A stretch of DNA of 63,458 nt. Origin: Candidatus Staskawiczbacteria bacterium (GTDB lineage Bacteria > Patescibacteriota > Minisyncoccia > Minisyncoccales > Staskawiczbacteraceae). A program made the translations under genes and the position numbers. This document shows, piece after piece, positions 1 through 63,458 of this stretch. Below the pieces are notes generated by a model. It had not been told where the DNA came from. It saw nothing but the letters and a program-made list of their open reading frames with translations, and made no database searches. Positions within the stretch are counted from its first letter, which is position 1, and each line of letters opens with the position of its first letter. The stretch lies in NCBI GenBank assembly GCA_026395215.1, contig JAPLZC010000012.1, positions 1 through 63,458 of the forward strand, read 5' to 3'.

Positions 1-3000
1 GATAGTCTCATCACTAGTGAAAGACAAAGTAACCTGGTTACCAACTTTGGCTTTGGTTGTAACTGAGTTGTCAGAGACAATAGAGACAGAAGAAAGTGTC
101 GGCGCAGTCCCAATACCTCCACTTCCTGTTGGATATTTGACAATTACAACTCCCGAACCTCCATTACCACCCTCTGCTGAAGCTCCGCCACCACCTCCAC
201 CACCACCGCCAAGTCCATCTGTTCCATTTACACCTGGTACGCCTGTACCTGAACCACCGCCACCTCCACCACCAGCACCACCATCTCCATACCCACCATT
301 CCAATTTCCTCCTCCACCACCACCAGCATATACAACACTACTTCCACTAATTGTATAAGTTCCACCATCGCCCCCATTATGAGCACCTCCCTGAGCTCCA
401 AGGCCACCTCCATATGTTCCTCCTGAAACTTGAGCCCCTCCACTACTATTTCCACCATTGCCTCCTAAAGCAACAATTGAACCAAAAGAAGAATTACCCC
501 CAACACCTCCCCAACCACCCGTACCACCAGCACCGACTATAACATCTATACTTCCACTGGCAGAATAAGAAGCATCATAATTCAAACTGCCTGCGCCTCC
601 TCCACCAGAGTTACCTCCACCGCCACCTCCACCAGCAACAACCAAAGCAGTAACACTACAGCTTTTAGCTGGAGCAAAGGTTCCGGCTCCGGTGAATGTG
701 TGTACGGTATAACCACCGTCATATGGCGTATCTGGACGAGGATTTAAACCACTTGAGTCTGTATATGTAATTGTTCCACCTGTTGCAGAACAGCCACCGT
801 TTGTGCCTGAGTTTGGAGTGCCAACTATGTTGCCGATAGTGTCTTTGACATTGGCTTGGGTAACAGTAATATAGTTACCAGCAGTGGTAACACCGTCTCC
901 CATTGCCTCGCTAAAAGTGACATCAACAGTCAAACCTGTCTGCACTGTCACAGCCGTGACAGTTGGAGCGGTGACGTCTAAAATAAAGTTGCCCATGTTT
1001 GTCCAATCAGAGGTTACTGAGCCATCGTTATTTTGTGCACACCAATAATATGTACCGCTACTTCCAATTGAGTCAGACGGCGTCCATGTGGTGGCATAAT
1101 TAGTATTGGCATCAGGTGCAGAAACGGGATCAGAAGTTCCGCTTCCATTTGATGCAAGACTTGTTGGCGAAGCAAGAATACAATCATCGGCTGACAAAGT
1201 ATCAATTCTGTAATTTGTTGTAGCTCCAGTAGTTCCAGTATCTGGGTCTGAAAAGTTTGCAGACAAAGTTGGTGTGGTATCTGTGGTAACAGAAGCGTTA
1301 GCCGGCGAAACCAAAGTCGGCACATTTGGCGCAGCGTTTGCGCCCGGTGTCAAATACCTTACAATAACAATTCCAGAACCACCGTTTCCACCATTATAAG
1401 CACCACCAGCACCATTTCCTCCGCCTCCACCTCCTCCACCTAAACCATCTGTTCCATTATTTCCTACTGAACTTAGTTTTCCATCTCCACCGCCACCCGA
1501 ACCTCCTGTTCCGCCTGAACCTGATAAATAAATTCCTCCACCACCACCTCCTGCATAATAAACATCAGAGCCACTTATAGTATAATTTAATCCTGATCCA
1601 CCATTTCCACCTTTAGCAGTTTCTCCAATTGCACCTGCTGTTCCTGCACCACCTCCACCACCACCACCATAATTATCTGTATTAACACCATCTCCTCCGC
1701 TATTTCCTTGGTCTGTTGTTCCGCTAGAACCAAATTTACAATCAGGAGTACCTCCTCCAATACCCTTACCTCCACCACCAGAACCACCTGTTATTGCAGC
1801 ATATGTTACATTATTTCCACCACCTCCTCCACTTCCCCCAACTGCATCTAAAGTTCCAAATGAGGAATTGGTTCCATCTCCTCTTGTATCTTCCCCGGCC
1901 ACTCCTCCGGCACCAACGACAACATCTGTTGATCCACTTACAGCATAAGAACTATTGTAAATTAATCCGCCGGCACCTCCTCCACCACCTTCTAAAGAAC
2001 CTCCAGATCCTCCGCCAGCTACAACCAAAACCTTAACGGAAGTGACGCCGATTGGCGGAGTGAATGATGTAGTTCCAACTGTTGTGTATGTACAAACAGT
2101 ATATAGAGGATCGTCAGTTGCGGTGGTGCAAGCAGATTGCCCCTCCGACCCCGCCCCATTATTATAAAGTGTCAAAATATCATCCGCCGTCAAAGCCGTG
2201 TCATAAATACGGCCGTCGTCCATTGAACCCTTCCAGTGACCAGAAGACCAAGGGGATAAACCAATATATAATGGACTATCCCCATTTATAAGAGCAGAAA
2301 ATGAACCGGCAGAATTATCTGTAGTAGTGAGAAGATTTGTATTGTCATACATTTTAATTCCAGTACTAGAAGTGCTTCCATCCCAAGTTGCAACAACATG
2401 ATGCCAACCACCATCACAAGCTGCTACACCATTATTCCCTGTTAGTTGTCTTCGCCCAATATATGCATTATTAGTTTGATCATAAATAATTGTTTCAAAC
2501 ATATTATCCCCATCATTTAAGCAATCAAACGCAAAATAATATTCCCTATTAGTGTTATCAGATTTATATTTACCCATTATAACCGAATAACCATTGCCTG
2601 ACCCATCATCTGTATTTTTTACCCACGCAGACAAAGTAAAACCTGTTGCCGGTGTTAAGCTATCTGAATCTGGAACAGTTACATAATCACTCGTTCCGTT
2701 GAAGCTTAAGGCTTTGCCGATTTTGGCGGTGGCTAGAAGGTCTGTGTTTTGTTGAGCGGTTCCTGTGTGTCCACCAACGCTGTCTGCCACTGTTTTATTT
2801 GTTGAATCTTCATTCATCTTGTAATGAGCCGCGAGGCCTGTTCCCAAAGCCTCCACCTCACTTTCAGTTCCTGCCCCACTATTATATAGAGAAGCAATTA
2901 CACTTGTATCTGTTCCACCAGAAGTAATATCAGAATTATAAATACGAAAATCATCCATTGAACCCTTGAAATAAGTTGAATTAGGAGAAAAATCACCATG

Positions 3001-6000
3001 TTCTTCGTGTCCAATTATCCAACCCTTATTACTATCTAAAGGTGCTGGAAGTGAAGTTTCACCATACGTTGGACTTTGTGCAACACCATTGTAATATACA
3101 TGAGCCATTCCTGAATAATAAGCTACAGTCATGTGCGTCCAAGTATTTATAGAAGGAGGACTAAAATATACATAACCAAATGATCCACCATTACCCCTAT
3201 TTGTAGCAATCACAAGATAAGTGGGACCCATATATGCTTCTATATCGTCTACATTTCCAGATCCTCTTGTAAAAAGAGAATTATAATCTGACAAAAGGGT
3301 AGGATATACCCAAGTTGCCAAAGTAAAATTATTCGTGAAATCAAGAGCTTCATTTTGAGGTATTGAAACATAATCACTGGTGCCGTTGAAAGTTAGGGCA
3401 CTGGCGATTTTAGAGGTAGTTATAAGATTTGTATTTTGTTGGGCTGTGCCGGTATTTGAACCAATGCTATCTGTAACCGTAGCTGAAGAAGCGCTGTCAT
3501 CATTCATTGTGTAATGAGCCACCAGCCCACTCCCCAAATCCGTCGGAGTCAAATATCGAACAATCACAACTCCAGAACCACCATCTCCACCAGTAGATGA
3601 TGAACCATGATTTCCGCCACCCCCACCACCACCGCCAAGTCCATCTGTTCCATTTGTTCCATTTACTGAAGAATCATTTCCTCCATTTCCTCCGCCACCA
3701 TTTCCACCATTTCCAACCGAACCACTTCTACAACCTCCGCCACCACCACCTGCATAATAAACATCAGAACCACTTATAGTATAATTTAATCCTGCTCCAC
3801 CATTTCCTGCCTGACCTGCCGCACCATTCGCACCAATAGCTCCCGATCCACCACCGCCTCCCGCAAAATAATCTGAAGAGTATACTCCTGCTCCTCCCCC
3901 ATAACCCTGTGCACTTGTTCCACTTCCGCCCGCTCTTTCATATCCACCATTACCGCCTCCACCAGAACCACCATCTCCACCAGCAACATCACCCGAAGAC
4001 CCTCCTCCTCCACCAACAGCCACCAAACTTCCAAAAGAAGAATTTTCTCCATTATTTATTGTTGTACTATAGGTTGAGTTAGTTAACCCTGTTCCACCTG
4101 CTCCAACAACAACATCTGTTGCTCCACTTACAGCATAAGAACTATTGTAAATTAATCCACCCGCTCCTCCACCACCTGCTCCAGCACCTGCTGCTCCACC
4201 CCCTCCACCTCCAGCGACAACCAAAACCTTAACGGAAGTGACGCCGGTTGGCGGGGTGAATGATGTGGTTCCAACTGCTGTGTATGTACAAACAGTATAT
4301 AGAGGATCGTCTGGCGCGGTTGCACAAACCGGGTCTACAATGTAGTCAATTTCAATATTGCCGGAGAATAATAAGTCATAGACGGCGGAGTTAGTGTAAT
4401 TTGGATAAATCTTGTAAGTGTTTTCGCCGTTGATGGCGAATTCACCAATGATATCGTTACCATTTTCGTTAAAGACGGTAATGGTTCCTGTACCTTTGGC
4501 ATAGATGGTCATATCATTTCCGGCGGTTAGGTTGTGTTCAAAGGTTGCTCTTATATAGTGAGTGTCGGGGATGGTCACCCAAACATTGTCTTGGGTAACT
4601 GTTTGCTCATAAACATCATTAACAATTTCTTTGTTGGCATCTAACTCAAATGCTTTTGAAATAAAAATAATTTCAAAGGTTTGTTCAGACAAGTGTGGGA
4701 CTGTCCATTCTACGTAGTCCAGTTTGCCGTTACCGTTGGTGTCGTATGCGTGGAAGGCAACTTCTTTATTGTCTTCATTAGTCCACTTAATTTTGATTTT
4801 GTTTTCTTGGCCAACTTTGAATATTTCTGGGATTTTTGTAGAAGCCAAAACATCAACAATTGGAGCGTTTTCGTTTGAGGCGGTAATGCGGGCTGTGCCT
4901 TCGCCAACAGGAGTAACCAAACCTGTATTGTCTACTACGGCAACTGCGGTGTTGTTTGACGCCCAGTTGACTACTGTCTCCATTGGCTGATTGTTTTGGT
5001 CTAAAGTGTTAGCAACTAATTGCTGAGTGCTTCCGCCAGCAGTTAAATTGGCTGTTAACGGAGTAATATTTATTTTTGTGAGAACCGGTGAAATTATTGC
5101 CGAAGAAATATCAGCCGCTAAAAAATGGGTAAAAGAAGCAATAGCGCGCACAAAACCGGAGATAAGCGAAGCCGCCGCATCAATTGGAGATACTTCTTCA
5201 ACTGGCGCGGGAATTTCTATAGTTGGAGTTTCCTCCACCGGAACAGGTGTCTCTGCCGGAGTCTCTACTGGTGCTGGCGCGACTTCCGGTGCCGGCGTTT
5301 CTTCAGGTGTAGGTGTAACTTCTGGCGCCTCGGGTGTAACATCAGTCGGTGGGATGTCCGACGTCCCACCACTCTCTACCGGTGCCGATGTTTCAGCCGG
5401 TGCTGGCACAACCTCCCGCCCTTCGGGGGCGAGGCTCGCCCCTTCGGGGGCGGCTGGTGCTGTATATATAGAAGGAGAAACTGTAATAATTGCCGGGGCT
5501 GTGCTGGTGACTGCAGGTCCCGAGCCGGGTACTTCATCGGGAGCTGAAACAGTAACAATTTTTCCGGTGTCTGTTTCTTGCTCGGTAATAACTGGAGCAG
5601 GTGTTTCATAGGTAACTTGCACATATGTCTCTTCGACAACCGGAGTCTCTTCGACAACCGGAGTCTCTTCGACAACCGGAGTCTCTTCGACAACCGGAGT
5701 CTCTTCGACAACCGGAGTCTCTTCGACGACCTGTTCAATCAAACCTGCCTGCGCAGTCAGGTCTACAACGGTTTCATCGGGGGTTGACGCTACTATGTTT
5801 TCTACAGCGTCTCCAAGATCGGCAAGCAAAGAACCAAAACCGTCGCTAACGCTGGCAAGAAATGAATTATTCTTTTGTTTTGATGGGACAACTGCTTCGG
5901 CTAATTGCTGTCTTTGGTTAAAAGATAATTGTTCTGTTTTTTTTGTTTGCAAAACTTCCTTCGCCTGTTCTGCGGAAATTTTTATAATTTTAATGTTGCT

Positions 6001-6363
6001 GGCATTTTTGGGAAGCACCAGCAAACTTTTGCCGGACTTAATGTCACTAATTTTAACTAACTTTGTCCAGGCAACAGAATTTCCATTGGCAACTATGTTT
6101 GTGTTTTGTTTGGTAACTGCCGTGTTAATTACAGCCAACTGGTTTATTTTATTTTGCGGAATAAAAAATGAGGCAACAACAAAAAGCAAAACAAAAATAG
6201 CCAAACCCTGATATGCAAGAAATGGCTTAAACGAAAAAGAATATTTTGAGTTTGCAAAAATGGTTACTTCTTTTTTGGCTTGGTTGCGTAAAGTTATTCC
6301 CCAGCGTAAACGCAACATTTTATATCGCAGAACAATTTTTTGCCAATAAGCAAAATTAATCAT
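1..6363 (-). CDS. giant cell-surface protein, partial (C-terminus beyond window start): N-terminal TM anchor, P/E/T/A-rich linker, Big_2-like Ig domain, ~180-aa module shared with 12531..17327, three glycine-rich domains (VLVVAGGGGGG...GSGVVIVRY), two LamG/concanavalin-like domains, Ig/FN3-like region
   Basis: ATG at 6363-6361 with an in-frame stop upstream at 6385-6387. I hand-checked many 60-nt lines of the minus frame and found no stops down to position 1. It is absent from the ORF track because its stop is off-window. N-terminus reads MINFAYWQK...GLAIFVLLFVVASFFI (TM). LamG-type motifs present (FNGTSDYV, GSMDD.RIY). Clear paralogy to the 1598-aa ORF. Confidence 0.8.
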   Translation of the reverse strand, partial: MINFAYWQKIVLRYKMLRLRWGITLRNQAKKEVTIFANSKYSFSFKPFLAYQGLAIFVLLFVVASFFIPQNKINQLAVINTAVTKQNTNIVANGNSVAWTKLVKISDIKSGKSLLVLPKNASNIKIIKISAEQAKEVLQTKKTEQLSFNQRQQLAEAVVPSKQKNNSFLASVSDGFGSLLADLGDAVENIVASTPDETVVDLTAQAGLIEQVVEETPVVEETPVVEETPVVEETPVVEETPVVEETYVQVTYETPAPVITEQETDTGKIVTVSAPDEVPGSGPAVTSTAPAIITVSPSIYTAPAAPEGASLAPEGREVVPAPAETSAPVESGGTSDIPPTDVTPEAPEVTPTPEETPAPEVAPAPVETPAETPVPVEETPTIEIPAPVEEVSPIDAAASLISGFVRAIASFTHFLAADISSAIISPVLTKINITPLTANLTAGGSTQQLVANTLDQNNQPMETVVNWASNNTAVAVVDNTGLVTPVGEGTARITASNENAPIVDVLASTKIPEIFKVGQENKIKIKWTNEDNKEVAFHAYDTNGNGKLDYVEWTVPHLSEQTFEIIFISKAFELDANKEIVNDVYEQTVTQDNVWVTIPDTHYIRATFEHNLTAGNDMTIYAKGTGTITVFNENGNDIIGEFAINGENTYKIYPNYTNSAVYDLLFSGNIEIDYIVDPVCATAPDDPLYTVCTYTAVGTTSFTPPTGVTSVKVLVVAGGGGGGAAGAGAGGGGAGGLIYNSSYAVSGATDVVVGAGGTGLTNSTYSTTINNGENSSFGSLVAVGGGGGSSGDVAGGDGGSGGGGNGGYERAGGSGTSAQGYGGGAGVYSSDYFAGGGGGSGAIGANGAAGQAGNGGAGLNYTISGSDVYYAGGGGGGCRSGSVGNGGNGGGGNGGNDSSVNGTNGTDGLGGGGGGGGNHGSSSTGGDGGSGVVIVRYLTPTDLGSGLVAHYTMNDDSASSATVTDSIGSNTGTAQQNTNLITTSKIASALTFNGTSDYVSIPQNEALDFTNNFTLATWVYPTLLSDYNSLFTRGSGNVDDIEAYMGPTYLVIATNRGNGGSFGYVYFSPPSINTWTHMTVAYYSGMAHVYYNGVAQSPTYGETSLPAPLDSNKGWIIGHEEHGDFSPNSTYFKGSMDDFRIYNSDITSGGTDTSVIASLYNSGAGTESEVEALGTGLAAHYKMNEDSTNKTVADSVGGHTGTAQQNTDLLATAKIGKALSFNGTSDYVTVPDSDSLTPATGFTLSAWVKNTDDGSGNGYSVIMGKYKSDNTNREYYFAFDCLNDGDNMFETIIYDQTNNAYIGRRQLTGNNGVAACDGGWHHVVATWDGSTSSTGIKMYDNTNLLTTTDNSAGSFSALINGDSPLYIGLSPWSSGHWKGSMDDGRIYDTALTADDILTLYNNGAGSEGQSACTTATDDPLYTVCTYTTVGTTSFTPPIGVTSVKVLVVAGGGSGGSLEGGGGGAGGLIYNSSYAVSGSTDVVVGAGGVAGEDTRGDGTNSSFGTLDAVGGSGGGGGNNVTYAAITGGSGGGGKGIGGGTPDCKFGSSGTTDQGNSGGDGVNTDNYGGGGGGGAGTAGAIGETAKGGNGGSGLNYTISGSDVYYAGGGGGGIYLSGSGGTGGSGGGGDGKLSSVGNNGTDGLGGGGGGGGNGAGGAYNGGNGGSGIVIVRYLTPGANAAPNVPTLVSPANASVTTDTTPTLSANFSDPDTGTTGATTNYRIDTLSADDCILASPTSLASNGSGTSDPVSAPDANTNYATTWTPSDSIGSSGTYYWCAQNNDGSVTSDWTNMGNFILDVTAPTVTAVTVQTGLTVDVTFSEAMGDGVTTAGNYITVTQANVKDTIGNIVGTPNSGTNGGCSATGGTITYTDSSGLNPRPDTPYDGGYTVHTFTGAGTFAPAKSCSVTALVVAGGGGGGGNSGGGGAGSLNYDASYSASGSIDVIVGAGGTGGWGGVGGNSSFGSIVALGGNGGNSSGGAQVSGGTYGGGLGAQGGAHNGGDGGTYTISGSSVVYAGGGGGGNWNGGYGDGGAGGGGGGGSGTGVPGVNGTDGLGGGGGGGGGASAEGGNGGSGVVIVKYPTGSGGIGTAPTLSSVSIVSDNSVTTKAKVGNQVTLSFTSDETI
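5348..5370. repeat. 23-nt GC-rich palindrome, 'SDIPP' family, in frame in giant protein
   Basis: GGTGGGATGTC-C-GACGTCCCACC. The coding (minus) strand gives GGTSDIPP. Copies also at 17469 and 18174. Confidence 0.85.
5416..5453. repeat. 38-nt double-hairpin GC-rich element, 'ASLAPEGRE' family, in frame
   Basis: CCGCCCTTCGGGGGCGAGGCTCGCCCCTTCGGGGGCGG encodes APEGASLAPEGR. Homologous copies in rpsF and ssb. Confidence 0.8.
5627..5730. repeat. 18-nt perfect tandem repeat (5 full copies + 1 partial) encoding (EETPVV)n
   Basis: gtctcttcgacaaccgga repeated head to tail. Unit length is a multiple of 3. Confidence 0.95.
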
Positions 6364-6507
6364 TTTTAAAAAATTTAATATAAACTATTATTAAATTATA
6401 GCACCGCCAGAGAACATTGCAATAGTGAATAACTATTAATTACCGCGAACAAAAACTTCGCTAACTATTGTAGCAAATTTTTAAAAAATATGTTATAACT
6501 TCTGTAT

Positions 6508-6591
6508 GGAGGAGTCGCATAGTGGCTATTGCAACGCCCTGGAAAGGCGTGTCTCGAAAGGGACCCGTGAGTTCGAGTCTCACCTCCTCCG
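6508..6591 (+). tRNA. tRNA-Ser (anticodon GGA), class II with long variable arm
   Basis: Hand-folded: acceptor GGAGGAG/CTCCTCC, anticodon stem ACGCC/GGCGT with loop CTGGAAA, T arm GTGAG-TTCGAGT-CTCAC, discriminator G. No encoded CCA. Confidence 0.9.
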
Positions 6592-6603
6592 CTATTTCTA
6601 AAA

Positions 6604-7509
6604 TTAAATCTCCATTCCTCGCAATGCTTTTATGCGTTCTTCTATTGGAGGATGTGTCAAAAAAAGTTTTGTAAACCAACTAGCTTTTTGTTTACCTTTA
6701 TATGGCGAATCAATAAAAAGTGAAGCCGATGCGCTATTGGTAACTTTCATTGGTGTTGAATCTGAAGAAATTTTTTCCAGTGCGCTAACCAAACCTTCTG
6801 GGAATCTTGTTAATAGGGCGCCATCAGCATCTGCTAAAAATTCTCTTTTTCTAGAAATTGCCAGTTGCACCATTGTTGCGGCAATTGGAGCTAAAATGGC
6901 TGCCACAATTCCTAAAACCATTAAAATTGCTCCTGCTTTTCCATTGTCATCATTTGATCTTCTATTTCCACCAAAAAAACTAATTCTCATAAACATATTG
7001 GCTAACATTGCTATAACTCCAGCTAAAACCGCAACAACCGTTGCCAACAACATGTCTTTATTTCCAATGTGTGACAATTCGTGTGCCAAAACTCCCTGCA
7101 ATTCATTTTTGTCTAACCTATTTAAAAGCCCTTGTGTTACGGCCACAACTGCATGTTTTGAATCTCTTCCGGTTGCAAAAGCATTTGGTTGCATTTCTGG
7201 AATAATATATATTCTTGGCAAAGGCAAACCTGCCGTTATACAAAGATTTTCTACAACGTGGTAAAGTTCCGGATTTTTATTGTGCTCAATTGGAATTGCT
7301 TTATACATAGATAAAACAATTTTATCTGACCACCAATAACTTCCAAAAGACATACACACACTCAAAATAACTGCAAAATATAAAATTACGCTATCGTTTA
7401 GCACATAGCTGAAAAGCCAACCAATGGCAATAATAAATACCAAAAACCCAGTTAACAAAAACCAGGTTTTCCGCGTGTTAGAATCAGCTTGTGTATAAAT
7501 TGACGCCAT
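6604..7509 (-). CDS. htpX: zinc metalloprotease HtpX (M48 family)
   Basis: HELSHIGNKD (HExxH) motif, 4 TM segments, typical HtpX C-terminus. The track ORF runs to 7719, but that N-extension overlaps lemA and crosses a GC-rich structured spacer. The start at MASIYTQ (ATG 7509) is preferred. Confidence 0.85.
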   Translation of the reverse strand: MASIYTQADSNTRKTWFLLTGFLVFIIAIGWLFSYVLNDSVILYFAVILSVCMSFGSYWWSDKIVLSMYKAIPIEHNKNPELYHVVENLCITAGLPLPRIYIIPEMQPNAFATGRDSKHAVVAVTQGLLNRLDKNELQGVLAHELSHIGNKDMLLATVVAVLAGVIAMLANMFMRISFFGGNRRSNDDNGKAGAILMVLGIVAAILAPIAATMVQLAISRKREFLADADGALLTRFPEGLVSALEKISSDSTPMKVTNSASASLFIDSPYKGKQKASWFTKLFLTHPPIEERIKALRGMEI

Positions 7510-7633
7510 ATATATTAGAGCGAGGCGGTAAGTTTCCAGCGTATTTCTGAGACACGAAGTGCCAGACCTAGTGAGTTTTCCCCGCAACGCGGGGACAACG
7601 AACGTTAGCTGGAAATTTATTGCCGAGCGATGT
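7510..7633. other. GC-rich structured intergenic element between lemA and htpX
   Basis: Outer inverted repeat TTTCCAGC (7533-7540) / GCTGGAAA (7609-7616) encloses a strong hairpin CCCCGC-AAC-GCGGGG (7580-7594). Confidence 0.5.
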
Positions 7634-8188
7634 TTAGAACTTGACTGCGACGGGTTGTTTTTCGGCTTCGCTGGTTGTTTGGAATAAATCCATTTGGGCA
7701 AATCCAAATTGTTTTGCAACCATATTTACAGGAAAACTTTCTACCTTAATATTTAAGTCTCTGACATTTGTGTTGTAGAATCTGCGGGCTGCCTGAACTT
7801 TGTCTTCTGTATCTGTTAGCTCTCTTTGCAATTCCAAAAAGTTTGTAGAAGCTTTTAAATCTGGATAAGCTTCTGCAACGGCAAATAAACTTTTCAAAGT
7901 ATTTGATAACATATTTTCTGCCTGCTCTTTCTGAGCTGATCCTTCTGCATTCATTGCAGCTGCCCTTGCCTGTGTAACTTTTTCAAAAACTCCGCTCTCG
8001 TGAGCCGCGTATCCCTTTACAGTTTCCACTAAATTTGGAATTAAATCATATCTTCTTTTTGTTTGTACGTCTATGTCAGACAAAGCTTCTTTTGCCCTAT
8101 TTTTTAACACCACTAGACTGTTAAATGCCATTATCAGCCACAAAACTAACAAAACTACTACCAATAAAATAATATAAAATATTGACAT
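7634..8188 (-). CDS. lemA: LemA family membrane protein
   Basis: N-terminal TM, then LemA-type sequence (NSLVVLKNRAKEALSDIDVQTKRRYDLIPNLVETVKGYA...RRFYN). The start at MSIFYI (8188) abuts the upstream stop at 8190. Confidence 0.85.
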   Translation of the reverse strand: MSIFYIILLVVVLLVLWLIMAFNSLVVLKNRAKEALSDIDVQTKRRYDLIPNLVETVKGYAAHESGVFEKVTQARAAAMNAEGSAQKEQAENMLSNTLKSLFAVAEAYPDLKASTNFLELQRELTDTEDKVQAARRFYNTNVRDLNIKVESFPVNMVAKQFGFAQMDLFQTTSEAEKQPVAVKF

Positions 8189-8189
8189 G

Positions 8190-8720
8190 TTATTTTGGCA
8201 AACTATCAATCAAACCCTCAATGCGAGGATATTGAGTAATAAATTTGTAATTAAATAATTTTATTAACATTAAAAAGTCTCCTAACTCTGAACGAAATCC
8301 TTCCGGCCCTGAAAAAACTTCCCACAATTGTTTAATAGAATTTTTAGTATAATTATGCAAAACCTCATAATCAGATTTTTTCTTCAAATAGTTAATTATC
8401 TGTTTAAACTCTCCCCTGTCTAGCCAAATACCTCCGCACATTTTACAAAAATCAACTTTTGTCTTTGATCCACCATATTTAACTTCCGTCAGGCCTGCTC
8501 TATCAACAGGACAATGTTTATCTCCATGTGAAACTTTGAACTTTGTTTTATCTCTCCACAAATCAATATCTACCCAATTTAATTGTTTGTCTTTGTCATC
8601 TTTTGCCAAACGTAATTCATTTTTATCAAACCAAATACCCAAACACCTTGGGCAGTATTCAACTTCCATGTCATGAAACAAAATTTTCTCTAAATACTCT
8701 TTATCATTTGGACACTCCAT
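8190..8720 (-). CDS. double zinc-ribbon protein (TFIIB-type zf, PF13453-like)
   Basis: Two CPxC...C..CGGIW.D..E motifs (CPRCLGIWFDKNEL; CKMCGGIWLDRGEF). Start at MECPND is chosen because a terminator occupies 8802-8831. Confidence 0.6.
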   Translation of the reverse strand: MECPNDKEYLEKILFHDMEVEYCPRCLGIWFDKNELRLAKDDKDKQLNWVDIDLWRDKTKFKVSHGDKHCPVDRAGLTEVKYGGSKTKVDFCKMCGGIWLDRGEFKQIINYLKKKSDYEVLHNYTKNSIKQLWEVFSGPEGFRSELGDFLMLIKLFNYKFITQYPRIEGLIDSLPK

Positions 8721-8801
8721 TAATCTAATTTTACACAAATAAGCAAGTAAATACAAGTTTATATTCGCATGGGCACATTTGTAGCGTGCTTTTCGCATGC
8801 C

Positions 8802-8831
8802 AAAAAAAGAAGAGCCCGCAAGTGCAAGCTC
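8802..8831 (-). terminator. rho-independent terminator after uvrA-receiver operon
   Basis: Minus-strand RNA GAGCUUG-CACUUG-CGGGCUC (2 G:U pairs) followed by UUCUUUUUUU. Confidence 0.55.
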
Positions 8832-8850
8832 CCATAAAATTCGACGACCC

Positions 8851-9192
8851 TCACTTTTCAGTCAGAACCGCCTTTATCGCTTCAAGGTTTTCAAAAACTT
8901 GGACCTTGGGGTAGTTTTTGCGAGCCCTTTCGGCTAAGTTCCCTGACATATTTGCATCAATGATGATGGCTTCTATATTAAGAGAAACCCCCAACATCCT
9001 TTCAGCTTGATCTGTATCCTCGATACAAATCAGCGTAAATCCCGAGTGGGATTTTGCCAGAAAATCTCTCAACGAATTACGAATCCGGTATGTATTGTCT
9101 ACAACAAGAATCGTTTTCACTTTTTGGTTCCTTTCAAGATTAAGAGGTTTTAAATTAAAGGTGCGAGTGTTAATTATACACCCTTTAACCAT
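8851..9192 (-). CDS. single-domain response-regulator receiver (CheY-like), divergent
   Basis: KTILVVDN...IIIDANM pattern, ~113 aa. Start lies 4 nt after the uvrA stop. Confidence 0.55.
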   Translation of the reverse strand: MVKGCIINTRTFNLKPLNLERNQKVKTILVVDNTYRIRNSLRDFLAKSHSGFTLICIEDTDQAERMLGVSLNIEAIIIDANMSGNLAERARKNYPKVQVFENLEAIKAVLTEK

Positions 9193-9196
9193 TTTG

Positions 9197-12016
9197 TCAA
9201 GATTTTATATATTGCCCGGTGTATGACTTTTTTACCTTTGCAACATCAGCAGGAGTTCCTTGTGCAACTATTTGGCCTCCCCCGCTTCCACCCTCAGGTC
9301 CAAGGTCAATCAACCAGTCGGCATTTTTAATTAAATCTATATTGTGTTCAATAACCAAAACTGTGTTGCCTTTGTCAACCAAGCCTCCCAAAACAGCAAT
9401 TAATTTTTTAATATCATCAAAATGCAAACCGGTTGTTGGTTCATCTAAAATATATAAAGTTTTGCCGGTGCCTTTTCGGGAAAGTTCTGTTGCCAATTTT
9501 ACCCTTTGCGCTTCCCCACCAGACAAAGAAGTTGCAGATTGCCCCAGTTGTACATAGGAAAGTCCAACCTCTTTTAAAGTTTTCATTTTTTCATAGAGTC
9601 CGGTAATATTCTTAAAAAATTCCAGTGCCTCTTCAACTGTCATATCTAAAACCTCGGCAATGTTTTTGTCTTTGTAAGTAACCTCCAAAACTTCTTTGCT
9701 ATACCTCTTTCCATGGCATTCCTCACATTCTACATAAATGTCCGGCAAGAAATACATTTCTACTTTTTTCTGTCCTTGTCCTTCACACGCTTCACATCTT
9801 CCACCTTTCACGTTAAAACTAAATCTGCCGGCTGAATATCCGCGTACTCTGGCCTCTTTTGTTTTTACAAAGATATCTCTTATCACTGAAAACGCTCCCG
9901 TATATGTTGCCGGATTACTTCTTGGAGTTCTACCAATTGGAGATTGGTCAACCAAAACCACTTTGTTTATATTTTCTATACCGGTTATTTCTTTGTGCTT
10001 TCCAGGTTCGTCTTTTGCGCGGTAAAACTTTTTTAACAAAAACTTTGCCAAAATATCATTTACAAGAGATGATTTCCCAGACCCCGAAACTCCGGTAACA
10101 CAAACAAATTCGCCCAGGGGTATTTGCACATCAATATTCTTAAGATTATGCTCACTCGCGCCAATTACGCTCAAATACTTTTGAGAGCCCTGGGCGCCCC
10201 GTCGAATGACGGGGTGAGTTTTCTTATCAGCCTTCACCGTCTTCCTCCCAGACAAATACTCTCCGGTTAGCGTATTACTTTTGAGAATCTGCTTATATGT
10301 TCCCTCAAAAACAACTTTTCCTCCGTGTTTTCCTGCTCCCGGCCCAATATCAACAATCCAATCAGACGCCTGCATTGTTTGAGGATCGTGTTCTACCACA
10401 ATAACCGTGTTTCCCAAATCCTTTAACTTAACCAATGTATCAATTAACTTGTGCTGATCTCTGGCATGTAATCCAATAGACGGCTCATCTAAAATATATA
10501 AAACGCCAGACAGTTTAGAACCAATTTGAGTTGCTAATCTTATCCTTTGTTCTTCTCCACCAGCCAATGTCCCAGCCTTTCTGGACAAAGTTAAGTAACT
10601 CAGACCAACATCAGTTAAAAACTGTGTCCTATCAATTATTTCTTTTATAATTGGCGCACAAACCTTTGTTTCTCCTGCATTTAGTTTTTCTGGTAATTTT
10701 GTGAATAATTCTTTTACTTTGTCCACCGGCATATCAACAACTTTATCAATAGATAAATCATTTACTGTTACTGCCAAAACTTCTGGCTTTAATCTTTTGC
10801 CGTTGCACTTTGGACAAATTTTAATAACCATATATTGCTCAATTTCTGCTCTTGTCCAGTCTGAATCTGTTTCGTGATATCTTTTTTCCAAGTTTGGAAT
10901 TACTCCCATAAATTCGGCGTCTCCATTTAAAATAATATCAACTATTTTTGCAGGCAAATCTTTTACTTCTTCATCTAAAGAAAACTTATATTTATCAGCT
11001 AACCCAGAAAGAATAGAATAATAATATCCTTGTCTGCCAACTTTGTGGCTGGCGCGAGACCATGGCCAAATAGCACCTTCGGCAATTGTTAATTTTTTAT
11101 TTGGAATAACCAATTCCGGGTCAACTTCTAACTTTTCTCCCAATCCAGTACATTCTGGGCAAGCTCCATAAGGATTATTAAATGAAAATAATCTTGGCTC
11201 TAACTCCGGCAAAGAAATCCCGCACATTTCACACGCGAAGTGTTCGCTGAAAACTAAATCATCTTTGTCTTTTCCGGCCACAATTACAATTCCCTTGCCT
11301 AAATGCAAAGCGGTTTCTAGAGAATCAACCAGTCGCGAACGATCTAAATCTTTTTCAAGAATTAAACGGTCCACAACAACTTCTATGTCGTGTTTTTTTT
11401 GCTTATCTAAATTTGCATTTAGCGATTCTTCAACTGGATAAATAACTCCGTCTATTCTTACTCTAACAAAACCTCCCCTTTGAATTTCTTCTAGAACTCC
11501 ACGATGCTCGCCCTTTTTTTCCCGGATCACCGGACCTAGAATCGTTAATTCGTATGGGCGCGTTCGTAGTTGCGCTTTTCGCATGCTTAAAACTTGGTCA
11601 ACAATTTGGTCAACTGTCTGGCGAGAAATTAACTTTCCACATTTTGGGCAATGCGGTTTACCTATACGGGCGTAAAGCAATCTTAAATAATCATATATTT
11701 CAGTAATAGTACCAACTGTGGACCTTGGGTTATGAGTAGATTTTCTTTGGTCAATTGAAATTGCAGGAGAAATTCCTTCTATTTTATCTACATCGGGTTT
11801 GTCCATTACACCCAAAAATTGTCTGGCGTAAGCTGACAAACTTTCAACATATCTGCGCTGTCCTTCTGCATATAACGTATCAAAAGCTAAAGATGATTTA
11901 CCAGAGCCAGAAAGCCCGGTAATTACAATCAACTTATTTTTAGGCAAATCCAAATCTATATTCTTTAAATTATGGACTCTTGCCCCGCGAATTTTTATGT
12001 AATTATCTATACTCAT
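9197..12016 (-). CDS. uvrA: excinuclease ABC subunit UvrA
   Basis: 939 aa. Two ABC modules ([23 protein letters not shown] signatures) and Cys4 zinc modules. Confidence 0.98.
10197..10214. repeat. GC-rich stem-loop, 'PVIRPGA' family, in frame in uvrA
   Basis: CCCCGTC-GAAT-GACGGGG, an 18-mer identical to 17797-17814 in uvrC. Encodes HPVIRRGA on the minus strand. Confidence 0.85.
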
Positions 12017-12071
12017 TTTTTATTTGGTCTGTCATTATACATTATTTATTGTCAAGGTTCAAGACTTTATA

Positions 12072-12104
12072 CAAAAACAGGATAGAGCTAATGCCCTATC
12101 CTGT
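12072..12104 (-). terminator. rho-independent terminator downstream of receiver gene 12125..12490
   Basis: 9-bp stem ACAGGATAG/CTATCCTGT followed by a T-run on the minus strand. Confidence 0.6.
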
Positions 12105-12124
12105 GCTAGAACAAAATTTTTATA

Positions 12125-12490
12125 TTAAATAAAGGCGTTTATTTTACCGACAATTTCTTCCAAATCAATTTGTGACTTAATCAAAAAGTCAGATGCCCCC
12201 AGCTTTAATCCTTTATCAATGTCTTCTTTTGAGCTTAAATTAGATAATATAATAATAGGAATTGCAGATGTCTCTGAATCATTTTTTAATGTTGACAGCA
12301 CCTCGTAGCCATCCATTACCGGCAACAAGAGATCTAGCAATATTAAGTCTGGCTTTTCCTCTTTTGCCTTTTTAATCCCCTCTTCGCCGTCTTTTGCAGA
12401 CAAAATACTAAACTCTTTAGAAAAGAGTTTCTTTGATATTAATTCAACAAAAAATGAATCGTCTTCTATTATTAAAATATTCTTTTTCAT
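12125..12490 (-). CDS. single-domain response-regulator receiver (CheY-like)
   Basis: ILIIEDD...DLILLDLLLPVMDGYEVL...PIIILS...K canonical receiver motifs. No output domain. Confidence 0.85.
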   Translation of the reverse strand: MKKNILIIEDDSFFVELISKKLFSKEFSILSAKDGEEGIKKAKEEKPDLILLDLLLPVMDGYEVLSTLKNDSETSAIPIIILSNLSSKEDIDKGLKLGASDFLIKSQIDLEEIVGKINAFI

Positions 12491-12530
12491 AAAATGTTTA
12501 TTATATTATATTACTATACTACTAATCAGT

Positions 12531-15500
12531 TTATATTTCAAACTTTTCGTTAATAATCCCCTTCTTTGAGACGTCGATTGTCTGTGAAGTGTGGACTAAA
12601 GAATACGAGCCATCTTTGTTCTTCTTCTCTATCCTAACATAATATTTACCGGGTGGGACAAGGCAATAATACTTGCCGTACTTGTCGGCGGACTTGGCGG
12701 TAATTTGTATGTTAGAATCTGGTGACATTACACGCACTATGGCAAAGGACAACGGGATGCCTGTTGCTTTGTCTGTTATGTTGCCAAAAACTTTTGGTTT
12801 TAGTCCTATGATTCTTAATAATAAAAGGAATAAATATGCAAAAATGGTAATTGTGTTGTATGGGTATGGGGCAAAGATATATGCTAGGGTGGCGACAAAA
12901 AGACCTACGGCGAAGAAGAGATCGGAGAATTTTCTTGTAGCTACGTCCCACTTAGAATAGAACTTCATTATGTTCTTGTCTTTCTTGGCAAACTCATTCC
13001 AGTCAAACTTAATTGGATCTAAGGGAATGTTTTTGGTAATCACCTCGTCTTGAGCCTTTATCTCAATGTTCTCGCCAAAGTACAAGTCTTTGTGGAGTTC
13101 GTCGTGTGTTTTGCCGGCAAGATTCTTTGATGGGAAGGTGTAGTTGGTTTTGTGGGCTTCTATTTGGTAAATGCCAGGACCTACTAAGAATCCAAACCTG
13201 CCATCTACATCTGTTATTGCAGAAGAAATAACCTGACCTTTAAGATCTTTTAGAACAACGTAAGCGGGGTCTAGGGGACGCTTTGTGACAGAGTCGTAAA
13301 CAGCACCCCATGGGACAACTCTCTTTTTCAAACCAAAGGCAGTGAGCAGAAGTCCTAACAACCTTAATGGAATCAAGAACATTTCTGAGAATGAGAACGG
13401 GACGGAAAACCCTGTTGCCATGGCTGCCACTACAATTCCTGTGGTGGAGACAGCCTTAGTTATTACCGAACCTTGAGGTGAGTTGATTGCGTTCTCTAAA
13501 ACTTTTACAGCTTCTTCTACCGGGTTCACAACTGGCGGTACAACTGGCGGTACAACTGGCGGTACAACTGGCGGTACAACTGGCGGTACAACTGGCGGTA
13601 CAACTGGCGGTACAACTGGCGGTACAACTGGCGGTACAACTGGCGGTACAACTACAACTGGCGGTACAACTGGCGGTACAACTGGCGGTACAACTGGCGG
13701 TACAACTGGCGGTACAACTGGCGGTACAACTGGCGGTACAACTGGCGGCAAAGTTGGTTGTGCTAAAAATATTGCTGAAATGGTGTGACCGCTGGAAATA
13801 CTACTAAATGTGTAGGTAGTTATTGCTCCTTCTGAAACATTATCAACTAACACGTCTTCAATTTTATAACCACTATTTGGGGTAATAGTATATATTTGGC
13901 TACTTCCAGAAACCAAAGATATTAAACCACTCGGGCTAATAGAACCATTTGCTCCGGCTGAGGCAGTAATTGTGTAATAAGTATCGCCTCCACTACCGCT
14001 ACCGGTAATAATTCCGGCAATGTTGGCAGACATAGCGTAGGTTGTATTACCGGCTATATCAACTGCCCTGTAACAAACCTTTGAGCCGTTGTCTGAGCCG
14101 TCTGTAAATGTTTGGTCAGCATAAGTGGCAAATGTGAGTGTGCCATCACAGGTTGAGTTTGCAATGTTGCTCATTGTTAGAGTGCCTTCACTAGTTGAAG
14201 CTGTGATTGTTTTGCTTCTAGTCCAAGCGGTGTCTGGGTTGACTATGGTGATAGTTGGCGCGACTGTATCTATTGTTATACTGTCAGAATAAGTTTGGCT
14301 GATATTGCCGGCGGTGTCTTTAAATTGGACATAGAGAGTTTTGGCACCATCGGAACCAAAATTATAGGCATCTGGTGTGTTGACATATGACGCCCAAGCT
14401 ATTTTTATATCAGTACAATTTGCTCCAGCAATTGCAGAATTTCCACAAAGTTGATACTGACTAGCATCATCGGTCGTCAAAGTAATAGCAGGAGAAGTGG
14501 TTGTGCTATAAGTTGCTCCATCGGCTAAAGTGATGGTACCGGTAGGAGGGGTGGTATCAGGACTTGCGCTATTATCTGCAATATACCAAACAGGACTGAT
14601 GCCAGATAAATATGGATAGCCATTATTTAAATCGGTTTGTCCTCCGGATATATCCCAGTTAGCTCCGCCGTACGCGTTAAAAGTATAAAGTTTCTTCATC
14701 TCTGCTGTGGTCTTTCCCACAACTCCTGCTCCTCCCGCGCTTGTTGACTTACCGGAAGTTTGATTGTCCCAAAAAGAATTTGAAACAGTTGTTACACCAC
14801 CTGAAACTAATCCAATTAATCCCCCCTGATTAGAACCAGCTCCACTTACATTTCCAGTTGAATAAGAATTATTTATTATTCCATTTGCACCATTACCAAC
14901 TAATCCTCCACCACTTCCACTACTAACTATTACATTTCCAGTAGCATATGAATTAGATATTATTGTAGTTGTAGCTGACATACCAAAGTTACCAACCAAA
15001 CCTCCTACCATCGTAGTACTATTTACAATTCCAGTAGCATAAGAATTAGATACTGCTCCATAACCATATCCAACCAAACCGCCTACACCTTGAGTCGTAC
15101 CAGTTACATTTTTTGTAGAATATGAATTACTGATTGTACCACCAACTTGATATCCCACTAATCCTCCTAAAGCAACACCTCCTGTTGCAATCCCTGTCGA
15201 ATAACAGTTATCTATCACTCCTGCATCTTGTTCTCCAACTAAACCTCCTTTCCCAAGACTACCTCCTCCAATAAGATTTCCAGTTGCATAAGAGTTAGAG
15301 ATTGTACCACTAACTTGATATCCCACTAATCCTCCAACCTTGCCGTTGCCATTTACGTCTCCAGTTATATAAGCGTTTGTAATTGTTCCAGCATTTTGCT
15401 GTCCAACCAAACCACCCACACGACTAGAACCAGTTACACTAATATTAATTAATCCAACATTAGAAATTGTCCCAGACAAAATGGCGAATAAACCAACGTT

Positions 15501-17327
15501 GTTGTCTGCCGGCTGGTTTATGGTTAATCCGGTAATGGTATGACTTTGTCCATTAAAAATACCTGAATAACCACCAGAGCATATTGGCGCAATTGTTTCT
15601 CCTGTACAATCTAAGTCTGATGCAAGATTATAGTTTGCAGCGCAATTTACTTCTATAGCTGTTTTCAAAGCAGCACAAGGATCTGGGACAGCATCGCGGA
15701 GACAACGAGTCTGATTGATGGTAGCGCTCTTACCGTTGCCGTAACTGACCACAATGCCTAGGCTGCTCCGATAGTAAGCAACCCAGGCATCGTTGCTTGG
15801 ATTGCCTGAATCCTCAGTACTAGACCAATAAAGAGTGTCGACTGGAAAACCAGCACTTATATAGTCGGTTAGACCAGCAATTAACTGATCCTTAGCTGGT
15901 AAATACCAATCAGAATATCCACCATAGGTTAGAGCATCACAATAATCAGCAGCGGGATAGTCTCCAGTTAGACCAGCAAGAGTAGCGGTGTTAGCTGCTC
16001 CATTTGTGGAATCCTGAACATTAGTTGTTACAAGAGGCGAACCCCAAGCTAAACTATCAACAGCTGGAGACCAACAATCAGCATCAGCCGGCGTCCCATC
16101 ACAGAGATCTGGGTCAACAATATAGTCCACGTCAATGCTGCCGGAGAATAGTAAATCGTAGACAGCGGAGTCGGTATAATTTGGATAAATCTTGTAAGTG
16201 TTCTCGCCGTTGATGGTAAACTCGCCAATGCTGTCAGTGCTATTTTCATTAAAGACGACAATGGTTCCTGTGCCTTTAGCATAAATGGTCATATCATTTC
16301 CAGCGGTTAGATTACGCTCAAAAGTTGCTCTTATATAGTGAGTATCGGGGATGGTCACCCAAACATTGTCTTGGGTAACTGTTTGTTCGTAAACATCATT
16401 AACAATTTCTTTGTTTTCGTCTAGCTCAAAAGCTTTAGAGATAAAGATAATCTCAAATGTCTGAGTTGATAAGTGAGGAACTGTCCATTCTACATAGTCT
16501 AGCTTGCCGTTGCTGTTTAGGTCGTAGGCATGAAATACTACATTCTGATTTCCTTCGTTAACCCATTTAATTTTTACCTTGTCTTCCTGTCCTACTTTAA
16601 ATATCTCTGGAATGTTTGTAAAAGCAAGGACGTCGGTAATTGGAGCTTGCGGGTCTTCAATTGGGTCTGTGACAGTGACGAGTTTGCCGGTGTCTGTGGT
16701 TTGCTCGGTAATCTCCGGAGCTGGAGTAGTGTACTCTACCTGAACAAAAGTCTCGGCAGGAATCTCGGCAGGCTGTTCGGCAATATCACTCACGTCCACA
16801 AGCGTTTCTTCCGAGGTGGTTATAATACTTTCTGTTTCTTGAACAGGAGGAACAATTTGGTCAACAATTTGTTCTACGGTCTGCTCTACGGTTTGCTCTA
16901 CGGCATCTACTAAATCAGCTAAGAAATTGTTTCTGGGGGTGGCTTGTTTTACTAGGGTGAGAAAGTTTTTTCGGTCTTGATTGGTGATTTGTGTTTGTTG
17001 TGTTGTTGGTTTTGCAGAAACTGTTTTAACTGTTATGTTAGTGGCGTGTTTAGGAAGAATAATTAAATTCTTATCTTTAGTAATTTCAGTTATTGGAATT
17101 ATCTTTGTCCAACTGACAAGTTTACCGGAGATAACCTGAGTCTTTTGGATGGTTGCTAACTCTGAACTAATTGATCTCTGAGAAATGTTTTGGTTTTTGA
17201 CGTTGAGCAAAATATAGTTGACGGTTAGAAGTGCTGTGATAAAAAATATAGTAAAAAACAAGGAGAGTACAGTGACTATTCTCCTTTTTTGTCTTTTCCT
17301 TTCCTGTTCAAATGCAGACCAATCCAT
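12531..17327 (-). CDS. giant cell-surface protein: N-terminal TM anchor, shared module, DUF1566-like domain, ~10 GLUG-motif repeats, Ig-like domains, InlB B-repeat-like domain, (PPVV)18 stalk, C-terminal polytopic membrane region with two carboxypeptidase-regulatory-like domains
   Basis: 1598-aa intact ORF. Repeated GGLVG...G.I.NSY.TG.V units. YSDWYLPAKDQL...YWSST (DUF1566-like). DVDGRFGF / KYGKYY beta-sandwich motifs lie between TM helices. Confidence 0.85.
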   Translation of the reverse strand: MDWSAFEQERKRQKRRIVTVLSLFFTIFFITALLTVNYILLNVKNQNISQRSISSELATIQKTQVISGKLVSWTKIIPITEITKDKNLIILPKHATNITVKTVSAKPTTQQTQITNQDRKNFLTLVKQATPRNNFLADLVDAVEQTVEQTVEQIVDQIVPPVQETESIITTSEETLVDVSDIAEQPAEIPAETFVQVEYTTPAPEITEQTTDTGKLVTVTDPIEDPQAPITDVLAFTNIPEIFKVGQEDKVKIKWVNEGNQNVVFHAYDLNSNGKLDYVEWTVPHLSTQTFEIIFISKAFELDENKEIVNDVYEQTVTQDNVWVTIPDTHYIRATFERNLTAGNDMTIYAKGTGTIVVFNENSTDSIGEFTINGENTYKIYPNYTDSAVYDLLFSGSIDVDYIVDPDLCDGTPADADCWSPAVDSLAWGSPLVTTNVQDSTNGAANTATLAGLTGDYPAADYCDALTYGGYSDWYLPAKDQLIAGLTDYISAGFPVDTLYWSSTEDSGNPSNDAWVAYYRSSLGIVVSYGNGKSATINQTRCLRDAVPDPCAALKTAIEVNCAANYNLASDLDCTGETIAPICSGGYSGIFNGQSHTITGLTINQPADNNVGLFAILSGTISNVGLINISVTGSSRVGGLVGQQNAGTITNAYITGDVNGNGKVGGLVGYQVSGTISNSYATGNLIGGGSLGKGGLVGEQDAGVIDNCYSTGIATGGVALGGLVGYQVGGTISNSYSTKNVTGTTQGVGGLVGYGYGAVSNSYATGIVNSTTMVGGLVGNFGMSATTTIISNSYATGNVIVSSGSGGGLVGNGANGIINNSYSTGNVSGAGSNQGGLIGLVSGGVTTVSNSFWDNQTSGKSTSAGGAGVVGKTTAEMKKLYTFNAYGGANWDISGGQTDLNNGYPYLSGISPVWYIADNSASPDTTPPTGTITLADGATYSTTTSPAITLTTDDASQYQLCGNSAIAGANCTDIKIAWASYVNTPDAYNFGSDGAKTLYVQFKDTAGNISQTYSDSITIDTVAPTITIVNPDTAWTRSKTITASTSEGTLTMSNIANSTCDGTLTFATYADQTFTDGSDNGSKVCYRAVDIAGNTTYAMSANIAGIITGSGSGGDTYYTITASAGANGSISPSGLISLVSGSSQIYTITPNSGYKIEDVLVDNVSEGAITTYTFSSISSGHTISAIFLAQPTLPPVVPPVVPPVVPPVVPPVVPPVVPPVVPPVVVVPPVVPPVVPPVVPPVVPPVVPPVVPPVVPPVVPPVVPPVVNPVEEAVKVLENAINSPQGSVITKAVSTTGIVVAAMATGFSVPFSFSEMFLIPLRLLGLLLTAFGLKKRVVPWGAVYDSVTKRPLDPAYVVLKDLKGQVISSAITDVDGRFGFLVGPGIYQIEAHKTNYTFPSKNLAGKTHDELHKDLYFGENIEIKAQDEVITKNIPLDPIKFDWNEFAKKDKNIMKFYSKWDVATRKFSDLFFAVGLFVATLAYIFAPYPYNTITIFAYLFLLLLRIIGLKPKVFGNITDKATGIPLSFAIVRVMSPDSNIQITAKSADKYGKYYCLVPPGKYYVRIEKKNKDGSYSLVHTSQTIDVSKKGIINEKFEI
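13528..13748. repeat. 12-nt perfect tandem repeat (8 + 10 copies separated by one 6-nt half unit) encoding (PPVV)n
   Basis: acaactggcggt iterated. The single interruption 'acaact' lies near 13651. Confidence 0.95.
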
Positions 17328-17355
17328 TTATAAATTGTATCACAAAAAAAAGGGG

Positions 17356-17384
17356 TTGCAAATATCTGTTTTTTAGATTTAAAT
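17356..17384 (+). promoter_or_regulatory. putative sigma70-type promoter of uvrC, possibly leaderless
   Basis: TTGCAA, 17-nt spacer, TTAAAT. The -10 ends 6 nt before ATG 17391 and no SD is present. Confidence 0.3.
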
Positions 17385-17390
17385 AGTTAT

Positions 17391-18671
17391 ATGGATAGAT
17401 TTAAGTTACTACCTAAATCAAAGCTCAACGAACTCCCCAAAACAAGCGGCGTTTATTGCTTTGCAGTCGGTGGGATGTCCGACATCCCACCGATTTATAT
17501 CGGCAAGGCCGTGAATATACAAAGCAGGGTTAAAAATCATTTCCAACAGCCTTCTTACCGAGATAATATATTTATAGACAAAGTTGAGAAAATTGGATAT
17601 TTTGAAACTGGCTCAGAAATTGAGGCTTTGCTTTTGGAAGCCAGCTTAATTAAAAAGCACCAACCAAGGTTTAATGTAGTCTGGAAGGACGATAAGAATT
17701 ATTTTTACGTGGCTATCGAGCAAGATAAAAACAAGATTCCGTATGTCTTTATTACACATAAGCCAAAAAAAATCCACCCGGTCATCCGACCGGGTGCCCC
17801 GTCGAATGACGGGGCAAAATCCCAGTATATCGGACCTTTTGTAGAAGGGACAGCTTTAAAAATGACCCTAAAGTTTTTAAGACGCGTATTCCCCTACTAC
17901 ACTTCTGCGAGGCATCCAAAGAGCAACTGCACCTGGTGCCATTTAGGACTTTGTCCCGGACCAAATCACGATTTGAAGGCGTACAAAAAAAATATAAAAA
18001 AACTAGTTTTAATTCTTCAAGGGAAAAGCAAAACTGTTTTAAATTCCCTGAAACGGGAGATGGCTACTTTTTCTGAACAAAACAAGTTTGAGGAGGCCGG
18101 CAAAGTACGCGATGAAATCGCCAGCTTACAACAAGTCATGTCCCACTCCAGCGTCATTACCCAAGCAAAGTCCGGTGGGGTGTCGGACATCCCACCACTC
18201 TCTGGCAGGGTTGAGTGTTATGATGTGTCTAACATACAGGGCAAACAAGCCACCGGTTCTATGATTGCTTTTACAGATGGAAAACCAGATAAGAGCCAAT
18301 ATAGAAAGTTTAAAATAAAAATGGAAAACACGCCCAATGACATAGCTATGTTAAAAGAAATTATAACCAGACGACTTAACCACGTTAAGTGGCCTTATCC
18401 GGAAGTTATGTTGATAGACGGTGGAAAAGCTCAGTTGAATGCGGCAATAGAAATTAAAAATTATTTTAAAAATTTAAAAATTAGAAATTTAAAAATTATC
18501 TCCATTGCCAAGGGCAGACAAGAATTATTTATTGAGGGGTGCAAGGAACCAATACCACTAAAAAATCTTCCACAAGAAACTTATAACCTGATAAAAAATT
18601 TAGATGACGAAGCTCACAGATTTGCCATAACTTACCATAAAAAATTGAGAAGAAAGGAATTGTTGCAATAG
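17391..18671 (+). CDS. uvrC: excinuclease ABC subunit UvrC, short form (no C-terminal HhH2)
   Basis: GIY-YIG (GVYCF...YIGKA.N...R), UVR motif (KFEEAGKVRDEIASLQ), RNase H-like endonuclease domain (YDVSNIQG...YRKFKIK...IDGGKAQL). Ends right after EAHRFAITYHKKLR. Confidence 0.93.
   Translation: MDRFKLLPKSKLNELPKTSGVYCFAVGGMSDIPPIYIGKAVNIQSRVKNHFQQPSYRDNIFIDKVEKIGYFETGSEIEALLLEASLIKKHQPRFNVVWKDDKNYFYVAIEQDKNKIPYVFITHKPKKIHPVIRPGAPSNDGAKSQYIGPFVEGTALKMTLKFLRRVFPYYTSARHPKSNCTWCHLGLCPGPNHDLKAYKKNIKKLVLILQGKSKTVLNSLKREMATFSEQNKFEEAGKVRDEIASLQQVMSHSSVITQAKSGGVSDIPPLSGRVECYDVSNIQGKQATGSMIAFTDGKPDKSQYRKFKIKMENTPNDIAMLKEIITRRLNHVKWPYPEVMLIDGGKAQLNAAIEIKNYFKNLKIRNLKIISIAKGRQELFIEGCKEPIPLKNLPQETYNLIKNLDDEAHRFAITYHKKLRRKELLQ
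17469..17491. repeat. 23-nt perfect palindrome, 'SDIPP' family, in frame in GIY-YIG domain
   Basis: GGTGGGATGTC-C-GACATCCCACC encodes GGMSDIPP. Confidence 0.9.
17777..17815. repeat. tandem pair of GC-rich stem-loops, 'PVIRPGA' family, in frame
   Basis: CCCGGTC-ATCC-GACCGGG followed by GCCCCGTC-GAAT-GACGGGGC encodes HPVIRPGAPSNDGA. Confidence 0.9.
18174..18196. repeat. 23-nt palindrome, 'SDIPP' family, in frame
   Basis: GGTGGGGTGTC-G-GACATCCCACC encodes GGVSDIPP. Flanks are shared with the copy at 5348. Confidence 0.9.
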
Positions 18672-18710
18672 TTATTGCTTTTTAACAAAAAACCTGCTAT
18701 TATATATCAA

Positions 18711-19103
18711 ATGAAGAGATTACTCTCTCAGATTGTTGCGGCTGCATTAGGATTGTGGCTGGCAATGTTGTATGTGCCCGGGGTTGTAATAAAAGCATAC
18801 CCAACATCCAACTTTTTCGGGTTTCCATTAACAGCTCAGTGGGAAGTTATTTTGGTTCTAGGAATTGTCTTGGGCTTATTAAATTATTTTTTAAGACCTA
18901 TTCTAAAGACCTTGGCTCTGCCGTTAGAAATAATTACTCTTGGACTTTTTACAATAATTATAGATATGGGCTTGATATGGTTACTAGAAACAATGTTTGA
19001 CGAACTGACTGTACCATTTTTCTTACCTCTTCTATATACAACCCTAGTTATTTGGATATCAAATATTATTATCATATTTTTTACAACAAAACATAACAAA
19101 TAA
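18711..19103 (+). CDS. 4-TM membrane protein, phage-holin-4 / DUF360-like family
   Basis: LGLLNYFLRPILKTLALPLEIITLGLFTIIID matches the PF04020-type core. ATG at MKRLLSQ is preferred over the TTG at 18675. Confidence 0.6.
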   Translation: MKRLLSQIVAAALGLWLAMLYVPGVVIKAYPTSNFFGFPLTAQWEVILVLGIVLGLLNYFLRPILKTLALPLEIITLGLFTIIIDMGLIWLLETMFDELTVPFFLPLLYTTLVIWISNIIIIFFTTKHNK

Positions 19104-19107
19104 ACAA

Positions 19108-19332
19108 ATGAATCAAATATTATATTATACACAACTCGCAGTATCTGTAATTTTAATTATACTTATTGTAATACAACAAAGAGGAGCTGCTTTGGGAGCC
19201 GGTTTTGGCGGAAGCGGAGGCGGAGAAGTTTATTCAACCAAACGCGGAGCTCAAAAGAAAATATACTACGCCACAATTGCTATAGCAACCATTTTCTTGG
19301 TCTTGGGCGTATTAAATATATTGCTTCCATAA
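19108..19332 (+). CDS. secG: preprotein translocase subunit SecG
   Basis: 74 aa, two TM helices flanking a Gly-rich loop QQRGAALGAGFGGSGGGE. Confidence 0.8.
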   Translation: MNQILYYTQLAVSVILIILIVIQQRGAALGAGFGGSGGGEVYSTKRGAQKKIYYATIAIATIFLVLGVLNILLP

Positions 19333-19343
19333 AACCATAATAA

Positions 19344-21353
19344 ATGAAGTTTCCTAAGTTTTCTCAGTGGAAACAACTTTTTAAAATACTAGACAAAAAA
19401 GAAAGAACACTTTTTTTAATTTTTGTTGTCCTGGCAATTTTATCTGCCGGATATTTGGTAATTGATCTTTACTTAAGCAATACAAAAATAGTTCCCGCTT
19501 ACAGTGGGACATACACTGAGGGTGTGGTGGGACAACCAAGGTTTATAAATCCTATTTACGGAGAAACCAATGATGTTGATAGGACATTGATTGACTTGGT
19601 TTATTCGGGGCTTATGACCTATGACAAAGACGGAAAAATAGTGAATGACCTGGCAAAAAGTCACAATCTCTCTGACGATGGCAAAACCTACACCTTTTTG
19701 TTAAAAGATAATCTTTATTGGCAAGATGGAACACCTTTGACAGCTGGCGACGTAATTTACACTATAAAAACAATCCAAAACTCCGATTATAAGAGTCCTT
19801 TAAGGGCAAACTGGCTTAATGTTGACATAAAAAAAGTGTCGGATAAATCTTTAAGCTTATCGTTGAACGCGCCTTATAATTCTTTTTTGGAAAACTGCAC
19901 GTTAAAAATAATCCCCGCTCACATTTGGAAAAATGTCTCATCGGAAAATTTTGCTTTGACTTCATATAATTTACAGCCGGTTGGCTCAGGACCCTATACT
20001 CTTTCTGCCCTGCAAGAAAATAAAAGCGGGTTTATAAAAAGTTTAACCTTAGTATCAAACCACAAATATTACGAAAAGTTACCATATATATCACAAATTA
20101 ATTTTAATTTTTTTAGCAGTAAAGAAGATTTAATAAGCGCCGCCAACCAAAAAACAATAAACGGTTTTGACATTTCAGCATTGGGCGACAACCAAGCTTC
20201 TCTGGAAAAGCAAATTCACCAAGGATGGAGCACAAATGAGAAATATAATGTTTATTCTTTTTCTCTGCCAAGATATTTTGCCGTATTTTTTAACAATGGC
20301 CAAGGGGGCACCCCTTCTAAACTTTTATCAGATAGTAATATAACACAAGCTCTCAATGACTCGGTTAATAAACAGGAATTGATTCAAAAAATACAAGACA
20401 CATATAAAGAAAAAATTTCTTTAGTCAATTCCCCGCTTTTACCAGATTATTTTGGATATGCCCAGCCAACAGTAACTTATAGTTTTGACACAGGCGCAGC
20501 AGGAAAACTTTTAGACAAAGCGGGATATAAACTTGATGCCGCCACAGGTTTGAGAGCAAAAGCAAACACCAAAAAACCAGCATTCCAATTTAAAAGCTAC
20601 TTAAAGGTTGGCTCAAGCGGGAACGAAGTTGTAGAACTTCAGGGATGTTTGTCCAGGTTGGACGATAGCTTCAAAAATCCTTTACAGAATGAAACCAGCG
20701 GAAAATTTGGCAAAGGAACCGAAAGTGCAATAAATGCTTTTCAAGAAAAGTATCTGCCGGATACTCAAAGCACAGGAGAAACTGGCCCAACCACACGGAA
20801 AAAACTTAACGAATTGTGCCTTGTTCCGCAAAACAATTCTATTCCTTTACAGTTTACCTTAACAACAATAAATCAACCACAGCTAGTTATGGTTGCAAAC
20901 CTCCTGAGAGATTACTGGCAAAAAGTTGGAGCAACTGTACAAGTAAAAACCGTAGAACTTTCGGAATTAAAAGATATAATTAAAAATAGAAATTATGACG
21001 CTTTGCTTTATGGCCAAGCTTTAGGAATGCTACCCGACTTATATCCATTTTGGCATTCAACTCAAATAAATGCTCCAGGATTAAATTTATCATCGTACCA
21101 AAATAAAAAAGCTGACCAGTTGTTGAAAGATGCCAGAGAAACTTCTGATGATTCTATAAAATCACAAAAATATGAAAACTTACAAAACATAATACTCACC
21201 GATGCCCCTGCCCTATTTTTGTACAACCCAGATTATCTTTATTGGGTTTCTGGAAAAGTAAAAGGAATAGATACAACAAAAATAGTTGACCCAGCCAAAA
21301 GATTTGAAAATATTATTAATTGGTTTATAAATACAAAAAGAGTATGGAAATAA
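19344..21353 (+). CDS. membrane-anchored family-5 (peptide/nickel-type) solute-binding protein with embedded peptidoglycan-binding-like domain
   Basis: SBP_bac_5-like N-terminal part (GVVGQPRFINPIY...DLVYSGLM...W.DG.PLTA.DV). Insert GSSGNEVVELQGCL...GKFGKGTESAINAFQEKY resembles PG_binding_1. Confidence 0.65.
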   Translation: MKFPKFSQWKQLFKILDKKERTLFLIFVVLAILSAGYLVIDLYLSNTKIVPAYSGTYTEGVVGQPRFINPIYGETNDVDRTLIDLVYSGLMTYDKDGKIVNDLAKSHNLSDDGKTYTFLLKDNLYWQDGTPLTAGDVIYTIKTIQNSDYKSPLRANWLNVDIKKVSDKSLSLSLNAPYNSFLENCTLKIIPAHIWKNVSSENFALTSYNLQPVGSGPYTLSALQENKSGFIKSLTLVSNHKYYEKLPYISQINFNFFSSKEDLISAANQKTINGFDISALGDNQASLEKQIHQGWSTNEKYNVYSFSLPRYFAVFFNNGQGGTPSKLLSDSNITQALNDSVNKQELIQKIQDTYKEKISLVNSPLLPDYFGYAQPTVTYSFDTGAAGKLLDKAGYKLDAATGLRAKANTKKPAFQFKSYLKVGSSGNEVVELQGCLSRLDDSFKNPLQNETSGKFGKGTESAINAFQEKYLPDTQSTGETGPTTRKKLNELCLVPQNNSIPLQFTLTTINQPQLVMVANLLRDYWQKVGATVQVKTVELSELKDIIKNRNYDALLYGQALGMLPDLYPFWHSTQINAPGLNLSSYQNKKADQLLKDARETSDDSIKSQKYENLQNIILTDAPALFLYNPDYLYWVSGKVKGIDTTKIVDPAKRFENIINWFINTKRVWK

Positions 21354-21922
21354 GAAAATTAAATGACATGCGTGAAGTTTTAGCAGATAAAGAATTCTCA
21401 AAGAATTCTCCAGATACGGATTTATATTCTATGTACCGTGGTTTAAAAACAAACGGCGAATTAAGATATGACGAAACAATTGTTTTTGCTAAAATGCTTG
21501 GAAATGAATTTAACAAAACCAAAGGACATTACCATGTTGGAGCTTACCCAGAAATATATATGGTTTTAGAAGGCACTGCTATTTATCTCTTACAAAAACG
21601 AAACGATTCCGGGGATATAGAAGACGTTTATGCTGTGACTGTAAAAGCCGGAGAGTGCGCAATAATGCCTGCATTTTATGGACACGTAACAATAAACCCA
21701 TCTGAAACCGAAGACCTTAAAATGGCAAATTGGATTTCTGACAACTGTAAAAGCGACTACTCCCCTTATGTAGAAAAACAAGGCGCTTGCTATTACTATG
21801 TAAAAGAAGACGGCCAGACAAAATGGATAAAAAACGAAAACTATAAAAATACGCCAAACCTGCGATTTGAACAACCTCTGAAAGAAATTCCCCAAGATTT
21901 AGAATTTCTAAAAAAAGGGTAA
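21344..21922 (+). CDS. cupin-type glucose-6-phosphate isomerase (archaeal-type cPGI)
   Basis: TKGHYHVGAYPEIYMVLEG and PAFYGHVTIN match the cPGI signatures (TxGHxH...ExY; P..xxxHxxxN). Start at MEIRKL overlaps the upstream stop by 10 nt. Confidence 0.65.
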   Translation: MEIRKLNDMREVLADKEFSKNSPDTDLYSMYRGLKTNGELRYDETIVFAKMLGNEFNKTKGHYHVGAYPEIYMVLEGTAIYLLQKRNDSGDIEDVYAVTVKAGECAIMPAFYGHVTINPSETEDLKMANWISDNCKSDYSPYVEKQGACYYYVKEDGQTKWIKNENYKNTPNLRFEQPLKEIPQDLEFLKKG

Positions 21923-21927
21923 TACTT

Positions 21928-22010
21928 GCGGACGTGGCGAAATGGCAGACGCATACGCTTCAGGTGCGTACGACCTCACGGTCATGAGGGTTCAACTCCC
22001 TCCGTCCGCA
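21928..22010 (+). tRNA. tRNA-Leu (anticodon CAG), class II
   Basis: Hand-folded: acceptor GCGGACG/CGTCCGC, anticodon stem TACGC/GCGTA with loop TTCAGGT, variable arm GACC-TCAC-GGTC, T arm GAGGG-TTCAACT-CCCTC, discriminator A. Confidence 0.9.
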
Positions 22011-22020
22011 CAAAGGGTTC

Positions 22021-22061
22021 GCCCAGTGATGAACACTGGGCGCCAGGTGTTAATCACCTGG
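22021..22061. repeat. tandem pair of GC-rich stem-loops inside a tRNA 3'-end remnant
   Basis: GCCCAGTG-ATGAA-CACTGGGC then CCAGGTG-TTAAT-CACCTGG. Flanks GGGTTC / CAACTCCCTCCCGCGGCA mimic the T arm + acceptor of the adjacent tRNA. Confidence 0.7.
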
Positions 22062-22146
22062 CAACTCCCTCCCGCGGCACACTTCGGTTTAGACCTCAGT
22101 GTAAACTTAAAATAAAAAAATTAATATAAAATATAATTAAAATAAA

Positions 22147-23952
22147 ATGATGATACAAAAAAGACCGGCCTCTGCCGGTAGACCCTCCTACGCCAAGGCT
22201 TCGGACGGGCAAGCAAGACCAGCGCCAATTAGGAGCTGGCATGAAACAACTCCGGTTCCAACAAAAGTTTGGAAGGGAGATAATACACTTAAAATAATCC
22301 CATTAGGAGGATGCGAAGAAGTTGGAAGAAACATGACTGTCTTTGAATATGGACAGGATATTGTAATTCTAGATATGGGGCTTCAATTCCCCGAGGAAGA
22401 TATGCCGGGAATTGATTATGTAATTCCAAACGTGGAATATCTAAAAAGTAAAGAAAAAAATATACGCGGAGTTATTTTCTCCCACGGTCACTTAGACCAC
22501 ATTGGAGCTGCCGCAATTTTGCTAGATAAACTGGGAAATCCACAAATAATTGGGCGTCCTTTAACTTTAGAGATGGTAAAACACAGGGTTGAAGATACTT
22601 TTAAGGGTGCTTCAAAAAAGCTGCGAACTTTATATGTAAAAGATTTACAACAAAAAATTACTTTGGGAGCTTTCACCTTATCCTTTTTCCAGGTTGACCA
22701 CGCAATTATGGACGCAATGGGAGTTATTTTAGAAACCCCTTCGGCAACTGTTATACACCCTGGCGATTGGACAATTGAAAGAGATCCAGTTGGCAGAAAA
22801 GCAATCAACTACACCCAGCTAGCCAACCTAAAAAGACCGACAGTTTTAATGTTAGAGTCTTTGGGGGCTACAAATCAAAAAGAGCAAGTCACCGAGGAAG
22901 AAATGTTGAATAATTTATTCAGTTTAATAACAAATGCTCCAGGCAGAGTTATTATTACCACTTTTTCTTCACAAATTACTAGGATAAGACAGATATTGGA
23001 GTTTGCCACAAAAAATAACAAAAAAGTTGCTCTGGATGGTTTCTCAATGAAACTAAATATAGAGCTGGCAACAAAATTGGGCTACATAAATATTCCAAAG
23101 GGAGTTTTAATAACAACCGACAAAGCCCACACCTACCCTGACAACAAAGTAATTATTGTTTGCACTGGCGGACAAGGCGAAGAAATGGCGGCACTTTCAA
23201 GAATTGTTGCGGGAAACCACAGATTTGTTAAAATTAAAAAAGAAGATACGGTTATTTTTTCTTCTTCAGTAATTCCGGGAAACGAGCGCACAGTCCAGCG
23301 AGTAAAAGACAATCTTTACCGTCAGTCTGACAACGTTTACCATTCAGACATTATAGATGTCCACATTTCTGGCCACAGCAATATAGAAGGAATAAAAGAA
23401 ATGTTAAAAGAAATCAAACCAGACTACTTTATTCCAGTTTACGCCAACCACTACTTCCTTAAGGAAGCAGCTAAAGTTGCCCAAAGCATTGGATTTAGAA
23501 AAGATAAAATATTTGTGCCAGACAACGGTTCTATAATTAAGTTTTCTAGTGGAGCAATACCGGCTGAAGTTCTGAAAGAAAAAGTTCCAACAAATTATGT
23601 TTTCGTTGACGGTTTGGGTGTTGGAGATGTTGGCGAAATTGTTTTGCGCGACCGCCAAGCACTTGCCGAAGATGGAATGTTTGTGATTGTAACAGTCATA
23701 GACAAACGTACCGGCCAAGTTAAAGGCAGCCCAGACATTATTTCCCGCGGATTTGTCTACTTGCGCGAATCAAAAGACTTGTTGTCACAAACCAGAAAGA
23801 AAGTTATAGAAATAGTCTACAAAACCGCCGGCCACGGAGGCGCTGTAAACTGGACCTACGTAAAAGACGAAATCCGCAACAAAATCGGCGACTTCCTAGC
23901 CACCAAAACCAGCCGAAGACCAATGATACTTCCAGTCGTCATCGAAGTCTAA
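22147..23952 (+). CDS. rnj: ribonuclease J (metallo-beta-lactamase/beta-CASP) with ~40-aa GC-rich N-terminal extension
   Basis: LKIIPLGG...HGHLDHIG...beta-CASP and C-terminal domain. 601 aa. Confidence 0.93.
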   Translation: MMIQKRPASAGRPSYAKASDGQARPAPIRSWHETTPVPTKVWKGDNTLKIIPLGGCEEVGRNMTVFEYGQDIVILDMGLQFPEEDMPGIDYVIPNVEYLKSKEKNIRGVIFSHGHLDHIGAAAILLDKLGNPQIIGRPLTLEMVKHRVEDTFKGASKKLRTLYVKDLQQKITLGAFTLSFFQVDHAIMDAMGVILETPSATVIHPGDWTIERDPVGRKAINYTQLANLKRPTVLMLESLGATNQKEQVTEEEMLNNLFSLITNAPGRVIITTFSSQITRIRQILEFATKNNKKVALDGFSMKLNIELATKLGYINIPKGVLITTDKAHTYPDNKVIIVCTGGQGEEMAALSRIVAGNHRFVKIKKEDTVIFSSSVIPGNERTVQRVKDNLYRQSDNVYHSDIIDVHISGHSNIEGIKEMLKEIKPDYFIPVYANHYFLKEAAKVAQSIGFRKDKIFVPDNGSIIKFSSGAIPAEVLKEKVPTNYVFVDGLGVGDVGEIVLRDRQALAEDGMFVIVTVIDKRTGQVKGSPDIISRGFVYLRESKDLLSQTRKKVIEIVYKTAGHGGAVNWTYVKDEIRNKIGDFLATKTSRRPMILPVVIEV

Positions 23953-24008
23953 TTTACAAACAAAAAAGACCCTTTCGTGATCCCCTTTGTTTAGCATCTG
24001 ATGTAAAA

Positions 24009-24272
24009 TTAATTCTTTTTCAGCGCGAGAATATTTTCTAAATAGTCCACCCTGCTTTCTAATTTGTCGAATTCCGATTTATGAACCACGTCAGCAAGTT
24101 GCCCCTTAATCATTGTCAGGCTTTCATCAATTTTGTGAAATTTCTTATTCAAAAATTCCGTTTGTTCTTCAAACTTTTTATTGAGCACTTCTGTCTGCCC
24201 ATCAAAACTATTCTTCATCATCACCGCCAAATCGTCTATTGTTATTTTTTTCCCAGAATTATCTTTTGCCAT
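24009..24272 (-). CDS. hypothetical 87-aa coiled-coil protein (inserted between rnj and a relic rnj tail)
   Basis: Intact ORF with heptad-like charged sequence. No family recognised. Confidence 0.5.
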   Translation of the reverse strand: MAKDNSGKKITIDDLAVMMKNSFDGQTEVLNKKFEEQTEFLNKKFHKIDESLTMIKGQLADVVHKSEFDKLESRVDYLENILALKKN

Positions 24273-24348
24273 GTATTTTAAATTAAGTTATTATATACCC
24301 ATTATAATCTTTCCAAACTTCATGTCAAATGTTAAAATTAAAATTGTA

Positions 24349-24396
24349 AAAACCTCCCGCCGCCCAATGATTCTGCCAGTAGCAATTGAGGTTTAA
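24349..24396 (+). pseudogene. relic duplicate of the last 15 codons + stop of rnj
   Basis: Encodes KTSRRPMILPVAIEV* versus the rnj end KTSRRPMILPVVIEV* (23905..23952). 13 nt differences, all but one codon synonymous. Confidence 0.75.
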
Positions 24397-24420
24397 AATT
24401 ATTATTAAAAAATAAAAAAT

Positions 24421-24726
24421 ATGAACTTTTGTAAAAATTGGCCAAGCTGGTTAAAAGGAGGGATAATTTTATTAGTTACTTTTTTATTAATTACTATAAT
24501 TTTAATTCCCTTCGGATTTATTGGTGGAAAATGCAATGCGGGAACGTTTTTCTGCATGAATATCCCCTATTATTCCTTACCAACCATTTTAGGCGTTTTG
24601 GTTTATAAAAATTTCATTAATTTTAATTCTCCAGCCGTGGCAATGCTTTTAGCATCAATAAATTATTTCTTGATAGGTGCGTTAATCGGCTGGATAATCG
24701 GAAAAATAAAAAATAAAAAGATATAA
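24421..24726 (+). CDS. hypothetical small membrane protein (3 TM)
   Basis: Hydrophobic ORF in a gene-sized gap upstream of trpS. Confidence 0.45.
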   Translation: MNFCKNWPSWLKGGIILLVTFLLITIILIPFGFIGGKCNAGTFFCMNIPYYSLPTILGVLVYKNFINFNSPAVAMLLASINYFLIGALIGWIIGKIKNKKI

Positions 24727-24744
24727 GAATTAAAAATAAAAACT

Positions 24745-25722
24745 ATGAGAATATTTAGCGGAATACGGCCTACGGGCGGATTACATATTGGGAATTATTT
24801 GGGGGCTATTAAGCAGTGGATTAGTTTGCAGGAAAGCAATGAATGTGTTTTTTGCATTGTGGATTTGCATGCTATTACTACGCCTTATGATCCTAAAGAA
24901 TTGCAGAAAAATATTTTAGATACTACGGCGGTTTATTTGGCGGCGGGAATTAATCCGGAGAAATCTGTTATTTTTGTTCAGTCACAAGTTAAAGAACATG
25001 CAGAACTGGCTTGGCTTTTGGGAACTATAACTCCAATGGGAGAACTTTCTCGCATGACCCAGTTTAAAGACAAATCCAAGCAACACAAAGATTATATTAA
25101 TGCTGGGCTATTCACCTACCCAGTTTTAATGGCCTCAGACATTCTTTTGTATAAGGGGCAAGCAGTGCCTGTTGGAAAAGACCAAGAACAGCACGTTGAA
25201 CTAACGCGAACAATTGCTAAAAAGTTCAATCAAAAGTTTGGAAAAGTGTTTGATGAACCGGAAACAATTTTACCAAAAACTGGAGCTAAAATAATGAGCT
25301 TAACCGATCCAAAAAGAAAGATGTCAAAGTCTGACGAACCAAAAAGCTGTATTTCTTTATTTGATTCTCCAGAAGACATTACCAAAAAAATAATGTCAGC
25401 TGAAACAGATTCTGGCAAAGATGTAATTTACAACGTAACCAAAAAACCTGGCATCTCAAATCTTTTAACTATTTATTCCCTTTTAACCGACAGGCCAGTC
25501 AAAGAAATTGAAAAAGATTTTGTTGGTAAAGGCTACGGCGACTTCAAAAAATCTTTAGCCACCGTTGTAGTCAACTATTTAGAGCCATTTCGCAGAAAAC
25601 AAAAAGAATTACAAACCCGAGACGTTTACGTAAAAGACATTCTAGCCAAAGGCGCTAGCCGAGCCCGCACCATTGCCGAAACCACCATGGCCGAAGTAAG
25701 GTCAAAAATGGGCCTAGCTTAA
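24745..25722 (+). CDS. trpS: tryptophan--tRNA ligase
   Basis: HIGNYLG (HIGH) and KMSKS motifs. 325 aa, class Ic layout. Confidence 0.96.
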   Translation: MRIFSGIRPTGGLHIGNYLGAIKQWISLQESNECVFCIVDLHAITTPYDPKELQKNILDTTAVYLAAGINPEKSVIFVQSQVKEHAELAWLLGTITPMGELSRMTQFKDKSKQHKDYINAGLFTYPVLMASDILLYKGQAVPVGKDQEQHVELTRTIAKKFNQKFGKVFDEPETILPKTGAKIMSLTDPKRKMSKSDEPKSCISLFDSPEDITKKIMSAETDSGKDVIYNVTKKPGISNLLTIYSLLTDRPVKEIEKDFVGKGYGDFKKSLATVVVNYLEPFRRKQKELQTRDVYVKDILAKGASRARTIAETTMAEVRSKMGLA

Positions 25723-25731
25723 ACATAAATT

Positions 25732-25769
25732 AAAAACACTCCTACGCACCAGAGCGTAGGAGTGTTTTT
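25732..25769. terminator. bidirectional rho-independent terminator between convergent trpS and PMM/PGM
   Basis: A-run, 11-bp stem CACTCCTACGC/GCGTAGGAGTG, then T-run. Confidence 0.8.
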
Positions 25770-25776
25770 GTTTTAT

Positions 25777-34136: not shown

Positions 34137-34710
34137 ACATCCGGAAGTGTACCTTAAGTCTATCTTGGTTGTCTATAAAATCTAGCAATCCAAACCGAAC
34201 ATATTTTTCAAGCTTAAACAATTTTATAAAGTCATCAATTTCTTTTTTACAATCATAAGGGTGTAGGAAAATGCTTTCCTGTAATTCATAAAATCCGCCC
34301 ATTTTAAGCCTATAATTTAAAGCATTCCTACCCTTTCTGCACTCATTTGGTATGTCAAAAGCCACCATCCGCCATTTACCGTCCCATTTTTCTTTCTTGT
34401 TAGCCAACCTCCTAAACCTATAATTAATCGCCCGCAACCTCCCCTTCTCAGTCAATGAAACCAAAACAGAGCCTTCATAGCCCTTCTTTTTCCCTGCCTG
34501 CGCAGGCAGGTCAATTAATTTATACCTTTTAAGATCAACAACAGCCCTCCGTAATTGCTTGCCGGTAAAATTATGTATATCTTTTATAATGTCATTTATA
34601 ATAAAAAACCTCGCGTCACCATGCCCACCAATATGGGCGTGATCGGTCTGGTAATATATACTCCACAATATTTCATCCAAAATCTTATTCATACATTTAT
34701 TATACACCAT
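34135..34710 (-). CDS. wHTH + PaaX-middle/Cas2-fold domain protein (PaaX-like), paralog of 49986..50558
   Basis: WDGKWRMVAFDIPNECRKGRNALNYRLKMGGFYELQESIFLHPYD matches the PaaX/Cas2-like ferredoxin-fold pattern, with an N-terminal winged-helix-like segment. M7 may be the true start. Confidence 0.65.
   Translation of the reverse strand: MVYNKCMNKILDEILWSIYYQTDHAHIGGHGDARFFIINDIIKDIHNFTGKQLRRAVVDLKRYKLIDLPAQAGKKKGYEGSVLVSLTEKGRLRAINYRFRRLANKKEKWDGKWRMVAFDIPNECRKGRNALNYRLKMGGFYELQESIFLHPYDCKKEIDDFIKLFKLEKYVRFGLLDFIDNQDRLKVHFRM
34493..34510. repeat. 18-nt perfect GC-rich palindrome in frame
   Basis: CCTGCCTGC|GCAGGCAGG encodes LPAQAG. Confidence 0.75.
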
Positions 34711-34721
34711 TTTCTATTTAT

Positions 34722-34751
34722 AGTACGTTTTTTCGGCTCGAGCCAAAAAAC
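34722..34751. repeat. right inverted repeat of PaaX-like cassette 1
   Basis: AGTACGTTTTTTCGGCTCGAGCCAAAAAAC is nearly the reverse complement of 34101-34136. It lies 12 nt upstream of ATG 34710. Confidence 0.8.
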
Positions 34752-34771
34752 AACACATTCATTTTTTGCAC

Positions 34772-34809
34772 AAAAAAAGACCGCTGGGCTAACCATACGG
34801 TCTTTTTTT
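34772..34809. terminator. rho-independent terminator of rpoB-rpoC (bidirectional shape)
   Basis: A-run, stem AGACCG/CGGTCT with 14-nt loop, then T7. Confidence 0.65.
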
Positions 34810-34811
34810 AT

Positions 34812-37800
34812 TTACTCTTTTATTTTGGGAATAAAGCCGGTGCCTACTGGGATTAGTTTACCGATGATTACGTTTTCTTTTAGGCCACGGAGCTTGTCTT
34901 CTTTACCTTCAAGACATGCTTTAATTAACACTCTGGAGGTTTGCTGGAAAGAAGCTGCTGACAAGAATGATTCTGAGTTCAAGGCAACTTCGGAAATACC
35001 AAGCAGAATTTGAGCGCCGGCTGGCGGAGTTTTCTTTTCTGCTTTTAAATTTTCTACTTCCTCATTGAAAATTGCACTCTCTACAACCTCGCCTCTTATC
35101 CACTCTGAATCTCCCTCTTCTTTGATCTTCATTCTTGAAAACATCTTCTGAATGATTGTCTCAATGTGTTTATCGTTAATATCAACACCCTGAGAAGAAT
35201 AAATTCTTTGGACTTCCTGCAAAATGTATTTCTGAGTTGTTTGCAGTCCAGCTGATTTATAAAGCTTTTTTAAATCCAAACTTCCTTCGCACAATGGCTG
35301 ATTTTCTTTGACCTCTTGTCCTTTTTCAACCATCATTGCAATTCTTCCAGGAATTTTATATTCCATTACATCTTTTTTGCTACCCGAAGCTTTTGAAGGC
35401 TGAATTTTGACAATTCTTTGTTCTTCATCAATACCAATTACCTTTCCTTCGGTTAAAGACATTATGGCTTCTCCCTTTGGAGCTCTACATTCAAAGATTT
35501 CTTCAATTCTAGGCAAACCTTGTGTAATATCGCCTGCTCCCACAATACCTCCCAAGTGGTGAGTTCTCAATGTTAACTGAGTTCCTGGTTCTCCAATTGC
35601 TTGAGCAGCTATAATACCAACTGCTTCTCCAATTTTAATTAATCTGTTTCTTCCCAAATCCCAGCCATAACATTTTTGGCAAACTCCGGTTAAAGATTTA
35701 CAGGTTAAAGGCGAAGCAACAACAACTCTTTCAATCCCCTTTTCTTCAGCAATTGCTTTTGCTATCTGCCAGTTTATTTCTTGGCCTTTTTTAACAAAAA
35801 CTAATTTACCATGTTCAACTGTTTCCATTGCTGTTCTACCAACAATTTTCATTACAAAGTTTTGTTCAATTGCCTCGGCATCCTTTCTGTAAACAGTTAA
35901 GCCGGTTTTCTCTCCACAATCCTCTTCAGAAACAATAACATCATGAGCCACGTCAACCAATCTTCTGGTTAAGTATCCCGCTGAAGAAGTTCTTAAAGCT
36001 GTGTCAGCTGTACCCTTCCTGGCTCCGTGAGTTGAAATAAAGTATTCCAATACGTTAAATCCTTCTGTGAAAGATGCTTTTACCGGCAATTCAATAATAT
36101 CTCCAGAAGGGTTGTTCACCAAACCTTTCATACCCGCCATTTGAACTGGCTGAGCCCAAGTAGCTCTGGCACCGGCTGTAATAATAGACATAACCGGTCC
36201 GTTTGGTGGCAAAGTGGTCTTTAATAAAGCTTCCAGTTTTGTTTTGACTGTCTGCCAAATTAAAATCTTCTGAGATGTTTTTTCGTCTGCCGAGAGCAAT
36301 CCTTTCTTAAAGTGACTGTCAATTTTTTTGACTTCCTCTTCTGCCGCATCAATTAAGCCTTTCTTTTCTTTTGGAACAATCAAGTCATCCATACCCCAGC
36401 TTACGCCAGACAATGTGCAGTATTCAAAACCAAGAGTTTTGATTTTATCTATAATAACTACTGCGTCTTCATTAGGATATTTTTCAATAATTTCCCTGAC
36501 AATTCCTTTCAGTTGTTTGTTATCAACCAATCTATTTATATATGGATAGTCTAACGGTAAGATAGAATTCAAAATCAATCTGCCGACAGTTGTTTCAATT
36601 AATTCTATTTTATCGGTGACCTTCGGGCTAGGAACTTTTATCAAATCATTTTGTCCCAAGAATCCATAATCAAAAGCTGTTGTAGCTTCTGAAACGCTTG
36701 AATATGTTTTTATATCTTCAGGCTTTTGAGGTTTTAAACTGTCTAATTTTGTTAAATAATAACAACCCAAAGCAATATCGCGGAAAGGACCCATAATTGG
36801 CATTCCAGTTGCCGGTCTCAAAAGGTTCAAAGTTGAAAGCATAATTTCTCTTGCTTCTTTTTGAGCCTCGTCAGACAAAGGCAAATAAACAGCCATTTGG
36901 TCTCCGTCAAAGTCAGCGTTAAAGGCCTCACAAACCAAAGGATGTAATTTAATTGTTTCTCCCTCAGTCAAAAGCGGTCTAAACGCTTGTATACCAAGCC
37001 TGTGCAAAGTTGGAGCTCTGTTTAACAACACCAATTTATCTTTAATAACTTCTTCCAAAATTGCCCAAACTTCCGGAGTTTTTTCTTCAACCAAGCGGGC
37101 TGCGCCACGGATGTTATAAGCTAACTCTTTATCAAGAATTCTTTTAATAACAAATGGCTTGAACATTTCCAAGGCCAATGTTTTTGGCAAACCACATTGT
37201 GAAAACTTCAATTCTGGACCAACTGCAATAACGGACCTTCCTGAATAGTCCACACGTTTTCCCAAAAGGTTTTGCCTAAATCTTCCTTGTTTTCCGGCCA
37301 AAATAGCAGCCAAAGATTTTAACAATCTCTTTCCGCCTGTTGTGGCAGTTGTTGTAACTCCTTTTCTCATTTCGTTATCAATTAAAGCGTCAACAGCTTC
37401 CTGCAACATTCTTTTCTCGTTACGTACAATTACTGGAGGAGCTTTAATTTCCTGCAAATATTTCAACCTGTTGTTTCTATTGATAACGCGTCTGTACAAA
37501 TCATTTAAATCTGAAGAAGCATATCTTCCTCCATCAAGTTGAACCATTGGTCTTAGGTCTGGTGGCAAAACAGGCAAAACATCCATAAACATCCATTCTG
37601 GTCTTATGCCGGCTCTTAACATTCCCTGAAAAAGTTTTAATCTTCTCAAAACTTTCTTTCTCATTGCCGGCGGAACTTCTCTGGCTTCTTTGGCTATCTC
37701 GTCGGTTTCTTTTTTCAAATCTACCTTTGTAAACAATTCTCTTACAACTTCAGCGCCTGTTCCGGCTTCAAAAACTTCTCCAAATTTCATTGACAGAGAA

Positions 37801-38387
37801 TGGTAAGCAACTTCATTCAAAATCTTCATTGGCTTGATTTCCAAAAGTTCTTCCTTGGCCTTTTCTCGCGCCTGTTTCAATTCATTTTTTCCGGCTTCTG
37901 TTGTTTCTTTTTTAACTTTTGTTTTATATTCGTCATCAATTGCTTCCATTATGGCGTCTCTGGCAGCTTCATCAACTTTAGTAACAATATATGAAGAAAA
38001 ATAAATAACTTTTTCTAACTGTTGTGAGCTTTTATTCAAAACCAAACCCATTCTTGAAGGAACTCCCCTCAAAAACCAAATATGCGAAACCGGAGTATAC
38101 AATTTAATGTGCCCCATTCTTTCCCTTCTTACAGAAGATTTTGTAACTTCCACGCCACATCTATCACACACCACGCCCTTATACCTTATACGTTTATATT
38201 TTCCGCAAGCACATTCGTAATCTTTCTCAGGCCCGAAAATTCTTTCATCAAAAAGCCCATCCTTCTCAGGCTTTTGAGTCCTATAATTAATAGTTTCCGG
38301 TTTAATTACTTCCCCGTGTGACCAGGACATAATGTCCTCTGGCGAAGCAATTTTTATTCTAATAGATTCTAAGTCTAATACTCGCAT
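34812..38387 (-). CDS. rpoC: DNA-directed RNA polymerase subunit beta'
   Basis: NADFDGDQM catalytic motif, Zn finger CACGKYKRIRYKGVVCDRCG. 1191 aa. Confidence 0.98.
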   Translation of the reverse strand: MRVLDLESIRIKIASPEDIMSWSHGEVIKPETINYRTQKPEKDGLFDERIFGPEKDYECACGKYKRIRYKGVVCDRCGVEVTKSSVRRERMGHIKLYTPVSHIWFLRGVPSRMGLVLNKSSQQLEKVIYFSSYIVTKVDEAARDAIMEAIDDEYKTKVKKETTEAGKNELKQAREKAKEELLEIKPMKILNEVAYHSLSMKFGEVFEAGTGAEVVRELFTKVDLKKETDEIAKEAREVPPAMRKKVLRRLKLFQGMLRAGIRPEWMFMDVLPVLPPDLRPMVQLDGGRYASSDLNDLYRRVINRNNRLKYLQEIKAPPVIVRNEKRMLQEAVDALIDNEMRKGVTTTATTGGKRLLKSLAAILAGKQGRFRQNLLGKRVDYSGRSVIAVGPELKFSQCGLPKTLALEMFKPFVIKRILDKELAYNIRGAARLVEEKTPEVWAILEEVIKDKLVLLNRAPTLHRLGIQAFRPLLTEGETIKLHPLVCEAFNADFDGDQMAVYLPLSDEAQKEAREIMLSTLNLLRPATGMPIMGPFRDIALGCYYLTKLDSLKPQKPEDIKTYSSVSEATTAFDYGFLGQNDLIKVPSPKVTDKIELIETTVGRLILNSILPLDYPYINRLVDNKQLKGIVREIIEKYPNEDAVVIIDKIKTLGFEYCTLSGVSWGMDDLIVPKEKKGLIDAAEEEVKKIDSHFKKGLLSADEKTSQKILIWQTVKTKLEALLKTTLPPNGPVMSIITAGARATWAQPVQMAGMKGLVNNPSGDIIELPVKASFTEGFNVLEYFISTHGARKGTADTALRTSSAGYLTRRLVDVAHDVIVSEEDCGEKTGLTVYRKDAEAIEQNFVMKIVGRTAMETVEHGKLVFVKKGQEINWQIAKAIAEEKGIERVVVASPLTCKSLTGVCQKCYGWDLGRNRLIKIGEAVGIIAAQAIGEPGTQLTLRTHHLGGIVGAGDITQGLPRIEEIFECRAPKGEAIMSLTEGKVIGIDEEQRIVKIQPSKASGSKKDVMEYKIPGRIAMMVEKGQEVKENQPLCEGSLDLKKLYKSAGLQTTQKYILQEVQRIYSSQGVDINDKHIETIIQKMFSRMKIKEEGDSEWIRGEVVESAIFNEEVENLKAEKKTPPAGAQILLGISEVALNSESFLSAASFQQTSRVLIKACLEGKEDKLRGLKENVIIGKLIPVGTGFIPKIKE

Positions 38388-38402
38388 TGGTTTGATTATT
38401 AA

Positions 38403-41400
38403 TTATTTTTGATCGCGGTAATCACGCCTATCTTCACGGATGTCGTCACGAAGTTCTCGTGGGCGCTCTTTGACCTCGACCGACATACCGAGGGATTTTA
38501 ATTCGGCTACAAGTAAGTTAAAGGAAGCTGGAATGTTTGGATTCCTAATTGGCTCGCCTTTTAGAATAGATTCGTAAGCTGCGGCCCTTCCTTGGACGTC
38601 ATCAGATTTTATGGTCAACATTTCCTGCAAAGTGTGGGCAACGCCGTAACCTTCCAAAGCCCAAACTTCCATTTCTCCAAATCTCTGACCTCCAAACTGG
38701 GCTTTTCCTCCAAGTGGCTGTTGAGTAATAAGTGAGTAAGGCCCAATAGATCTGGCGTGAACTTTGTCATCAACCATGTGGATAAGCTTCATAACATACA
38801 TGTATCCTACTGTAATTGGTTTTGGAAATGGTTGACCTGTTCGGCCGTCATACAAAGTAACTTGGCCGGACTCTGGCAATCCTGCTTCTTTCAATTCAGC
38901 TTTTACATCTGCCTGTGTAGCTCCAATCAAAGCTGGTGAAATAGCAATATAGTTTAATTTGTGAGCTGCCCAACCCAAGTGAGTTTCCAAAATTTGTCCC
39001 AAGTTCATACGAGAAGGAACAGACAATGGTGAAATACACAAGTCAATTGGAGTTCCGTCGGCCAAAAATGGCATTTCATGTTCAGCCAAAATTCTAGACA
39101 CAACACCTTTGTTTCCGTGACGTCCAACCAATTTGTCTCCAACTTTTGCTTTTCTGGTTTCGGCAACCTCTACTCTAATTCTTTTTATAACGCCCGGCTC
39201 TAATTTGTGACCAAGGTCTCTTGAGAATATTTTTACATTCACAACCTTTCCTTTCTTTCCGTGTTCCATTCTCAAGGAAGAATCTTTAACATCTTTGGCT
39301 TTGTCTCCAAAAATTGCCCTTAACAATCTTTCTTCCGGAGTTAATTCTGCTTCTCCTTTTGGCGAAATTTTTCCAACCAAAATGTCGTTAGGACCAACTT
39401 CGGCTCCAACTCGCACAATTCCCTCCTCATCCAAGTCTTTCAATTTTTCTTCTCCAACGTTTGGAATATCAGATGTTGTTACTTCGGGCCCAAGTTTTGT
39501 TTCACGCACATCACAGGTAAAGTCTTCCATGTGAATAGATGTGAACTCGTCTTCCTTAGCCAATCTTTCTGAAATTGTAATTGAGTCTTCAAATCCTCCT
39601 CCTCTTAATGGCAAGAAGCAAACCAAAACGTTTCTGCCCAAAGCCAATCTTCCTTGCGAAATTGCAGCTCCATCGGCCAAAACATCTCCTTTTTTAACTT
39701 CTTCGCCTTTAGTGACAATTGGTTTCTGGTGAAAACATGAATATTGGTTTGTTCTTATAAAAGTCTGCAATTCATAATCCTCCTCCCACTTTTTCCCTTT
39801 TTCCTCGTATGCAACCTTAATATGTTGAGCATCAACTTCTTTTATTGTTCCATTAGCTTCGGCCAAAATAACTTGTCCAGAATCTCTGGCAACATTTCTT
39901 TCAGTTCCTGTTCCAACCAAAGGAGCCTCTGGTCTTATCAAAGGTACTGCCTGACGTTGCATGTTAGAACCCATAAGGGCGCGGGATGCATCGTCGTGAT
40001 TTAAAAATGGAATCAAAGATGTAGCAACAGAAATAAACTGCTTTGAAGAAACATCAATATAGTCTATAGATTCAATTTCAACCTCTTCTGGTTCTCCCTT
40101 AACCCTGGCTTCAACCTTGTTTGGCTCAACTTCCGGCATAATCCTGAGAGAATCTGTTAGAGGAACAGAGGCTGGGGCAATATTATGCCTTTCCTCTTCC
40201 TGAGCTGACAAATATTCTATCTCGTCAGTAACTTTCCCATTTTTTACTTTAAAATATGGGGCTTCAATAAATCCATAAGGATTTACCCTGGCAAATGAGG
40301 CCAAATGTCCTACCAGTCCTACATTAGGACCTTCAGGTGTTTCAATAGGACAAATTCTTCCATAGTGAGATGGTTGTACGTCTCTAACCTCAAATCCTGC
40401 TCTTTCTCTAGTTAATCCTCCAGGTCCTGTAGTTGTTAATCTTCTCTTGTGTTCCAATTCAGCCAATGGATTTTCATTATCCATAAACTGCGAAAAGGTT
40501 GAGGAAGTATAAAATTCTTTTACAACGGCCATCAACGGTCTTGGATTTATCAATTGCAAAGGAGTAATAGTATCAGCCTCCAATGTAGACATTTTGTCTT
40601 TGATAATTCTTTCCATTCTCATCAAACCAACCCTCAATCTGTTCTGCAAGAGCTCGGACAATGTCCTAACCCTTCTGTTTCCCAAGTGGTCAACCTGATC
40701 AGCTTTTGCTGTTGGGTCGTTATTAAGCCTTATAACTTCTTTTACAACCTCAACAATGTCGTTTATGCTTAAAATTCTTTCTTCCTTGCTAATTTCCTTA
40801 TTTAAATCTTTAGGAGCCAAAGCAGGCAAGCGCAACCAAGTTTTCCATCGGCCAACTTTTGACAAGTCATACCTGTCAAAATTAAAGAACATATTAAAGA
40901 TTAAATCTTGAGCTGTATCTGGAGTTACCAAATCACCCGGTCTCAACCTTCTATATACTTCAACCAAGGCTTCTTTCTGATCTTTGCAAGTGTCGCGTCT
41001 TAAAGTTTCTTTTATGTATCTTATTTCTCCCGTATCTACATCTTTGAAAGCTTTTTCAACTTTATCTACTCCGTCCAATCCCAAAGCCATTAACAAAGTA
41101 GTTGCTGGAACTTTTCTCTTTCTGTTTATTTTTACCCCAATAAATCCTGACTCTTCTGTTTCAAACTCAAGCCAAGCTCCGCGGTTTGGAATAATTTTTG
41201 ACCCAAAATAATTTCTGCCTCTCCATGTTCTGTTTGTAAAAAATGCTCCAGGAGATCTAATAAGCTGTGAAACAACCACTCTTTCTACTCCGTTGCAAAC
41301 AAAAGTTCCCCTCTCTGTCATAACAGGGAAATCTGCCAAATAGACTTCTTGTTCTTTCACCTCTTTAGTTTTGAGGTTTACAAGTTTAATTTTTACTCTG

Positions 41401-41663
41401 AGGGAAGCCTCAAGAGAATCATTATTTTTCTTGGCTTCCAAACCGTTTTTATAATTTGGCTTTGCAAGTTTATAGTCGCCAAACCAAAGTTCAAACTCTT
41501 TGCCGGTGTAATCTCTAATAGGAGAGATTTCTTCAAATAATTCCTTAACTCTTACTTTCCAAAAATCTTCCCATGTTTCCTTTTGCATTGTCAAAAGGTG
41601 GGGTGTTGAGAACGATAATTTTGATTTTGAAAAGTTCCTTACCTTGCTTATAATTTCAGCCAT
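38403..41663 (-). CDS. rpoB: DNA-directed RNA polymerase subunit beta
   Basis: GDKLVGRHGNKGVVS, PSRMNLGQILETHLG and FGEMEVWALE motifs. 1086 aa. Confidence 0.98.
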   Translation of the reverse strand: MAEIISKVRNFSKSKLSFSTPHLLTMQKETWEDFWKVRVKELFEEISPIRDYTGKEFELWFGDYKLAKPNYKNGLEAKKNNDSLEASLRVKIKLVNLKTKEVKEQEVYLADFPVMTERGTFVCNGVERVVVSQLIRSPGAFFTNRTWRGRNYFGSKIIPNRGAWLEFETEESGFIGVKINRKRKVPATTLLMALGLDGVDKVEKAFKDVDTGEIRYIKETLRRDTCKDQKEALVEVYRRLRPGDLVTPDTAQDLIFNMFFNFDRYDLSKVGRWKTWLRLPALAPKDLNKEISKEERILSINDIVEVVKEVIRLNNDPTAKADQVDHLGNRRVRTLSELLQNRLRVGLMRMERIIKDKMSTLEADTITPLQLINPRPLMAVVKEFYTSSTFSQFMDNENPLAELEHKRRLTTTGPGGLTRERAGFEVRDVQPSHYGRICPIETPEGPNVGLVGHLASFARVNPYGFIEAPYFKVKNGKVTDEIEYLSAQEEERHNIAPASVPLTDSLRIMPEVEPNKVEARVKGEPEEVEIESIDYIDVSSKQFISVATSLIPFLNHDDASRALMGSNMQRQAVPLIRPEAPLVGTGTERNVARDSGQVILAEANGTIKEVDAQHIKVAYEEKGKKWEEDYELQTFIRTNQYSCFHQKPIVTKGEEVKKGDVLADGAAISQGRLALGRNVLVCFLPLRGGGFEDSITISERLAKEDEFTSIHMEDFTCDVRETKLGPEVTTSDIPNVGEEKLKDLDEEGIVRVGAEVGPNDILVGKISPKGEAELTPEERLLRAIFGDKAKDVKDSSLRMEHGKKGKVVNVKIFSRDLGHKLEPGVIKRIRVEVAETRKAKVGDKLVGRHGNKGVVSRILAEHEMPFLADGTPIDLCISPLSVPSRMNLGQILETHLGWAAHKLNYIAISPALIGATQADVKAELKEAGLPESGQVTLYDGRTGQPFPKPITVGYMYVMKLIHMVDDKVHARSIGPYSLITQQPLGGKAQFGGQRFGEMEVWALEGYGVAHTLQEMLTIKSDDVQGRAAAYESILKGEPIRNPNIPASFNLLVAELKSLGMSVEVKERPRELRDDIREDRRDYRDQK

Positions 41664-41903
41664 TTATAAATTTGCGCAGAGAAAGTTCTTGCTCCGCGGT
41701 TAAGAATATATTTTTTATTTATTAAAAAACTTGTTTACTAAAAAACAAAAAATTCGGTATTAAAAATAACCGAAATTTTAGGTATGTAATTTTCCTTAGA
41801 GTAAAGTGGCCACTGCTTTTTTAACGACCTGTTGATCAGACAAGTCTATGTAAATACATCTTATTATATCCCCAAACGAATGTCAAGAGTTTGACAGGTT
41901 TGC

Positions 41904-41932
41904 AAAAAAAATCCACGACATCTCGCGTGGAT
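41904..41932 (-). terminator. rho-independent terminator of GC-rich ORF 41949..42398
   Basis: Minus strand: ATCCACG-CGAGATGT-CGTGGAT followed by T7 (the plus-strand A-run 41904-41910). Confidence 0.7.
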
Positions 41933-41948
41933 CTACGACTGGAGAAAA

Positions 41949-42398
41949 TCACCCAGGCTGTTCAAGCGCTTGTTTAATTTCCGCCTTCGTCATTTTGTCG
42001 ATGTCTTCAGCGATCTTTGCAAGCCTCATAAATCTGTCGACACTTTCAACAATAAGAAGCACTCCAAATTTTCTGGCACACGGCTGCATCAAACCAACTA
42101 CTTTCTTGAGCGCCACGACTTTGTCAGCGTCGGTGACCTGGTTGGCATGCTTTCCTGCCTCAGCCTTCTGCTGGGCAAGAACAAACCCCTTAATTCTTTC
42201 CAATGCAGCCCGTTTCCCTCCTTGCAGGTGCAGGTTTTTTTTCAGCACGCCATCGATCGCCATAACAATGTTATCATGCCCTTCATTGATAGGCATATGA
42301 GTAACGAGATATTCGAAATCGCCAGGCGCAAATGGGCTACAGTCGACCATAGCCTCGGCGATTACCTCACTCAACTGTCTTTCTCCATTCGCATTCAT
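41949..42398 (-). CDS. hypothetical protein in a GC-rich (foreign-looking) island
   Basis: 149-aa ORF preceded by a strong SD AAGGGAGGAAAG 7 nt from the ATG, with its own terminator. An equally long antisense ORF (41970..42419) lacks such signals. Confidence 0.55.
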   Translation of the reverse strand: MNANGERQLSEVIAEAMVDCSPFAPGDFEYLVTHMPINEGHDNIVMAIDGVLKKNLHLQGGKRAALERIKGFVLAQQKAEAGKHANQVTDADKVVALKKVVGLMQPCARKFGVLLIVESVDRFMRLAKIAEDIDKMTKAEIKQALEQPG

Positions 42399-42486
42399 GA
42401 TTTCTTTCCTCCCTTATGATGTGGCTGTGCCACTTGTTAAACAACCAACTAAACCTTACCACCAGTTTTTACCCGCGTCAAGTCAG

Positions 42487-42503
42487 GTTAACATAGTGTT
42501 AAC
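42487..42503. promoter_or_regulatory. 17-bp perfect palindrome (operator-like) upstream of the GC-rich ORF
   Basis: GTTAACA-TAG-TGTTAAC, ~90 nt upstream of ATG 42398. Confidence 0.35.
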
Positions 42504-42507
42504 TTGG

Positions 42508-43596
42508 TTATTTTCGGATTTTTATTGATTGGAGGATGCCTAGGGAGACGAAGTTGCCAATTAGGCCGGAACCGCCGTAGCTAATAAACGGCAAATAGAT
42601 ACCAACAACTGGAAGAAAAGAGAGGTTCATTCCTATGTTTATGAAAAATTGGGCGGTTAGAATTATGGCAAAACCGGAGGCGAAAAGTCTGGGAAAATTT
42701 GATTGCGATTGGATGGCAATTTTTAAAACTCGCCAAACCAAATATCCGTATACTAAAAATAAGAATATAACTCCAACCATCCCCCACTCCTCAGCAATTA
42801 CAGAAAAAATAAAGTCGGTGTGAGGCTCTGGCAAAAATCCATATTGTACCTGGCTTCCTTTGGCCAAACCCTCGCCAAAAATCTGTCCCGAACCAATAGA
42901 AATTTTTGTTTGGTTTTGACTCCACGAAGCCCCAAGATAATCATAGGGAAACAAAAATGCAGTAACGCGTTGCTTTTGGTAGTCTTTAAGCAAAAATCCC
43001 CAAGCAAAACCTGCCACCAAAACAAAACATAATCCTAAAATTAAAAAGTGCTTTATTTTAATTCCAGACACCAACAAAATCCCCAACCAAATAGATAAAA
43101 TCACCATTACACCACCAATGTCGGGTTTTATAAAAATCAGCAAAGCTGGAAGCAAAACATAAAGCCCGGAAAAAATAATATTTCTAATTTTATACATTTC
43201 AACGTGACGCATTGAAAAATATTTTGCCAGCAAAACCACCAAAACAATTTTCATAGGTTCTATTGGGTCTAAAGACAAAATTCCAATTTTATACCACCCC
43301 CTAGTTCCCTTTATTTCTGGCGCAAAAAAATGAAGCCCCGCCAGCATTAACAAACACATTCCATATAAAATTAAAATTAAATAAGAGTTATTCTTTAAAA
43401 TCTTATAATCAAAAAAACTCACCGCCACCATTATCACAAGCCCCACCACAAAAAAAATAATCTGCTTATTAAAATTTCCAAAATCACTTTTCGCCACCGC
43501 CACACTATACAACGCCACCAACCCAAAACAAACCAGCAAGCATGCCGGAATTATAAGCCCCCAATCCAATTTTTTTAAATAAGATCCAAATGCCAT
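42508..43596 (-). CDS. SEDS-family peptidoglycan glycosyltransferase (FtsW/RodA)
   Basis: ~10 TM helices, PEPHTDFIFSVIAEEWG and SYGGSG motifs. Confidence 0.9.
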   Translation of the reverse strand: MAFGSYLKKLDWGLIIPACLLVCFGLVALYSVAVAKSDFGNFNKQIIFFVVGLVIMVAVSFFDYKILKNNSYLILILYGMCLLMLAGLHFFAPEIKGTRGWYKIGILSLDPIEPMKIVLVVLLAKYFSMRHVEMYKIRNIIFSGLYVLLPALLIFIKPDIGGVMVILSIWLGILLVSGIKIKHFLILGLCFVLVAGFAWGFLLKDYQKQRVTAFLFPYDYLGASWSQNQTKISIGSGQIFGEGLAKGSQVQYGFLPEPHTDFIFSVIAEEWGMVGVIFLFLVYGYLVWRVLKIAIQSQSNFPRLFASGFAIILTAQFFINIGMNLSFLPVVGIYLPFISYGGSGLIGNFVSLGILQSIKIRK

Positions 43597-43602
43597 GTGC
43601 CT

Positions 43603-44346
43603 TTAAGTTATAAGTTCGTTAGCTTTTCCATAATAACTGTCCAAAGCAGCATTTTTCAAATAGTTCACTACATCATTTTTAAATTGCTGGTCTTTCAAAA
43701 ACGGCTTTAAAGCCTTAAATGCAAAGGCCGTTGCCGTCCTTTCACGCCTTATCATTTCAGCAACATCGTAATTCTTTTTAGATAAATCAAATTTTAGTCT
43801 GTTTTCGTTTGCCAGATCAATTGTATGCCCGATCTCATGCAACATAATAATAATTGCCCTTGGAGTAACAATGTCGCCTAAAACCTTTATAACCTTATCT
43901 TTTTCGTCAGTCGCACCGTGTATTGTGCCTGGCTCCGGACAAAATAATACTTTATAACCGTTAGGCAAAACATCTAACAAATTAACATCTGCCCCATCAA
44001 TATTAAAAAACATTTGATCTAAGTTTCTCCAATTACCGATGTCATTTTGTTGCTTTTTGTGAGGTATTTTTGATAAATATTCTTCTATCCCGTCTCTTTT
44101 ATCTTCATCCACTCGGGAATATACAAATCTGAAATTTATATTATCATTATTAATCCTTACTTCCCCTTCATCATTATATTTTACTTCTGCCAGTGGCTTG
44201 TCCAACCTTCCCAAAGATTCTTTTATCGGTGTTGCTCTCTCGAGCTCATCCAAAGAAATAAAATCTTCTGCAGGGTCCAATAACCTCCTAAGATAATCAT
44301 CGGGGTTTAGCAAATTATTCGATTCTCTTCGTGGTATGTCTGACAT
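43603..44346 (-). CDS. hypothetical protein with HExxH (HEIGH) metallopeptidase-like motif
   Basis: IIIMLHEIGHTIDL. No further family recognised. Confidence 0.45.
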   Translation of the reverse strand: MSDIPRRESNNLLNPDDYLRRLLDPAEDFISLDELERATPIKESLGRLDKPLAEVKYNDEGEVRINNDNINFRFVYSRVDEDKRDGIEEYLSKIPHKKQQNDIGNWRNLDQMFFNIDGADVNLLDVLPNGYKVLFCPEPGTIHGATDEKDKVIKVLGDIVTPRAIIIMLHEIGHTIDLANENRLKFDLSKKNYDVAEMIRRERTATAFAFKALKPFLKDQQFKNDVVNYLKNAALDSYYGKANELIT

Positions 44347-44348
44347 AA

Positions 44349-46980
<2,632 letters not shown>

Positions 46981-46981
<1 letters not shown>

Positions 46982-47622
46982 TATTGTACAATGTTAAGTG
47001 CCCTTCGCGAAACCGTTGATTGAATTGTCCTTATCGCAGTTTCTCCGGAAACTTGTACGTTTAGGAGTATAGTTACTGCGGGTTGAATGCCGTTTCCACT
47101 TGCGAAAGCCGGAGAGGCTGAATCTGCTGTTCTATTAACTAAAAATTTTAAAGACTTTACTTCAAAGTTAGTTGAAGAAGTAAGAGGGTTTCTAACACCA
47201 TTTTTTGTTTCAAATAAAACCCCTCCTTCTAAGAAAAAATACTGGCAAGTGGTAAGGTCATAATTATTATTCAAAAATTTTATTCCTGACGCAATATTTA
47301 TGCCGTCCCAGTTTGTGAGCAAATAAATATTGTTAGTCCCGGGACAGGTACCGGAAATATCTGTTTTTGCCGCTCTCAAAGCTTTAGCCATATATTCTTG
47401 CACATAGCTAATTTGGTTCAAAAATTGCTGTTCTGCCAAAACCCTTCTTTGGCCCTGAATAATGGAAATAAAAATCCCAAGGGCTGCCCCAATAATAAAC
47501 AAAAACACCGCCATAACCACAATCAGTTCTATTAAAGTAAACCCCGTTAGAGGTCCGCTTTTTTTGTAACCCGTCGAGATGCTTTTGACCTCTAACGGGG
47601 TAAATCCTTTGTTTAACTTCAT
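46981..47622 (-). CDS. type IV minor pilin (prepilin-type N-terminal cleavage/methylation domain; PilW-like) with insertion in leader
   Basis: ...TGFTLIELIVVMAVFLFIIG, with an upstream duplicated KGFT motif. Confidence 0.75.
47537..47604. mobile_element. MITE-like 58-nt element with 14-bp terminal inverted repeats and 5-nt direct repeat, inserted in frame in the prepilin leader
   Basis: ACCCCGTTAGAGGT (47541-47554) / ACCTCTAACGGGGT (47588-47601). GTAAA at 47537-47541 and 47600-47604. 58+5 = 63 nt = 21 codons. Confidence 0.7.
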
Positions 47623-47627
47623 AAAAT

Positions 47628-48422
47628 TTATGGAGCGTTAACAGTAATTGTATATGTCACCGTTTGCCCTTCAACGTTAATAGTCAACATTTCGCTAGCT
47701 ATCGGAGCAGAGGTATCAAAGCCAGATATATTACCAGGAGTAACAGCAACTTGTGCAGTAGTCCCGTTGTCGTATGTACCGGTTACCACTAACCCCGTAA
47801 GATCTAACAAATCTCCTACCGTATAAATAGTTTTGCTTGCCGGAGTTGTAATTGCAATGCTTTGCAATTGTGACCTGTACCAATTATAAAGCGTTTCTTC
47901 GGCGGTAATACAATTTTTGCCTTCGTTACAATCACCCGCCAAAAATCCCGAAGTATCAAGAACGTTTGCCTTTTTGTTCCATGAAACCTGTACGGTAACT
48001 TTTATAACATAAGAAGCCAATGAAGTATCAATTAAAATCCTTCTTTTAAATTTTGTTGCCGTGCCAGCCGCATAACTATAAAACCCGCCAGTTTCTATGT
48101 TCAAATAATCTATTGTACTGCCACCCAAACTCGTTGACTTATAGTCTGCCTCACATCCTGTGCTGGTGCAGGAACCAGATGAGGTAATTCCGTAGAGCCA
48201 GGTGGCACCGGAAACCTCGGCATCCATATTTAGCCAATTTTGGTCTCGTATGTTTCTGACAATTTCCATTCCCTCTTGCGCCAGGTAGGTTGCAGTAAGC
48301 CGGTCAGACGAATCTGAAGTTAAAATTGTTATAATAGAAAAAGCACTGAAAATGCCAACAACAGCAACAGATAAAATAAAAATGGAAATAATCAGTTCGA
48401 TAATTGTAAAACCTTTATTCAT
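47628..48422 (-). CDS. type IV minor pilin (PilV-like) with C-terminal Ig-like domain
   Basis: MNKGFTIIELIISIFIL prepilin motif. C-terminal IAITTPASKTIYTVGD...TYTITV Ig-like repeat. Confidence 0.75.
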   Translation of the reverse strand: MNKGFTIIELIISIFILSVAVVGIFSAFSIITILTSDSSDRLTATYLAQEGMEIVRNIRDQNWLNMDAEVSGATWLYGITSSGSCTSTGCEADYKSTSLGGSTIDYLNIETGGFYSYAAGTATKFKRRILIDTSLASYVIKVTVQVSWNKKANVLDTSGFLAGDCNEGKNCITAEETLYNWYRSQLQSIAITTPASKTIYTVGDLLDLTGLVVTGTYDNGTTAQVAVTPGNISGFDTSAPIASEMLTINVEGQTVTYTITVNAP

Positions 48423-48423
48423 A

Positions 48424-49131
48424 TTATTGAACGTCTATAAGCCCGGATTTATTAATTAAAACTTTTCTGCTTGAGCCATCTGTATTCTTCAAAAAAACTT
48501 TAACTGCAGAAAGTGCCGTGTCACCCGAAGCTGTTATTGTTGTGGTAGGGTTTGGCGGATTAAAATTAACGCTAACATCGTCATATGAATGACTACCGTC
48601 ACTGCCGTCGGCATTAACGTCAATAATTTTTTCTAAGGATAAACTTGCGTTCTCTGCATTAACAGAAATTGTTTCCACAACACAATCTTTTGGGACCGGA
48701 ATAGTTATCCTTATACCGCAATTAGAGCTAGCTTGATAATAACTTGATTGACTACAAAGCACTCCACTGTTGTATCTTTTATCGCTAGTACCGTCCACAC
48801 CTGCTATGTCAGCATATATTAAATACGTTGTAGGCTGGGTGGTATCAACATAAACGCCATATCCCTTGACCGGTACTGGACAATTGTCGGCACCTAGCGT
48901 TTGGACTCCAGAAGTTCCCATGTCTTCGGCCTTTCTGAAATCTTGCGCCATACTATATGTTGCTCTTAAAAGTGCTGACTGCCTTTGAATTTTGGGAAAA
49001 TCAGCAATCATAATCCCGGAAAAAACAGCAATCATAAAAATTACAACAATAAGTTCAATTAAAGTTATGCCCTTCTGAAATTTTAAATTTTGAATATATT
49101 TAAATACCATTGAATTATTTGATTTCCCCAA
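48424..49131 (-). CDS. type IV minor pilin (FimT/GspH-like)
   Basis: QKGITLIELIVVIFMIAVFSG. The 5' end overlaps the pilD 3' end (the true start may be M8 at 49110). Confidence 0.7.
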   Translation of the reverse strand: MGKSNNSMVFKYIQNLKFQKGITLIELIVVIFMIAVFSGIMIADFPKIQRQSALLRATYSMAQDFRKAEDMGTSGVQTLGADNCPVPVKGYGVYVDTTQPTTYLIYADIAGVDGTSDKRYNSGVLCSQSSYYQASSNCGIRITIPVPKDCVVETISVNAENASLSLEKIIDVNADGSDGSHSYDDVSVNFNPPNPTTTITASGDTALSAVKVFLKNTDGSSRKVLINKSGLIDVQ

Positions 49132-49886
49132 AACATTGCCAAAAATGTTCCCATAATTAAAAATGGGCCAAAGGGTATTTCGCTTTTTAATCCTTTTTTC
49201 TGGAAGGCCATTAGTATTAATCCTATTATAGCACCAAAAAAGAATGCCAAAAATAGAGCCACAAAAATATTCGGCATACCCAGCAAAAACCCCATTAAAA
49301 TAGCCAACTTTACGTCCCCAAACCCCATAGCCTTTCCCCGCGATAACAAAAATATAGCTAAAAAGAACCCCGAAGCAATTACCGCCGCAATCAAGAATCC
49401 CGGTATGTCCCTAAAATTTTCGACTAACCTAAAAACAAAAGTAATTATAATTGCGGGAAATAAAACCTTGTCTGGTATAATATAGTGCTTTAAATCGTAC
49501 ACAAAAATTATAATCAAAGAGCTGGCGACATAAAACAGGAAAACGAGGTTTAAACCCCATACCCACCCGGTCATACGACCGGGCGCCCCCGCCAAAATGG
49601 GGGCGAAATTGTAAATTAGCAAAAAAATTAGGCCTGTCGCGAGTTCAACCACAGGATACTGTGCGCTAATTTTTTTGTGGCAGTACCTACATTTACCGCC
49701 CAAAAACACCCAGCTAAAAACCGGAAATAAATCCAACCAACTTAAGTTATGTTTGCAGTGTGGGCAAAAACTCCTTCCCTTCAAACTCTTCTCCTCTTCC
49801 AACCGATAAATAAAACAATTCAAAAAACTCCCAATACAAATCCCCAACACAAACACAAAAACCCCAATTAAATAATTAAAAATCAT
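49083..49886 (-). CDS. pilD: prepilin peptidase PilD (A24 family)
   Basis: Zn-binding CPHCKH...CRYCHKKI, polytopic, GFGDVKL and a second catalytic Asp region. Confidence 0.92.
   Translation of the reverse strand: MIFNYLIGVFVFVLGICIGSFLNCFIYRLEEEKSLKGRSFCPHCKHNLSWLDLFPVFSWVFLGGKCRYCHKKISAQYPVVELATGLIFLLIYNFAPILAGAPGRMTGWVWGLNLVFLFYVASSLIIIFVYDLKHYIIPDKVLFPAIIITFVFRLVENFRDIPGFLIAAVIASGFFLAIFLLSRGKAMGFGDVKLAILMGFLLGMPNIFVALFLAFFFGAIIGLILMAFQKKGLKSEIPFGPFLIMGTFLAMFWGNQIIQWYLNIFKI
49566..49605. repeat. tandem GC-rich stem-loops, 'PVIRPGA' family read in the opposite sense, in frame in pilD
   Basis: CCCGGTC-ATAC-GACCGGG then CGCCCCC-GCCAAAAT-GGGGGCG encodes APILAGAPGRMTGW. Confidence 0.85.
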
Positions 49887-49944
49887 TATCTTATTTTATC
49901 ATCTTTTAACATAATAAAAAACAACCTTTCAACCAAATAATAAA

Positions 49945-49982
49945 ATAGTCGCGTTTTTTGCTGGAGGCAAAAACATGACTAT
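49945..49982. repeat. 38-nt long-stem palindrome, left inverted repeat of PaaX-like cassette 2
   Basis: ATAGTCGCGTTTTTTGC-TGGAG-GCAAAAACATGACTAT. Confidence 0.85.
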
Positions 49983-49985
49983 TTA

Positions 49986-50558
49986 TCAATCAAGCTTAAA
50001 ATGCTTTTTAAGATAATCCCCATTATCTATAAACTCCAATAATGCGAAACGGACATACTTTTCCAGCTTAAACAAACTCACAAAATCCTTTATCTCCTTT
50101 TCACAGTCATAGGGGTATATAAATAAACTCTCTTGTAGCTCGTAAAACCCGGCCATACGCGCCCTATACCTTAAGGCGTTCCTTCCTTTTTTGCATTCGT
50201 CGGGTATGTCAAAAGCTACCATTCGCCACCTCCCGTCCCAAACTCCCTTCTTGTTATTCAGTCTCTTAAATCTGATATTAAGCGCCCTTAATTTACCCTT
50301 GTCGGTTAAAGAAATTATAATAGAACCATCATAGTTCTTTTTCTTTTCAATAAATTTATGCTTTTTCAATTCTGTTATACCATCTTTAAAATCTTTCCTG
50401 CCCGCTCTCGCCAAAGCTCTAATGCTTTTGCCCGATATACCAAATATTTTTTCAGCTCTATAAGAAAATCCAAACTCTACGCAATCAGCCAGATGCAGTA
50501 ATATTTTTTCCGACAATCTCTGTTCTCCCGCTTTGGGAAAGTGTTTTCCTGAATCCAT
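49986..50558 (-). CDS. wHTH + PaaX-middle/Cas2-fold domain protein (PaaX-like), embedded in the pilus cluster
   Basis: WDGRWRMVAFDIPDECKKGRNALRYRARMAGFYELQESLFIYPYD. The C-terminal half is close to 34135..34710. Confidence 0.65.
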   Translation of the reverse strand: MDSGKHFPKAGEQRLSEKILLHLADCVEFGFSYRAEKIFGISGKSIRALARAGRKDFKDGITELKKHKFIEKKKNYDGSIIISLTDKGKLRALNIRFKRLNNKKGVWDGRWRMVAFDIPDECKKGRNALRYRARMAGFYELQESLFIYPYDCEKEIKDFVSLFKLEKYVRFALLEFIDNGDYLKKHFKLD

Positions 50559-50594
50559 ACTTTTTAATTAAATTTATAAATTAATACACCCTTA

Positions 50595-50603
50595 ATTATA
50601 CCA
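50595..50603 (-). promoter_or_regulatory. extended -10 (TGGTATAAT) of PaaX-like gene 2
   Basis: Minus-strand TGGTATAAT ~37 nt upstream of ATG 50558, directly downstream of the 50621-50658 palindrome. Confidence 0.4.
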
Positions 50604-50620
50604 CCGCACTACAAATTAAA

Positions 50621-50658
50621 ATAGTCGCGTTTTTGCCTCCAGCAAAAAATGCGACTAT
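50621..50658. repeat. right inverted repeat of PaaX-like cassette 2
   Basis: ATAGTCGCGTTTTTGC-CTCCA-GCAAAAAATGCGACTAT is the reverse complement of 49945-49982 with 3 mismatches (the loop is inverted). Confidence 0.85.
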
Positions 50659-50689
50659 TAATTAATTACTTCTTTACTTACTGTTCTCT

Positions 50690-50721
50690 ACCCGCTTCCG
50701 ACCACCCGCTTCCGACCACCC
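50690..50721. repeat. 14-nt tandem direct repeat x2 (+4 nt)
   Basis: acccgcttccgacc acccgcttccgacc accc, intergenic. Confidence 0.8.
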
Positions 50722-50765
50722 TTTTCCAACCACTCTCCTCTAAACACTCTTCCAACCAACGCCAC

Positions 50766-50798
50766 AAAAAAACAGAGCCCGTCCCCGAGCCCTGTTTT
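50766..50798 (-). terminator. rho-independent terminator after pilin 50830..51264
   Basis: Minus RNA CAGGGCUCG-GGGA-CGGGCUCUG (2 G:U pairs) followed by U7. Confidence 0.65.
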
Positions 50799-50829
50799 AA
50801 TTTTAACTCACCGAAAATAGTGCTATCAA

Positions 50830-51264
50830 TTACTGGCAAGTAGTAGTTGTAGCATCAGTTGTAGCAGTACATTTACCTGAAGCTAATGTTCCTACATATC
50901 CTGTACTATCTGAACACCAAGTAGTAGCACCAGATGGCATTGTAGATTTGACGCAGTAGGTAGTACCAACAGCACCGGTGGCAGCATTAATATATGTAGT
51001 AACCGTAGGAGCTGGGTTTATAGCACCAATTTTAGATACTATCGCCGCATATGTAGCATCAGAGGTAACTCCGGTATAAGTAAATCCCGACAAATAAAAA
51101 GCCATTGCTGCTGACTGCAATTGGTGAACATATTCAATTACTCCCGCATCTTTAGCCTTGTTTAGATAACTAGTTACATTAACTAATACGATTGAGGCCA
51201 AGATTGCGATGATGGCGATAACTACGATCAACTCGATAATTGTAAAACCTTTTGATTTTTGCAT
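50830..51264 (-). CDS. type IV pilin (prepilin N-terminal methylation motif)
   Basis: MQKSKGFTIIELIVVIAIIAILASIVLVNV. C-terminal Cys pair. Confidence 0.85.
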   Translation of the reverse strand: MQKSKGFTIIELIVVIAIIAILASIVLVNVTSYLNKAKDAGVIEYVHQLQSAAMAFYLSGFTYTGVTSDATYAAIVSKIGAINPAPTVTTYINAATGAVGTTYCVKSTMPSGATTWCSDSTGYVGTLASGKCTATTDATTTTCQ

Positions 51265-51325
51265 TTTATTTTAAAAAATTAATTATAGTCTTTCGACCTT
51301 TGTTTAATTCATTATTTATAATACC

Positions 51326-51359
51326 AAAAAAAACAGAGTCAAGCAAATGACCCTGTTTT
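51326..51359 (-). terminator. rho-independent terminator after pilin 51395..51790
   Basis: Minus RNA CAGGGUCA-UUUGCU-UGACUCUG followed by U8. It overlaps a possible TTGACT -35 for the next pilin. Confidence 0.65.
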
Positions 51360-51394
51360 AATTTTAACTCTACGAGAACGATTCCAAAAAACTA

Positions 51395-51790
51395 TTATGG
51401 TGTTGCACAAACTGATGTTGCTGTTGTACAAACCTTACTTTCAGACGTTACTCCAGTAGAATCGACACAGATTGTACCGCCACCTGGTAAAGTTGAAGAA
51501 GCACAGTAAGCGGTAGTAGGGGTTGCGGTGGTAACAAGGGTACCTCCTTGCTTTGTTATGTCGCCGGATAATGTTGCATCTATAGTACAAGATGCGTAAC
51601 TTAAGTTCTCTGCATAACATGTACCCATACCCAATGCGATACTTGATATATCCGATTTTACAGCTGCAGCTTTGGCTTTGTTTATGTATGTTGTTACGTT
51701 AACCAATACGATTGAGGCCAAGATGGCGATGATGGCGATAACTACGATTAACTCAATGATTGTAAAACCTTTTGATTTTTTAATTTGCAT
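51395..51790 (-). CDS. type IV pilin
   Basis: KSKGFTIIELIVVIAIIAILASIVLVNV. The 5' ~80 nt are nearly identical to those of 50830..51264. Confidence 0.85.
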   Translation of the reverse strand: MQIKKSKGFTIIELIVVIAIIAILASIVLVNVTTYINKAKAAAVKSDISSIALGMGTCYAENLSYASCTIDATLSGDITKQGGTLVTTATPTTAYCASSTLPGGGTICVDSTGVTSESKVCTTATSVCATP

Positions 51791-51939
51791 TTAAATTTTT
51801 GAACGAAGTGAGGAAAATTTATCCCGAGTCTTCAAGACGAGGGAATGCCTTGCTCCGTTTATTTTTAATTAATTTTATTTTATTTTTTTTGGATTTTTTT
51901 GAATTCGACCTTTGTTTATGTATCTACTTTATTTTTAAA

Positions 51940-52341
51940 TTACGGGCAAACGGTCTCTGATGCTATACATGCTGTGGCTGTTGTTGCCCCAGTAGAATCG
52001 ATACAAACATTACCACCACCTGGTAAAACTGAGCCAGCACAATAAGCAGTAGTGGGAGACTCAGTGATGACAATAGCTCCGCCCTGATCCACTACATCAG
52101 ACCTTAATTTATCTGACACATATGCAGGATTAGTAATACAACCTGAATAAGTTCCCGTGGTAGCAAAGCAGCCACTCATTCCAAAAGCAATGTTAACAAA
52201 ATCTGATTTTATCTTTGCAACTTTAGCTCCGTTAATATATGTGGTTACACTAACCATTATAATTACTGCTAATATAGCAATAATTGCAACCGCTACTAAC
52301 AACTCTATAATTGTGAAGCCCTTTTTATTTGAACGTATCAT
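51940..52341 (-). CDS. type IV pilin
   Basis: NKKGFTIIELLVAVAIIAILAVIIMVSV. The C-terminal half is similar to 51395..51790. Confidence 0.85.
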   Translation of the reverse strand: MIRSNKKGFTIIELLVAVAIIAILAVIIMVSVTTYINGAKVAKIKSDFVNIAFGMSGCFATTGTYSGCITNPAYVSDKLRSDVVDQGGAIVITESPTTAYCAGSVLPGGGNVCIDSTGATTATACIASETVCP

Positions 52342-52404
52342 TATGTTTATTTTACAAGATTAAGAATATCTATGCAATAGCGGGGTGTGGATAACTTGGG
52401 CGCG

Positions 52405-52446
52405 AATTATTCTAATTAACCTAATTATACTAATTATTCTAAATAA
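52405..52446 (-). promoter_or_regulatory. 42-nt pilin promoter/leader module, copy 1 (phased CTAATTA motifs, -10 TATAAT at 52424-52429)
   Basis: Identical 42-mer to 52960-53001. Lies upstream of pilin 51940..52341. Confidence 0.45.
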
Positions 52447-52453
52447 TTTGAAA

Positions 52454-52957
52454 TTACGACGAAGGGCACTGTGTTAATGTCATTGTATTAGTGCAAGAAC
52501 TAAGTGGTATTAGGTTATTTTTTACCCCCCTACTGTCCACACAGGAAGCGTATCCGTCACTAAATCTTGGTGCACAGGCTGCCCAGGCCTGACTGACAGC
52601 ATAGCAACAAACTCCGGCATAATTAGAAGTTGCCGACCAATTTGCTGGGTTGGAATCGTTGATATAGCAGGATTGCCCCGAAATTCCTCCTGAATTTTGA
52701 GGCATTTGGGCTATAGTATTTCTTATAACACTATTTTGCAAGGGATTGCAAAAGTCATTTATATCATTATTATAGCTGTTTCCGTTGCCGTTATACCAAA
52801 CTTCGCCGGCGGGAACTAAAATGGCTAAATTGCCGGAAATGTTAGAATCTTTACCTCTGTTTATATACTGAGTAACACTGAACAAAATAATCCCCGATAA
52901 AACAGCGGTTATAGCAATAACAACAATAAGCTCTATAAGTGTAAAACCTTTTTGCAT
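52454..52957 (-). CDS. type IV pilin (largest paralog, first after pilC)
   Basis: MQKGFTLIELIVVIAITAVLSGIILF. Confidence 0.85.
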   Translation of the reverse strand: MQKGFTLIELIVVIAITAVLSGIILFSVTQYINRGKDSNISGNLAILVPAGEVWYNGNGNSYNNDINDFCNPLQNSVIRNTIAQMPQNSGGISGQSCYINDSNPANWSATSNYAGVCCYAVSQAWAACAPRFSDGYASCVDSRGVKNNLIPLSSCTNTMTLTQCPSS

Positions 52958-52959
52958 AA

Positions 52960-53001
52960 AATTATTCTAATTAACCTAATTATACTAATTATTCTAAATA
53001 A
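52960..53001 (-). promoter_or_regulatory. 42-nt pilin promoter/leader module, copy 2 (-10 TATAAT at 52979-52984)
   Basis: AATTATTCTAATTAACCTAATTATACTAATTATTCTAAATAA immediately upstream of ATG 52957. An inverted ATTAG array lies at 53042-53078. Confidence 0.45.
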
Positions 53002-53079
53002 ATATTAATTTCTAATTTCTAAATTTAGTTATTGGTATTTGATTAGGTCAATTAGAGCAATTAGAATAATTAGAGTAAT

Positions 53080-54288
53080 TTATATGGTGCCCAAGGCGCC
53101 GTAGAGCGGTTCTATAACAGAGATCGCCAAAAGCGCCACGACTGCTCCTAAAAATACTATTAATATGGGTTCCAAAAGGGCTGTAAATGTTTCCACCGCC
53201 CTCTTTACTTCTTTATTATAAAAAACAACAATTTCCATTAAATTTTTATCTAAGGTTCCAGTTTCCTCTCCAACCTGTATCATTTGAACCACAAAAGGCG
53301 GAGCATATTCGGGATACTTTATTAAAACAGAACTCATTCTTTCTCCCTGGGAAACTCCTTCCTGTATTTCAATAAGAATTTTTTTATAAACATAATTCCC
53401 CACCATATCTTCAGTAATTTTTAAGGCATTATTAATAGACAAACCGGCTCCTATAAGAGTTGATATGCTCTCGGCAAACCTAATAAGAAAAGTTTTTTTA
53501 AAAAAACCTCCAAGTACCGGCATTTTTAAAGATAACTCGTCCCATTTTTTTCTGCCTTCATCGGTTCTGAAATAATAGAAAAAAAATACCGCCAAAAAGA
53601 AAATACCAACTATTACTGTCCAGCCCCAGTTTGCCAAAAATCCATAAAAATCAATCATCATTCTTGTAAATACCGGAGGCTCTGCAACGGTTTGGTTTAA
53701 TAAATCAACTAACTTTGGCATTACAAACATTATAATCATTGGGATCACCGCAAATAAAACAGCAATAACGAAAATAGGATAAATCATAGCCTGTTTTATT
53801 TGGCTAGATATGTCATATTCCCTTTCCAAATGTTCTGAAAGATATGAGAGCGATTCAGAAATTTTTCCTGAAGCTTCACCAGTTTTTATAAGGCTGGTGT
53901 AAAAAATACTAAATATGTCCGGGAATGCGCCAAATGCCTCCGACAAAGGACTGCCCTCTTCAACTAATTGAGAAATTTTCAAAATTTTATCTTTAAAAAC
54001 TGGATTTTTACCCTGAACCGCCAAACTTTTCAAGCTTTGAGTAATTGGCACCCGCGACTGCACCATCACCGACAATTGTCTTGAAAATATTGCCAGGTCC
54101 TTTTTGGAAACCTTATTTAAAAAACTAAAATTTTCGGTACGGAAAACAAAAGAGTTCTGCTCCTTTATAGAAGTAACAAAAATATTATATTTTTGCAGAA
54201 GAAGGGCGGCTGCTTCCTTGGATGATGCCTCAACTGTGCCCGTTTCGGCCTTGCCTTCTTTGCTTCGAGCCTGATAAATATACTTCAT
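53080..54288 (-). CDS. pilC: type IV pilus platform protein PilC (GspF family)
   Basis: Two T2SSF repeats, 3 TM helices. 402 aa. Confidence 0.93.
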   Translation of the reverse strand: MKYIYQARSKEGKAETGTVEASSKEAAALLLQKYNIFVTSIKEQNSFVFRTENFSFLNKVSKKDLAIFSRQLSVMVQSRVPITQSLKSLAVQGKNPVFKDKILKISQLVEEGSPLSEAFGAFPDIFSIFYTSLIKTGEASGKISESLSYLSEHLEREYDISSQIKQAMIYPIFVIAVLFAVIPMIIMFVMPKLVDLLNQTVAEPPVFTRMMIDFYGFLANWGWTVIVGIFFLAVFFFYYFRTDEGRKKWDELSLKMPVLGGFFKKTFLIRFAESISTLIGAGLSINNALKITEDMVGNYVYKKILIEIQEGVSQGERMSSVLIKYPEYAPPFVVQMIQVGEETGTLDKNLMEIVVFYNKEVKRAVETFTALLEPILIVFLGAVVALLAISVIEPLYGALGTI

Positions 54289-54295
54289 TAAAAAA

Positions 54296-55360
54296 TTATC
54301 TTAGCAAATTTCTTATTTCAGAAGGATCTGAAGAAAAATCAATGGCATTATTTAAAGATACCTCTTTTTTTCTTACCAAATCAACCATTGCTCTGTTAAC
54401 AGAAATCATACCTTCTTTTGAGGAGGTTTCAATAACTGCCGGAACCTCATGTATTTTGTTTTCTCTTATCAAATTAGAAATTGCATTATTGCAAATCATA
54501 ATTTCACAAACAGGTATAAACCCTCCTTTAATTCTTGGAATCAACCTTTGCGAAACTATTCCTAACAGTGAACTAGATAACTGGAATCTTATTTGAGCCT
54601 GCTGTTCTGCCGGAAAAACGTCAACTATTCTATGAATTGTCTGGGCGGCTGAATTTGTGTGCAACGTGGCAAAAACCAAATGCCCTGTTTCTGCCGCGGT
54701 AATTGTTGTACTAATTGTTTCCAAATCTCTCATTTCACCAACCATAATTACGTCCGGATTTTGACGCAAACTGGACCTCAAAGCATTGTTAAAGTTCAAA
54801 GTGTCTATTCCAACTTCCCTCTGGTCAATAATTGCCCTGTCAACGGGGTAAGTATACTCAATTGGGTCTTCAATGGTAATTACGTGAACAGCCCTTGTAT
54901 GATTTATTTCGTCTATCATTGCCGCTAAAGTGGTAGATTTTCCCTGACTGGTAGCGCCTGTCACCAAAATAAGACCTTGAGGACGAGAAGTAAAATCATG
55001 TAAAATTGGTGGAAGATTTAAATCTTCAATTGTTCTTATATCTGAAGGAATAAAACGCAGAGCCAAACTAATTGACCCTCTCTGAAAGAAAATATTGGCC
55101 CTGAACCTGCCTTTATCCTCATACTGATATGAAAAATCAACTTCTTTCTCTTCTAAAAGTTTTTTCCGCTGAATCTCCGACAATATTGCAAAAGCTATAC
55201 CCTCGGAATCCTTCGCTAAAATCACCTTTTCTTGACTCAGAGGAACAAGCTGTCCTGTAATTCTTATATTTGGCACATGCCCAACTGAAATATCCAAGTC
55301 TGAAGCCTCTTGTTGGACCACTATGTCTAAAAGTTTCTTCAAATATTGTAAATAATCCAT
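54296..55360 (-). CDS. pilT: type IV pilus retraction ATPase PilT
   Basis: 354 aa. Walker A GATSQGKST, Asp box, Walker B/His box (GHLVFATLHTNSAAQTI). Lacks the long PilB N-domain. Confidence 0.88.
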   Translation of the reverse strand: MDYLQYLKKLLDIVVQQEASDLDISVGHVPNIRITGQLVPLSQEKVILAKDSEGIAFAILSEIQRKKLLEEKEVDFSYQYEDKGRFRANIFFQRGSISLALRFIPSDIRTIEDLNLPPILHDFTSRPQGLILVTGATSQGKSTTLAAMIDEINHTRAVHVITIEDPIEYTYPVDRAIIDQREVGIDTLNFNNALRSSLRQNPDVIMVGEMRDLETISTTITAAETGHLVFATLHTNSAAQTIHRIVDVFPAEQQAQIRFQLSSSLLGIVSQRLIPRIKGGFIPVCEIMICNNAISNLIRENKIHEVPAVIETSSKEGMISVNRAMVDLVRKKEVSLNNAIDFSSDPSEIRNLLR

Positions 55361-55403
55361 AATTTGGTGTTGGGTGTTAGATATTAAAACCTAACAATTA
55401 ATT

Positions 55404-57137
55404 TTATTTTTCTTCGGTGGCCCTTACAACCTCCTCAATAGTAGTTTGACCGTTTAAAATCTTTAGTATCCCCTCCTGTTCCATTGTAAGCATCCCTTGT
55501 TTCTGAGCAGTTTTAAAAATTAAACTCTCTAGCGGATTATTTTGTATTAATTCCGCCAACTCATCAGACATAGAAAAAACTTCGAAAAGTCCTATTCTGC
55601 CCGCATAACCCGTAAATCCGCAAATCTCGCAACCTTTTGCTTCATAGATAAAAAGCAGCTCGGGAATATTTATTGCATTTTTAACCGATGAAGGCATACT
55701 TTTAATCTTTTCTAAAATATAATTTTTTATTTTTTCTGTAGGTTTTGCCTTTATTTTGCAATGCGAACACAATGTCCTAACCAATCTCTGCGAGATAACA
55801 ACTCTTAAAGTAGACGGAATTAAAAATGGTCTTACTCCCATATCTATCAACCTTGGAATTACACCCACAGAAGAATTTGTGTGCAAGGTAGACAAGACAA
55901 TATGCCCGGTTAAGGCGGCGTTAATGGCTAATCCGGCTGTTTCTTCGTCCCTAATTTCTCCAACCATTATAATGTTAGGGTCTTGCCTCAAAATTTGACG
56001 CAAACCAGAAGCAAATGTATATCCAATTTCCGGCCTTACCTGAGATTGGTTAATACCATCAATAGAATATTCAATTGGATCTTCAACCGTAACAATATTT
56101 ACAGAATCTTGGTTTAAAATACGCAAAATTGCATATTGAGTTGTTGTTTTACCCGAGCCGGTAGGGCCGGTGAATAAAATCATTCCGAATGGTTTTTTTA
56201 TGGCAGTTTTAATAACTTCCAGATTTCTTCCACTTAATCCCAATTCCTCAAAAGATCTGACGCCGGTGGAAGAATCCAAAACTCTTAACTCAACTTTTTC
56301 TCCATAAAGAGTTGGGAATGTTGAAACCCTAAAATCAATGTTTTTGTTATTTATATTCACAGAGAATCTGCCATCTTGCGGAATTCTGTTTTCATCTATT
56401 TTTAGACCGGAAAGAATTTTTATTCTGGCAACAACAGCCAAATGAACTTTTAACGGCAACGTCAGGCTTGAGTGCAAAATTCCATTTAAGCGGAATCTAA
56501 TATTTAATTTTTCTCTGCCCGGTTCTATGTGTATATCAGAAGCATTACCTTCAATAGCATACCTTAGCATAACCATAACCATTTTTATTATGGGCGCATC
56601 CTCGGCTATTGATCCATTTAACAAATCATTTTGCGTTTTATTTATCGCTTTTCCACTCTCATCTGCCAAGGATTTTAAAGCTTTTTCCGTTTCGGTTGTT
56701 ATATTTTTGCGCTGTTTTAAAATGTCCAATAAGTTGCCGGGAGTTATCAAACAAATTTGATAGGCAAAATTTTCTTGGTTTGCCAAAAATCTTAAAGCGT
56801 TTTGAGCTTCTATATTTTCAGGATAAACCATTCCAACTAAAACAACGTTGGGTTTACCTTCAACACCCTTTTCTATAGACGCAATTTTATAATTAATGGC
56901 TGCTTCTTCGGGAATTATGTCTAAAACACTGGCCGGCAGATGATCTGCTTTTACCGTTCTCAGCGGTATACCTGAAACCTTGCTTTTTAAATTAAAAAGG
57001 AAATCTTCTGAAACAATGTTTCTTGCCAAAATAATATCCTCCTCAGTCTTGCTGGTTTTTTCCATCTGCTTCTTCAATTCATTCACTCGTTCCTCGGATA
57101 AAATTCCTTGCGCAAATAATTCCTGTAATAACTTCAT
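55404..57137 (-). CDS. pilB: type IV pilus assembly ATPase PilB (GspE family)
   Basis: N-terminal GspII_E-like domain, Walker A GPTGSGKTT, tetracysteine CSHC...CEIC. Confidence 0.94.
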   Translation of the reverse strand: MKLLQELFAQGILSEERVNELKKQMEKTSKTEEDIILARNIVSEDFLFNLKSKVSGIPLRTVKADHLPASVLDIIPEEAAINYKIASIEKGVEGKPNVVLVGMVYPENIEAQNALRFLANQENFAYQICLITPGNLLDILKQRKNITTETEKALKSLADESGKAINKTQNDLLNGSIAEDAPIIKMVMVMLRYAIEGNASDIHIEPGREKLNIRFRLNGILHSSLTLPLKVHLAVVARIKILSGLKIDENRIPQDGRFSVNINNKNIDFRVSTFPTLYGEKVELRVLDSSTGVRSFEELGLSGRNLEVIKTAIKKPFGMILFTGPTGSGKTTTQYAILRILNQDSVNIVTVEDPIEYSIDGINQSQVRPEIGYTFASGLRQILRQDPNIIMVGEIRDEETAGLAINAALTGHIVLSTLHTNSSVGVIPRLIDMGVRPFLIPSTLRVVISQRLVRTLCSHCKIKAKPTEKIKNYILEKIKSMPSSVKNAINIPELLFIYEAKGCEICGFTGYAGRIGLFEVFSMSDELAELIQNNPLESLIFKTAQKQGMLTMEQEGILKILNGQTTIEEVVRATEEK

Positions 57138-57156
57138 AATCGCTTCGCTCCATCAT

Positions 57157-57217
57157 CGAATTACGAATTTTGTGCGAATGTACTAATTCGTATATTCGTG
57201 ACAGATTCGTTATTCGT
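57157..57217. promoter_or_regulatory. array of seven CGAAT/ATTCG motifs (3 + 4 in opposite orientation) upstream of pilB
   Basis: TCGAATTACGAATTTTGTGCGAATGTACTAATTCGTATATTCGTGACAGATTCGTTATTCGT. Confidence 0.45.
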
Positions 57218-57256
57218 TGATGGTTATTTATTTTTTAGTTGTTGTTTGAACTAGCG

Positions 57257-57661
57257 TTATTGTTTTTGATAATATGGCGTAAAAGGGTTTGTTCTGCCAA
57301 TTTCCGCCTCTTTGATATCATTTACAACTAGTCCAATGGCTTCCAAATCTGCCTTAGCCTGATCTATGGAAACGGACATAATAAATCCAGATTTTTGTTT
57401 TTTATTTTGGTCTGTGGCTGTATAGTTATATTGTATCTGCATTTCCGGAAGTGGCAAAAGATTTTTAAATTGGTCTGTACTAAAAACACTCATATCTATA
57501 TTAACCTTGGGTCTGTTAAAAACCACTGCAAAAGAACCTCCCGAGGGCTTAGACATAAAAACCCCAAGGGAAATAACAACCAATAACAGTAAAAACATTG
57601 CTGTAATTCCCAGAAAAAACATTTTTTGCCGTTGTCTTGGTGATATAAATACTACTGCCAT
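57257..57661 (-). CDS. pilus-cluster membrane-anchored protein (unassigned; PilP-position)
   Basis: 134 aa, single TM. Sits between the pilO-like gene and pilB. Confidence 0.45.
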   Translation of the reverse strand: MAVVFISPRQRQKMFFLGITAMFLLLLVVISLGVFMSKPSGGSFAVVFNRPKVNIDMSVFSTDQFKNLLPLPEMQIQYNYTATDQNKKQKSGFIMSVSIDQAKADLEAIGLVVNDIKEAEIGRTNPFTPYYQKQ

Positions 57662-57663
57662 AA

Positions 57664-58212
57664 TTAATAAGAAAAAGTTTTAATTTGCAAACTGAAACTT
57701 TGTGGCGCCCCGGTGGATTTGCTTTGAGGGCCCGACCCGAAAGAAATTGAAGTAACCTCAAAAATACGTACTGATTTTTCAAGCGCTTTCAAAAAGCTTT
57801 CAAGCGCAGCGTAACTTCCCAATAAATCTGTTGAAAAAACTACTTCCCTAACTTGATTGACTGTTCCACTTTGCTGACTGCCCGAGGAAGTCTTAGACAA
57901 ATATAAATCTTTGACCATTAATCCATTTTGTTTTGCCGTGTCCTGCAGATAATAAACAAGCTTAGCCAAGGCCGGGTCTTGGGGTAAAGCATCATCAACT
58001 TTTTTTAAGTCTTCTTTCTGGCCCTGCAGGTCAAAATATACCTTGTCAATTGCCGCATAGTAATCATATTGCGCGTTGTATTCGGCAGTTTTTTCTGCAA
58101 GGTCGTTTCGTAATTTTACAAAAATATTATATTCTGGCGCCACCAAAAAGAATATCAACAAAAGGATAATAAAGAGGATTAAAGCAATAGTGATTGGTCT
58201 ATCAATTGTCAT
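57664..58212 (-). CDS. pilO: PilO-like pilus assembly protein
   Basis: Single N-terminal TM + coiled coil + alpha/beta domain. Position after the pilN-like gene. Confidence 0.55.
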   Translation of the reverse strand: MTIDRPITIALILFIILLLIFFLVAPEYNIFVKLRNDLAEKTAEYNAQYDYYAAIDKVYFDLQGQKEDLKKVDDALPQDPALAKLVYYLQDTAKQNGLMVKDLYLSKTSSGSQQSGTVNQVREVVFSTDLLGSYAALESFLKALEKSVRIFEVTSISFGSGPQSKSTGAPQSFSLQIKTFSY

Positions 58213-58738
58213 AACTAAAAATACTTTTATCTAGAACAAGATTAATATTAAATTGGATTCTGGACAGCTCTCCAATTGAGGAATTCAATGCGCCTATACT
58301 TTTAACATATTTATTTTTCTCAAAAACAGACACTTGCCTTGAAAGAGCGCCCATATCATCAGACTCACCAGACAACTGTACTGCATTACCTTTTGCATCC
58401 AAGCTGAATTGCTTAAACCAGACATTTGGCAAGGTTTGAGCCTCCATAAAAACAAAAACGTTTGAAGCAAATTCGTGATTCTTTAACAAACCAGAAAAAT
58501 TGCTTATTTTGGATTGGTAATTAATAACTTCTTTTTCCCTTTCCTTCTGCTGATCGGTACCCATTGTCTGTAAGGCCTTAATTTGATTATTTATTTCTTG
58601 TTCCTGCAAACTATTTTTAGTCAAAAAAATTACATAACAAACCAAGGTTGCCACCAATAAAGATATCACAAAATAGAGAATGACATCCATCCACCAGAAT
58701 TTTTTTGTTCTTATTTGAAAAATTGCGGAAAAATTCAT
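58202..58738 (-). CDS. pilN: PilN-like pilus assembly protein
   Basis: Single TM + coiled coil. Directly downstream of pilM. Confidence 0.55.
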   Translation of the reverse strand: MNFSAIFQIRTKKFWWMDVILYFVISLLVATLVCYVIFLTKNSLQEQEINNQIKALQTMGTDQQKEREKEVINYQSKISNFSGLLKNHEFASNVFVFMEAQTLPNVWFKQFSLDAKGNAVQLSGESDDMGALSRQVSVFEKNKYVKSIGALNSSIGELSRIQFNINLVLDKSIFSYDN

Positions 58739-58758
58739 AGTCTTAGTTAATTATACTA

Positions 58759-59874
58759 CTATGTTTCTAATCCCCCAAGTGCTACTCCTATGGCGACTGA
58801 AAAGCTTGGCGCCATCTTTTCTAAAGCTTGTCCTAAAATTGGCGGATATAAAAGCTCAGAAAAGCAATTAGAAATTTCAACCTTTTTTTTCAAAACCTCC
58901 TGGAAATATTCCCTAAGACCAGGAAGACTTGACGTACCACCGGTCAAATAAACTACATCCACTTCTTTACCCTCCTGCTGGTAAAAATCTGACAAAACCT
59001 TTTTTACTTCAAGAACCAACGGGTCTATTAACAAATATAGAGTTTTAGAAATTTCTTCTTTTGATGAAGTCAGTCCTTCGTTATTTTTCAATTCCTCTGC
59101 CTCAGTGTGGCCCAAGCCCAGCGCCGAGGATATTGAGTAAGTAAGCTGACTGCCGGCAAAATCAAAGCTGTAACTTTTTCTCAGTTTTTTTCTGTCAACA
59201 ATATTTATTGTTGTGCTCTGAACTCCAATGTCTATTAAGCACGCGCATTTATTATCTTCTTTAACTAATGACCTGGCCAATCCCAAAGCTTCAGCTTCTA
59301 CTGCATAAAGATCTAGTCCGGCCAGCTGAGCAACTTTTTGATAGTCTTGTACAACTTGGTTTGGTATAGCAACTAAAAATATTTTCAGAGAAGATTGTTT
59401 GTCCCCCGGAGTTCCCTCTATTATTTTCCAATCTAGTGTTGTTTCGGTTATTGGCAAAGGTATATATTGAGCGGCATTATAATAAACTGCTTCATTTATT
59501 TCACTTGCACTCATTGGAGGTAATTCAAAAGATGTGCAAAAAGTTGAAAAATCTGGAATTGAAAATATAACGGCTTTTGTTTTTATTTTTGCTTCATCCA
59601 AAATTGCCCTTATTGCCCTGGAAGCAAAATAATTTGAAAGCATATAACTGCCTTTTTCAACACTTCTAAAAGGCTCTTTATAAAGTGAGACTGATTTAAT
59701 CTCGCCATAATTCTCAAGTGTTTTTCCTTGCCCCCAACGGGACAGCTCAACCACTTTAATAGACGAGGTGCCAATATCAATTCCAATCATTTTCTTTGGA
59801 AAAAACATCTTTGCAGGGTTAGCAAAAATATTAAGCTTTTTTATATCAAAATTGGCTAAAGGATTTGGACTCAT
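58759..59874 (-). CDS. pilM: type IV pilus assembly protein PilM (actin-like ATPase fold)
   Basis: IGIDIGTSSIKVVEL...DIGVQSTTINI...YLTGGTSSLPGL. Confidence 0.88.
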   Translation of the reverse strand: MSPNPLANFDIKKLNIFANPAKMFFPKKMIGIDIGTSSIKVVELSRWGQGKTLENYGEIKSVSLYKEPFRSVEKGSYMLSNYFASRAIRAILDEAKIKTKAVIFSIPDFSTFCTSFELPPMSASEINEAVYYNAAQYIPLPITETTLDWKIIEGTPGDKQSSLKIFLVAIPNQVVQDYQKVAQLAGLDLYAVEAEALGLARSLVKEDNKCACLIDIGVQSTTINIVDRKKLRKSYSFDFAGSQLTYSISSALGLGHTEAEELKNNEGLTSSKEEISKTLYLLIDPLVLEVKKVLSDFYQQEGKEVDVVYLTGGTSSLPGLREYFQEVLKKKVEISNCFSELLYPPILGQALEKMAPSFSVAIGVALGGLET

Positions 59875-59914
59875 AGATTATTTTATTATACAATAAAATA
59901 AATAAAACAACACT

Positions 59915-60658
59915 GTGGATAAGTCAAAAGACTTTTTATTAGATTTATTGTTCCCAAAGTTCTGTTTAGGATGTAAAAAAGAAGGCACATATTTATGCGA
60001 TGATTGCCGGGGGCTTTTGGATATTTCAGAATTTGGTTATTGCCTATGCGAAGCAAATGGACAGCCCAAGCGCCTTTTGGAAGGCCACGTGGGGAAATGT
60101 AGTATTTGCTCTAGAAAAGAATTGGCGGGACTTTATTTTGCGCTTTCCTACAAGGAGAAGACACTGACAAGAAATTTAATTTATCAATTTAAATACAAAC
60201 CGTATTTAAAAGACCTGGCAAAAACTTTAGCCAGCATAATTGTAGAACATCTTGTGATTTCAGGAAAAAACACAAATGACATTTGGGAAAACAGTGTTTT
60301 GGTTCCCGTACCTTTGGATAGTAAAAAAATAAAAGACCGCGGGTACAATCAATCTGAAGAATTGGCAAAAGAATTGTCTGTAGTTCTAAATGTTCCAGTT
60401 GTTTTAAATGTTCTTGTAAAAATAAAACAAACCGATTCTCAAAAAGGCCTGTCAAAAACCGAAAGAGAGAAAAATCTCCAAGGCGCCTTCGCCATCAAAA
60501 GTTGTTCGACGTCGGACGTCGAACAACTTTCCGGGAAAAAAGTCTTTCTAGTTGATGACGTCTACACCACCGGTTCCACAATGACTGAGTGTGCCAAAAC
60601 CCTTAAAACCGGCGGCGCCAAACAAGTTTGGGGAATTTGCCTGGCCCGCGAAGGGTAA
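59915..60658 (+). CDS. comF: ComF family protein (ComFC-type phosphoribosyltransferase-like)
   Basis: N-terminal Cys4 (CLGC...CDDC) and C-terminal VFLVDDVYTTGST PRTase loop. GTG start. Confidence 0.85.
   Translation: MDKSKDFLLDLLFPKFCLGCKKEGTYLCDDCRGLLDISEFGYCLCEANGQPKRLLEGHVGKCSICSRKELAGLYFALSYKEKTLTRNLIYQFKYKPYLKDLAKTLASIIVEHLVISGKNTNDIWENSVLVPVPLDSKKIKDRGYNQSEELAKELSVVLNVPVVLNVLVKIKQTDSQKGLSKTEREKNLQGAFAIKSCSTSDVEQLSGKKVFLVDDVYTTGSTMTECAKTLKTGGAKQVWGICLAREG
60498..60530. repeat. 33-nt perfect palindrome (16-bp arms) in frame in comF
   Basis: AAAGTTGTTCGACGTC-G-GACGTCGAACAACTTT = 11 codons (KSCSTSDVEQL), immediately before the PRTase loop. Confidence 0.9.
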
Positions 60659-60718
60659 AAAATAATAAAAAAACCGGCGATTGAATCGTCGGCTATAGGC
60701 AAACTGTCAGACAGTTGA

Positions 60719-61279
60719 TTATTCTGTTTTGGTGAATTTCCTGTAGGCGTCCCAGCCGTAATCGCAAAGCGAAAAGAGCGTGACACCCACCGCCACTAAA
60801 ACTGCTGAAAACTGAAAATTTTCAAGCGCGCCACCGGCAACAGAAAGGTGTGAAATAACAATAGCTATTTGAGCAACCGCTTGTGTGCCTGCTTTTATTT
60901 TGCCACTCCACCTAGCAGCCAACACTATTCCGCGCCTAATTAGAAAAATTCTGATATTGGAAACTATTGCGTCGCGCGAGAAAAATATAATCACAAAGTA
61001 TGGCGAAATCCAGCCCAATGACAGCAAAGTAATCCAGATTACCATGTGGAAAATGGAGTCACACATAGGGTCGTAGATTTTCCCAAAGTCAGACACGCGA
61101 TTGGTGCCGTCTGGCAATTTGTATCTGGCGACAAAACCGTCAAAAAAGTCTGTGAATTCGCCAAGAACCATCGCTATCAAAGCCGTGCATAGACAGCCAT
61201 GCATTAAGGCAAGGCAAGCTATTGGAGCAAAAAAGATAACACGAAGGCTTGTGATAAAGTTCGGATTTATTCTTTCCAT
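60719..61279 (-). CDS. CDP-alcohol phosphatidyltransferase family protein
   Basis: DFFDGFVAR...G...D...D motif. Start at MERINPNF is preferred over 61330. Confidence 0.85.
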   Translation of the reverse strand: MERINPNFITSLRVIFFAPIACLALMHGCLCTALIAMVLGEFTDFFDGFVARYKLPDGTNRVSDFGKIYDPMCDSIFHMVIWITLLSLGWISPYFVIIFFSRDAIVSNIRIFLIRRGIVLAARWSGKIKAGTQAVAQIAIVISHLSVAGGALENFQFSAVLVAVGVTLFSLCDYGWDAYRKFTKTE

Positions 61280-61358
61280 TATCAACTCCCAGTTTGGTTT
61301 TGATTGTAAAAAAACAAGGTGAAACACCAAAGCGTTTCACCTGAATACTATCACAATT

Positions 61359-61985
61359 TTATCCTTTGTGGAAGCCGAGATCGGCTGGATTTGCTCCGCC
61401 AGAAATTAAAATTATTTTACCTCCTAATTTCTCAAATTCTTTACGCAAAATTTTAACTTCCTGCGCCAAGTTGACAGTTTCCTCTCCAACCTCATATTTA
61501 ATATGCCCTTTTGACCAATATTCTACAACCAACTTACTGTCCCCAAAAACTTTTTTAACATTTTCTTTTATGGCCAACTGCAAAGCATATTTACATGCCA
61601 AAAGTTCCCCATAATTATTTGTTGGCGCGTCGGTCTCCCTTCGGGAGATGTCCCGTAGGGACACAAAATGATGACCCTTTTCATTTAGCTTTCCTTTTGG
61701 TAAAACCTTATGCAATAATTTTTTGCCAGTTTTGTCTGAAACGTTTATTTCTACCCCATTACCTGCTCCCGTACCCGAATCAAAATAGATTCCGTCTTCA
61801 ACTGCCACACTTTTCACAGCATAATCCGCCCCTGCTTTTAACCAGGCGGCGGCTGCTGCCTGGGACTCAAAGCTCTTAAACTTCGCCCCGTTCTTCCCCG
61901 CCACAATCTCCTGACACTCCGGCCAGTTATCTGTAATTCCCTTATCCTTCCCAATTAAATACGCATAATATTTATTTTTTGCCAT
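61359..61985 (-). CDS. rnhA: RNase H1-like protein (N-terminal hybrid-binding/viroplasmin-type domain + RNase H domain)
   Basis: KYYAY..G...GI...W.EC...V.G...A.FKSF......A..WL, then DSGTG...NNYGELLA...GDSKLVV. Confidence 0.8.
   Translation of the reverse strand: MAKNKYYAYLIGKDKGITDNWPECQEIVAGKNGAKFKSFESQAAAAAWLKAGADYAVKSVAVEDGIYFDSGTGAGNGVEINVSDKTGKKLLHKVLPKGKLNEKGHHFVSLRDISRRETDAPTNNYGELLACKYALQLAIKENVKKVFGDSKLVVEYWSKGHIKYEVGEETVNLAQEVKILRKEFEKLGGKIILISGGANPADLGFHKG
61634..61663. repeat. two tandem 15-nt GC-rich hairpins (30 nt = 10 codons) in frame in RNase H
   Basis: TCTCCC-TTC-GGGAGA then TGTCCC-GTA-GGGACA encodes VSLRDISRRE. Confidence 0.85.
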
Positions 61986-62039
61986 AAGTTTACGTAGTGT
62001 AACGATATTTTAAAATTTATAAGATATTTGTTAATTATA

Positions 62040-63458
62040 CTATAGACTTTCGGCGTGGTCACGGATTACTTGCATAAATTGTTTGCCAAATTGTTCTAGT
62101 TTGCGGTCGGCTACGCCGTAAATTTCTAGGAAGGCTTCGGGAGTTTCGGGCATATCTTTGGCCATTTGAATAAGGGCTTTATCTCCAAACACTACGTAAG
62201 GTGGCACATGCAAGCATAGTGCTTCTCTGGCCCTTAAAACTTTCAGTTTCTCAAATAATATTTTGTCATAATTATCGTTTTCAGCATCGGCATGTTGCGC
62301 CAATTTAAGTTTTACTCCGGCCATAAAAGAAGATAATCCAGAACTAATTTTATGCGAAGGCTTTTTTTCTACGCACCTATCGCAATTTCCGCAGTTTTCT
62401 TTTTGATAATCTTCATTAAAATAGTTTAGCAAAAATTTGCGTCTGCATCCATGCAAATCTCCATAATGTAATACTCGGCTTAAATTTTCTTGCGCCTTTT
62501 CTCGCTCATTGTCATCTTGTATATTGTTTATAAAATAGTCCTGTTTAAATTTGTCAGCATACGAAAAAAACAAAACGCATCTGGCCGGCAAACCGTCTCT
62601 CCCCGCGCGCCCGGTTTCCTGATAATATCCTTCAATAGATTTTGGCAAACTATGGTGAATAACCAACCGGACATCGGGTTTATCAATTCCCATACCAAAA
62701 GCAATAGTAGCAACTATAATATTTACTTGGTCTTTAATAAATTTTTCCTGATTTTCTTTTCTGGTTTTAGCATTTAACCCCGCGTGATACGCAAGCGCCT
62801 TAAAACCATGCCTGTTTAACTTTTCAACCATTGTTTCGGTGTCGTTTCGCGAAAAACAATAAATAATCACACTGGCATTTTTATGTTCCTCAACAAGGTC
62901 AACAATAGAAGCAAAAGACTCTTTTTTTGGCAAAACTTCATAACTTAAATTTGGTCTATTAAAACTGGAAATAAACATTTTAGGATTTTCTAGAGAAAGT
63001 TGTTTTACAATGTCTTCTCTAACGTCTTCGGTGGCGGTGGCTGTTAGCGCAATAATTGGAATCTTAGGAAAGTTCTCGCGCAACACTGTTAAATTTCTAT
63101 AGTCCGGTCTAAAGTCATGTCCCCATTGCGAAATACAATGTGCTTCATCAATAGCAATAACGTTAATACAAAGTGAGTGCAAAAAATCTTCAAACCCAGG
63201 CACACTAAGTCTTTCGGGTGCTATATAAATTATTTTTAGTTTTCCAGCACTGGCCTTATCCATTACCTCGGCAATTTTTGCCGGAGTAAGACTACTGTTA
63301 ATAAAATCTGCTGCAACACCATTTGCCGTCAGTGAATCTACTTGGTCCTTCATTAGTGAAATAAGCGGAGAAATAACAATTGCAACGCCTTCCAAAATTA
63401 AAGCGGGCAACTGAAAACACAACGACTTGCCTCCACCCGTAGGCATTAAAACCAAAGA
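62040..63458 (-). CDS. recQ: ATP-dependent DNA helicase RecQ, partial (N-terminus beyond window end)
   Basis: PTGGGKS, DEAH (IAIDEAHCISQWGHDFRPDY), QETGRAGRDG, Zn-binding Cys cluster, HRDC-like tail. The frame stays open to 63458. Confidence 0.95.
   Translation of the reverse strand, partial: SLVLMPTGGGKSLCFQLPALILEGVAIVISPLISLMKDQVDSLTANGVAADFINSSLTPAKIAEVMDKASAGKLKIIYIAPERLSVPGFEDFLHSLCINVIAIDEAHCISQWGHDFRPDYRNLTVLRENFPKIPIIALTATATEDVREDIVKQLSLENPKMFISSFNRPNLSYEVLPKKESFASIVDLVEEHKNASVIIYCFSRNDTETMVEKLNRHGFKALAYHAGLNAKTRKENQEKFIKDQVNIIVATIAFGMGIDKPDVRLVIHHSLPKSIEGYYQETGRAGRDGLPARCVLFFSYADKFKQDYFINNIQDDNEREKAQENLSRVLHYGDLHGCRRKFLLNYFNEDYQKENCGNCDRCVEKKPSHKISSGLSSFMAGVKLKLAQHADAENDNYDKILFEKLKVLRAREALCLHVPPYVVFGDKALIQMAKDMPETPEAFLEIYGVADRKLEQFGKQFMQVIRDHAESL

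What the first reader, a model, noticed from the sequence alone, without database searches (positions are those of the whole stretch)
5348..5370. 23-nt self-complementary 'SDIPP' element encodes the same peptide from either strand
Copies lie at 5348-5370 (minus-strand gene) and at 17469-17491 and 18174-18196 (plus-strand gene). All translate to GG(T/M/V)SDIPP. Because the 23-mer is its own reverse complement (11-bp arms, 1-nt centre), insertion in either orientation gives the same ORF-compatible peptide. Flanks are also shared: AGTC(C)GGTGGG...CCCACCACTCTC at 5345-5376 and 18171-18202. Each variant copy has a single arm mismatch. Orientation-independent coding could explain why such an element is tolerated in ORFs.
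Basis: seen in the sequence. Interest (0 to 1): 0.75.

Follow-up and report, generated by a model that had tools for sequence, protein, structure and literature searches.

The report
Mobile hairpin repeat inside bacterial genes
The 23-base palindrome is real and is the core of a small hairpin repeat (a REP element) that, in related uncultured CPR bacteria, brackets and sits inside a hairpin-cutting tyrosine transposase gene. The copies in this window sit in frame in protein loops, which is a new variant of a known kind of element rather than a new coding trick.

Summary
Three near-perfect 23-nt palindromes lie at 5348-5370, 17469-17491 and 18174-18196, against 0.00 expected by chance. Each is read as GG(T/M/V)SDIPP: two in uvrC, one in a giant minus-strand surface-protein gene.

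Coding the same peptide from either strand follows trivially from palindromy. None of the three frames contains a stop, and relatives use all three frames in real genes.

The element is the core of a roughly 31-35 nt hairpin, AAAGTC-GGTGGG-RYGTC-S-GACRY-CCCACC-GACTTT, found about 60 times in Candidatus Staskawiczbacteria genomes and metagenomes. There it lies just 5', just 3' and inside a syntenic gene for a Y1/HUH transposase. That protein matches Pfam Y1_Tnp, and its best structural match is the E. coli REP-associated transposase (4ER8). Paralogous transposases carry different palindromes in the same three places.

So this is a REP/RAYT ("REPtron") system. The window copies are in-frame loop insertions, as already reported for some REPs and for Rickettsia palindromic elements.

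Three features are unusual: most copies are intragenic, with many in DNA-repair and competence genes; the transposase ORF holds its own REP; and orthologous sites carry different, fully compensated palindromes. A fourth, divergent copy lies at 60498-60530. No transposase gene is in the window, and transposase action is inferred.

The parts
5344..5373 (.). REP copy 1. The core is 5348-5370, with an AGT/ACT stem extension and one bulged C. It is read on the minus strand as GGTSDIPP in the Pro/Thr/Glu-rich linker of a giant surface protein.
   Evidence: The DNA hairpin has dG -9.5 kcal/mol on the + strand and -7.8 on the minus strand.
17465..17495 (.). REP copy 2. The core is 17469-17491 and the perfect 13+1+13 palindrome is 17467-17493. 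It is read as GGMSDIPP between the GVY and YIG strands of the UvrC GIY-YIG domain.
   Evidence: Hairpin dG is -14 kcal/mol, z about -6. The insert lies in the loop between strands E20-25 and E36-40 of the UvrC model. Most orthologues lack this element at this position; L090 and L071 carry it.
18169..18199 (.). REP copy 3. The core is 18174-18196. It is read as GGVSDIPP in the linker just before the UvrC RNase H-like endonuclease domain (RVECYD).
   Evidence: It lies in or next to the low-confidence coil 256-266 of the UvrC model. The orthologous site carries this or other palindrome variants in L011, L085, L044, L098, L099, L100 and L101.
60498..60530 (.). Fourth, divergent copy: a perfect 16+1+16 palindrome, AAAGT-TGTTCG-ACGTCGGACGT-CGAACA-ACTTT. 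It is read as SCSTSDVEQ in the ComF-like gene, at exactly the codon position where relatives carry the GGTGGG-type element.
   Evidence: Hairpin dG is -16.5 kcal/mol.
17391..18671 (+). uvrC (426 aa), the host gene of copies 2 and 3. It also hosts two palindromes of a second family at 17775-17817.
   Evidence: Pfam GIY-YIG, UVR and UvrC_RNaseH_dom; orthologue alignment A2; structure model.
1..6369 (-). 5' part of a giant surface-protein gene with Big_2 and Gly_rich_2 domains, the host of copy 1. The ORF runs off the window start, and the start codon (6369 or 6324) is uncertain.
59915..60658 (+). ComF-like gene (double zinc ribbon plus phosphoribosyltransferase domain), the host of the fourth copy.
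44330..44346 (-). Possible half copy. The minus strand reads ATGTCAGACATACCACG, matching the right part of the element at 15 of 17 bases. It supplies the first codons (MSDIPR) of ORF 43603-44346. This assignment is tentative.
   Evidence: My rough estimate of a chance match of this quality in the window is about 0.01; it was not computed by a tool.

Best explanation
The 23-mer is the core of a REP-type hairpin repeat with full form about AAAGTC-GGTGGG-RYGTC-S-GACRY-CCCACC-GACTTT. It belongs to a REP/RAYT system (a "REPtron") of Candidatus Staskawiczbacteria, which are CPR/Patescibacteria.

In relatives the same palindrome lies immediately 5' of, immediately 3' of, and in frame inside a syntenic gene for a Y1 (HUH) tyrosine transposase. 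The protein's fold is closest to the E. coli REP-associated transposase.

Inferred mechanism, by analogy with TnpA-REP and the IS200/IS605 transposases: the enzyme binds the hairpin that the palindrome forms in single-stranded DNA. It cuts and rejoins at or near the hairpin, and so copies it to new places or overwrites old copies.

The element is short, GC-rich and stop-free in all six readings. Insertions that restore the frame and land in surface loops or linkers therefore survive. The window's copies are such survivors:
- the beta-hairpin loop of the UvrC GIY-YIG domain;
- the linker before the UvrC endonuclease domain;
- a Pro/Thr-rich linker of a surface protein;
- a loop before the PRPP-binding motif of a ComF-like protein.

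Shown here: the repeat family, its palindromy with compensatory changes, its association and co-variation with the transposase gene, and its in-frame loop location. Inferred: catalysis by the transposase, current mobility, and how the arms stay perfectly complementary.
For: Repeat family:
- The 23-mer core pattern, with its two variable pair positions and centre left as N (GGTGGGNNGTCNGACNNCCCACC), matches 7, 8, 3 and 1 times in four Staskawiczbacteria MAGs. It also occurs in about 45 low-GC metagenome contigs. This gives 64 non-redundant copies.

Transposase link:
- In L048 a 244-aa ORF (2880-3614, minus strand) has copies at 3664-3686 (5'), 2847-2869 (3') and 3389-3411 (inside, read as SVGRPTSH).
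- It matches Pfam Y1_Tnp at 32.9 bits against a cut-off of 23.
- The AF2 model's best PDB match is 4ER8, the REP-associated tyrosine transposase bound to a REP hairpin (E 1.4e-4, TMt 0.62). ISDra2 and IS608 TnpA follow.
- His98, His100 and Tyr157 are invariant in 42 homologues.
- The same three-copy layout is seen or partly seen in L001, L006, L038, L043, L047, L055, L060, L066 and L073.
- The gene sits between the same MBL-fold and S1-domain genes in L006, L048, L055, L060 and L096; shorter loci show one of the two neighbours.

Co-variation of transposase and repeat:
- Paralogous or more distant transposases carry other palindromes in these positions. All three positions (5', inside, 3') are filled in L044 (GGGCAACGTC-S-GACGTTGCCC), L090 (GCGGAGAACGGGTCTCCGC), L093 (TTGCAGACGT-ATG-ACGTCTGCAA) and L095 (TACGGACGTC-S-GACGTCCGTA, with a variant GTACTGACGTC-type copy 3').
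- In L094 (GGGCGACGTC type) copies were found 5' and inside only. In L096 (TTACAGACGTC type) the copy inside is degenerate and the 3' palindrome is different.
- Within genomes, all 7 copies of MAG JAPLZF01 have a GACGT right arm, while none of the 8 in MHPK01 do.

Palindromy is maintained:
- In 63 copies there are 75 cells with changes on both sides, against 34 +/- 8 in shuffles (0 of 500).
- At the orthologous UvrC and ComF sites, 11 of 17 pairs show compensatory changes (0 of 500).

Loop location:
- The UvrC model and orthologue alignment place both window inserts in loops or linkers.
- The REP-coded residues 69-79 of the transposase have pLDDT below 50.

Precedent:
- RAYT genes flanked by co-evolving REPs were described by Nunvar 2010 (PMC2817692).
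- Intragenic REPs, many in replication and repair genes, were described by Di Nocera 2013 (PMC3733652).
Against: - No transposase gene lies in the 63-kb window (tblastn), so the link for this particular genome is by homology with relatives.
- The NCBIfam RAYT equivalog model scores only 30 bits against a cut-off of 80.
- The element lacks the GT(A/G)G head that defines classical REPs.
- Copy number is low: at most 8 pattern-matching copies (18 fixed bases) per MAG, against tens to hundreds in classical REP families.
- I found no filled-versus-empty site polymorphism between near-identical genomes, so recent transposition is not shown.
- Copies at orthologous sites in proteins only about 65-70% identical are old. 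That also fits a host-maintained function.
- The copies were found with a pattern that fixes 18 of 23 bases. Conservation figures for the core are therefore inflated by ascertainment.
Confidence: 0.8

Rival explanations
1. Host-function hairpin. The palindromes are kept by selection for a cellular role, such as an RNA or DNA structure, a protein-binding site or a terminator. The transposase association would then be secondary.
For: Perfect palindromy is kept at the same orthologous site in species whose UvrC proteins are only 63-71% identical, with fully compensated arm changes up to 19+1+19. Some copies lie at gene ends between A-runs and T-runs, like bidirectional terminators (for example L002 4803 and L064). 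One copy overlaps the -35 region upstream of the transposase gene.
Against: Most copies sit in the middle of unrelated ORFs and are read in different frames. Mismatched copies show G.T on the mRNA-sense strand 3 times and on the antisense strand 4 times, by my reading, so RNA-level selection is not indicated. Every transposase paralogue has its own matching palindrome, which a general host function does not predict.
Confidence: 0.12
2. Ends of an active IS200/IS605-type insertion sequence. The gene plus its two palindromes is itself the mobile unit, and solo palindromes are its debris or PATE-like derivatives.
For: The gene has a Y1_Tnp domain, is bracketed by hairpins and is annotated 'transposase' by the sources. 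In L060 the cassette is inverted relative to its neighbours.
Against: The gene sits at the same chromosomal place (MBL gene - transposase - S1 gene) in L006, L048, L055, L060 and L096, whose proteins are only 70-84% identical to L048's. No locus or MAG showed duplicate identical copies. The two ends are the same palindrome rather than distinct left and right ends. A half-site search found no full-length element in the window.
Confidence: 0.06
3. Protein motif. GGxSDIPP is a peptide selected for its own function and the palindromy is incidental.
For: The same peptide appears in three places in the window, and Gly/Ser/Asp/Pro peptides are common in linkers.
Against: Synonymous positions are conserved and the arms co-vary. 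The same DNA is read as VGxxTSH or WDVxxPT in other genes, and in two frames at one orthologous TsaD site. 15 of 64 copies flank the transposase gene outside its ORF.
Confidence: 0.01
4. DNA uptake signal sequence of naturally competent CPR bacteria.
For: Several host genes are competence genes (ComEA-like, ComF-like, DprA). Uptake sequences in Neisseria also occur as inverted pairs; this point is from my own knowledge.
Against: Density is about 3 per 63 kb and at most 8 pattern-matching copies per MAG, which is orders of magnitude below known uptake sequences. The sequence differs between close relatives and tracks the transposase.
Confidence: 0.01

Closest known systems
REP/RAYT systems (REPtrons) of Proteobacteria: repetitive extragenic palindromes with their REP-associated tyrosine transposase (Nunvar 2010, PMC2817692; Bertels 2017, PMC5581495; structure 4ER8, PMC3479197)
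   Same: A single Y1/HUH transposase gene is bracketed by the same short GC-rich palindrome that is dispersed elsewhere in the genome. Transposase and palindrome co-vary. Palindromy is kept by compensatory changes. The gene sits at a conserved chromosomal position. The best structural match is 4ER8.
   Different: - The host phylum is different (CPR/Patescibacteria).
- There is no GT(A/G)G head.
- The hairpins are near-perfect with a 1-3 nt loop and a conserved apex ACGTC-S-GACGT.
- Copy number is low.
- About 88% of copies outside the transposase locus (36 of 41) lie inside long ORFs rather than between genes.
- A cognate copy sits inside the transposase ORF itself.
- The NCBIfam RAYT model is not reached.
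Intragenic GTAG- and CGTC-tagged REPs (Di Nocera et al. 2013, PMC3733652)
   Same: Short REP hairpins are inserted in frame in genes for known proteins, often in replication and repair genes (uvrA and uvrB there; uvrC, recG, ligA and others here). They sometimes occur twice in one gene and sometimes as adjacent pairs.
   Different: There the intragenic copies are a minority of large extragenic families. Here they are the majority. The tags and stem-loop geometry also differ. The second family in this window (9-bp stem, 4-nt loop, CCSGTC) looks closer to the CGTC type, but I did not test this.
Rickettsia palindromic elements (RPEs; Ogata et al. 2000, from my own knowledge and as cited in PMC3733652)
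   Same: Palindromic repeats are inserted in frame into protein-coding genes and tolerated as extra surface peptides.
   Different: RPE-1-type elements are about 100-150 bp and add 30-50 residues (size from my own knowledge). No dedicated transposase is known for them. Here the element adds about 8-11 residues and has an associated transposase.
IS200/IS605 insertion sequences and their hairpin-only derivatives (PATEs)
   Same: They use the same enzyme superfamily, which recognises DNA hairpins in single-stranded DNA (2XM3, 2VJV and related entries among the structural matches).
   Different: Those are multi-copy mobile units with distinct left and right ends. Here the gene is syntenic and apparently single-copy, and the two flanking hairpins are the same palindrome.

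Membership tests
REP/RAYT (REPtron) | The associated gene encodes a Y1 HUH transposase of the IS200-like fold | tested here: met
   Pfam PF01797 scores 32.9 bits against a cut-off of 23. The Foldseek top match is 4ER8, followed by ISDra2 and IS608 TnpA.
REP/RAYT (REPtron) | HUH motif and catalytic tyrosine are conserved | tested here: met
   H98, H100 and Y157 (within YVHxNL) are invariant in the 42-sequence alignment A3.
REP/RAYT (REPtron) | Reaches the curated RAYT sequence model (NCBIfam NF047646 equivalog) | tested here: not met
   30 bits against a cut-off of 80. Part of the shortfall comes from a long N-terminal insertion that includes the REP-coded loop.
REP/RAYT (REPtron) | The gene is flanked on both sides by the repeat | tested here: met
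   L048, L001, L006, L043, L055, L060 and others. Other variants in L044, L090, L093 and L095 show the same.
REP/RAYT (REPtron) | Repeat and transposase co-vary | tested here: met
   Seven different transposase-palindrome pairings were found. Within-MAG uniformity is 7 of 7 against 0 of 8 for the GACGT arm.
REP/RAYT (REPtron) | The same repeat is dispersed elsewhere in the same genome | tested here: met
   In MAG JAPLZF01, three copies are at the transposase locus and four lie on other stretches (L004, L011, L028, L034).
REP/RAYT (REPtron) | GT(A/G)G head at the foot of the hairpin | tested here: not met
   The flank consensus is AAGTC / GACTT. GTAG occurs only sporadically, for example at the L090 3' copy and at L043 1026.
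REP/RAYT (REPtron) | High copy number, mostly extragenic | tested here: not met
   There are at most 8 pattern-matching copies (18 fixed bases) per MAG. 36 of the 41 copies outside the transposase locus lie in ORFs of at least 130 codons. Copy number is a lower bound because only this fixed pattern was scanned.
REP/RAYT (REPtron) | Single-copy, vertically inherited transposase gene | tested here: inconclusive
   Conserved MBL-transposase-S1 synteny is seen in L006, L048, L055, L060 and L096, with partial support from shorter loci. Copies per complete genome could not be counted. L044 holds two paralogues at about 55% identity, and the one examined (571-1290) has its own palindrome.
REP/RAYT (REPtron) | Cognate transposase present in the genome that the window comes from | not testable with these tools
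   There is none in the 63-kb window, and the rest of the genome is not available. The nearest relative's contig, L090, has a paralogue 6 kb from uvrC, but that paralogue carries a different palindrome.
REP/RAYT (REPtron) | The transposase binds and cleaves the hairpin in single-stranded DNA | not testable with these tools
   This needs biochemistry.
Rickettsia palindromic elements | In-frame insertion in functional genes | tested here: met
Rickettsia palindromic elements | Length of about 100-150 bp and sequence relatedness to the RPE families | tested here: not met
   The element is 23-35 nt. No sequence comparison with RPEs was run; the size mismatch alone excludes membership.
IS200/IS605 insertion sequence | Several near-identical copies of the whole unit per genome, with different left and right ends | tested here: not met
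   One locus per MAG among the hits, a syntenic position, and identical palindromes at both ends.

The most novel reading that the evidence does not exclude
REPs lodged in essential genes may be continuously rewritten to match the genome's current transposase-specific hairpin. This could happen by site-specific replacement or homing into old REP sites, or by hairpin-templated correction of one arm against the other.

Under this reading an orthologous insertion keeps perfect symmetry while its sequence turns over. The copy inside the transposase ORF would be the enzyme's own regulatory or recognition target. The system would preferentially occupy DNA-repair, replication and competence genes. 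That would make this CPR clade a natural system for seeing how RAYTs actually act on REPs, which is still unsettled.
Probability: 0.3. Interest if true: 0.75.

Novelty: new variant of a known kind. Interest (0 to 1): 0.55.

Why it matters
REP/RAYT systems have been studied almost entirely in Proteobacteria, as extragenic repeats. How the transposase spreads or maintains them remains unclear.

In this streamlined CPR lineage the same kind of system lives mostly inside genes, including the transposase gene itself. Orthologous insertion sites in UvrC, ComF and TsaD carry different but perfectly compensated hairpins. That gives dated, site-by-site snapshots of REP turnover.

The data also repeat, in a distant phylum, the unexplained excess of intragenic REPs in replication and repair genes.

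There are practical consequences too. These inserts break domain matches: the Pfam GIY-YIG hit in UvrC starts only after the insert. They also add variable loops to conserved proteins, so annotators and phylogeneticists working on CPR genomes should mask them.

Tried and rejected
- **Rfam scan of the window.** Only two tRNAs reached the gathering threshold, and nothing matched at the palindromes.
- **Full-length insertion sequence with these 11-bp ends.** A half-site search found only the three palindromes plus three one-mismatch singletons. The singletons lie 2.5-17 kb apart and were not examined further.
- **Transposase in the window.** tblastn gave no hit.
- **Viral contigs.** There was no match to the pattern.
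- **RNA-level selection.** In the mismatched copies the G.T-forming strand is the mRNA sense strand in 3 cases and the antisense strand in 4 (my reading). There is no preference.
- **Centre base (C or G) as an orientation marker.** It is mixed even within single transposase loci and 36 G: 26 C overall, so it carries no signal.
- **"Decayed" copies at UvrC site B.** My first reading of peptides such as GATSDVAP and ARTSDVRA was wrong. The DNA shows each is a different perfect palindrome.
- **Frame-2 call for L059.** The 267-codon ORF is antisense. The real gene is AlkD-like (Pfam 134.9 bits) and reads the element in frame 1.
- **Stop-free composition as a selected property.** For a 70% GC 23-mer I estimate the chance of no stop in any frame at roughly two in three, so it is unremarkable. 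This is my own estimate, not a tool result.
- **Literature.** Searches found no paper in the library that links REPs or RAYTs with CPR/Patescibacteria.
Full report
**1. The observation**

- Site 2 (17469-17491) is a perfect 11+1+11 palindrome, and the perfect part extends to 13+1+13 at 17467-17493.
- Sites 1 and 3 each carry one transition mismatch between the arms.

A search allowing three mismatches finds only these three sites, against 0.00 expected in dinucleotide shuffles. Allowing five mismatches adds nothing.

Sites 2 and 3 lie in the + strand ORF 17391-18671. This is UvrC, with Pfam GIY-YIG, UVR and UvrC_RNaseH_dom. They read GGMSDIPP and GGVSDIPP.

Site 1 lies in a minus-strand ORF of more than 2100 codons that runs off the window start, so the ORF list did not show it. 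It encodes a Big_2/Gly-rich surface protein, and the element reads GGTSDIPP inside a Pro/Thr/Glu-rich linker.

All three frames of the 23-mer are open: GGxSDxPP, VGxxTSH and WDVxxPT.

**2. It is a repeat family of one bacterial lineage**

I scanned one genome per species with the pattern GGTGGGNNGTCNGACNNCCCACC. It matched 7, 8, 3 and 1 times in four Candidatus Staskawiczbacteria MAGs. There were also scattered single hits in high-GC genomes, which look like chance, and a separate family in one Saprospiraceae MAG.

The metagenome scan added about 45 low-GC contigs. After removing duplicates there are 64 copies.

Both variable pair positions in the core co-vary:
- Position 7-17 is A-T 44 times, G-C 15 times, G.T twice and mismatched twice.
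- Position 8-16 is T-A 24 times, C-G 21 times, T.G 13 times and mismatched 5 times.

The palindrome usually continues 4-5 bp into flanks that also co-vary: AGTC/GACT, AGTT/AACT, AGCT/AGCT, AAGC/GCTT and GATT/AATC.

Over the whole helix there are 75 cells with changes on both sides, against 34 +/- 8 in shuffles (0 of 500). Slid controls are far lower.

As single-stranded DNA the window copies fold at -7 to -14 kcal/mol.

**3. What it belongs to**

Several loci hold three copies spaced about 540 and 275 bp apart. In L048 these are:
- one just upstream of a 244-aa ORF on the minus strand (2880-3614);
- one just downstream of it;
- one inside it, in frame, read as SVGRPTSH.

The evidence on that protein is as follows:
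- It matches Pfam Y1_Tnp (IS200-like transposase) above threshold.
- It matches the NCBIfam REP-associated tyrosine transposase model, but below that model's strict cut-off.
- An AlphaFold model built on 42 homologues has mean pLDDT 75.5.
- The model's best PDB match is 4ER8, the E. coli REP-associated tyrosine transposase bound to a REP hairpin. The ISDra2 and IS608 transposases follow.
- The HUH histidines and the tyrosine of YVHxNL are invariant.
- The REP-coded residues 69-79 are the least confident part of the model, as expected for a tolerated loop.

tblastn finds this gene at all the three-copy loci. In L006, L048, L055, L060 and L096 it sits between the same MBL-fold gene and S1-domain gene, and shorter loci show one of the two neighbours. 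This argues for vertical inheritance at a fixed place, not for a hopping insertion sequence.

More distant members of the family number 1152 homologues, and those that carry a source name are all from Patescibacteria. They carry other palindromes in the same positions:

| Locus | Palindrome |
|---|---|
| L044 | AGTC-GGGCAACGTC-S-GACGTTGCCC-GACT |
| L090 | GCGGAGA-ACGGG-TCTCCGC |
| L093 | TTGCAGACGT-ATG-ACGTCTGCAA |
| L094 | GGGCGACGTC-S-GACGTCGCCC |
| L095 | TACGGACGTC-S-GACGTCCGTA |
| L096 | TTACAGACGTC-G-GACGTCTGTAA |

L044, L090, L093 and L095 have a copy 5', inside and 3'. In L094 copies were found 5' and inside only. In L096 the copy inside is degenerate and the 3' palindrome is a different one.

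A gene for a Y1 transposase bracketed by a co-evolving palindrome that is also dispersed in the genome is the published definition of a RAYT with its REPs (Nunvar 2010, PMC2817692; Bertels 2017, PMC5581495). The combined unit has been called a REPtron (PMC3733652).

**4. Where the dispersed copies sit**

The 64 copies divide as follows:
- 15 flank the transposase gene.
- 8 are inside it.
- 36 lie well inside other ORFs of at least 130 codons.
- 5 are in short or no ORFs.

So about 88% of the copies away from the transposase locus (36 of 41) are intragenic. From general knowledge, that is roughly the coding density of such genomes. These REPs therefore do not avoid genes.

Host genes confirmed by Pfam or clear orthology:
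- UvrC (two sites)
- a ComF-like phosphoribosyltransferase
- TsaD
- RecG
- NAD-dependent DNA ligase
- DprA
- a ComEA-like protein
- RNase HII
- an AlkD-like DNA alkylation repair protein
- enolase
- YchF
- a DUF4015 protein
- giant surface proteins

Eight of these thirteen act on DNA. Di Nocera et al. noted the same unexplained bias for proteobacterial REPs. My count is post hoc and has not been tested against gene content.

**5. Reading frames**

By copy, the non-transposase ORFs use frames 0, 1 and 2 in the ratio 28:6:2. One frame-2 call (L059) is an antisense ORF, and the real AlkD-like gene reads the element in frame 1.

By my count of independent sites the ratio is about 12-17 : 5-6 : 1.
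- Frame 1 is used in enolase, TsaD, AlkD, the transposase, and the partner copies of tandem pairs in RecG and LigA.
- Frame 2 is used in YchF.

The orthologous TsaD site is read in frame 1 in four species and frame 0 in a fifth. The switch comes from one-base differences on either side of the element.

The DNA is therefore what is conserved, not the peptide. The excess of the Gly/Ser/Asp/Pro frame is real. It cannot be due to stop codons. It most likely reflects which peptides loops tolerate, which is my inference.

**6. The window copies are loop insertions**

In the alignment of 42 UvrC orthologues, most have a short turn between GVY and IYIGKA. The window protein has AVGGMSDIPP there, and other orthologues carry other inserts at the same spot.

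The UvrC model places residues 26-35 between strands 20-25 and 36-40. It places the second element in or next to the low-confidence coil 256-266, just before the endonuclease domain.

Site A is shared with the closest relative L090 and with L071.

**7. Orthologous sites keep perfect symmetry while changing sequence**

At UvrC site B, always before (T/S)L(N/G/E)KI..(I/V)ECYD, different species carry different palindromes:

| Locus | Palindrome at UvrC site B |
|---|---|
| L011, L085 | AAAGTC-GGTGGG-ACGTC-S-GACGT-CCCACC-GACTTT (17+1+17, perfect) |
| L099 | CCAAAGTT-GGTGCG-ACGTC-C-GACGT-CGCACC-AACTTTGG (19+1+19, perfect) |
| L100 | AAAGAC-GCACGG-ACGTC-C-GACGT-CCGTGC-GTCTTT (17+1+17, perfect) |
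| L098 | TC-GGGCT-ACGTC-C-GACGT-AGCCC-GA (12+1+12, perfect) |

In the ComF-like gene, relatives L013, L064, L086 and L091 have the GGTGGG-type element. It sits at exactly the codons where the window has AAAGT-TGTTCG-ACGTCGGACGT-CGAACA-ACTTT at 60498-60530. This is therefore a fourth, divergent copy in the window.

On these nine sequences, 11 of 17 pairs show compensatory changes, with 0 of 500 shuffles reaching that value.

Within a genome the variants are uniform. All 7 copies in MAG JAPLZF01 have a GACGT arm, and none of the 8 in MHPK01 do.

Either the arms are corrected against each other and selected to fit the resident transposase, or old copies are overwritten by the current variant. I could not decide between these.

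**8. Mechanism, and what is inferred**

By analogy with TnpA-REP and the IS200/IS605 enzymes, the transposase should bind the hairpin in single-stranded DNA and cut and rejoin at or near it. Those enzymes' complexes with DNA hairpins are the structural matches.

The conserved apex ACGTC-S-GACGT, combined with variable basal stems that track the enzyme, suggests the apex is the common catalytic or contact site and the stem gives specificity.

None of this is shown here. No transposase gene is in the window, and I found no empty-versus-filled polymorphism.

**9. Comparison and verdict**

The finding is real and is explained by a known kind of system: REP/RAYT, with intragenic REPs already described in PMC3733652 and with Rickettsia palindromic elements as a looser analogue.

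It is a new variant in five respects:
- a new phylum, with no paper in the searched library linking REPs or RAYTs to CPR bacteria;
- no GTAG head;
- mostly intragenic copies;
- a cognate REP inside the transposase ORF across the clade;
- orthologous sites with fully compensated turnover.

Noticed in passing
window 10195-10216, 17775-17796, 17796-17817, 44594-44615 (weaker neighbour at 44575), 49564-49585; also L068 1098: A second family of in-gene GC-rich palindromes, CRCCCSGTC-NNNN-GACSGGGYG, with a 9-bp stem and 4-nt loop. It is read as (H/N)PVIR(P/R)G in three different genes on both strands, as APSNDGA next to it in uvrC, and in another frame (PGRMTG) in a fourth gene. This is the same behaviour as the SDIPP element. 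No transposase link was sought.
   Followed up: partly
window 44330-44346 (minus strand): ATGTCAGACATACCACG matches the right part of the element at 15 of 17 bases. It provides the start codon and first residues (MSDIPR) of ORF 43603-44346, directly after the stop of the upstream gene. It may be a truncated copy that donated a start codon.
   Followed up: partly
L009, L019-L021, L023, L029, L032, L033 (Saprospiraceae MAG CAZHLB01, GC 51%): Eight contigs carry long palindromes of the form (GGTGATTT)n-GGTGGGACGTC-N-GACGTCCCACC-(AAATCACC)n. The 23-nt core is the same as in the CPR element but sits in a different phylum and context, and four of the eight copies lie at contig ends. No transposase homologue is in the stretches held.
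   Followed up: partly
L060 7246-8059, compared with L048, L006 and L055: The transposase cassette between its two flanking palindromes is inverted relative to the conserved MBL-fold and S1-domain neighbours. This would be expected from recombination between the flanking hairpins.
   Followed up: no
Host genes across loci (L002, L017, L025, L059, L068, L076 and the window): Eight of thirteen non-transposase host genes are DNA repair, replication or competence genes: UvrC, RecG, LigA, DprA, ComEA-like, ComF-like, RNase HII and AlkD-like. This echoes an unexplained observation for proteobacterial REPs (PMC3733652). It was not tested against gene content or length.
   Followed up: partly
L002 284-330, L017 5490-5538, L025 5239-5289, L101 site B: Adjacent pairs of the element, 3-5 nt apart (about 15 nt in L101), lie inside the RecG gene (L017), the LigA gene (L025), an unidentified 229-codon ORF (L002) and the UvrC gene (L101). 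The two members are read in different frames, for example VGCPTPHHAGGVSDTPP in LigA.
   Followed up: no
window 22020-22062: Two adjacent GC-rich hairpins (CGCCCAGTGATGAACACTGGGCG and GCCAGGTGTTAATCACCTGGC) lie directly after tRNA-Leu (21928-22011). They are intergenic and may be terminators or another repeat.
   Followed up: no
window 34108-34129 and 34729-34750: The same 22-nt palindrome, TTTTTCGGCTCGAGCCAAAAAA, occurs on both sides of ORF 34135-34710. It looks like a bidirectional terminator.
   Followed up: no
UvrC orthologue alignment A2; L098 1285-1308: UvrC orthologues of this clade range from 402 to 487 aa because of lineage-specific inserts at a few hot spots, such as GGPASGW, SLRGA..ATKQS and PNPKPYALSP. 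At least GGPASG is encoded by another GC-rich hairpin (GCCAAAGGCGGACCAGCCTCTGGC).
   Followed up: partly
window 1-6369 (minus) and 12531-17327 (minus): Two paralogous giant surface-protein genes share N-terminal modules. The second has a long (VPP/VVPP)n tract. Only the first carries the element, and a homologue in L040 carries it at a different place.
   Followed up: no

Follow-up and report, generated by a model that had tools for sequence, protein, structure and literature searches.

Hairpin inserts in core genes of a Patescibacteria contig are copies of a double-hairpin module that probably accompanies a tRNA-invading minimal GIY-YIG nuclease gene

Why do four unrelated protein genes on one contig of Candidatus Staskawiczbacteria carry GC-rich stem-loops that are translated in frame? 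The window, by which we mean the whole analysed stretch of 63,458 nucleotides, had been subjected to a sequence-only reading that described such stem-loops in uvrA, uvrC, ligA and pilD, and all of its sequences and coordinates in these genes were confirmed. An identical 18-mer, CCCCGTC-GAAT-GACGGGG, is present in uvrA (10197-10214) and uvrC (17797-17814), CCCGGTC-ATCC-GACCGGG in uvrC (17777-17794) is the exact reverse complement of a segment of ligA (44596-44613), and pilD contains CCCGGTC-ATAC-GACCGGG (49566-49583) followed by a second hairpin (49584-49605). The peptide readings of the inserts were also correct for uvrC, ligA and uvrA and, from the opposite strand, for pilD (GAPGRMTG); the uvrC hairpin reads HPVIRPGAPSNDGA. 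The window contains five 18-mers of the form CCCSGTCN4GACSGGG compared with 0.00 expected from 100 dinucleotide shuffles, and 15 GC-rich hairpins (stem ≥7 bp with ≥6 G/C, loop of 3-8) compared with 0.1 in Markov shuffles. The four in-gene stem-loops are in-frame solo copies of one double-hairpin element of ∼42 nt (Table 1).

Table 1. Positions of the host genes, the module copies and the tRNA-linked features within the window
Feature	Position	Strand	Remarks
uvrA host gene	9197..12016	-	939 aa
Half-decayed module in uvrA	10189..10220	-	nhmmer E = 2e-07
uvrC host gene	17391..18671	+	426 aa
Intact double-hairpin module in uvrC	17773..17820	+	nhmmer family profile E = 3e-14
tRNA-Leu(cag), intact	21928..22011	+	ARAGORN, Rfam
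tRNA-linked relic, same architecture	22012..22080	+	DNA fold -20 kcal/mol, z = -4.3
ligA host gene	44349..46394	-	681 aa
Module in ligA	44570..44617	-	nhmmer E = 7.5e-10
pilD host gene, prepilin peptidase	49083..49886	-	267 aa
Module in pilD	49562..49609	+ (gene on minus)	nhmmer E = 4e-07

The uvrC copy consists of the hairpins CACCCGGTC-ATCC-GACCGGGTG (17775-17796) and TGCCCCGTC-GAAT-GACGGGGCA (17795-17816), whose stems are in fact 9 bp long and which overlap by 2 nt. It is translated as KIHPVIRPGAPSNDGAKSQ and folds as single-stranded DNA with -19.8 kcal/mol (z = -6.6). Hairpin 1 is intact in both ligA and uvrA; hairpin 2 is degenerate in ligA (GCCTCGTC-TGCT-GTCGGGGC) and gone in uvrA. In pilD the second hairpin has a variant 8-nt loop, and the module, translated from the opposite strand, gives FAPILAGAPGRMTGWVW.

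Alignments of UvrC, UvrA, LigA and PilD orthologues identified these segments as lineage-specific additions in variable linkers and not as conserved portions of the protein families. All four window copies reside within hypervariable linkers or loops. The uvrC segment is missing at its site in 117 of 120 UvrC orthologues, the basal state being ITHQKN..ENAEYIGPF; two of the 120 carry an insert there, namely the window's own UvrC (P0001) and P0010, and another (P0012) has a module copy at a different site. The UvrA insert falls within the linker joining the two ABC modules, a hypervariable segment that is different in each of 51 orthologues compared, and UvrA of two other loci (L146 and L190) has the same decayed insert. 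The ligA copy occupies the HhH-BRCT linker and is found in the window's LigA and in 7 of 120 fetched homologues, including close ones, while equally close others are without it; homologues of 81-84% identity occur in both states, and two homologues have a module copy at another site and in another frame. The pilD copy falls in a loop that connects transmembrane segments and is hypervariable in a comparison of 150 homologues. The comparison of the same genes in relatives, which the sequence-only reading had proposed, thus gave a patchy, mosaic pattern of presence and absence that fits a propagating element. One genome has the module in uvrC and none in ligA (P0010/P0217), and another has it in ligA and none in uvrC (P0068/P0123). 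Counting against our preferred explanation, given below, a clean empty site or target duplication was not definable in ligA, where the whole linker differs in the nucleotide alignment of filled and empty relatives (L201-L204). Altogether 24 copies lie within ORFs, the four window genes and 20 from metagenome loci among the matches listed, and they use only the four stop-free reading frames.

The module is widespread in Patescibacteria (CPR bacteria). A metagenome scan yielded at least 120 stretches, ∼7 of them chance matches in contigs of more than 58% GC, and 1.28 Mb from 80 related species contained one copy (in L027) compared with 4-5 in the 63-kb contig. Each module of ∼42 nt has two abutting hairpins with 9-bp stems and the apex TC-GNAT-GA or its complement. 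As the loop is ATNC in the first hairpin and GNAT in the second, both strands read alike.

The sequence-only reading had claimed, from a compensatory G:C to C:G swap between two stem types, that pairing rather than sequence is conserved, and the larger family bears this out. Among the matches listed there are 71 distinct copies, in which the swapped stem position is C:G in 43, G:C in 28 and never mismatched. Hairpin 2 is 98% paired in these copies with at least 13 different complementary stem triplets; six of its seven pairs show double-sided changes, and one pair exists in all four Watson-Crick types (26/16/16/11). The covariation score of 0.300, in which hairpin 1 is set by the search pattern and the unbiased signal comes from hairpin 2, one S:S pair and the outer pair, compares with 0.129 for shuffled data (reached in 0 of 500 shuffles) and 0.04-0.08 with slid partners. 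G·U (G·T) pairs make up only ∼1% of the stems in the 71 copies. Strong covariation together with the near absence of G·T points to a constraint that acts on DNA rather than RNA. An apical GTC-N(1-4)-GAC, claimed to be common to these hairpins and to the SDIPP and comF palindromes, held up in part: the two palindromes share GTC-S-GAC with each other, but the family apex is TC-GNAT-GA, the base preceding TC varies (G in 51 and A in 17 of 71), and double hairpins of the same architecture exist without GTC/GAC (window 22020-22062; L038). The SDIPP palindrome had no match in 204 loci.

Covariation of this strength, and the position of many copies directly downstream of tRNA genes, speak for a structured RNA, terminator or processing signal selected for a host function. 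We regard such a role as very unlikely, considering that the module occurs in both orientations, also inside coding sequence in hypervariable loops, is patchy among close relatives, decays in place in uvrA and ligA, nearly lacks G·U pairs and has no U-tract. It also has no Rfam family: apart from tRNAs, rRNA and an L10 leader, nothing was matched in searches of the window and 16 loci at gathering thresholds, and of two stretches at E values up to 10. An intrinsic terminator was rejected, since the modules are not followed by a T-run and four lie mid-gene. A CRISPR repeat was rejected as well; matches to CRISPR-DR9 scored 18.7-23.9 bits, below the cut-off of 45, and the window copies are dispersed without a regular array. 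Alternatively, the hairpins might be made locally as scars of nuclease-break repair, by fold-back or templated synthesis, and not be transposed at all. Perfect palindromes with many stem variants agree with this idea, as do the CG...CG brackets of the module, which would fit a cut with a 2-nt stagger. Nevertheless we see little probability in it, since unrelated genes and at least 120 metagenomic stretches have the TC-GNAT-GA apex and the outer CCC/GGG in common, and even identical 18-mers recur, which local synthesis would not yield.

Among the matches listed, 52 of 119 module copies have a tRNA gene at a distance of at most 100 nt. The module usually sits directly after TTCG in the loop of a duplicated tRNA-gene fragment, mostly in the T-loop, where it separates positions 57 and 58, but also in an anticodon loop or D-loop with TTCG. 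Its flanks (GGTTCG-module-AATCC) include exact duplicates of the end of the adjoining tRNA, and at these loci it is always within the fragment and never within the intact tRNA. The window itself contains one such relic after tRNA-Leu (Table 1), with the order CAAA, GGGTTCG (the 5' half of a T-arm), hairpins 22020-22042 and 22042-22062, and AACTCCCTCCCGCGGCA, a tRNA-Leu 3' fragment that differs from the resident tRNA by 3 nt. No nuclease gene is left in this relic, the layout of which matches three other loci (L122, L169 and L181). Tandem cases are few; in L174, units of 80 nt are repeated as a whole. A tRNA intron, whether of the bulge-helix-bulge or group I type, was rejected: of 136 cases, only 3 gave a complete tRNA once the module was removed, and there was no group I match.

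Among the genes around the same 119 copies, one family alone recurs, a small single-domain GIY-YIG nuclease (23 loci; ORFs within 900 nt, among the matches listed). At relatives' loci, an intact tRNA and a duplicated 5' or 3' fragment flank the nuclease ORF. Its product has 85-95 aa and is a bare catalytic domain without a DNA-binding domain. The proteins from relatives' loci match Pfam PF01541 with E values of 1e-13 to 1e-17, 26 copies share the conserved motifs YxY...YTG...RR..EH...YE...RRE..LK, and the closest family is UPF0213/BH0048 (PDB 1zg2). At hairpin-selected loci, again among the matches listed, the module is within 50 nt (5-46 nt) of the ORF in 21 of 28 GIY-YIG genes. When nuclease genes were chosen by protein homology alone (n=6), a tRNA gene adjoined all six, and five carried the two hairpins inside a tRNA fragment. 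Many nuclease genes are on contigs of 0.5-2 kb.

This association could also arise if the hairpin pair were a MITE of its own, targeting TTCG loops and moved by another enzyme, that accumulates in the dead tRNA fragments of GIY-YIG homing elements as neutral landing pads. That the module is found in the fragment and never in the intact tRNA would agree with this, as would the solo copies in genes and the ∼80% of hairpin-selected loci among the matches listed that have no nuclease gene nearby. We consider an independent MITE rather unlikely, however, in view of the very tight spacing between module and ORF, the presence of the module at five of six nuclease genes picked blind, and the lack of any other enzyme family recurring near the module among the matches listed. 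Moreover, one locus of the same layout (L038) has a different hairpin pair at the same position, suggesting functional coupling.

The sequence-only reading had instead suggested a RAYT or IS200-type HUH transposase as the mobiliser. REP/BIME/REPIN-RAYT systems and the IS200/IS605-derived PATEs resemble the module in that they are short, non-autonomous palindromes whose structure is recognised at the DNA level; like REP and BIME elements, the module forms GC-rich doublets with conserved loops and variable stems, and a constraint on DNA hairpins would suit an enzyme working on single-stranded DNA. In REP/REPIN-RAYT systems the genome holds a RAYT (HUH Y1) gene, typically flanked by the repeats, which are extragenic and have a GTAG-like tetranucleotide at the hairpin foot. 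In contrast, the module hairpins abut each other, lie on one side of the associated gene, and are found inside genes or in tRNA loops, and their foot is CG/CA-CCC with no GTAG-like guide. No HUH/RAYT, integrase or transposase gene was found among 50 window ORFs scanned for domains, nor any such family among ORFs within 900 nt of the 119 copies (among the matches listed). Mobilisation by a RAYT or IS200/IS605-type Y1 enzyme therefore appears highly improbable, and only the small GIY-YIG nuclease remains as a recurrent neighbour.

We consider it probable that the stem-loops derive from a mobile module of ∼42 nt, of which they are MITE-like solo copies, and that this module is the companion of a tRNA-invading minimal GIY-YIG nuclease gene. 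The nuclease gene would invade tRNA genes, with the module placed after TTCG in the tRNA loop, and the unit would bring a replacement copy of the displaced tRNA part, so that an intact tRNA and a dead fragment holding the hairpins would result. As putative mobilising enzyme, the GIY-YIG protein might cut TTCG-type sites in the way T4 SegB cuts T-arm DNA; the 2-nt 3' overhangs of a SegB-like cut match the CG on each side of the module (CG...CG). Repair of the break from an element-carrying copy would follow. The hairpin pair may also be copied alone into look-alike sites anywhere in the genome. Counting against this, the small GIY-YIG gene is absent from the 63-kb window (tblastn), and such transposition in trans assumes a source elsewhere in the genome. 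In a gene-dense genome, the insertions expected to survive would be in-frame, stop-free and in tolerant linkers or loops, as seen in uvrA, uvrC, ligA and pilD; they would be translated as xPVIRxGAxSNDxA or xxSxDxAPxRMTG and subsequently decay, with hairpin 2 eroding as in ligA and being lost as in uvrA.

Three findings sit uneasily with this mechanism. The in-gene copies of the window have YYCA or CCAA at their flanks and not TTCG, so the target rule would have to be looser or different. In full units both hairpins are on one side of the nuclease gene (exceptions, L094 and L206) and are thus not simple terminal repeats. The mechanism does not account for immunity to re-cutting, as the restored tRNA retains the TTCG site.

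If the proposed origin is true, many odd 'CPR-specific insertions' in conserved proteins are transposon scars, and short lineage-specific linker inserts in essential proteins such as UvrA, UvrC, LigA, PilD and others would be selfish-hairpin debris and not adaptations. The candidate nuclease of ∼90 aa may recognise a DNA shape, the TTCG hairpin loop, and could possibly be a useful enzyme. In practice, the elements break assemblies and create spurious ORFs and pseudo-tRNAs, and the inserts can mislead alignments of marker proteins and phylogenies. The subject connects work on homing endonucleases and on MITE/REP-type repeats with that on tRNA genes as targets.

Neither the module nor a unit of GIY-YIG gene, tRNA loop and hairpins was described in the papers found by our full-text literature search, which covered few subscription journals so that absence is weak evidence. 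We tentatively suggest, as a possibility we hold with less than even confidence, an undescribed class of bacterial mobile element in which a minimal GIY-YIG nuclease and a double-hairpin module would invade tRNA TTCG loops with a spare tRNA part, and in which the module would also jump alone, leaving in-frame inserts (xPVIRxGAxSNDxA or xAPxRMTG) in core proteins of Patescibacteria. Several known systems share some of these features. The Rickettsia palindromic elements (RPEs), reportedly described by Ogata et al. in 2000, are said to be selfish palindromic repeats inserted in frame in many housekeeping genes. RPEs occupy tolerant surface sites and are translated as an extra peptide; they measure ∼100-150 bp and are not GC-rich mini-hairpins. 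We know of no link between RPEs and tRNA loops or a GIY-YIG gene. The likeness is that of a repeated palindrome in frame in several unrelated protein genes (four in the window), whereas the module has ∼42 nt, belongs to a different phylum and has no Rfam or other match; the two are analogous, not homologous.

The GC clusters and double-hairpin elements of yeast, Allomyces and sponge mitochondria are short, GC-rich and mobile in AT-rich, compact genomes, occur also inside coding and rRNA genes, where they are kept in transcripts, and have nearby-encoded endonucleases as suspected helpers (PMC4478555, PMC2800124). Like the module they are short GC-rich (double) hairpin repeats that are found also inside genes, but they are organellar, show an AG target duplication in the case of GC42, and have no described tRNA-loop specificity or fixed pairing with a minimal GIY-YIG gene. 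SegB of phage T4, a GIY-YIG homing endonuclease encoded in a tRNA cluster, recognises the TψC stem-loop at the DNA level, and its cuts have 2-nt 3' overhangs (PMC2330249). Such free-standing homing endonucleases resemble the Patescibacteria system in having the nuclease gene among tRNA genes, and they spread by break repair with co-conversion of flanks. At relatives' loci we likewise found a GIY-YIG catalytic domain with conserved motifs, and the intact tRNA beside a duplicated tRNA part agrees with the presence/absence polymorphism, with part of the host gene duplicated or replaced, that such elements show at a conserved target. Unlike SegB, the Patescibacteria protein consists of 85-95 aa with nothing but the catalytic domain, is cellular and not phage-encoded, and always comes with a double hairpin and a partial duplication of the tRNA.

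All sequences listed in the sequence-only reading were found in the window at the coordinates it had assigned. There are five matches to CCCSGTC-N4-GACSGGG in the window and none in any dinucleotide-preserving shuffle, and GC-rich hairpins are enriched ~150-fold (15 observed versus 0.1 expected) in this contig of 63,458 bp with ~38% G+C. Relatives of its UvrC, UvrA and LigA assign the contig to Candidatus Staskawiczbacteria (Patescibacteria/CPR). The unit is not a single stem-loop but a ~42-nt module of two abutting hairpins with a common boundary dinucleotide, of the form C(G/A)-CCCNNTC-ATNC-GANNGGG-(C/T)G-CCCNNTC-GNAT-GANNGGG-C(G/A). Loop 1 is the complement type of loop 2, and the module therefore has the same architecture on both strands. 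Four of its six reading frames are stop-free, giving peptides xPVIRxGAxSNDxA or xxSxDxAPxRMTG, and the third frame on either strand has TGA or TAA at the apex. Decay has progressed to different degrees among the window's copies (see table).

We scanned public metagenome contigs with hairpin 1 plus four bases (CCCSGTCATNCGACSGGGYGCC), a pattern that left hairpin 2 free except for its first two stem bases (CC). At least 120 stretches matched; about 7 of the 120 listed are chance matches on contigs with >58% G+C, and the remainder have the complete double hairpin. Alignment A2, made from the 71 distinct copies among the matches listed, showed hairpin 2 to be 98% paired, with two-sided changes in six of seven pairs and at least 13 distinct complementary triplets; one pair was U:A in 26 copies, C:G in 16, G:C in 16 and A:U in 11. 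The S:S pair of hairpin 1 was C:G in 43 copies and G:C in 28, with zero mismatches, and the outer pair switched jointly between G:C (54) and A:T (12). The covariation score was 0.300, compared with 0.129 ± 0.008 for shuffled alignments (0/500 as high) and 0.04-0.08 for slid partners. This bears out the earlier proposal that pairing is conserved, and the finding is real and statistically solid. G·U pairs made up only ~1% of the alignment cells. This symmetry between the strands is better explained by a constraint acting on DNA, where either strand can fold into hairpins or a cruciform, than by one acting on a single RNA strand.

We compared the in-gene copies with homologous proteins. Among 120 UvrC orthologues the basal sequence at the insert site is ITHQKN..ENAEYIGPF, where the window UvrC has KKIHPVIRPGAPSNDGAKSQ. 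The window's insert recurs in one distant orthologue (P0010, 64% identity); the closest orthologue (P0002, 69% identity) has another insert at this site, and P0012 carries the module at a different site. The uvrA copy lies within the linker joining the two ABC modules, which differs in 51/51 orthologues, and the same decayed insert is found in two metagenomic UvrA genes. The ligA copy lies within the HhH-BRCT linker and is shared by 7 of the 120 homologues fetched, among them some at 81-84% identity and one (P0214) with an intact double copy; homologues equally close to the window lack it, and two more have a copy elsewhere, in the other frame. The pilD copy occupies a hypervariable loop separating membrane segments. 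Presence is also mosaic across genomes: that of P0010 and P0217 has the copy in uvrC and not in ligA, that of P0068 and P0123 in ligA and not in uvrC, and the window has both. Eighty related species yielded 1 copy in 1.28 Mb versus 4-5 in the 63-kb window contig, and the 24 in-ORF copies from all loci lie exclusively in open frames. The core of the suggestion that the element is mobile thus holds, given these patchy, mosaic copies among relatives, and these comparisons show the in-gene copies to be insertions at tolerant places.

Other short repeats, NPKPYTLNP (CCCTAAA-like repeats), QTTNYKLQT, NSKFKIQ, SFAKASEGQ and FDKAQGKQN, and long SLRG...ARNDG palindromes occur in the same UvrC, UvrA and LigA loops of relatives; these families are part palindromic, part direct repeats. 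Tolerance thus accounts for recurrence at a single site no less than targeting does, and these linkers appear to be contested by several selfish repeat families.

Among the matches listed, the majority of metagenomic copies lie outside genes, with flanks GGTTCG/module/AATCC, corresponding to a tRNA T-loop interrupted between positions 57 and 58, and 52/119 copies have a tRNA gene within 100 nt. Two layouts recur, both with a nuclease gene in the orientation of the tRNA: a tRNA 5' fragment ending in TTCG, the module, a small ORF and an intact tRNA; or an intact tRNA, the small ORF, GGTTCG-module and an exact duplicate of the tRNA 3' end. The module also occupies other TTCG loops, namely the anticodon loop in tRNA-Ala(cgc) and in tRNA-Arg(tcg), and a D-loop with the sequence GGTCG/AATG. 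A tRNA intron would leave a complete tRNA upon excision, which was the case in only 3/136 copies; we therefore rejected this explanation and place the module in dead tRNA fragments. Whole units also form tandem arrays, which suggests repeated insertion into a regenerated target, or slippage. In locus L174 (~8100-8400) a T-arm half and a spacer make up an 80-nt unit repeated five times; a double hairpin is present in four repeats, in three of which it is the family module, and the last repeat is the intact tRNA T-arm. Locus L136 (1-260) has 127-nt units of tRNA-Gly 5' part and module, and L103 (1-1000) has 427-nt units of pseudo-tRNA-Ser, module and nuclease gene.

Clustering of every ORF up to 900 nt from a copy gave a single recurrent family (23 loci among the matches listed). 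It encodes 85-95 aa proteins with a GIY-YIG domain (PF01541, E = 1e-13 to 1e-17), which among solved structures are closest to the UPF0213 proteins BH0048 and EF2693. The double hairpin lies within 50 nt of the ORF in 21/28 nuclease gene copies among the matches listed. Because these loci had been chosen by their hairpin, we made an unbiased test via protein homology. The search gave 897 clusters, whose names point to Wildermuth-, Staskawicz-, Niyogi- and Portnoybacteria and Paceibacterales. In six nuclease genes taken from it on long contigs, a tRNA gene abutted in 6/6, and a TC-GNAT-GA double hairpin lay in a duplicated tRNA fragment beside the ORF in 5/6. In the Staskawiczbacteria locus L038 this layout recurs with another hairpin pair; nuclease and double hairpin are therefore generally paired, with the hairpin sequence as the variable partner. 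Many small GIY-YIG genes are on contigs of merely 0.5-2 kb, consistent with repeated units breaking metagenome assemblies.

The window has further features of note. A second palindrome family, GGTGGGATGTC-S-GACATCCCACC (peptide SDIPP), has 3 copies versus 0.01 expected; it is also present in P0002 and absent from 204 other loci searched. The palindrome in the ComF-like gene has a similar apex, GTC-G-GAC. A GC hairpin in ligA, shared only by P0127 among the 44 closest homologues displayed at the site, is similar to a hairpin in the GIY-YIG unit of L038 (TCCGCC-TCAA-CGGCGGA). recA is split by a 1-nt frameshift near AAATTAGGAGTGCT, reflecting either pseudogenisation or an error of assembly. The giant ORF has 43-47% G+C, strong negative GC skew and Ser/Thr-rich repeats. 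One of two paralogous PaaX-domain proteins adjoins the pilin/pilD cluster. UvrC is short (426 aa) and shows no counterpart of the C-terminal HhH region of solved UvrC structures, as is the case throughout the clade (402-487 aa).

Features of the window and their coordinates
Feature	Position	Description
uvrC module	17773-17820	intact
pilD module		hairpin 1 intact, hairpin 2 variant
ligA module		hairpin 2 degenerate
uvrA module		hairpin 2 lost
tRNA-Leu(cag)	21928-22011	
tRNA-linked relic	22020-22062 (two hairpins)	after tRNA-Leu(cag): CAAA, GGGTTCG, two hairpins, tRNA-Leu 3' fragment
SDIPP palindrome	5351-5367	giant ORF
SDIPP palindrome	17472-17488 (full palindrome 17467-17493)	uvrC
SDIPP palindrome	18177-18193	uvrC
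ComF-like gene	59915-60658	phosphoribosyltransferase, double zinc ribbon
ComF-like gene, internal palindrome	60498-60530	15-bp stem, AAAGTTGTTCGACGT-CGG-ACGTCGAACAACTTT
ligA GC hairpin	46062-46077	TCCGCC-AGCC-GGCGGA; aa 106-114, adds PNPPAGGQ
recA (-)	29082-30121	overlapping ORFs 29531-30121 (residues 3-176) and 29082-29570 (residues 174-end)
Giant ORF (-)	1-6300	stop-free frame >2100 codons, running off left end of contig
GC hairpin cluster	5412-5462	TTCG loops; giant ORF
PaaX central (Cas2-like) domain paralogues	34135-34710; 49986-50558	~190 aa each
uvrC plus holin-family membrane protein (PF04020)	17391-19103 (span)	holin-family protein directly after uvrC

The module is thus a propagating DNA element with conserved structure, which sits after TTCG in tRNA-gene loops beside a GIY-YIG gene and has solo copies within coding sequence. 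The evidence points to a widespread partnership, directed at tRNA-gene loops, in which a double hairpin accompanies a minimal GIY-YIG nuclease, and to the four gene-internal stem-loops as its stray, decaying hairpin copies. We propose that the nuclease cuts DNA of TTCG-type loops. The module is bracketed by CG...CG, as a 2-nt stagger would give. T4 SegB, a characterised GIY-YIG homing endonuclease in a tRNA cluster, recognises the DNA of the TψC stem-loop and produces 2-nt 3' overhangs (PMC2330249). The unit would spread through repair off a copy bearing the element, and the host would stay viable through the tRNA part carried along. At its apex (TCGNATGA) the hairpin is similar to the T-loop (TTCGAAT), so the module could imitate this loop, or bind the nuclease as well, and be copied on its own into similar-looking sites, where selection would leave just in-frame copies in tolerant loops. 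Weak points of this mechanism are that the window contig has no small GIY-YIG nuclease gene, that its in-gene copies have YYCA or CCAA flanks instead of TTCG, that no clean empty site in ligA was definable among the relatives compared, that the hairpins lie on one side of the nuclease ORF, and how a restored tRNA would escape re-cutting.

The HUH/RAYT transposase suggested earlier as mobiliser is unsupported: no HUH gene was found in the window or near the copies listed, and on this coverage the module is not a REP/RAYT system. Nor is it a CRISPR array, a terminator or any Rfam family. The partnership is apparently undescribed so far, as we found no published account in the full-text literature, of which our coverage was incomplete. 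Rickettsia palindromic elements colonise housekeeping genes in-frame, as the module does. Its colonisation of genes also resembles that of mitochondrial GC clusters and double-hairpin elements, which are kept in transcripts and suspected of relying on nearby endonucleases (PMC4478555, PMC2800124). The nuclease of the module units, in its predicted targeting of tRNA genes, is like SegB.

What the first reader, a model, noticed from the sequence alone, without database searches (positions are those of the whole stretch)
17469..18196. uvrC is interrupted in frame by three GC-rich palindromes from two repeat families
In an AT-rich gene, three short GC-rich palindromes keep the frame open. 17469-17491 is GGTGGGATGTC-C-GACATCCCACC, lies inside the GIY-YIG beta-hairpin and encodes GGMSDIPP. 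17777-17815 is two tandem stem-loops encoding HPVIRPGAPSNDGA. 18174-18196 encodes GGVSDIPP. The same sequences recur in unrelated genes of this window (uvrA, ligA, pilD, a giant surface protein). This is the behaviour known for Rickettsia palindromic elements (RPEs), selfish palindromes that colonise ORFs. I am not aware of an equivalent formal description for CPR-type genomes. About 20 such sites in 63 kb suggests a genome-wide invasion.
Basis: partly seen in the sequence, partly recalled or inferred. Interest (0 to 1): 0.85.

Follow-up and report, generated by a model that had tools for sequence, protein, structure and literature searches.

The report
In-frame REP palindromes inside uvrC
Three short GC-rich DNA palindromes really do sit in frame inside the uvrC repair gene of this tiny-genome (Staskawiczbacteria, CPR) bacterium; they are REP-type mobile palindromes, one family of which flanks its own tyrosine-transposase gene (RAYT) in related genomes. 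The phenomenon is known from Rickettsia and a few other bacteria, and I found no description of it for this group.

Summary
uvrC (17391-18671, +) carries GGTGGGATGTCCGACATCCCACC (17469-17491), a double hairpin (17775-17816) and GGTGGGGTGTCGGACATCCCACC (18174-18196), all in frame.

- **They are insertions.** 72 of 120 orthologs have nothing extra at site 1 and 47 of 120 nothing extra at site 2. The three segments are loops or linkers in an AlphaFold model.
- **The families recur.** Copies lie in the giant surface protein, uvrA, ligA, pilD and a ComF-like gene. They are read in different frames, so the DNA is conserved, not the peptide.
- **Family A has a transposase.** In two related genomes it flanks, and also sits in frame inside, a Y1/HUH transposase gene. 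This is a REPtron (RAYT plus its REPs). A paralogous RAYT with a GTAG-tagged REP occupies a conserved slot in relatives; its REP is also found in frame in uvrC of other genomes.
- **Family B is an inverted dimer** of one REP unit. No transposase was found for it.
- **The window has no RAYT**, and the conserved slot is empty.

Intragenic REPs, including ones in uvrA and uvrB, and Rickettsia palindromic elements are published. This is a new member of a known kind, not described for CPR in the library I searched. Interest is moderate.

The parts
17391..18671 (+). uvrC host gene (426 aa; GIY-YIG, UVR and UvrC RNase H-like domains; no C-terminal HhH domain)
17467..17493 (.). Family A REP, perfect 13-bp stem (core 17469-17491). 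Encodes (V)GGMSDIPP(I) in the loop between the GIY and YIG strands. Net +4 aa against 72 of 120 orthologs and against PDB 1YCZ (+3 against 1YD6)
17775..17816 (.). Family B inverted dimer: unit 1 CACCCGGTC-ATCC-GACCGGGTG and unit 2 TGCCCCGTC-GAAT-GACGGGGCA. The core of unit 2 is the reverse complement of the core of unit 1 except for one compensated stem pair and one loop base. Encodes HPVIRPGAPSNDGA in a linker with pLDDT below 50
18174..18196 (.). Family A REP with one mismatched pair. Encodes GGVSDIPP in the UVR-to-endonuclease linker (pLDDT below 50)
5348..5370 (.). Family A REP in the giant surface protein (minus-strand open frame 1-6384), read as GGTSDIPP
60501..60527 (.). Family A superfamily copy (core ACGTCGGACGT, different arms, 12-bp perfect stem) in the ComF-like gene 59915-60658, read as CSTSDVEQ
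10197..10214 (.). Family B unit in uvrA (9197-12016, minus), read as HPVIRRGA, followed by a decayed partner. About +7 aa against solved UvrA. The close relative L039 has the intact dimer at the same site
44574..44613 (.). Family B unit (44596-44613) with a weaker adjacent hairpin, in the HhH-to-BRCT linker of ligA (44349-46394, minus), read as [14 protein letters not shown]. Net only +3 aa against E. coli LigA
49566..49605 (.). Family B unit in the opposite orientation (49566-49583) with a second hairpin (49584-49605), in pilD (49083-49886, minus) between the two Pfam domains, read as APILAGAPGRMTGW
5416..5453 (.). Nested GC palindrome in the low-complexity linker of the giant protein (PEGASLAPEGRE). 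A related sequence lies in the S6 tail
7579..7595 (.). GC hairpin in the N-terminal region of the M48 peptidase gene
22020..22062 (.). Intergenic double hairpin between tRNA-Leu and RNase J. L039 has a family-B-like pair at the same place. One unit has stop codons in 3 of 6 frames
22164..22211 (.). Hairpins in the N-terminal expansion of RNase J (PASAGRPSYAKASDGQ). A 30-nt insert is absent in L001 (89% aa identity) and the whole 33-aa expansion is absent in L039. The first hairpin shows compensated changes in L024 and L001
26719..26737 (.). GC hairpin in phosphoglucomutase (PASPAGG). A 7-aa segment is absent in L001 and L002
27671..27710 (.). Two GC hairpins in the C-terminal tail of ribosomal protein S6
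28181..28219 (.). Two GC hairpins in the disordered tail of SSB
34493..34510 (.). CCTGCCTGCGCAGGCAGG in the PaaX-like gene. The same 18-mer occurs in L029, L069 and L071
46061..46077 (.). GC hairpin in the N-terminal part of ligA (NPPAGGQ)
61842..61863 (.). GC hairpin in the RNase H1 gene, after the N-terminal Cauli_VI domain (SQAAAAAW)
23953..24744 (.). The slot between RNase J and TrpS where four related genomes carry the RAYT-1 REPtron. The window has no Y1 transposase here, only two small ORFs and a duplicated RNase J 3' end

Best explanation
The three segments are REP-type elements: short palindromes mobilised as single-stranded hairpins by HUH/Y1 tyrosine transposases of the RAYT kind. 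They landed in uvrC at places where extra residues are tolerated, and they are translated as part of the protein.

Family A (core GTC-S-GAC, arms GGTGGGRY) is the cognate REP of a RAYT paralog, here called RAYT-2. In two related Staskawiczbacteria genomes family A flanks that gene on both sides and sits in frame inside it. Family B is an inverted dimer of one REP unit and moves as a unit; its transposase is unidentified.

These genomes are about 89% coding, and the elements have no stop codon in 5-6 of 6 frames. Most surviving copies therefore lie in genes, filtered by selection to loops, linkers and tails and to lengths that keep the frame.

Shown: the palindromes, their repetition, their absence from most orthologs, the frame-independence of their conservation, and the REPtron architecture in relatives. 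Inferred: that RAYT-2 actually moved the copies in this window, that the copies are translated, and whether the system is still active in this genome, which has no RAYT in 63 kb and an empty RAYT-1 slot.
For: - **Repetition.** Family A and B motifs recur in the window, with 0 matches in 100 shuffles for each motif. There are 13 strict GC hairpin sites against 1.3 expected.
- **Insertion status.** The GVY-to-YIGKA spacer is 9 aa in 72 of 120 orthologs and 13 aa here. The ITH-to-IGPF spacer is 8-9 aa in 47 of 120 and 23 aa here. RNase J and PGM inserts are absent in relatives that are 89% (L001 RNase J) and 71% (L001 PGM) identical at the protein level. uvrA has +7 aa against PDB 9gxk.
- **Loop placement.** In the AF2 model, site 1 lies between strands 20-25 and 36-40. 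Sites 2 and 3 are coil with pLDDT below 50. The other hosts carry their copies between Pfam domains or in tails.
- **DNA-level conservation.** Family A is read as GG[MVT]SD[IVT]PP or as VG[RC][RP]T[SP]H. Family B is read as HPVIRPGA, APSNDGA or APGRMTGW.
- **REPtrons.** RAYT-2 at L005:6582-7313 has family A at 6546, 7088 (in frame) and 7364. L008 has the same layout. L100 carries variant REPs: one downstream of the gene and one in frame inside it, with none seen upstream. RAYT-1 in L001, L022, L023 and L024 is syntenic and is flanked by a genome-specific GCGGAG-type REP, GTAG-tagged, with an internal copy. That REP lies in frame in uvrC site 2 of L044 and L046, and a decayed copy lies at site 1 of L036. 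L046 also carries the REPtron about 5 kb away.
- **Transposase identity.** Both proteins pass the Pfam Y1_Tnp cut-off. The only NCBIfam hit is REP_Tyr_transpos. The best profile hit in the PDB is E. coli TnpA_REP 4ER8, aligned over the HUH and YIxxNP motifs.
- **Mobility of the B dimer.** It sits at uvrC site 2 in the window, L002 and L075, but at site 3 in L004 and in uvrA in L039.
- **Precedent.** Intragenic REPs, many in uvrA/uvrB and other repair genes, are published (PMC3733652).
Against: - There is no Y1 transposase gene in the 63-kb window, and the slot that holds RAYT-1 in relatives is empty. The window's copies may be fossils.
- No transposase was found next to any family B copy in about 0.9 Mb of related DNA.
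- Family A is low-copy: 1-8 strict copies per representative genome.
- The net length gains (+4 aa at site 1, +3 aa in ligA) do not fit a clean insertion of a 23-42-nt unit.
- No presence/absence polymorphism was seen between near-identical strains, although only a few pairs were available.
- The NCBIfam score (52) is below the family cut-off (80), and the PDB match is weak (E 0.018).
- Translation of the segments is not shown.
Confidence: 0.75

Rival explanations
1. The palindromes are made and kept perfect locally by replication template switching (quasi-palindrome correction, hairpin-templated repair) in AT-rich, repair-poor genomes, without any transposase. Shared sequences would reflect convergence on stable hairpins.
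For: - The outer arms beyond the family core are locus-specific yet complementary, for example AAAGTC..GACTTT in L011 and AAGCC..GGCTT in L014.
- Orthologous hairpins show compensated changes, in the RNase J N-terminus and in family B in the window against L002.
- Net length gains are smaller than the elements.
- Perfect stems of up to 23 bp with unrelated sequences sit at uvrC site 3.
Against: - Identical 23-mers occur at non-orthologous sites in several genomes, in different genes and in different frames.
- The same sequences bracket transposase genes on both sides.
- The same B dimer is found at different sites of the same gene in different genomes.
- Local symmetrisation may still act on copies after they have inserted.
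Confidence: 0.1
2. The hairpins are selected cis-acting signals, such as DNA uptake sequences, mRNA stability or pause elements, or protein-binding sites. They happen to lie in genes because there is little intergenic space.
For: - Many hosts are genome-maintenance or competence genes (uvrA, uvrC, ligA, ssb, RNase H, comF-like, pilD). This resembles the bias reported for intragenic REPs (PMC3733652) and, from my own knowledge, for Neisseria and Haemophilus uptake sequences.
- All seven RAYT genes for which I have DNA keep a REP in the same internal loop, which hints at some function.
- Some intergenic copies sit where terminators would be.
Against: - There are many unrelated families, each low-copy.
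- Elements are present or absent among close orthologs with no conserved position other than tolerant loops.
- Uptake sequences are a single motif at roughly one per kb, which is not seen here.
- No Rfam family matches beyond the two tRNAs.
Confidence: 0.07
3. The encoded peptides (GGMSDIPP, HPVIRPGA...) are selected protein motifs, and the DNA palindromy is a by-product.
For: The frame is always kept, and three copies in the window give nearly the same peptide, GG[MVT]SDIPP.
Against: - The same DNA is translated in other frames into unrelated peptides: VGRPTSH for family A, and APGRMTGW or APSNDGA for family B.
- A phase-0 palindrome gives the same peptide in both orientations by construction.
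- The segments are low-confidence coil and are absent from most orthologs.
Confidence: 0.03
4. The palindromes are assembly or amplification artefacts of metagenomic data.
For: Palindromes can arise from chimeric reads. RAYT contigs are often very short, as expected when repeats break assemblies.
Against: - The same elements occur at the same sites in independent assemblies from different samples. L002 equals L003 and L030 at 100% identity. L001 shares site 1 with the window.
- The reading frames are intact.
- The elements are present in NCBI, JGI and ENA records.
Confidence: 0.01

Closest known systems
REP elements with RAYT transposases (REPtrons) of Proteobacteria, including the intragenic REPs catalogued by Di Nocera et al. 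2013 (PMC3733652)
   Same: - Short GC-rich stem-loops repeated in the genome.
- A single-copy Y1/HUH transposase gene bracketed by its own REPs.
- Inverted dimers of a REP unit.
- A GTAG tag on the RAYT-1 REP.
- REPs found inside ORFs, notably uvrA and uvrB and other repair genes, in linkers and loops.
   Different: - The host is in Patescibacteria (CPR).
- Most copies (66%) are intragenic rather than extragenic.
- The families are small.
- Families A and B lack GTAG. Family A has an AGTC flank on at least one side in most copies.
- The RAYT proteins are about 240 aa with a C-terminal extension and score below NCBIfam's RAYT cut-off.
- A REP lies in frame inside the RAYT gene itself.
Rickettsia palindromic elements (RPE-1 to RPE-8; Ogata et al. 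2000, 2002, from my own knowledge; RPE-4 and RPE-6 were re-filed as CGTC REPs in PMC3733652)
   Same: - Palindromic repeats inserted in frame in unrelated housekeeping genes of a small, AT-rich genome.
- Placed at sites that do not disrupt the fold.
- No dedicated transposase is known for some families, as for family B here.
   Different: - RPE-1 is about 100-150 bp, while these are 18-42 nt.
- The phylum differs. Sequence similarity to RPEs was not tested.
- One family here does have a cognate transposase.
18-mer clustered palindromic coding repeats of Methanocaldococcus jannaschii (Suyama, Lathe and Bork 2005, from my own knowledge), mitochondrial GC clusters or double-hairpin elements of fungi (from my own knowledge), and coding palindromes in Nematomorpha mitochondria (PMC6649704, abstract seen)
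   Same: Very short GC-rich palindromes or double hairpins that spread within AT-rich compact genomes and are tolerated in frame within coding sequence.
   Different: These are archaeal or organellar systems. No RAYT-type gene is linked to them. The mechanisms are unknown or different.
IS200/IS605 insertion sequences
   Same: The Y1/HUH transposase fold (Pfam PF01797) and hairpin-recognising single-strand transposition chemistry, which is the presumed mechanism here.
   Different: - IS elements carry distinct left and right subterminal hairpins and move together with their transposase gene in several copies.
- Here the gene is single-copy and syntenic across genomes that are 60-85% identical, and only the hairpins are dispersed.

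Membership tests
REP/RAYT system (REPtron) | Short (about 20-40 nt) imperfect palindromes present in several dispersed copies in one genome | tested here: met
   The window holds family A three times plus one variant, and family B four times. Representative genomes hold 1-8 family A copies.
REP/RAYT system (REPtron) | A Y1/HUH transposase gene flanked by copies of the same REP | tested here: met
   Met in related genomes. Family A flanks RAYT-2 in L005 and L008. A GCGGAG-type REP flanks RAYT-1 in inverted orientation in L001, L022, L023 and L024. Not met inside the window itself, where tblastn finds no Y1_Tnp. Not found for family B.
REP/RAYT system (REPtron) | The transposase has the HUH motif and the catalytic Tyr motif, and is closer to TnpA_REP than to IS200/IS605 TnpA | tested here: inconclusive
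   MPNH[IL]HL and Y[IV]HAN are conserved. Pfam Y1_Tnp scores are above the cut-off. The only NCBIfam hit is REP_Tyr_transpos, but at 52 bits against a cut-off of 80. The profile's best PDB hit is 4ER8 at E 0.018, with ISDra2 TnpA next at E 0.06.
REP/RAYT system (REPtron) | The RAYT gene is single-copy and vertically inherited rather than multi-copy like an IS | tested here: met
   RAYT-1 lies between RNase J and TrpS in four genomes. Its homologs are 60-85% identical, in the same range as UvrC.
REP/RAYT system (REPtron) | Conserved GTAG tetranucleotide at one end of the REP | tested here: not met
   Not met for the families in the window. Family A has an AGTC/GACT flank in most copies, and family B has none. 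It is met for the RAYT-1 REP (GTAGCGGAG...CTCCGCTAC in L001, L024 and L044).
REP/RAYT system (REPtron) | Predominantly extragenic location | tested here: not met
   127 of 193 GC hairpins (66%) lie in predicted genes in 789 kb. Coding sequence is 89% of the DNA, so per base the hairpins are still enriched between genes.
Rickettsia palindromic elements (RPE) | In-frame insertion of a repeated palindrome in unrelated protein genes at structurally tolerant sites | tested here: met
Rickettsia palindromic elements (RPE) | Sequence homology to an RPE family and the typical size (RPE-1 about 100-150 bp) | not tested
   The elements here are 18-42 nt. No RPE sequences were compared.
CGTC-tagged REPs (PMC3733652) | Terminal CGTC tag, 8-9-bp stem beginning with A/T pairs, 4-5-nt loop, CCA tail | tested here: not met
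   Family B has 9-bp stems and 4-nt loops. However, its CGTC/GGTC lies next to the loop rather than at the end, the stems begin with G/C pairs, and there is no CCA tail.
DNA uptake sequences (DUS/USS) | One conserved 9-12-mer at roughly one copy per kb in both orientations | tested here: not met
   There are many different families. Family A has 4 copies in 63 kb and 1-8 per genome.
MITE | Terminal inverted repeats of a parent IS, target-site duplication, and a length of about 100-400 bp | tested here: not met
   The units are whole hairpins of 18-27 nt. No direct duplications are seen at their flanks.

The most novel reading that the evidence does not exclude
In Staskawiczbacteria, and perhaps in CPR bacteria more widely, RAYT-driven REPs may be a continuing major source of lineage-specific protein loops. 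The same few tolerant sites are hit again and again: 40-60% of 120 UvrC orthologs carry unrelated inserts at sites 1 and 2. The REP copy kept in frame inside every RAYT gene examined may be a self-regulatory target of the transposase, not just another passenger.
Probability: 0.2. Interest if true: 0.7.

Novelty: new member of a known kind. Interest (0 to 1): 0.5.

Why it matters
- **It explains odd protein segments.** Part of the unexplained extra segments in CPR proteins can be read as mobile DNA rather than adaptive features. These segments lower HMM scores: the GIY-YIG match here starts only after the insert. They may also break assemblies: RAYT contigs are often 1-2 kb.
- **It widens the range of REP/RAYT systems.** They now reach a phylum with genomes of about 1 Mb and almost no intergenic space. 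That is a natural test of what happens to 'extragenic' palindromes when there is nowhere extragenic to go.
- **It offers tractable material.** There are two paralogous RAYTs with distinct cognate hairpins, and many independent insertions at three known loops of one enzyme.

Tried and rejected
- **Rfam.** The gathering-threshold scan of the window gave only the two tRNAs, so no known RNA family covers the hairpins.
- **Transposase in the window.** tblastn with the L001 protein found nothing.
- **Transposase next to family B.** None was found in about 0.9 Mb of related loci.
- **Recent mobility.** Comparison of near-identical strain pairs showed no palindrome presence/absence differences. The only indels were in low-complexity repeats.
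- **Viral contigs.** Family A has 0 matches. The family B unit has 6 single matches, which I did not follow up and which may be chance.
- **Matches outside the clade.** Family A matches in Acidimicrobiia, Actinotalea and Saprospiraceae records are single copies in GC-rich or unrelated DNA. I set them aside as chance or unrelated.
- **The + strand ORFs 5027-5611 and 5125-5547** looked like hosts at first. I rejected them in favour of the 2128-aa minus-strand gene.
- **The pair-count on alignment A5** is circular for 'percent paired', because the sequences were chosen for palindromy. I use only the invariant core against variable arms, and the count of 36 palindrome centres among 86 GTCSGAC sites.
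- **Literature.** Searches for a CPR description found none. Subscription journals are not covered.
Full report
**1. Observation**

The sequence at the stated coordinates is as described.
- 17469-17491 is GGTGGGATGTCCGACATCCCACC. The perfect palindrome runs from 17467 to 17493.
- 17775-17796 and 17795-17816 are two adjacent hairpins, each with a 9-bp stem and a 4-nt loop.
- 18174-18196 is GGTGGGGTGTCGGACATCCCACC, with one mismatched pair.

All three lie in frame in ORF 17391-18671. This ORF is UvrC by Pfam (GIY-YIG, UVR, UvrC_RNaseH_dom) and by PDB matches. The window is 35-47% G+C, while the elements are 56-84% G+C.

Searches with up to 3 mismatches find further copies, and none in 100 shuffles for each motif:
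- family A at 5348;
- family B units at 10197, 44596 and 49566.

A strict hairpin count (perfect stem of at least 7 bp with at least 5 G/C) gives 13 sites against 1.3 +/- 1.2 in 200 dinucleotide shuffles.

**2. Organism**

The best UvrC homologs are named Candidatus Staskawiczbacteria (Patescibacteria/CPR) and are 56-70% identical.

**3. Are the segments insertions?**

I aligned 120 orthologs (A1).
- *Site 1.* The spacer between GVY and YIGKA is 9 aa in 72 of 120 and 13 aa here.
- *Site 2.* The spacer between ITH and IGPF is 8-9 aa in 47 of 120 and 23 aa here.
- *Site 3.* The UVR-to-endonuclease linker varies in all orthologs. The short forms ending ...LSGRVECYD lack the palindrome.

Against solved GIY-YIG domains the window has 3-4 extra residues between the two motif strands. 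An AlphaFold2 model (mean pLDDT 75.7) puts residues 26-35 in the loop between strands 20-25 and 36-40. It leaves 127-142 and 252-265 as coil with pLDDT below 50.

The other hosts behave the same way:
- The uvrA copy adds about 7 residues relative to solved UvrA.
- The PGM hairpin is a 7-aa segment absent in L001 and L002.
- The N-terminal hairpins of RNase J lie in a 30-nt segment absent in L001, whose RNase J is 89% identical. The whole 33-aa expansion is absent in L039.
- The ligA, pilD, S6 and SSB copies lie between Pfam domains or in tails.

Two caveats apply. The net gain at site 1 is only 4 aa, and in the ligA linker only 3 aa, although the palindromes span 8-14 codons. The events were therefore not clean insertions, or they were followed by trimming.

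**4. Conservation is in the DNA, not the peptide**

- Family A is read as GG[MVT]SD[IVT]PP in some genes and as VG[RC][RP]T[SP]H in others.
- Family B is read as HPVIRPGA in uvrC, uvrA and ligA, as APGRMTGW in pilD, and as APSNDGA for the second unit in uvrC.
- Family A has no stop codon in any of the six frames, and family B has none in five. An intergenic hairpin at 22042-22062 has stops in three frames.

This fits a filter in which only stop-free, frame-keeping copies survive in genes.

**5. Link to transposases**

*RAYT-1.* L001 carries the closest UvrC relative and is syntenic with window 17.4-28.4 kb. It has a 240-aa Y1_Tnp gene between RNase J and TrpS. The same gene sits in the same slot in L022, L023 and L024. 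In each genome three copies of one palindrome are present: upstream of the gene, downstream in inverted orientation, and in frame inside the gene. The palindrome differs between genomes:
- GCGGAGA-CCCGT-TCTCCGC in L001 and L024;
- GCGGAAG-CCCGT-CTTCCGC in L022;
- GCGGAGTCC-C-GGACTCCGC in L023.

Several copies carry GTAG...CTAC extensions. This is the published REPtron layout (PMC3733652). The same REP lies in frame in uvrC site 2 of L044 and L046, where AAAAGTAGCGGAAGCCCGTCTTCCGCTACTTTT encodes KSSGSPSSATF. A decayed copy lies in site 1 of L036. L046 also holds the REPtron itself about 5 kb away.

*RAYT-2.* A tblastn of this protein against all fetched loci found a paralog about 50% identical, in L005, L008 and L100.
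- In L005 the three family A matches from the genome scan are exactly upstream (7364-7386), inside in frame (7088-7110, ESVGRPTSHLSE) and downstream (6546-6568) of this gene.
- L008 has the same layout.
- L100 has variant arms on the same core, downstream and inside the gene, with none seen upstream.

Family A is therefore the cognate REP of a second RAYT.

*Identity of the proteins.* Both proteins pass Pfam's Y1_Tnp cut-off. The only NCBIfam hit is REP_Tyr_transpos, below its cut-off. A profile of 19 members finds E. coli TnpA_REP (4ER8) as its best PDB match, weakly (E 0.018), aligned over the HUH and YIxxNP motifs.

**6. Family A as a superfamily**

In 871 kb of related DNA, 36 of the 86 occurrences of GTCSGAC are the centre of a palindrome with at least 8 of 10 flanking pairs. 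The core is invariant and all ten arm positions vary with both-sided changes. The percent-paired figure is circular, because the sequences were selected for palindromy. The window has a fourth member, at 60501-60527 in a ComF-like gene. Many uvrC site 3 linkers of other genomes carry such core-centred palindromes with quite different arms, and perfect palindromes built on other centres reach 23 bp.

**7. Family B**

The core of unit 2 is the reverse complement of the core of unit 1, apart from one compensated stem pair and one loop base. The uvrC site 2 element is therefore an inverted dimer, the usual REP arrangement. The dimer, or a subfamily of it (CCCTGTC-ATAC-GACAGGG), occurs at:
- uvrC site 2 in L002 and L075;
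- uvrC site 3 in L004;
- uvrA in L039, and upstream of RNase J in L039.

The window's uvrA copy is one unit followed by a decayed partner at the site where L039, whose uvrA is 86% identical, has the intact dimer. I found no transposase next to any family B copy.

**8. Hot spots and density**

At the three uvrC sites the orthologs carry many unrelated inserts:
- other GC palindromes, encoding KPxGEGGF, SFAKASEGQ, SLRGxxATKQS...RNDE or LDSRLRGND;
- heptamer tandem repeats, (AAACCCT)n and (AAATTTC)n.

In 789 kb of de-replicated related DNA there are 193 perfect GC hairpins, or 2.45 per 10 kb, and 66% lie in predicted genes. Coding sequence makes up 89% of the DNA, so per base the hairpins remain enriched between genes. 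At least 25 of the 66 intergenic ones look like terminators. The window has 15 hairpins, 13 of them in genes, which is typical for the clade.

**9. State of the system in this genome**

The window has no Y1 transposase. The RAYT-1 slot (23953-24744) instead holds two small ORFs and a diverged duplicate of the last 48 nt of RNase J. No GCGGAG-type REP occurs in the window. Whether a RAYT-2 lies elsewhere in the genome cannot be told from the data I could reach. Near-identical strain pairs showed no palindrome polymorphism.

**10. Mechanism**

*Shown:*
- repeated palindromes that are absent from most orthologs;
- conservation that is independent of reading frame;
- placement in loops and linkers;
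- REPtron architecture for family A and for the GCGGAG family in relatives;
- the same dimer at different sites in different genomes.

*Inferred from what is established for TnpA_REP and IS200/IS605 enzymes (my own knowledge; Ton-Hoang et al. 2012; Bertels and Rainey 2011):*
- The RAYT binds the hairpin on single-stranded DNA at the replication fork, cleaves beside it and moves it.
- Selection then keeps only copies that preserve the frame at tolerant positions.

Local hairpin-templated repair may add to this. It would account for the complementary, locus-specific outer arms and for the compensated changes.

**11. Comparison with what is known**

Di Nocera et al. 2013 (PMC3733652) describe GTAG and CGTC REPs and REPtrons. 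They also report REPs inside ORFs, many in replication and repair genes including uvrA and uvrB, and they re-file RPE-4 and RPE-6 as CGTC REPs. The finding is therefore a further case of a described phenomenon in a phylum where I found no description.

Features that go beyond the published picture:
- most copies are intragenic;
- there are two paralogous RAYTs with distinct REPs;
- a REP lies inside each RAYT gene examined;
- the same protein loops are hit repeatedly.

**12. Verdict**

It is best filed as REP/RAYT-type palindromes, a new member of a known kind, of moderate interest.

Noticed in passing
window 23953-24396: Directly after the RNase J stop there is a cassette of about 400 nt with an 87-aa minus-strand ORF (24009-24272, no Pfam hit). 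It is followed by a diverged duplicate of the last 48 nt of RNase J (24349-24396, KTSRRPMILPVAIEV*). This looks like an insertion that brought, or displaced, the gene's 3' end, and it occupies the slot where relatives carry RAYT-1.
   Followed up: partly
L001:7497-7515, L022:3200-3218, L023:3192-3208, L024:3199-3219, L005:7088-7110, L008:4045-4067, L100:5735-5753: Every RAYT gene for which I had DNA carries a REP in frame inside its own ORF, in the same loop ahead of the HUH motif. In six of the seven its arms match the REPs flanking that gene. This could be a permissive loop or a self-regulatory site.
   Followed up: partly
uvrC sites 1 and 2 in L004, L027, L029, L042, L046, L054 and others: Some orthologs carry heptamer tandem repeats at the same hot spots instead of palindromes: (AAACCCT)n encoding NPKPYALNP, and (AAATTTC)n encoding NFKFQISNFK. 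Three heptamers keep the frame.
   Followed up: no
window 1-6384 (minus strand): A 2128-aa open frame runs off the left end of the window. It encodes a giant surface protein (Gly_rich_2, Laminin_G_3, Big_2). The + strand ORFs 5027-5611 and 5125-5547 in its GC-rich low-complexity linker are spurious.
   Followed up: yes
window 13527-13748: A long (PPVV)n run of 74 residues lies in the 1598-aa surface protein (12531-17327, minus).
   Followed up: no
L039:3629-3670 and L039:11114-12820: L039 is a close relative: its uvrA is 86% identical. It keeps the intact family B dimer in uvrA where the window has one unit plus a decayed partner. Its RNase J lacks the window's 33-aa N-terminal expansion.
   Followed up: yes
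L002:14631-15254: A LAGLIDADG-like ORF lies between the GPI and RNase J genes in this relative. It is absent from the window.
   Followed up: no
window 29000-63458: Almost all genes from about 29 kb to the right end are on the minus strand, and cumulative GC skew falls steadily across the window. This is consistent with a single replichore.
   Followed up: no
L029:uvrC site 3; L006:284-330; L016:5239-5289: Family A copies sometimes occur as adjacent inverted or tandem pairs that could fold into longer REPIN-like hairpins (REPIN: a pair of inverted REPs that moves as one unit). They are translated in two different phases in a row, for example GCPTPHHAGGVSDTPP.
   Followed up: no

What the first reader, a model, noticed from the sequence alone, without database searches (positions are those of the whole stretch)
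47537..47604. MITE-like element with target-site duplication inserted exactly on the prepilin cleavage motif of a minor pilin
Gene 46981..47622 starts MKLNKGFT-PLEVKSISTGYKKSGPLTGFT-LIELIVV. The extra 63 nt contain perfect 14-bp terminal inverted repeats (ACCCCGTTAGAGGT / ACCTCTAACGGGGT) around a 33-nt core. They are flanked by a 5-nt direct repeat (GTAAA on plus, TTTAC on the coding strand). 58 nt of element + 5 nt of duplication = 21 codons, so the frame is kept. The insertion duplicates the G|FT(L/P)(I/L)E recognition site of PilD. If PilD cuts at the distal TG|FTLIE site, the whole insertion leaves with the leader peptide and the mature pilin is unchanged, which would make the insertion phenotypically silent. 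Alternatively the first site (KG|FTPLEV) yields an aberrant pilin.
Basis: partly seen in the sequence, partly recalled or inferred. Interest (0 to 1): 0.75.

Follow-up and report, generated by a model that had tools for sequence, protein, structure and literature searches.

The report
Tiny transposon hidden in pilin leader
A 59-base palindromic mobile element has inserted in-frame at the cleavage point of a pilin precursor and rebuilds that cleavage site at its far end, so the cell's own leader peptidase probably removes the inserted peptide; the same element family fills this site in over a hundred other pilin genes and sits in-frame in housekeeping genes across several bacterial phyla.

Summary
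Gene 46981..47622(-) carries a 63-nt insertion: a 59-nt element at 47542-47600 plus a 4-nt duplication. The syntenic relative L006 has the exact empty site. Two details need correcting. The inverted repeat is 14 bp (15 bp counting the A/T contributed by the duplication) around a 31-nt interior. The duplication is 4 bp (TTTA), not 5.

The element belongs to a large family I could not find described. Its termini are CCCCGTTAGAR...YTCTAACGGGG. It has a 13-bp terminal repeat and a 4-bp duplication of variable sequence (T-N-N-A). An unbiased scan found it in more than 120 genomes, mainly Patescibacteria, Omnitrophota and Planctomycetota.

About half of the copies lie inside long open frames, and 54 of those 56 keep the frame. 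Hosts include CarB and UvrA.

The prepilin G|FT site is a hot spot. A metagenome scan found 129 filled sites, 126 of them in-frame, in very diverse pilins.

Only the distal site (TG|FTLIEL) matches the prepilin models. In some orthologs a longer copy has cut off the original start, and only the distal site remains. No cleavage has been measured and the mobilising enzyme is unknown.

The parts
46981..47622 (-). Minor type IV pilin gene (213 aa) that hosts the insertion
   Evidence: ORF. 120 homologs, mostly carrying PF07963. Its weak best NCBIfam matches are ComGE, ComGD and GspH-type minor pilins. Conserved synteny with PilD, three other pilin-like genes and LigA in L006.
47542..47600 (-). The 59-nt palindromic element proper (CCCCGTTAGAGGTC, 31 nt, GACCTCTAACGGGG)
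   Evidence: Its termini fit the family pattern CCCCGTTAGAR...YTCTAACGGGG found in more than 240 other loci. Absent from L006.
47587..47600 (-). 5' terminal inverted-repeat arm (coding strand CCCCGTTAGAGGTC; encodes part of T-P-L-E-V)
   Evidence: Across the family the repeat is 13 bp, with positions 11-13 covarying.
47556..47586 (-). 31-nt A-rich interior (AAAAGCATCTCGACGGGTTACAAAAAAAGCG). It lacks the two GC hairpins seen in the structured subfamily.
   Evidence: It shares TTACAAAAAAA with the elements in the orthologous pilins of L004 and L251.
47542..47555 (-). 3' terminal inverted-repeat arm (GACCTCTAACGGGG). It encodes P-L-T-G and so supplies the Gly(-1) of the rebuilt cleavage site.
   Evidence: The LTG signature just before FT occurs in 14 of 120 orthologs.
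47601..47604 (-). Upstream copy of the 4-bp target-site duplication (TTTA on the coding strand)
   Evidence: Empty site in L006. The family duplication is exactly 4 bp.
47538..47541 (-). Downstream copy of the 4-bp target-site duplication (TTTA)
47599..47607 (-). Proximal, probably unused G6|F7-T8 motif (original Gly-Phe-Thr codons, now followed by a hydrophilic element-encoded peptide)
   Evidence: No PF07963 or TIGR02532 match here. It is not followed by the hydrophobic tract that defines a class III signal peptide (PMC4471445).
47479..47544 (-). Distal class III signal motif, residues 27-48 (G27|FTLIELIVVMAVFLFIIGAALG): the predicted PilD cleavage and methylation site
   Evidence: PF07963 matches residues 27-48. 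TIGR02532 matches residues 27-48 at 19.8 bits, above its 16.3-bit cut-off.
49083..49886 (-). Prepilin peptidase PilD, the enzyme expected to remove the leader together with the element-encoded peptide
   Evidence: PF06750 (4.6e-32) and PF01478 (2.9e-18). Same position in syntenic L006.

Best explanation
The feature is one copy of a very small, non-autonomous, palindromic transposable element of 59 bp with 14-bp perfect terminal inverted repeats. It inserted into the sequence G|TTTA|C, which forms the Gly-Phe-Thr codons of a minor pilin gene, and duplicated TTTA. Element plus duplication is 63 nt and this reading frame of the palindrome has no stop codon, so the gene stays open and gains 21 residues. 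The 3' end of the element reads ...CTA-ACG-GGG. Together with the duplicated TTTA and the following C it re-creates L-T-G|F-T directly in front of the untouched hydrophobic helix (LIELIVV...). The result is a normal prepilin with a 27-residue hydrophilic leader instead of a 6-residue one. PilD, encoded 1.5 kb away, most likely cuts after Gly27 at the membrane face. All element-encoded residues then leave with the leader, the mature pilin is unchanged, and the insertion is close to neutral. The insertion, the family membership, the 4-bp duplication, the in-frame habit and the repeated use of this site are shown. The type of transposase (inferred to make a 4-bp staggered cut, acting in trans) and the cleavage at the distal site are inferred.
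For: Insertion: the syntenic empty site in L006 and a gap of exactly 21 codons. The nearest orthologs lack it. Family: a scan that did not specify flanks found more than 120 loci with the same termini in Patescibacteria, Omnitrophota, Planctomycetota, Desulfobacterota, Nitrospirota and others. A 4-bp duplication occurs in 65 of 120 copies against 8.7 expected (maximum 15). Its consensus is T-N-N-A, flanked by G and C. The terminal repeat is 13 bp with covarying positions 11-13. Coding compatibility: 89 of 120 insertions are a multiple of 3, and 54 of 56 copies in open frames of at least 150 codons keep the frame. In CarB and UvrA the insert is a clean 18-19-residue gap against solved structures. 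Pilin hot spot: 129 filled G|FT sites, 126 in-frame, in pilins that form 90 clusters at 60% identity and 34 unrelated groups. In the unbiased set 4 of 22 prepilin-like sites are filled, against about 0.2% of other TTTA/TAAA sites. Tandem re-insertions occur in L123 and L140. Distal site used: PF07963 and TIGR02532 match only residues 27-48. In L251-L254 the element carries stop codons plus an internal ATG, so the pilin keeps only ...LLTG|FTLIEL. Published rules say leaders run 6-26 aa (15-30 aa in type IVb), that Gly-1 is essential and is followed by about 21 hydrophobic residues, and that cleavage is on the cytoplasmic side (PMC4471445).
Against: No autonomous element or transposase with these ends turned up in 1.56 Mb of fetched loci, so mobilisation by a transposase is inferred only from the inverted repeats and the duplication. 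The window holds a single copy. 55 of 120 copies lack an exact 4-bp duplication. The proximal site GFTPLE also has Gly-1, Phe+1 and Glu+5, so some cleavage there cannot be excluded. A 14-15-bp perfect stem starting 22 nt after the start codon could lower or regulate translation, so 'silent' may be too strong. The interior resembles the elements in some distant orthologs, so an old insertion followed by precise losses is not excluded. Within one genome, gene conversion between pilin 5' ends could spread filled sites without transposition. All hosts are uncultivated and no expression or protein data exist.
Confidence: 0.72

Rival explanations
1. The element has been co-opted. The hairpin near the start codon or the long leader regulates the pilin, for example by tuning translation, slowing processing, or supplying a new start codon. 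In that case copies at this site are kept because they are useful, not merely tolerated.
For: Occupancy of prepilin sites is about a hundred times that of other TTTA sites. Long variants supply the pilin's start codon and its whole leader in L251-L254. The stem is perfect in the window copy and starts at nucleotide 22-23 of the ORF. A structured subfamily shows covariation.
Against: The interior varies greatly in length and sequence. The same family sits in unrelated genes and in intergenic DNA with variable duplications. The nearest orthologs manage without it. It is not called as a terminator and has no Rfam match. Tolerance combined with a G|TTTA|C target preference already explains the excess.
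Confidence: 0.14
2. The insertion damages the pilin. PilD cuts at the proximal G6|F7, or not at all, and leaves a pilin with a 21-residue hydrophilic N-terminal extension that cannot assemble. The gene would then be a young pseudogene or a dominant-negative subunit.
For: The proximal motif keeps Gly-1, Phe+1, Thr+2 and Glu+5. The perfect stem suggests a recent event that selection has not yet removed. Minor pilins are numerous in this locus, so one might be dispensable.
Against: The proximal Gly is not followed by a hydrophobic tract, and no model matches there (rules in PMC4471445). 126 of 129 filled pilin sites elsewhere keep long intact ORFs. Orthologs that retain only the distal site remain intact. 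Even if both sites were cut, the final product would be the normal mature pilin.
Confidence: 0.08
3. This is not an insertion but an ancestral long leader of this minor-pilin family, lost in some lineages. The palindrome would be incidental.
For: 14 of 120 orthologs carry ...LTG|FT leaders. The window's interior shares TTACAAAAAAA with the leaders of L004 and L251.
Against: The exact empty site exists in the syntenic relative and in all nearest orthologs. The termini are conserved at the DNA level, including synonymous positions, across pilins only 29-50% identical and across unrelated genes. A 4-bp duplication flanks the element. Carriers are scattered on the tree.
Confidence: 0.03
4. The element is real, but it spreads among pilin genes mainly by gene conversion or recombination between their conserved 5' ends, not by fresh transposition into each site.
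For: Neighbouring pilin genes in one locus carry nearly identical elements (L164, L215, L227, L241; L123). The flanking N-terminal coding sequence is highly conserved.
Against: Filled pilins fall into 34 groups with no detectable similarity beyond the N-terminal helix and come from different phyla, and their element interiors differ. Non-pilin copies have variable duplications. The tandem copies in L123 belong to different subfamilies.
Confidence: 0.03

Closest known systems
Rickettsia palindromic elements (RPEs; Ogata et al. 2000, as summarised in PMC10969869)
   Same: Both are palindromic selfish DNA that inserts in-frame into unrelated protein-coding genes, housekeeping genes included. Both add a peptide the host protein tolerates and leave long ORFs intact (review text).
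   Different: RPEs are about 150 bp, are confined to Rickettsia, and each family encodes a conserved peptide. This family is 47-77 bp, conserves only its 10-13-bp termini, shows a clear 4-bp target duplication, spans several phyla, and has a hot spot where the host's leader peptidase can remove the inserted peptide.
Prokaryotic MITEs in general (Correia/NEMIS, ERIC, QMITE1 of Coxiella, Anabaena MITEs)
   Same: Small, with no transposase gene, with terminal inverted repeats and a target-site duplication, in multiple copies and occasionally intragenic with in-frame fusion (PMC10969869).
   Different: It is much shorter than typical MITEs of about 100-400 bp. About half the copies are intragenic and 74% preserve the frame. 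No parental insertion sequence was identified. One subfamily has a covarying three-way-junction fold.
Very small dispersed repeats of cyanobacteria (SDRs; Elhai et al. 2008; own knowledge, not checked here)
   Same: Extremely short palindromic mobile repeats that can lie inside genes and nest within one another.
   Different: Different sequences and hosts. I did not test any SDR feature here. This is a resemblance recalled from memory only.
Type IVb and Flp prepilins with naturally long leaders
   Same: The filled gene encodes a 27-residue hydrophilic, positively charged leader that ends in Gly and is followed by the FTLIE hydrophobic helix. This is at the upper end of the published 6-26 and 15-30 aa ranges (PMC4471445).
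   Different: Here the long leader arose by transposon insertion into a type IVa-like short leader. It also contains a second, vestigial GFT motif.
piggyBac / IS1380-type cut-and-paste elements (own knowledge, not tested)
   Same: A 4-bp duplication with T at position 1 and A at position 4, and CCC(C) termini. Precise excision would restore the pilin gene.
   Different: piggyBac duplicates TTAA specifically, whereas here TTAA is rare (1 of 65). No related transposase was found or searched for. This is a lead, not a classification.

Membership tests
MITE (non-autonomous DNA transposon) | Small size with no transposase gene | tested here: met
   59 nt in the window and 47-77 nt across the family.
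MITE (non-autonomous DNA transposon) | Terminal inverted repeats | tested here: met
   14-bp perfect repeat in the window. 13-bp repeat across the family, with complementarity stopping at position 14.
MITE (non-autonomous DNA transposon) | Target-site duplication of fixed length and variable sequence, and an empty site in a relative | tested here: met
   A 4-bp duplication in 65 of 120 copies against 8.7 expected, with 17 different tetramers. Empty site in L006.
MITE (non-autonomous DNA transposon) | Multiple copies within one genome | tested here: inconclusive
   One copy in the 63-kb window. Other genomes have 2-5 copies within 4-8 kb (L009, L123, L120). The rest of the window's genome was not available.
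MITE (non-autonomous DNA transposon) | A cognate autonomous element with the same ends that encodes the transposase | tested here: inconclusive
   None found among pairs of ends 150-6000 bp apart with matching duplications in 1.56 Mb. All such pairs were short elements in neighbouring pilin genes. Whole genomes were not searched.
Rickettsia palindromic elements | In-frame insertion of a palindromic repeat into protein-coding genes | tested here: met
   54 of 56 copies in long open frames keep the frame. Clean gaps in CarB and UvrA against solved structures.
Rickettsia palindromic elements | About 100-150 bp, a conserved encoded peptide, Rickettsia lineage | tested here: not met
   Length is 47-77 nt, the interior is not conserved, and the hosts are Patescibacteria, Omnitrophota, Planctomycetota and others. 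The element behaves like an RPE but is not a member.
IS200/IS605-derived palindromic elements (insert 3' of a fixed tetranucleotide such as TTAC, without duplication) | A fixed target tetranucleotide on one side only and no target duplication | tested here: not met
   My first idea, prompted by the TTAC flanks in the window. The family shows a true 4-bp duplication with many different sequences.
REP/REPIN elements mobilised by RAYT | Extragenic GC-rich hairpins, no target duplication, an associated RAYT gene | tested here: not met
   About half the copies are intragenic and a duplication is present. No RAYT search was done.
Described structured RNA families (Rfam 15) | A match to a curated covariance model | tested here: not met
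   No relevant hit at E <= 1 in ten element-bearing loci.
Type IV pilin class III signal peptide | A hydrophilic leader ending in Gly, then about 21 hydrophobic residues with Glu5 | tested here: met
   The distal site G27|FTLIELIVVMAVFLFIIGAALG matches PF07963 (residues 27-48, 20.1 bits, just under its 21.2-bit cut-off) and TIGR02532 (19.8 bits, above its 16.3-bit cut-off). The proximal site does not match. Rules from PMC4471445.
Type IV pilin class III signal peptide | [quoted passage not shown] | not testable with these tools
   A PilD gene is present at 49083..49886. Processing needs an experiment.

The most novel reading that the evidence does not exclude
This would be an undescribed family of ultra-small (about 50-80 bp) palindromic transposons, shared across phyla, that survives in gene-dense genomes by being translatable. 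Element plus duplication is a multiple of three, and two of the three frames through the termini have no stop codon. The family also uses the prepilin leader junction as a safe harbour that renews itself. The 3' end ...ACGGGG plus the duplicated TTTA rebuilds Gly|Phe-Thr, so the host's prepilin peptidase removes the transposon-encoded peptide after translation, and the regenerated site can be hit again. In some lineages the element has taken over the start codon and the entire leader of the pilin.
Probability: 0.55. Interest if true: 0.8.

Novelty: new variant of a known kind. Interest (0 to 1): 0.7.

Why it matters
The finding shows a way for a transposon to sit inside a gene at almost no cost. 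It lands where the host already removes a peptide, and it rebuilds the removal signal itself. This explains why leaders of the form '...GFTPLE...LTG|FTLIEL' recur in pilin-like proteins of Planctomycetota, Omnitrophota and Patescibacteria. Annotation pipelines miss the N_methyl motif in many such proteins (several had no Pfam call). It also extends the Rickettsia picture of selfish DNA inside protein-coding genes to many uncultivated phyla, with hosts that include CarB, UvrA and apparently DnaE, SecA and Mfd. The natural variants allow direct tests of how prepilin peptidases choose between two candidate sites and how long a leader they accept. The conserved 13-bp ends, the covarying interior hairpins and the missing transposase point to a mobilisation mechanism still to be identified.

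Tried and rejected
1. IS200/IS605-type insertion 3' of TTAC. The window's flanks suggested it. Rejected because the family duplicates many different tetramers.
2. An element that targets pilins specifically. Rejected because only 4 of 122 copies from the unbiased scan are in prepilin sites and the rest have other flanks.
3. A described RNA family. Rfam gave no relevant hit.
4. An RNA-level intron (bulge-helix-bulge or self-splicing). Rejected because genic copies are overwhelmingly in-frame and free of stop codons, which is only needed if they are translated.
5. An integron attC-like site. The core-like heptamers are in the wrong order and a target duplication is present. This was judged by eye.
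6. An intrinsic terminator or attenuator formed with the T-rich pilin codons. Not called, because the loop is 31 nt.
7. A search for an autonomous parent: unpaired ends, and long pairs of ends with matching duplications. Only neighbouring short elements turned up.
8. Spread by phage. Only 3 viral contigs carry the family.
9. Literature searches for the terminal sequences, for the peptide signatures GFTPLE and LTGFTLIE, for prepilin plus MITE, and for in-frame MITEs in these phyla. Nothing relevant was found. The library is incomplete, so this does not prove novelty.
10. A test for stop-codon avoidance in frames the host does not use. Only a modest excess appeared, and pilin-selected copies confound it, so I draw no conclusion.
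11. The consensus fold of 15 copies recovered the outer stem and the second hairpin with compensatory changes but not the first hairpin, because the alignment ignores structure.

Full report
**1. The observation.** On the coding (minus) strand, gene 46981..47622 begins ATG AAG TTA AAC AAA GGA TTT A|CCCCGTTAGAGGTC-AAAAGCATCTCGACGGGTTACAAAAAAAGCG-GACCTCTAACGGGG|TTTA|C TTT AAT AGA ACT G. It encodes MKLNKGFT-PLEVKSISTGYKKSGPLTGFT-LIELIVV.... The complementarity actually runs 15 bp around a 31-nt spacer. The stem-loop folds at -28.8 kcal/mol, against -15.5 +/- 2.9 for shuffles (z = -4.5; 0 of 200 shuffles folded as well). So the description is correct apart from the arm and spacer lengths and the size of the duplication (see section 3).

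**2. It is an insertion.** A search with the protein returned 120 homologs. Most alignments begin near residue 26. The closest homologs (P0002, P0003, P0005) start MKLNKGFTLIELIVV. P0002 lies on contig L006 from GCA_964575665.1, which has the same gene order as the window: PaaX-like gene, PilD, three pilin-like genes, this pilin, a small protein, LigA, FtsW. LigA is 87% identical and FtsW 86%. At the DNA level L006 reads ATGAAATTAAATAAAGGGTTTACTTTAATAGAACTG. The protein alignment has one gap of exactly 21 residues between identical flanks. This is a textbook empty site.

**3. It belongs to a large family.** Three more distant orthologs (L001-L003) have the same layout, with identical termini and different interiors. 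I scanned one genome per species for CCCCGTTAGAR-N(25-55)-YTCTAACGGGG and left the flanks unspecified. The scan stopped at its 120-locus limit.
- **Hosts.** Among the listed records, about 27 are Patescibacteria (CPR), about 31 Planctomycetota and 11 Omnitrophota. A few are Desulfobacterota, Nitrospirota and Thermodesulfovibrionales, with single Clostridia and Methanosarcinales MAGs. The singletons could be binning errors.
- **Duplication.** The four bases before the element equal the four bases after it in 65 of 120 copies. Shuffled flanks give 8.7 on average and at most 15. Duplications of 3, 5 or 6 bp are not supported. The sequence varies (TTTA 15, TAAA 13, TCAA 7, TTGA 6 and others), with consensus T-N-N-A, preceded by G and followed by C in about 43% of copies.
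- **Boundaries.** The window element is therefore 47542-47600, with TTTA copies at 47601-47604 and 47538-47541.
- **Terminal repeat.** Across the family it is 13 bp. Positions 1-10 were fixed by the search. Positions 11-13 vary but stay complementary (235, 216 and 192 of 248 Watson-Crick pairs, against 152, 149 and 114 expected). Complementarity falls to chance at position 14.

**4. The family lives inside genes.** Element plus duplication is a multiple of three in 89 of 120 copies. Of 122 copies, 56 lie in open frames of at least 150 codons, and 54 of those keep the frame.
- **Reading frames.** One frame of the palindrome has stop codons (TAG and TAA). The other two read xPVR(N/D/S)...SNG(V/A) and TPLE...LTG.
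- **Hosts.** By eye they include CarB, DnaE, SecA, UvrA and Mfd.
- **Check against structures.** For CarB and UvrA I compared with solved structures. The element-encoded peptide is a clean 19-residue and 18-residue gap between strongly conserved blocks.

This behaviour matches the Rickettsia palindromic elements, where about 150-bp palindromic repeats lie in-frame in unrelated genes (PMC10969869). The present elements are two to three times shorter, share no sequence with RPEs, show a clear duplication and span several phyla.

**5. The prepilin junction is a hot spot.** In the unbiased set, four copies lie at (G/A)-F-T-x-x-E sites. The same 829 kb contains 18 empty sites of that kind and 12,708 TTTA/TAAA tetramers. 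Occupancy is thus about 18% against about 0.2%.
- **Metagenome scan.** A scan for the filled-site pattern again hit the 120-locus limit. It gave 129 filled sites, 126 of them in-frame. All read M...(K/R)(G/A)FT-PLE...(F/L/S/P)LTG-FT(L/I/M)(I/V)E.
- **Host diversity.** The 106 host pilins with a usable mature part form 90 clusters at 60% identity. They fall into 34 groups with no detectable similarity beyond the N-terminal helix. Inheritance from one ancestor cannot explain the pattern.
- **Re-insertion.** L123 has five neighbouring pilin genes that are all filled, one of them with two tandem copies of different subfamilies. L140 has tandem copies too. The insertion regenerates G|TTTA|C, so the site can be hit again.
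- **Likely causes.** Two factors probably combine. GGN-TTT-ACN matches the target preference, and insertions at this site are tolerated.

**6. Why the insertion is tolerated.** Published rules for class III signal peptides (PMC4471445) are:
- a hydrophilic leader of 6-26 residues, or 15-30 in type IVb;
- an essential Gly at position -1;
- about 21 mainly hydrophobic residues after it;
- cleavage on the cytoplasmic face of the membrane;
- Glu5 dispensable for cleavage.

In the window protein only G27|FTLIELIVVMAVFLFIIGAALG meets these rules. PF07963 and TIGR02532 match residues 27-48 and nothing at G6. The 27-residue leader is hydrophilic and net positive. Removing the 21 codons in silico raises the TIGR02532 score from 19.8 to 27.4 bits.

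Nature has also run a control. In orthologs L251-L254, and probably L004, both element ends are present, but the element is 105-140 nt long and contains stop codons. The original start survives only as a stub, for example MKTQKGFTPLEVFDKNF* in L252. The intact pilin restarts at an ATG inside the element, with the leader MENKITNNKKDRLLTG|FTLIEL. These genes have only the distal site and have stayed intact, so that site is sufficient. Even if the proximal GFTPLE motif were also cut, a second cut at G27 would still yield the normal mature pilin. PilD is encoded at 49083..49886.

**7. History in this gene family.** Fourteen of 116 orthologs carry the LTG|FT signature. On a neighbour-joining tree of the mature parts they are scattered and need at least 10 gains or losses. 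The window protein sits in a clade (P0002-P0005) that lacks the element. The window's interior shares TTACAAAAAAA and a following G-rich stretch with the elements of L004 and L251. One explanation is that a single subfamily has hit this gene repeatedly. The other is that an old insertion was lost precisely several times. I cannot tell which. The perfect stem of the window copy suggests it is young or constrained.

**8. Mechanism of mobility (inferred).** Terminal inverted repeats plus a fixed-length duplication point to a transposase that makes 4-bp staggered cuts and acts in trans. I found no autonomous copy. Unpaired ends were contig edges, nested elements or longer elements. All long pairs of ends with matching duplications were short elements in adjacent pilin genes. 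Only three viral contigs carry the family.

Two features suggest that a folded single strand matters. The first is the covariation at repeat positions 11-13. The second is a subfamily with a fixed layout: outer stem, a CCG...CGG hairpin, CA, a G...C hairpin, TT, outer stem. Its hairpin sequences are entirely different between copies. In the consensus fold, up to 9 of 15 sequences have changed both sides of a pair in the second hairpin. The window copy has lost these hairpins. From memory, the CCCC ends and the T..A 4-bp duplication recall piggyBac/IS1380-type elements. I did not test that.

**9. Context in the window.** The genome is 38.6% G+C yet carries 10 perfect GC-rich hairpins, against 0-1 in simulated sequence. 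Nine of them lie in long open frames. One twin-hairpin family lies in-frame in PilD and in LigA. L006 has different small GC-rich insertions in the same proteins. This lineage clearly tolerates short in-frame palindromic insertions.

**10. Verdict.** Literature searches found no prior description of the family or of the pilin-leader habit. The library is incomplete, so novelty is probable but not proven. In kind it is a new variant of known things, namely MITEs and RPE-like coding palindromes. Its distinctive feature is that the host's leader peptidase most likely removes the transposon-encoded peptide. Processing at the distal site and the identity of the mobilising enzyme remain untested.

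Noticed in passing
window 17774-17820, 44573-44619, 49563-49609: A second repeat family made of two adjacent GC-rich hairpins (ACCCGGTC-loop-GACCGGGT followed by GCCCCGTC-loop-GACGGGGC). Two copies lie in-frame inside LigA and inside the prepilin peptidase PilD. The syntenic relative L006 has different small GC-rich insertions at or near the same places.
   Followed up: partly
window 5341-5370, 17469-17498, about 18175-18197; also 5414-5456 and 27669-27711: Further dispersed GC-rich hairpins (of the GGTGGGATGTCCGACATCCCACC type) and a 43-nt sequence present in inverted orientation at two distant places. Overall there are 10 perfect GC-rich hairpins against 0-1 in simulated sequence, and 9 of the 10 lie inside long open frames.
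   Followed up: partly
window 49944-50659 and 34094-34764: Two paralogous genes (about 70% identical DNA; the 49986..50558 copy matches the PaaX_M domain) are each bracketed by 41-44-nt inverted repeats. L006 also has a PaaX-like gene upstream of PilD, so this may be a conserved regulatory arrangement and not a mobile cassette.
   Followed up: no
L251-L254 and L004 (about 150 nt upstream of each pilin start): Long variants of the element (105-140 nt) with internal stop codons and an internal ATG. The original pilin start is left as a short stub ORF, and the element supplies the new start codon and the whole leader.
   Followed up: partly
L123:1581-3695; L140: L123 has five neighbouring pilin genes that each carry an element at the G|FT site, one of them with two tandem copies from different subfamilies. 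L140 encodes a leader with two tandem copies. This fits an insertion that regenerates its own target.
   Followed up: partly
L121, L070, L057, L036, L120 (element positions as): In-frame copies of the family sit inside CarB and UvrA (confirmed as 18-19-residue gaps against solved structures). By eye they also sit inside DnaE, SecA and Mfd.
   Followed up: partly
L036, L141, L126, L033, L055, L237, L003 and others: One subfamily folds as a three-way junction: a 13-bp outer stem and two 6-9-bp hairpins with short loops, joined by CA and TT. The hairpin sequences are unrelated between copies, which points to selection on structure.
   Followed up: partly
window 13467-13805 and 5609-5749: Two long tandem arrays: a 12-nt unit (ACAACTGGCGGT) repeated about 28 times, and an 18-nt unit repeated about 7 times. 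Both are probably inside coding sequence.
   Followed up: no
window 21928-22060: tRNA-Leu(CAG) at 21928-22011 is followed directly by two GC-rich hairpins (22020-22042 and about 22043-22062).
   Followed up: no
window 1-4300 and 14800-15400: Highly repetitive CCACCACC-rich DNA on the plus strand (Gly-rich on the minus strand), with several large internal duplications. It is likely to encode big repetitive surface proteins.
   Followed up: no
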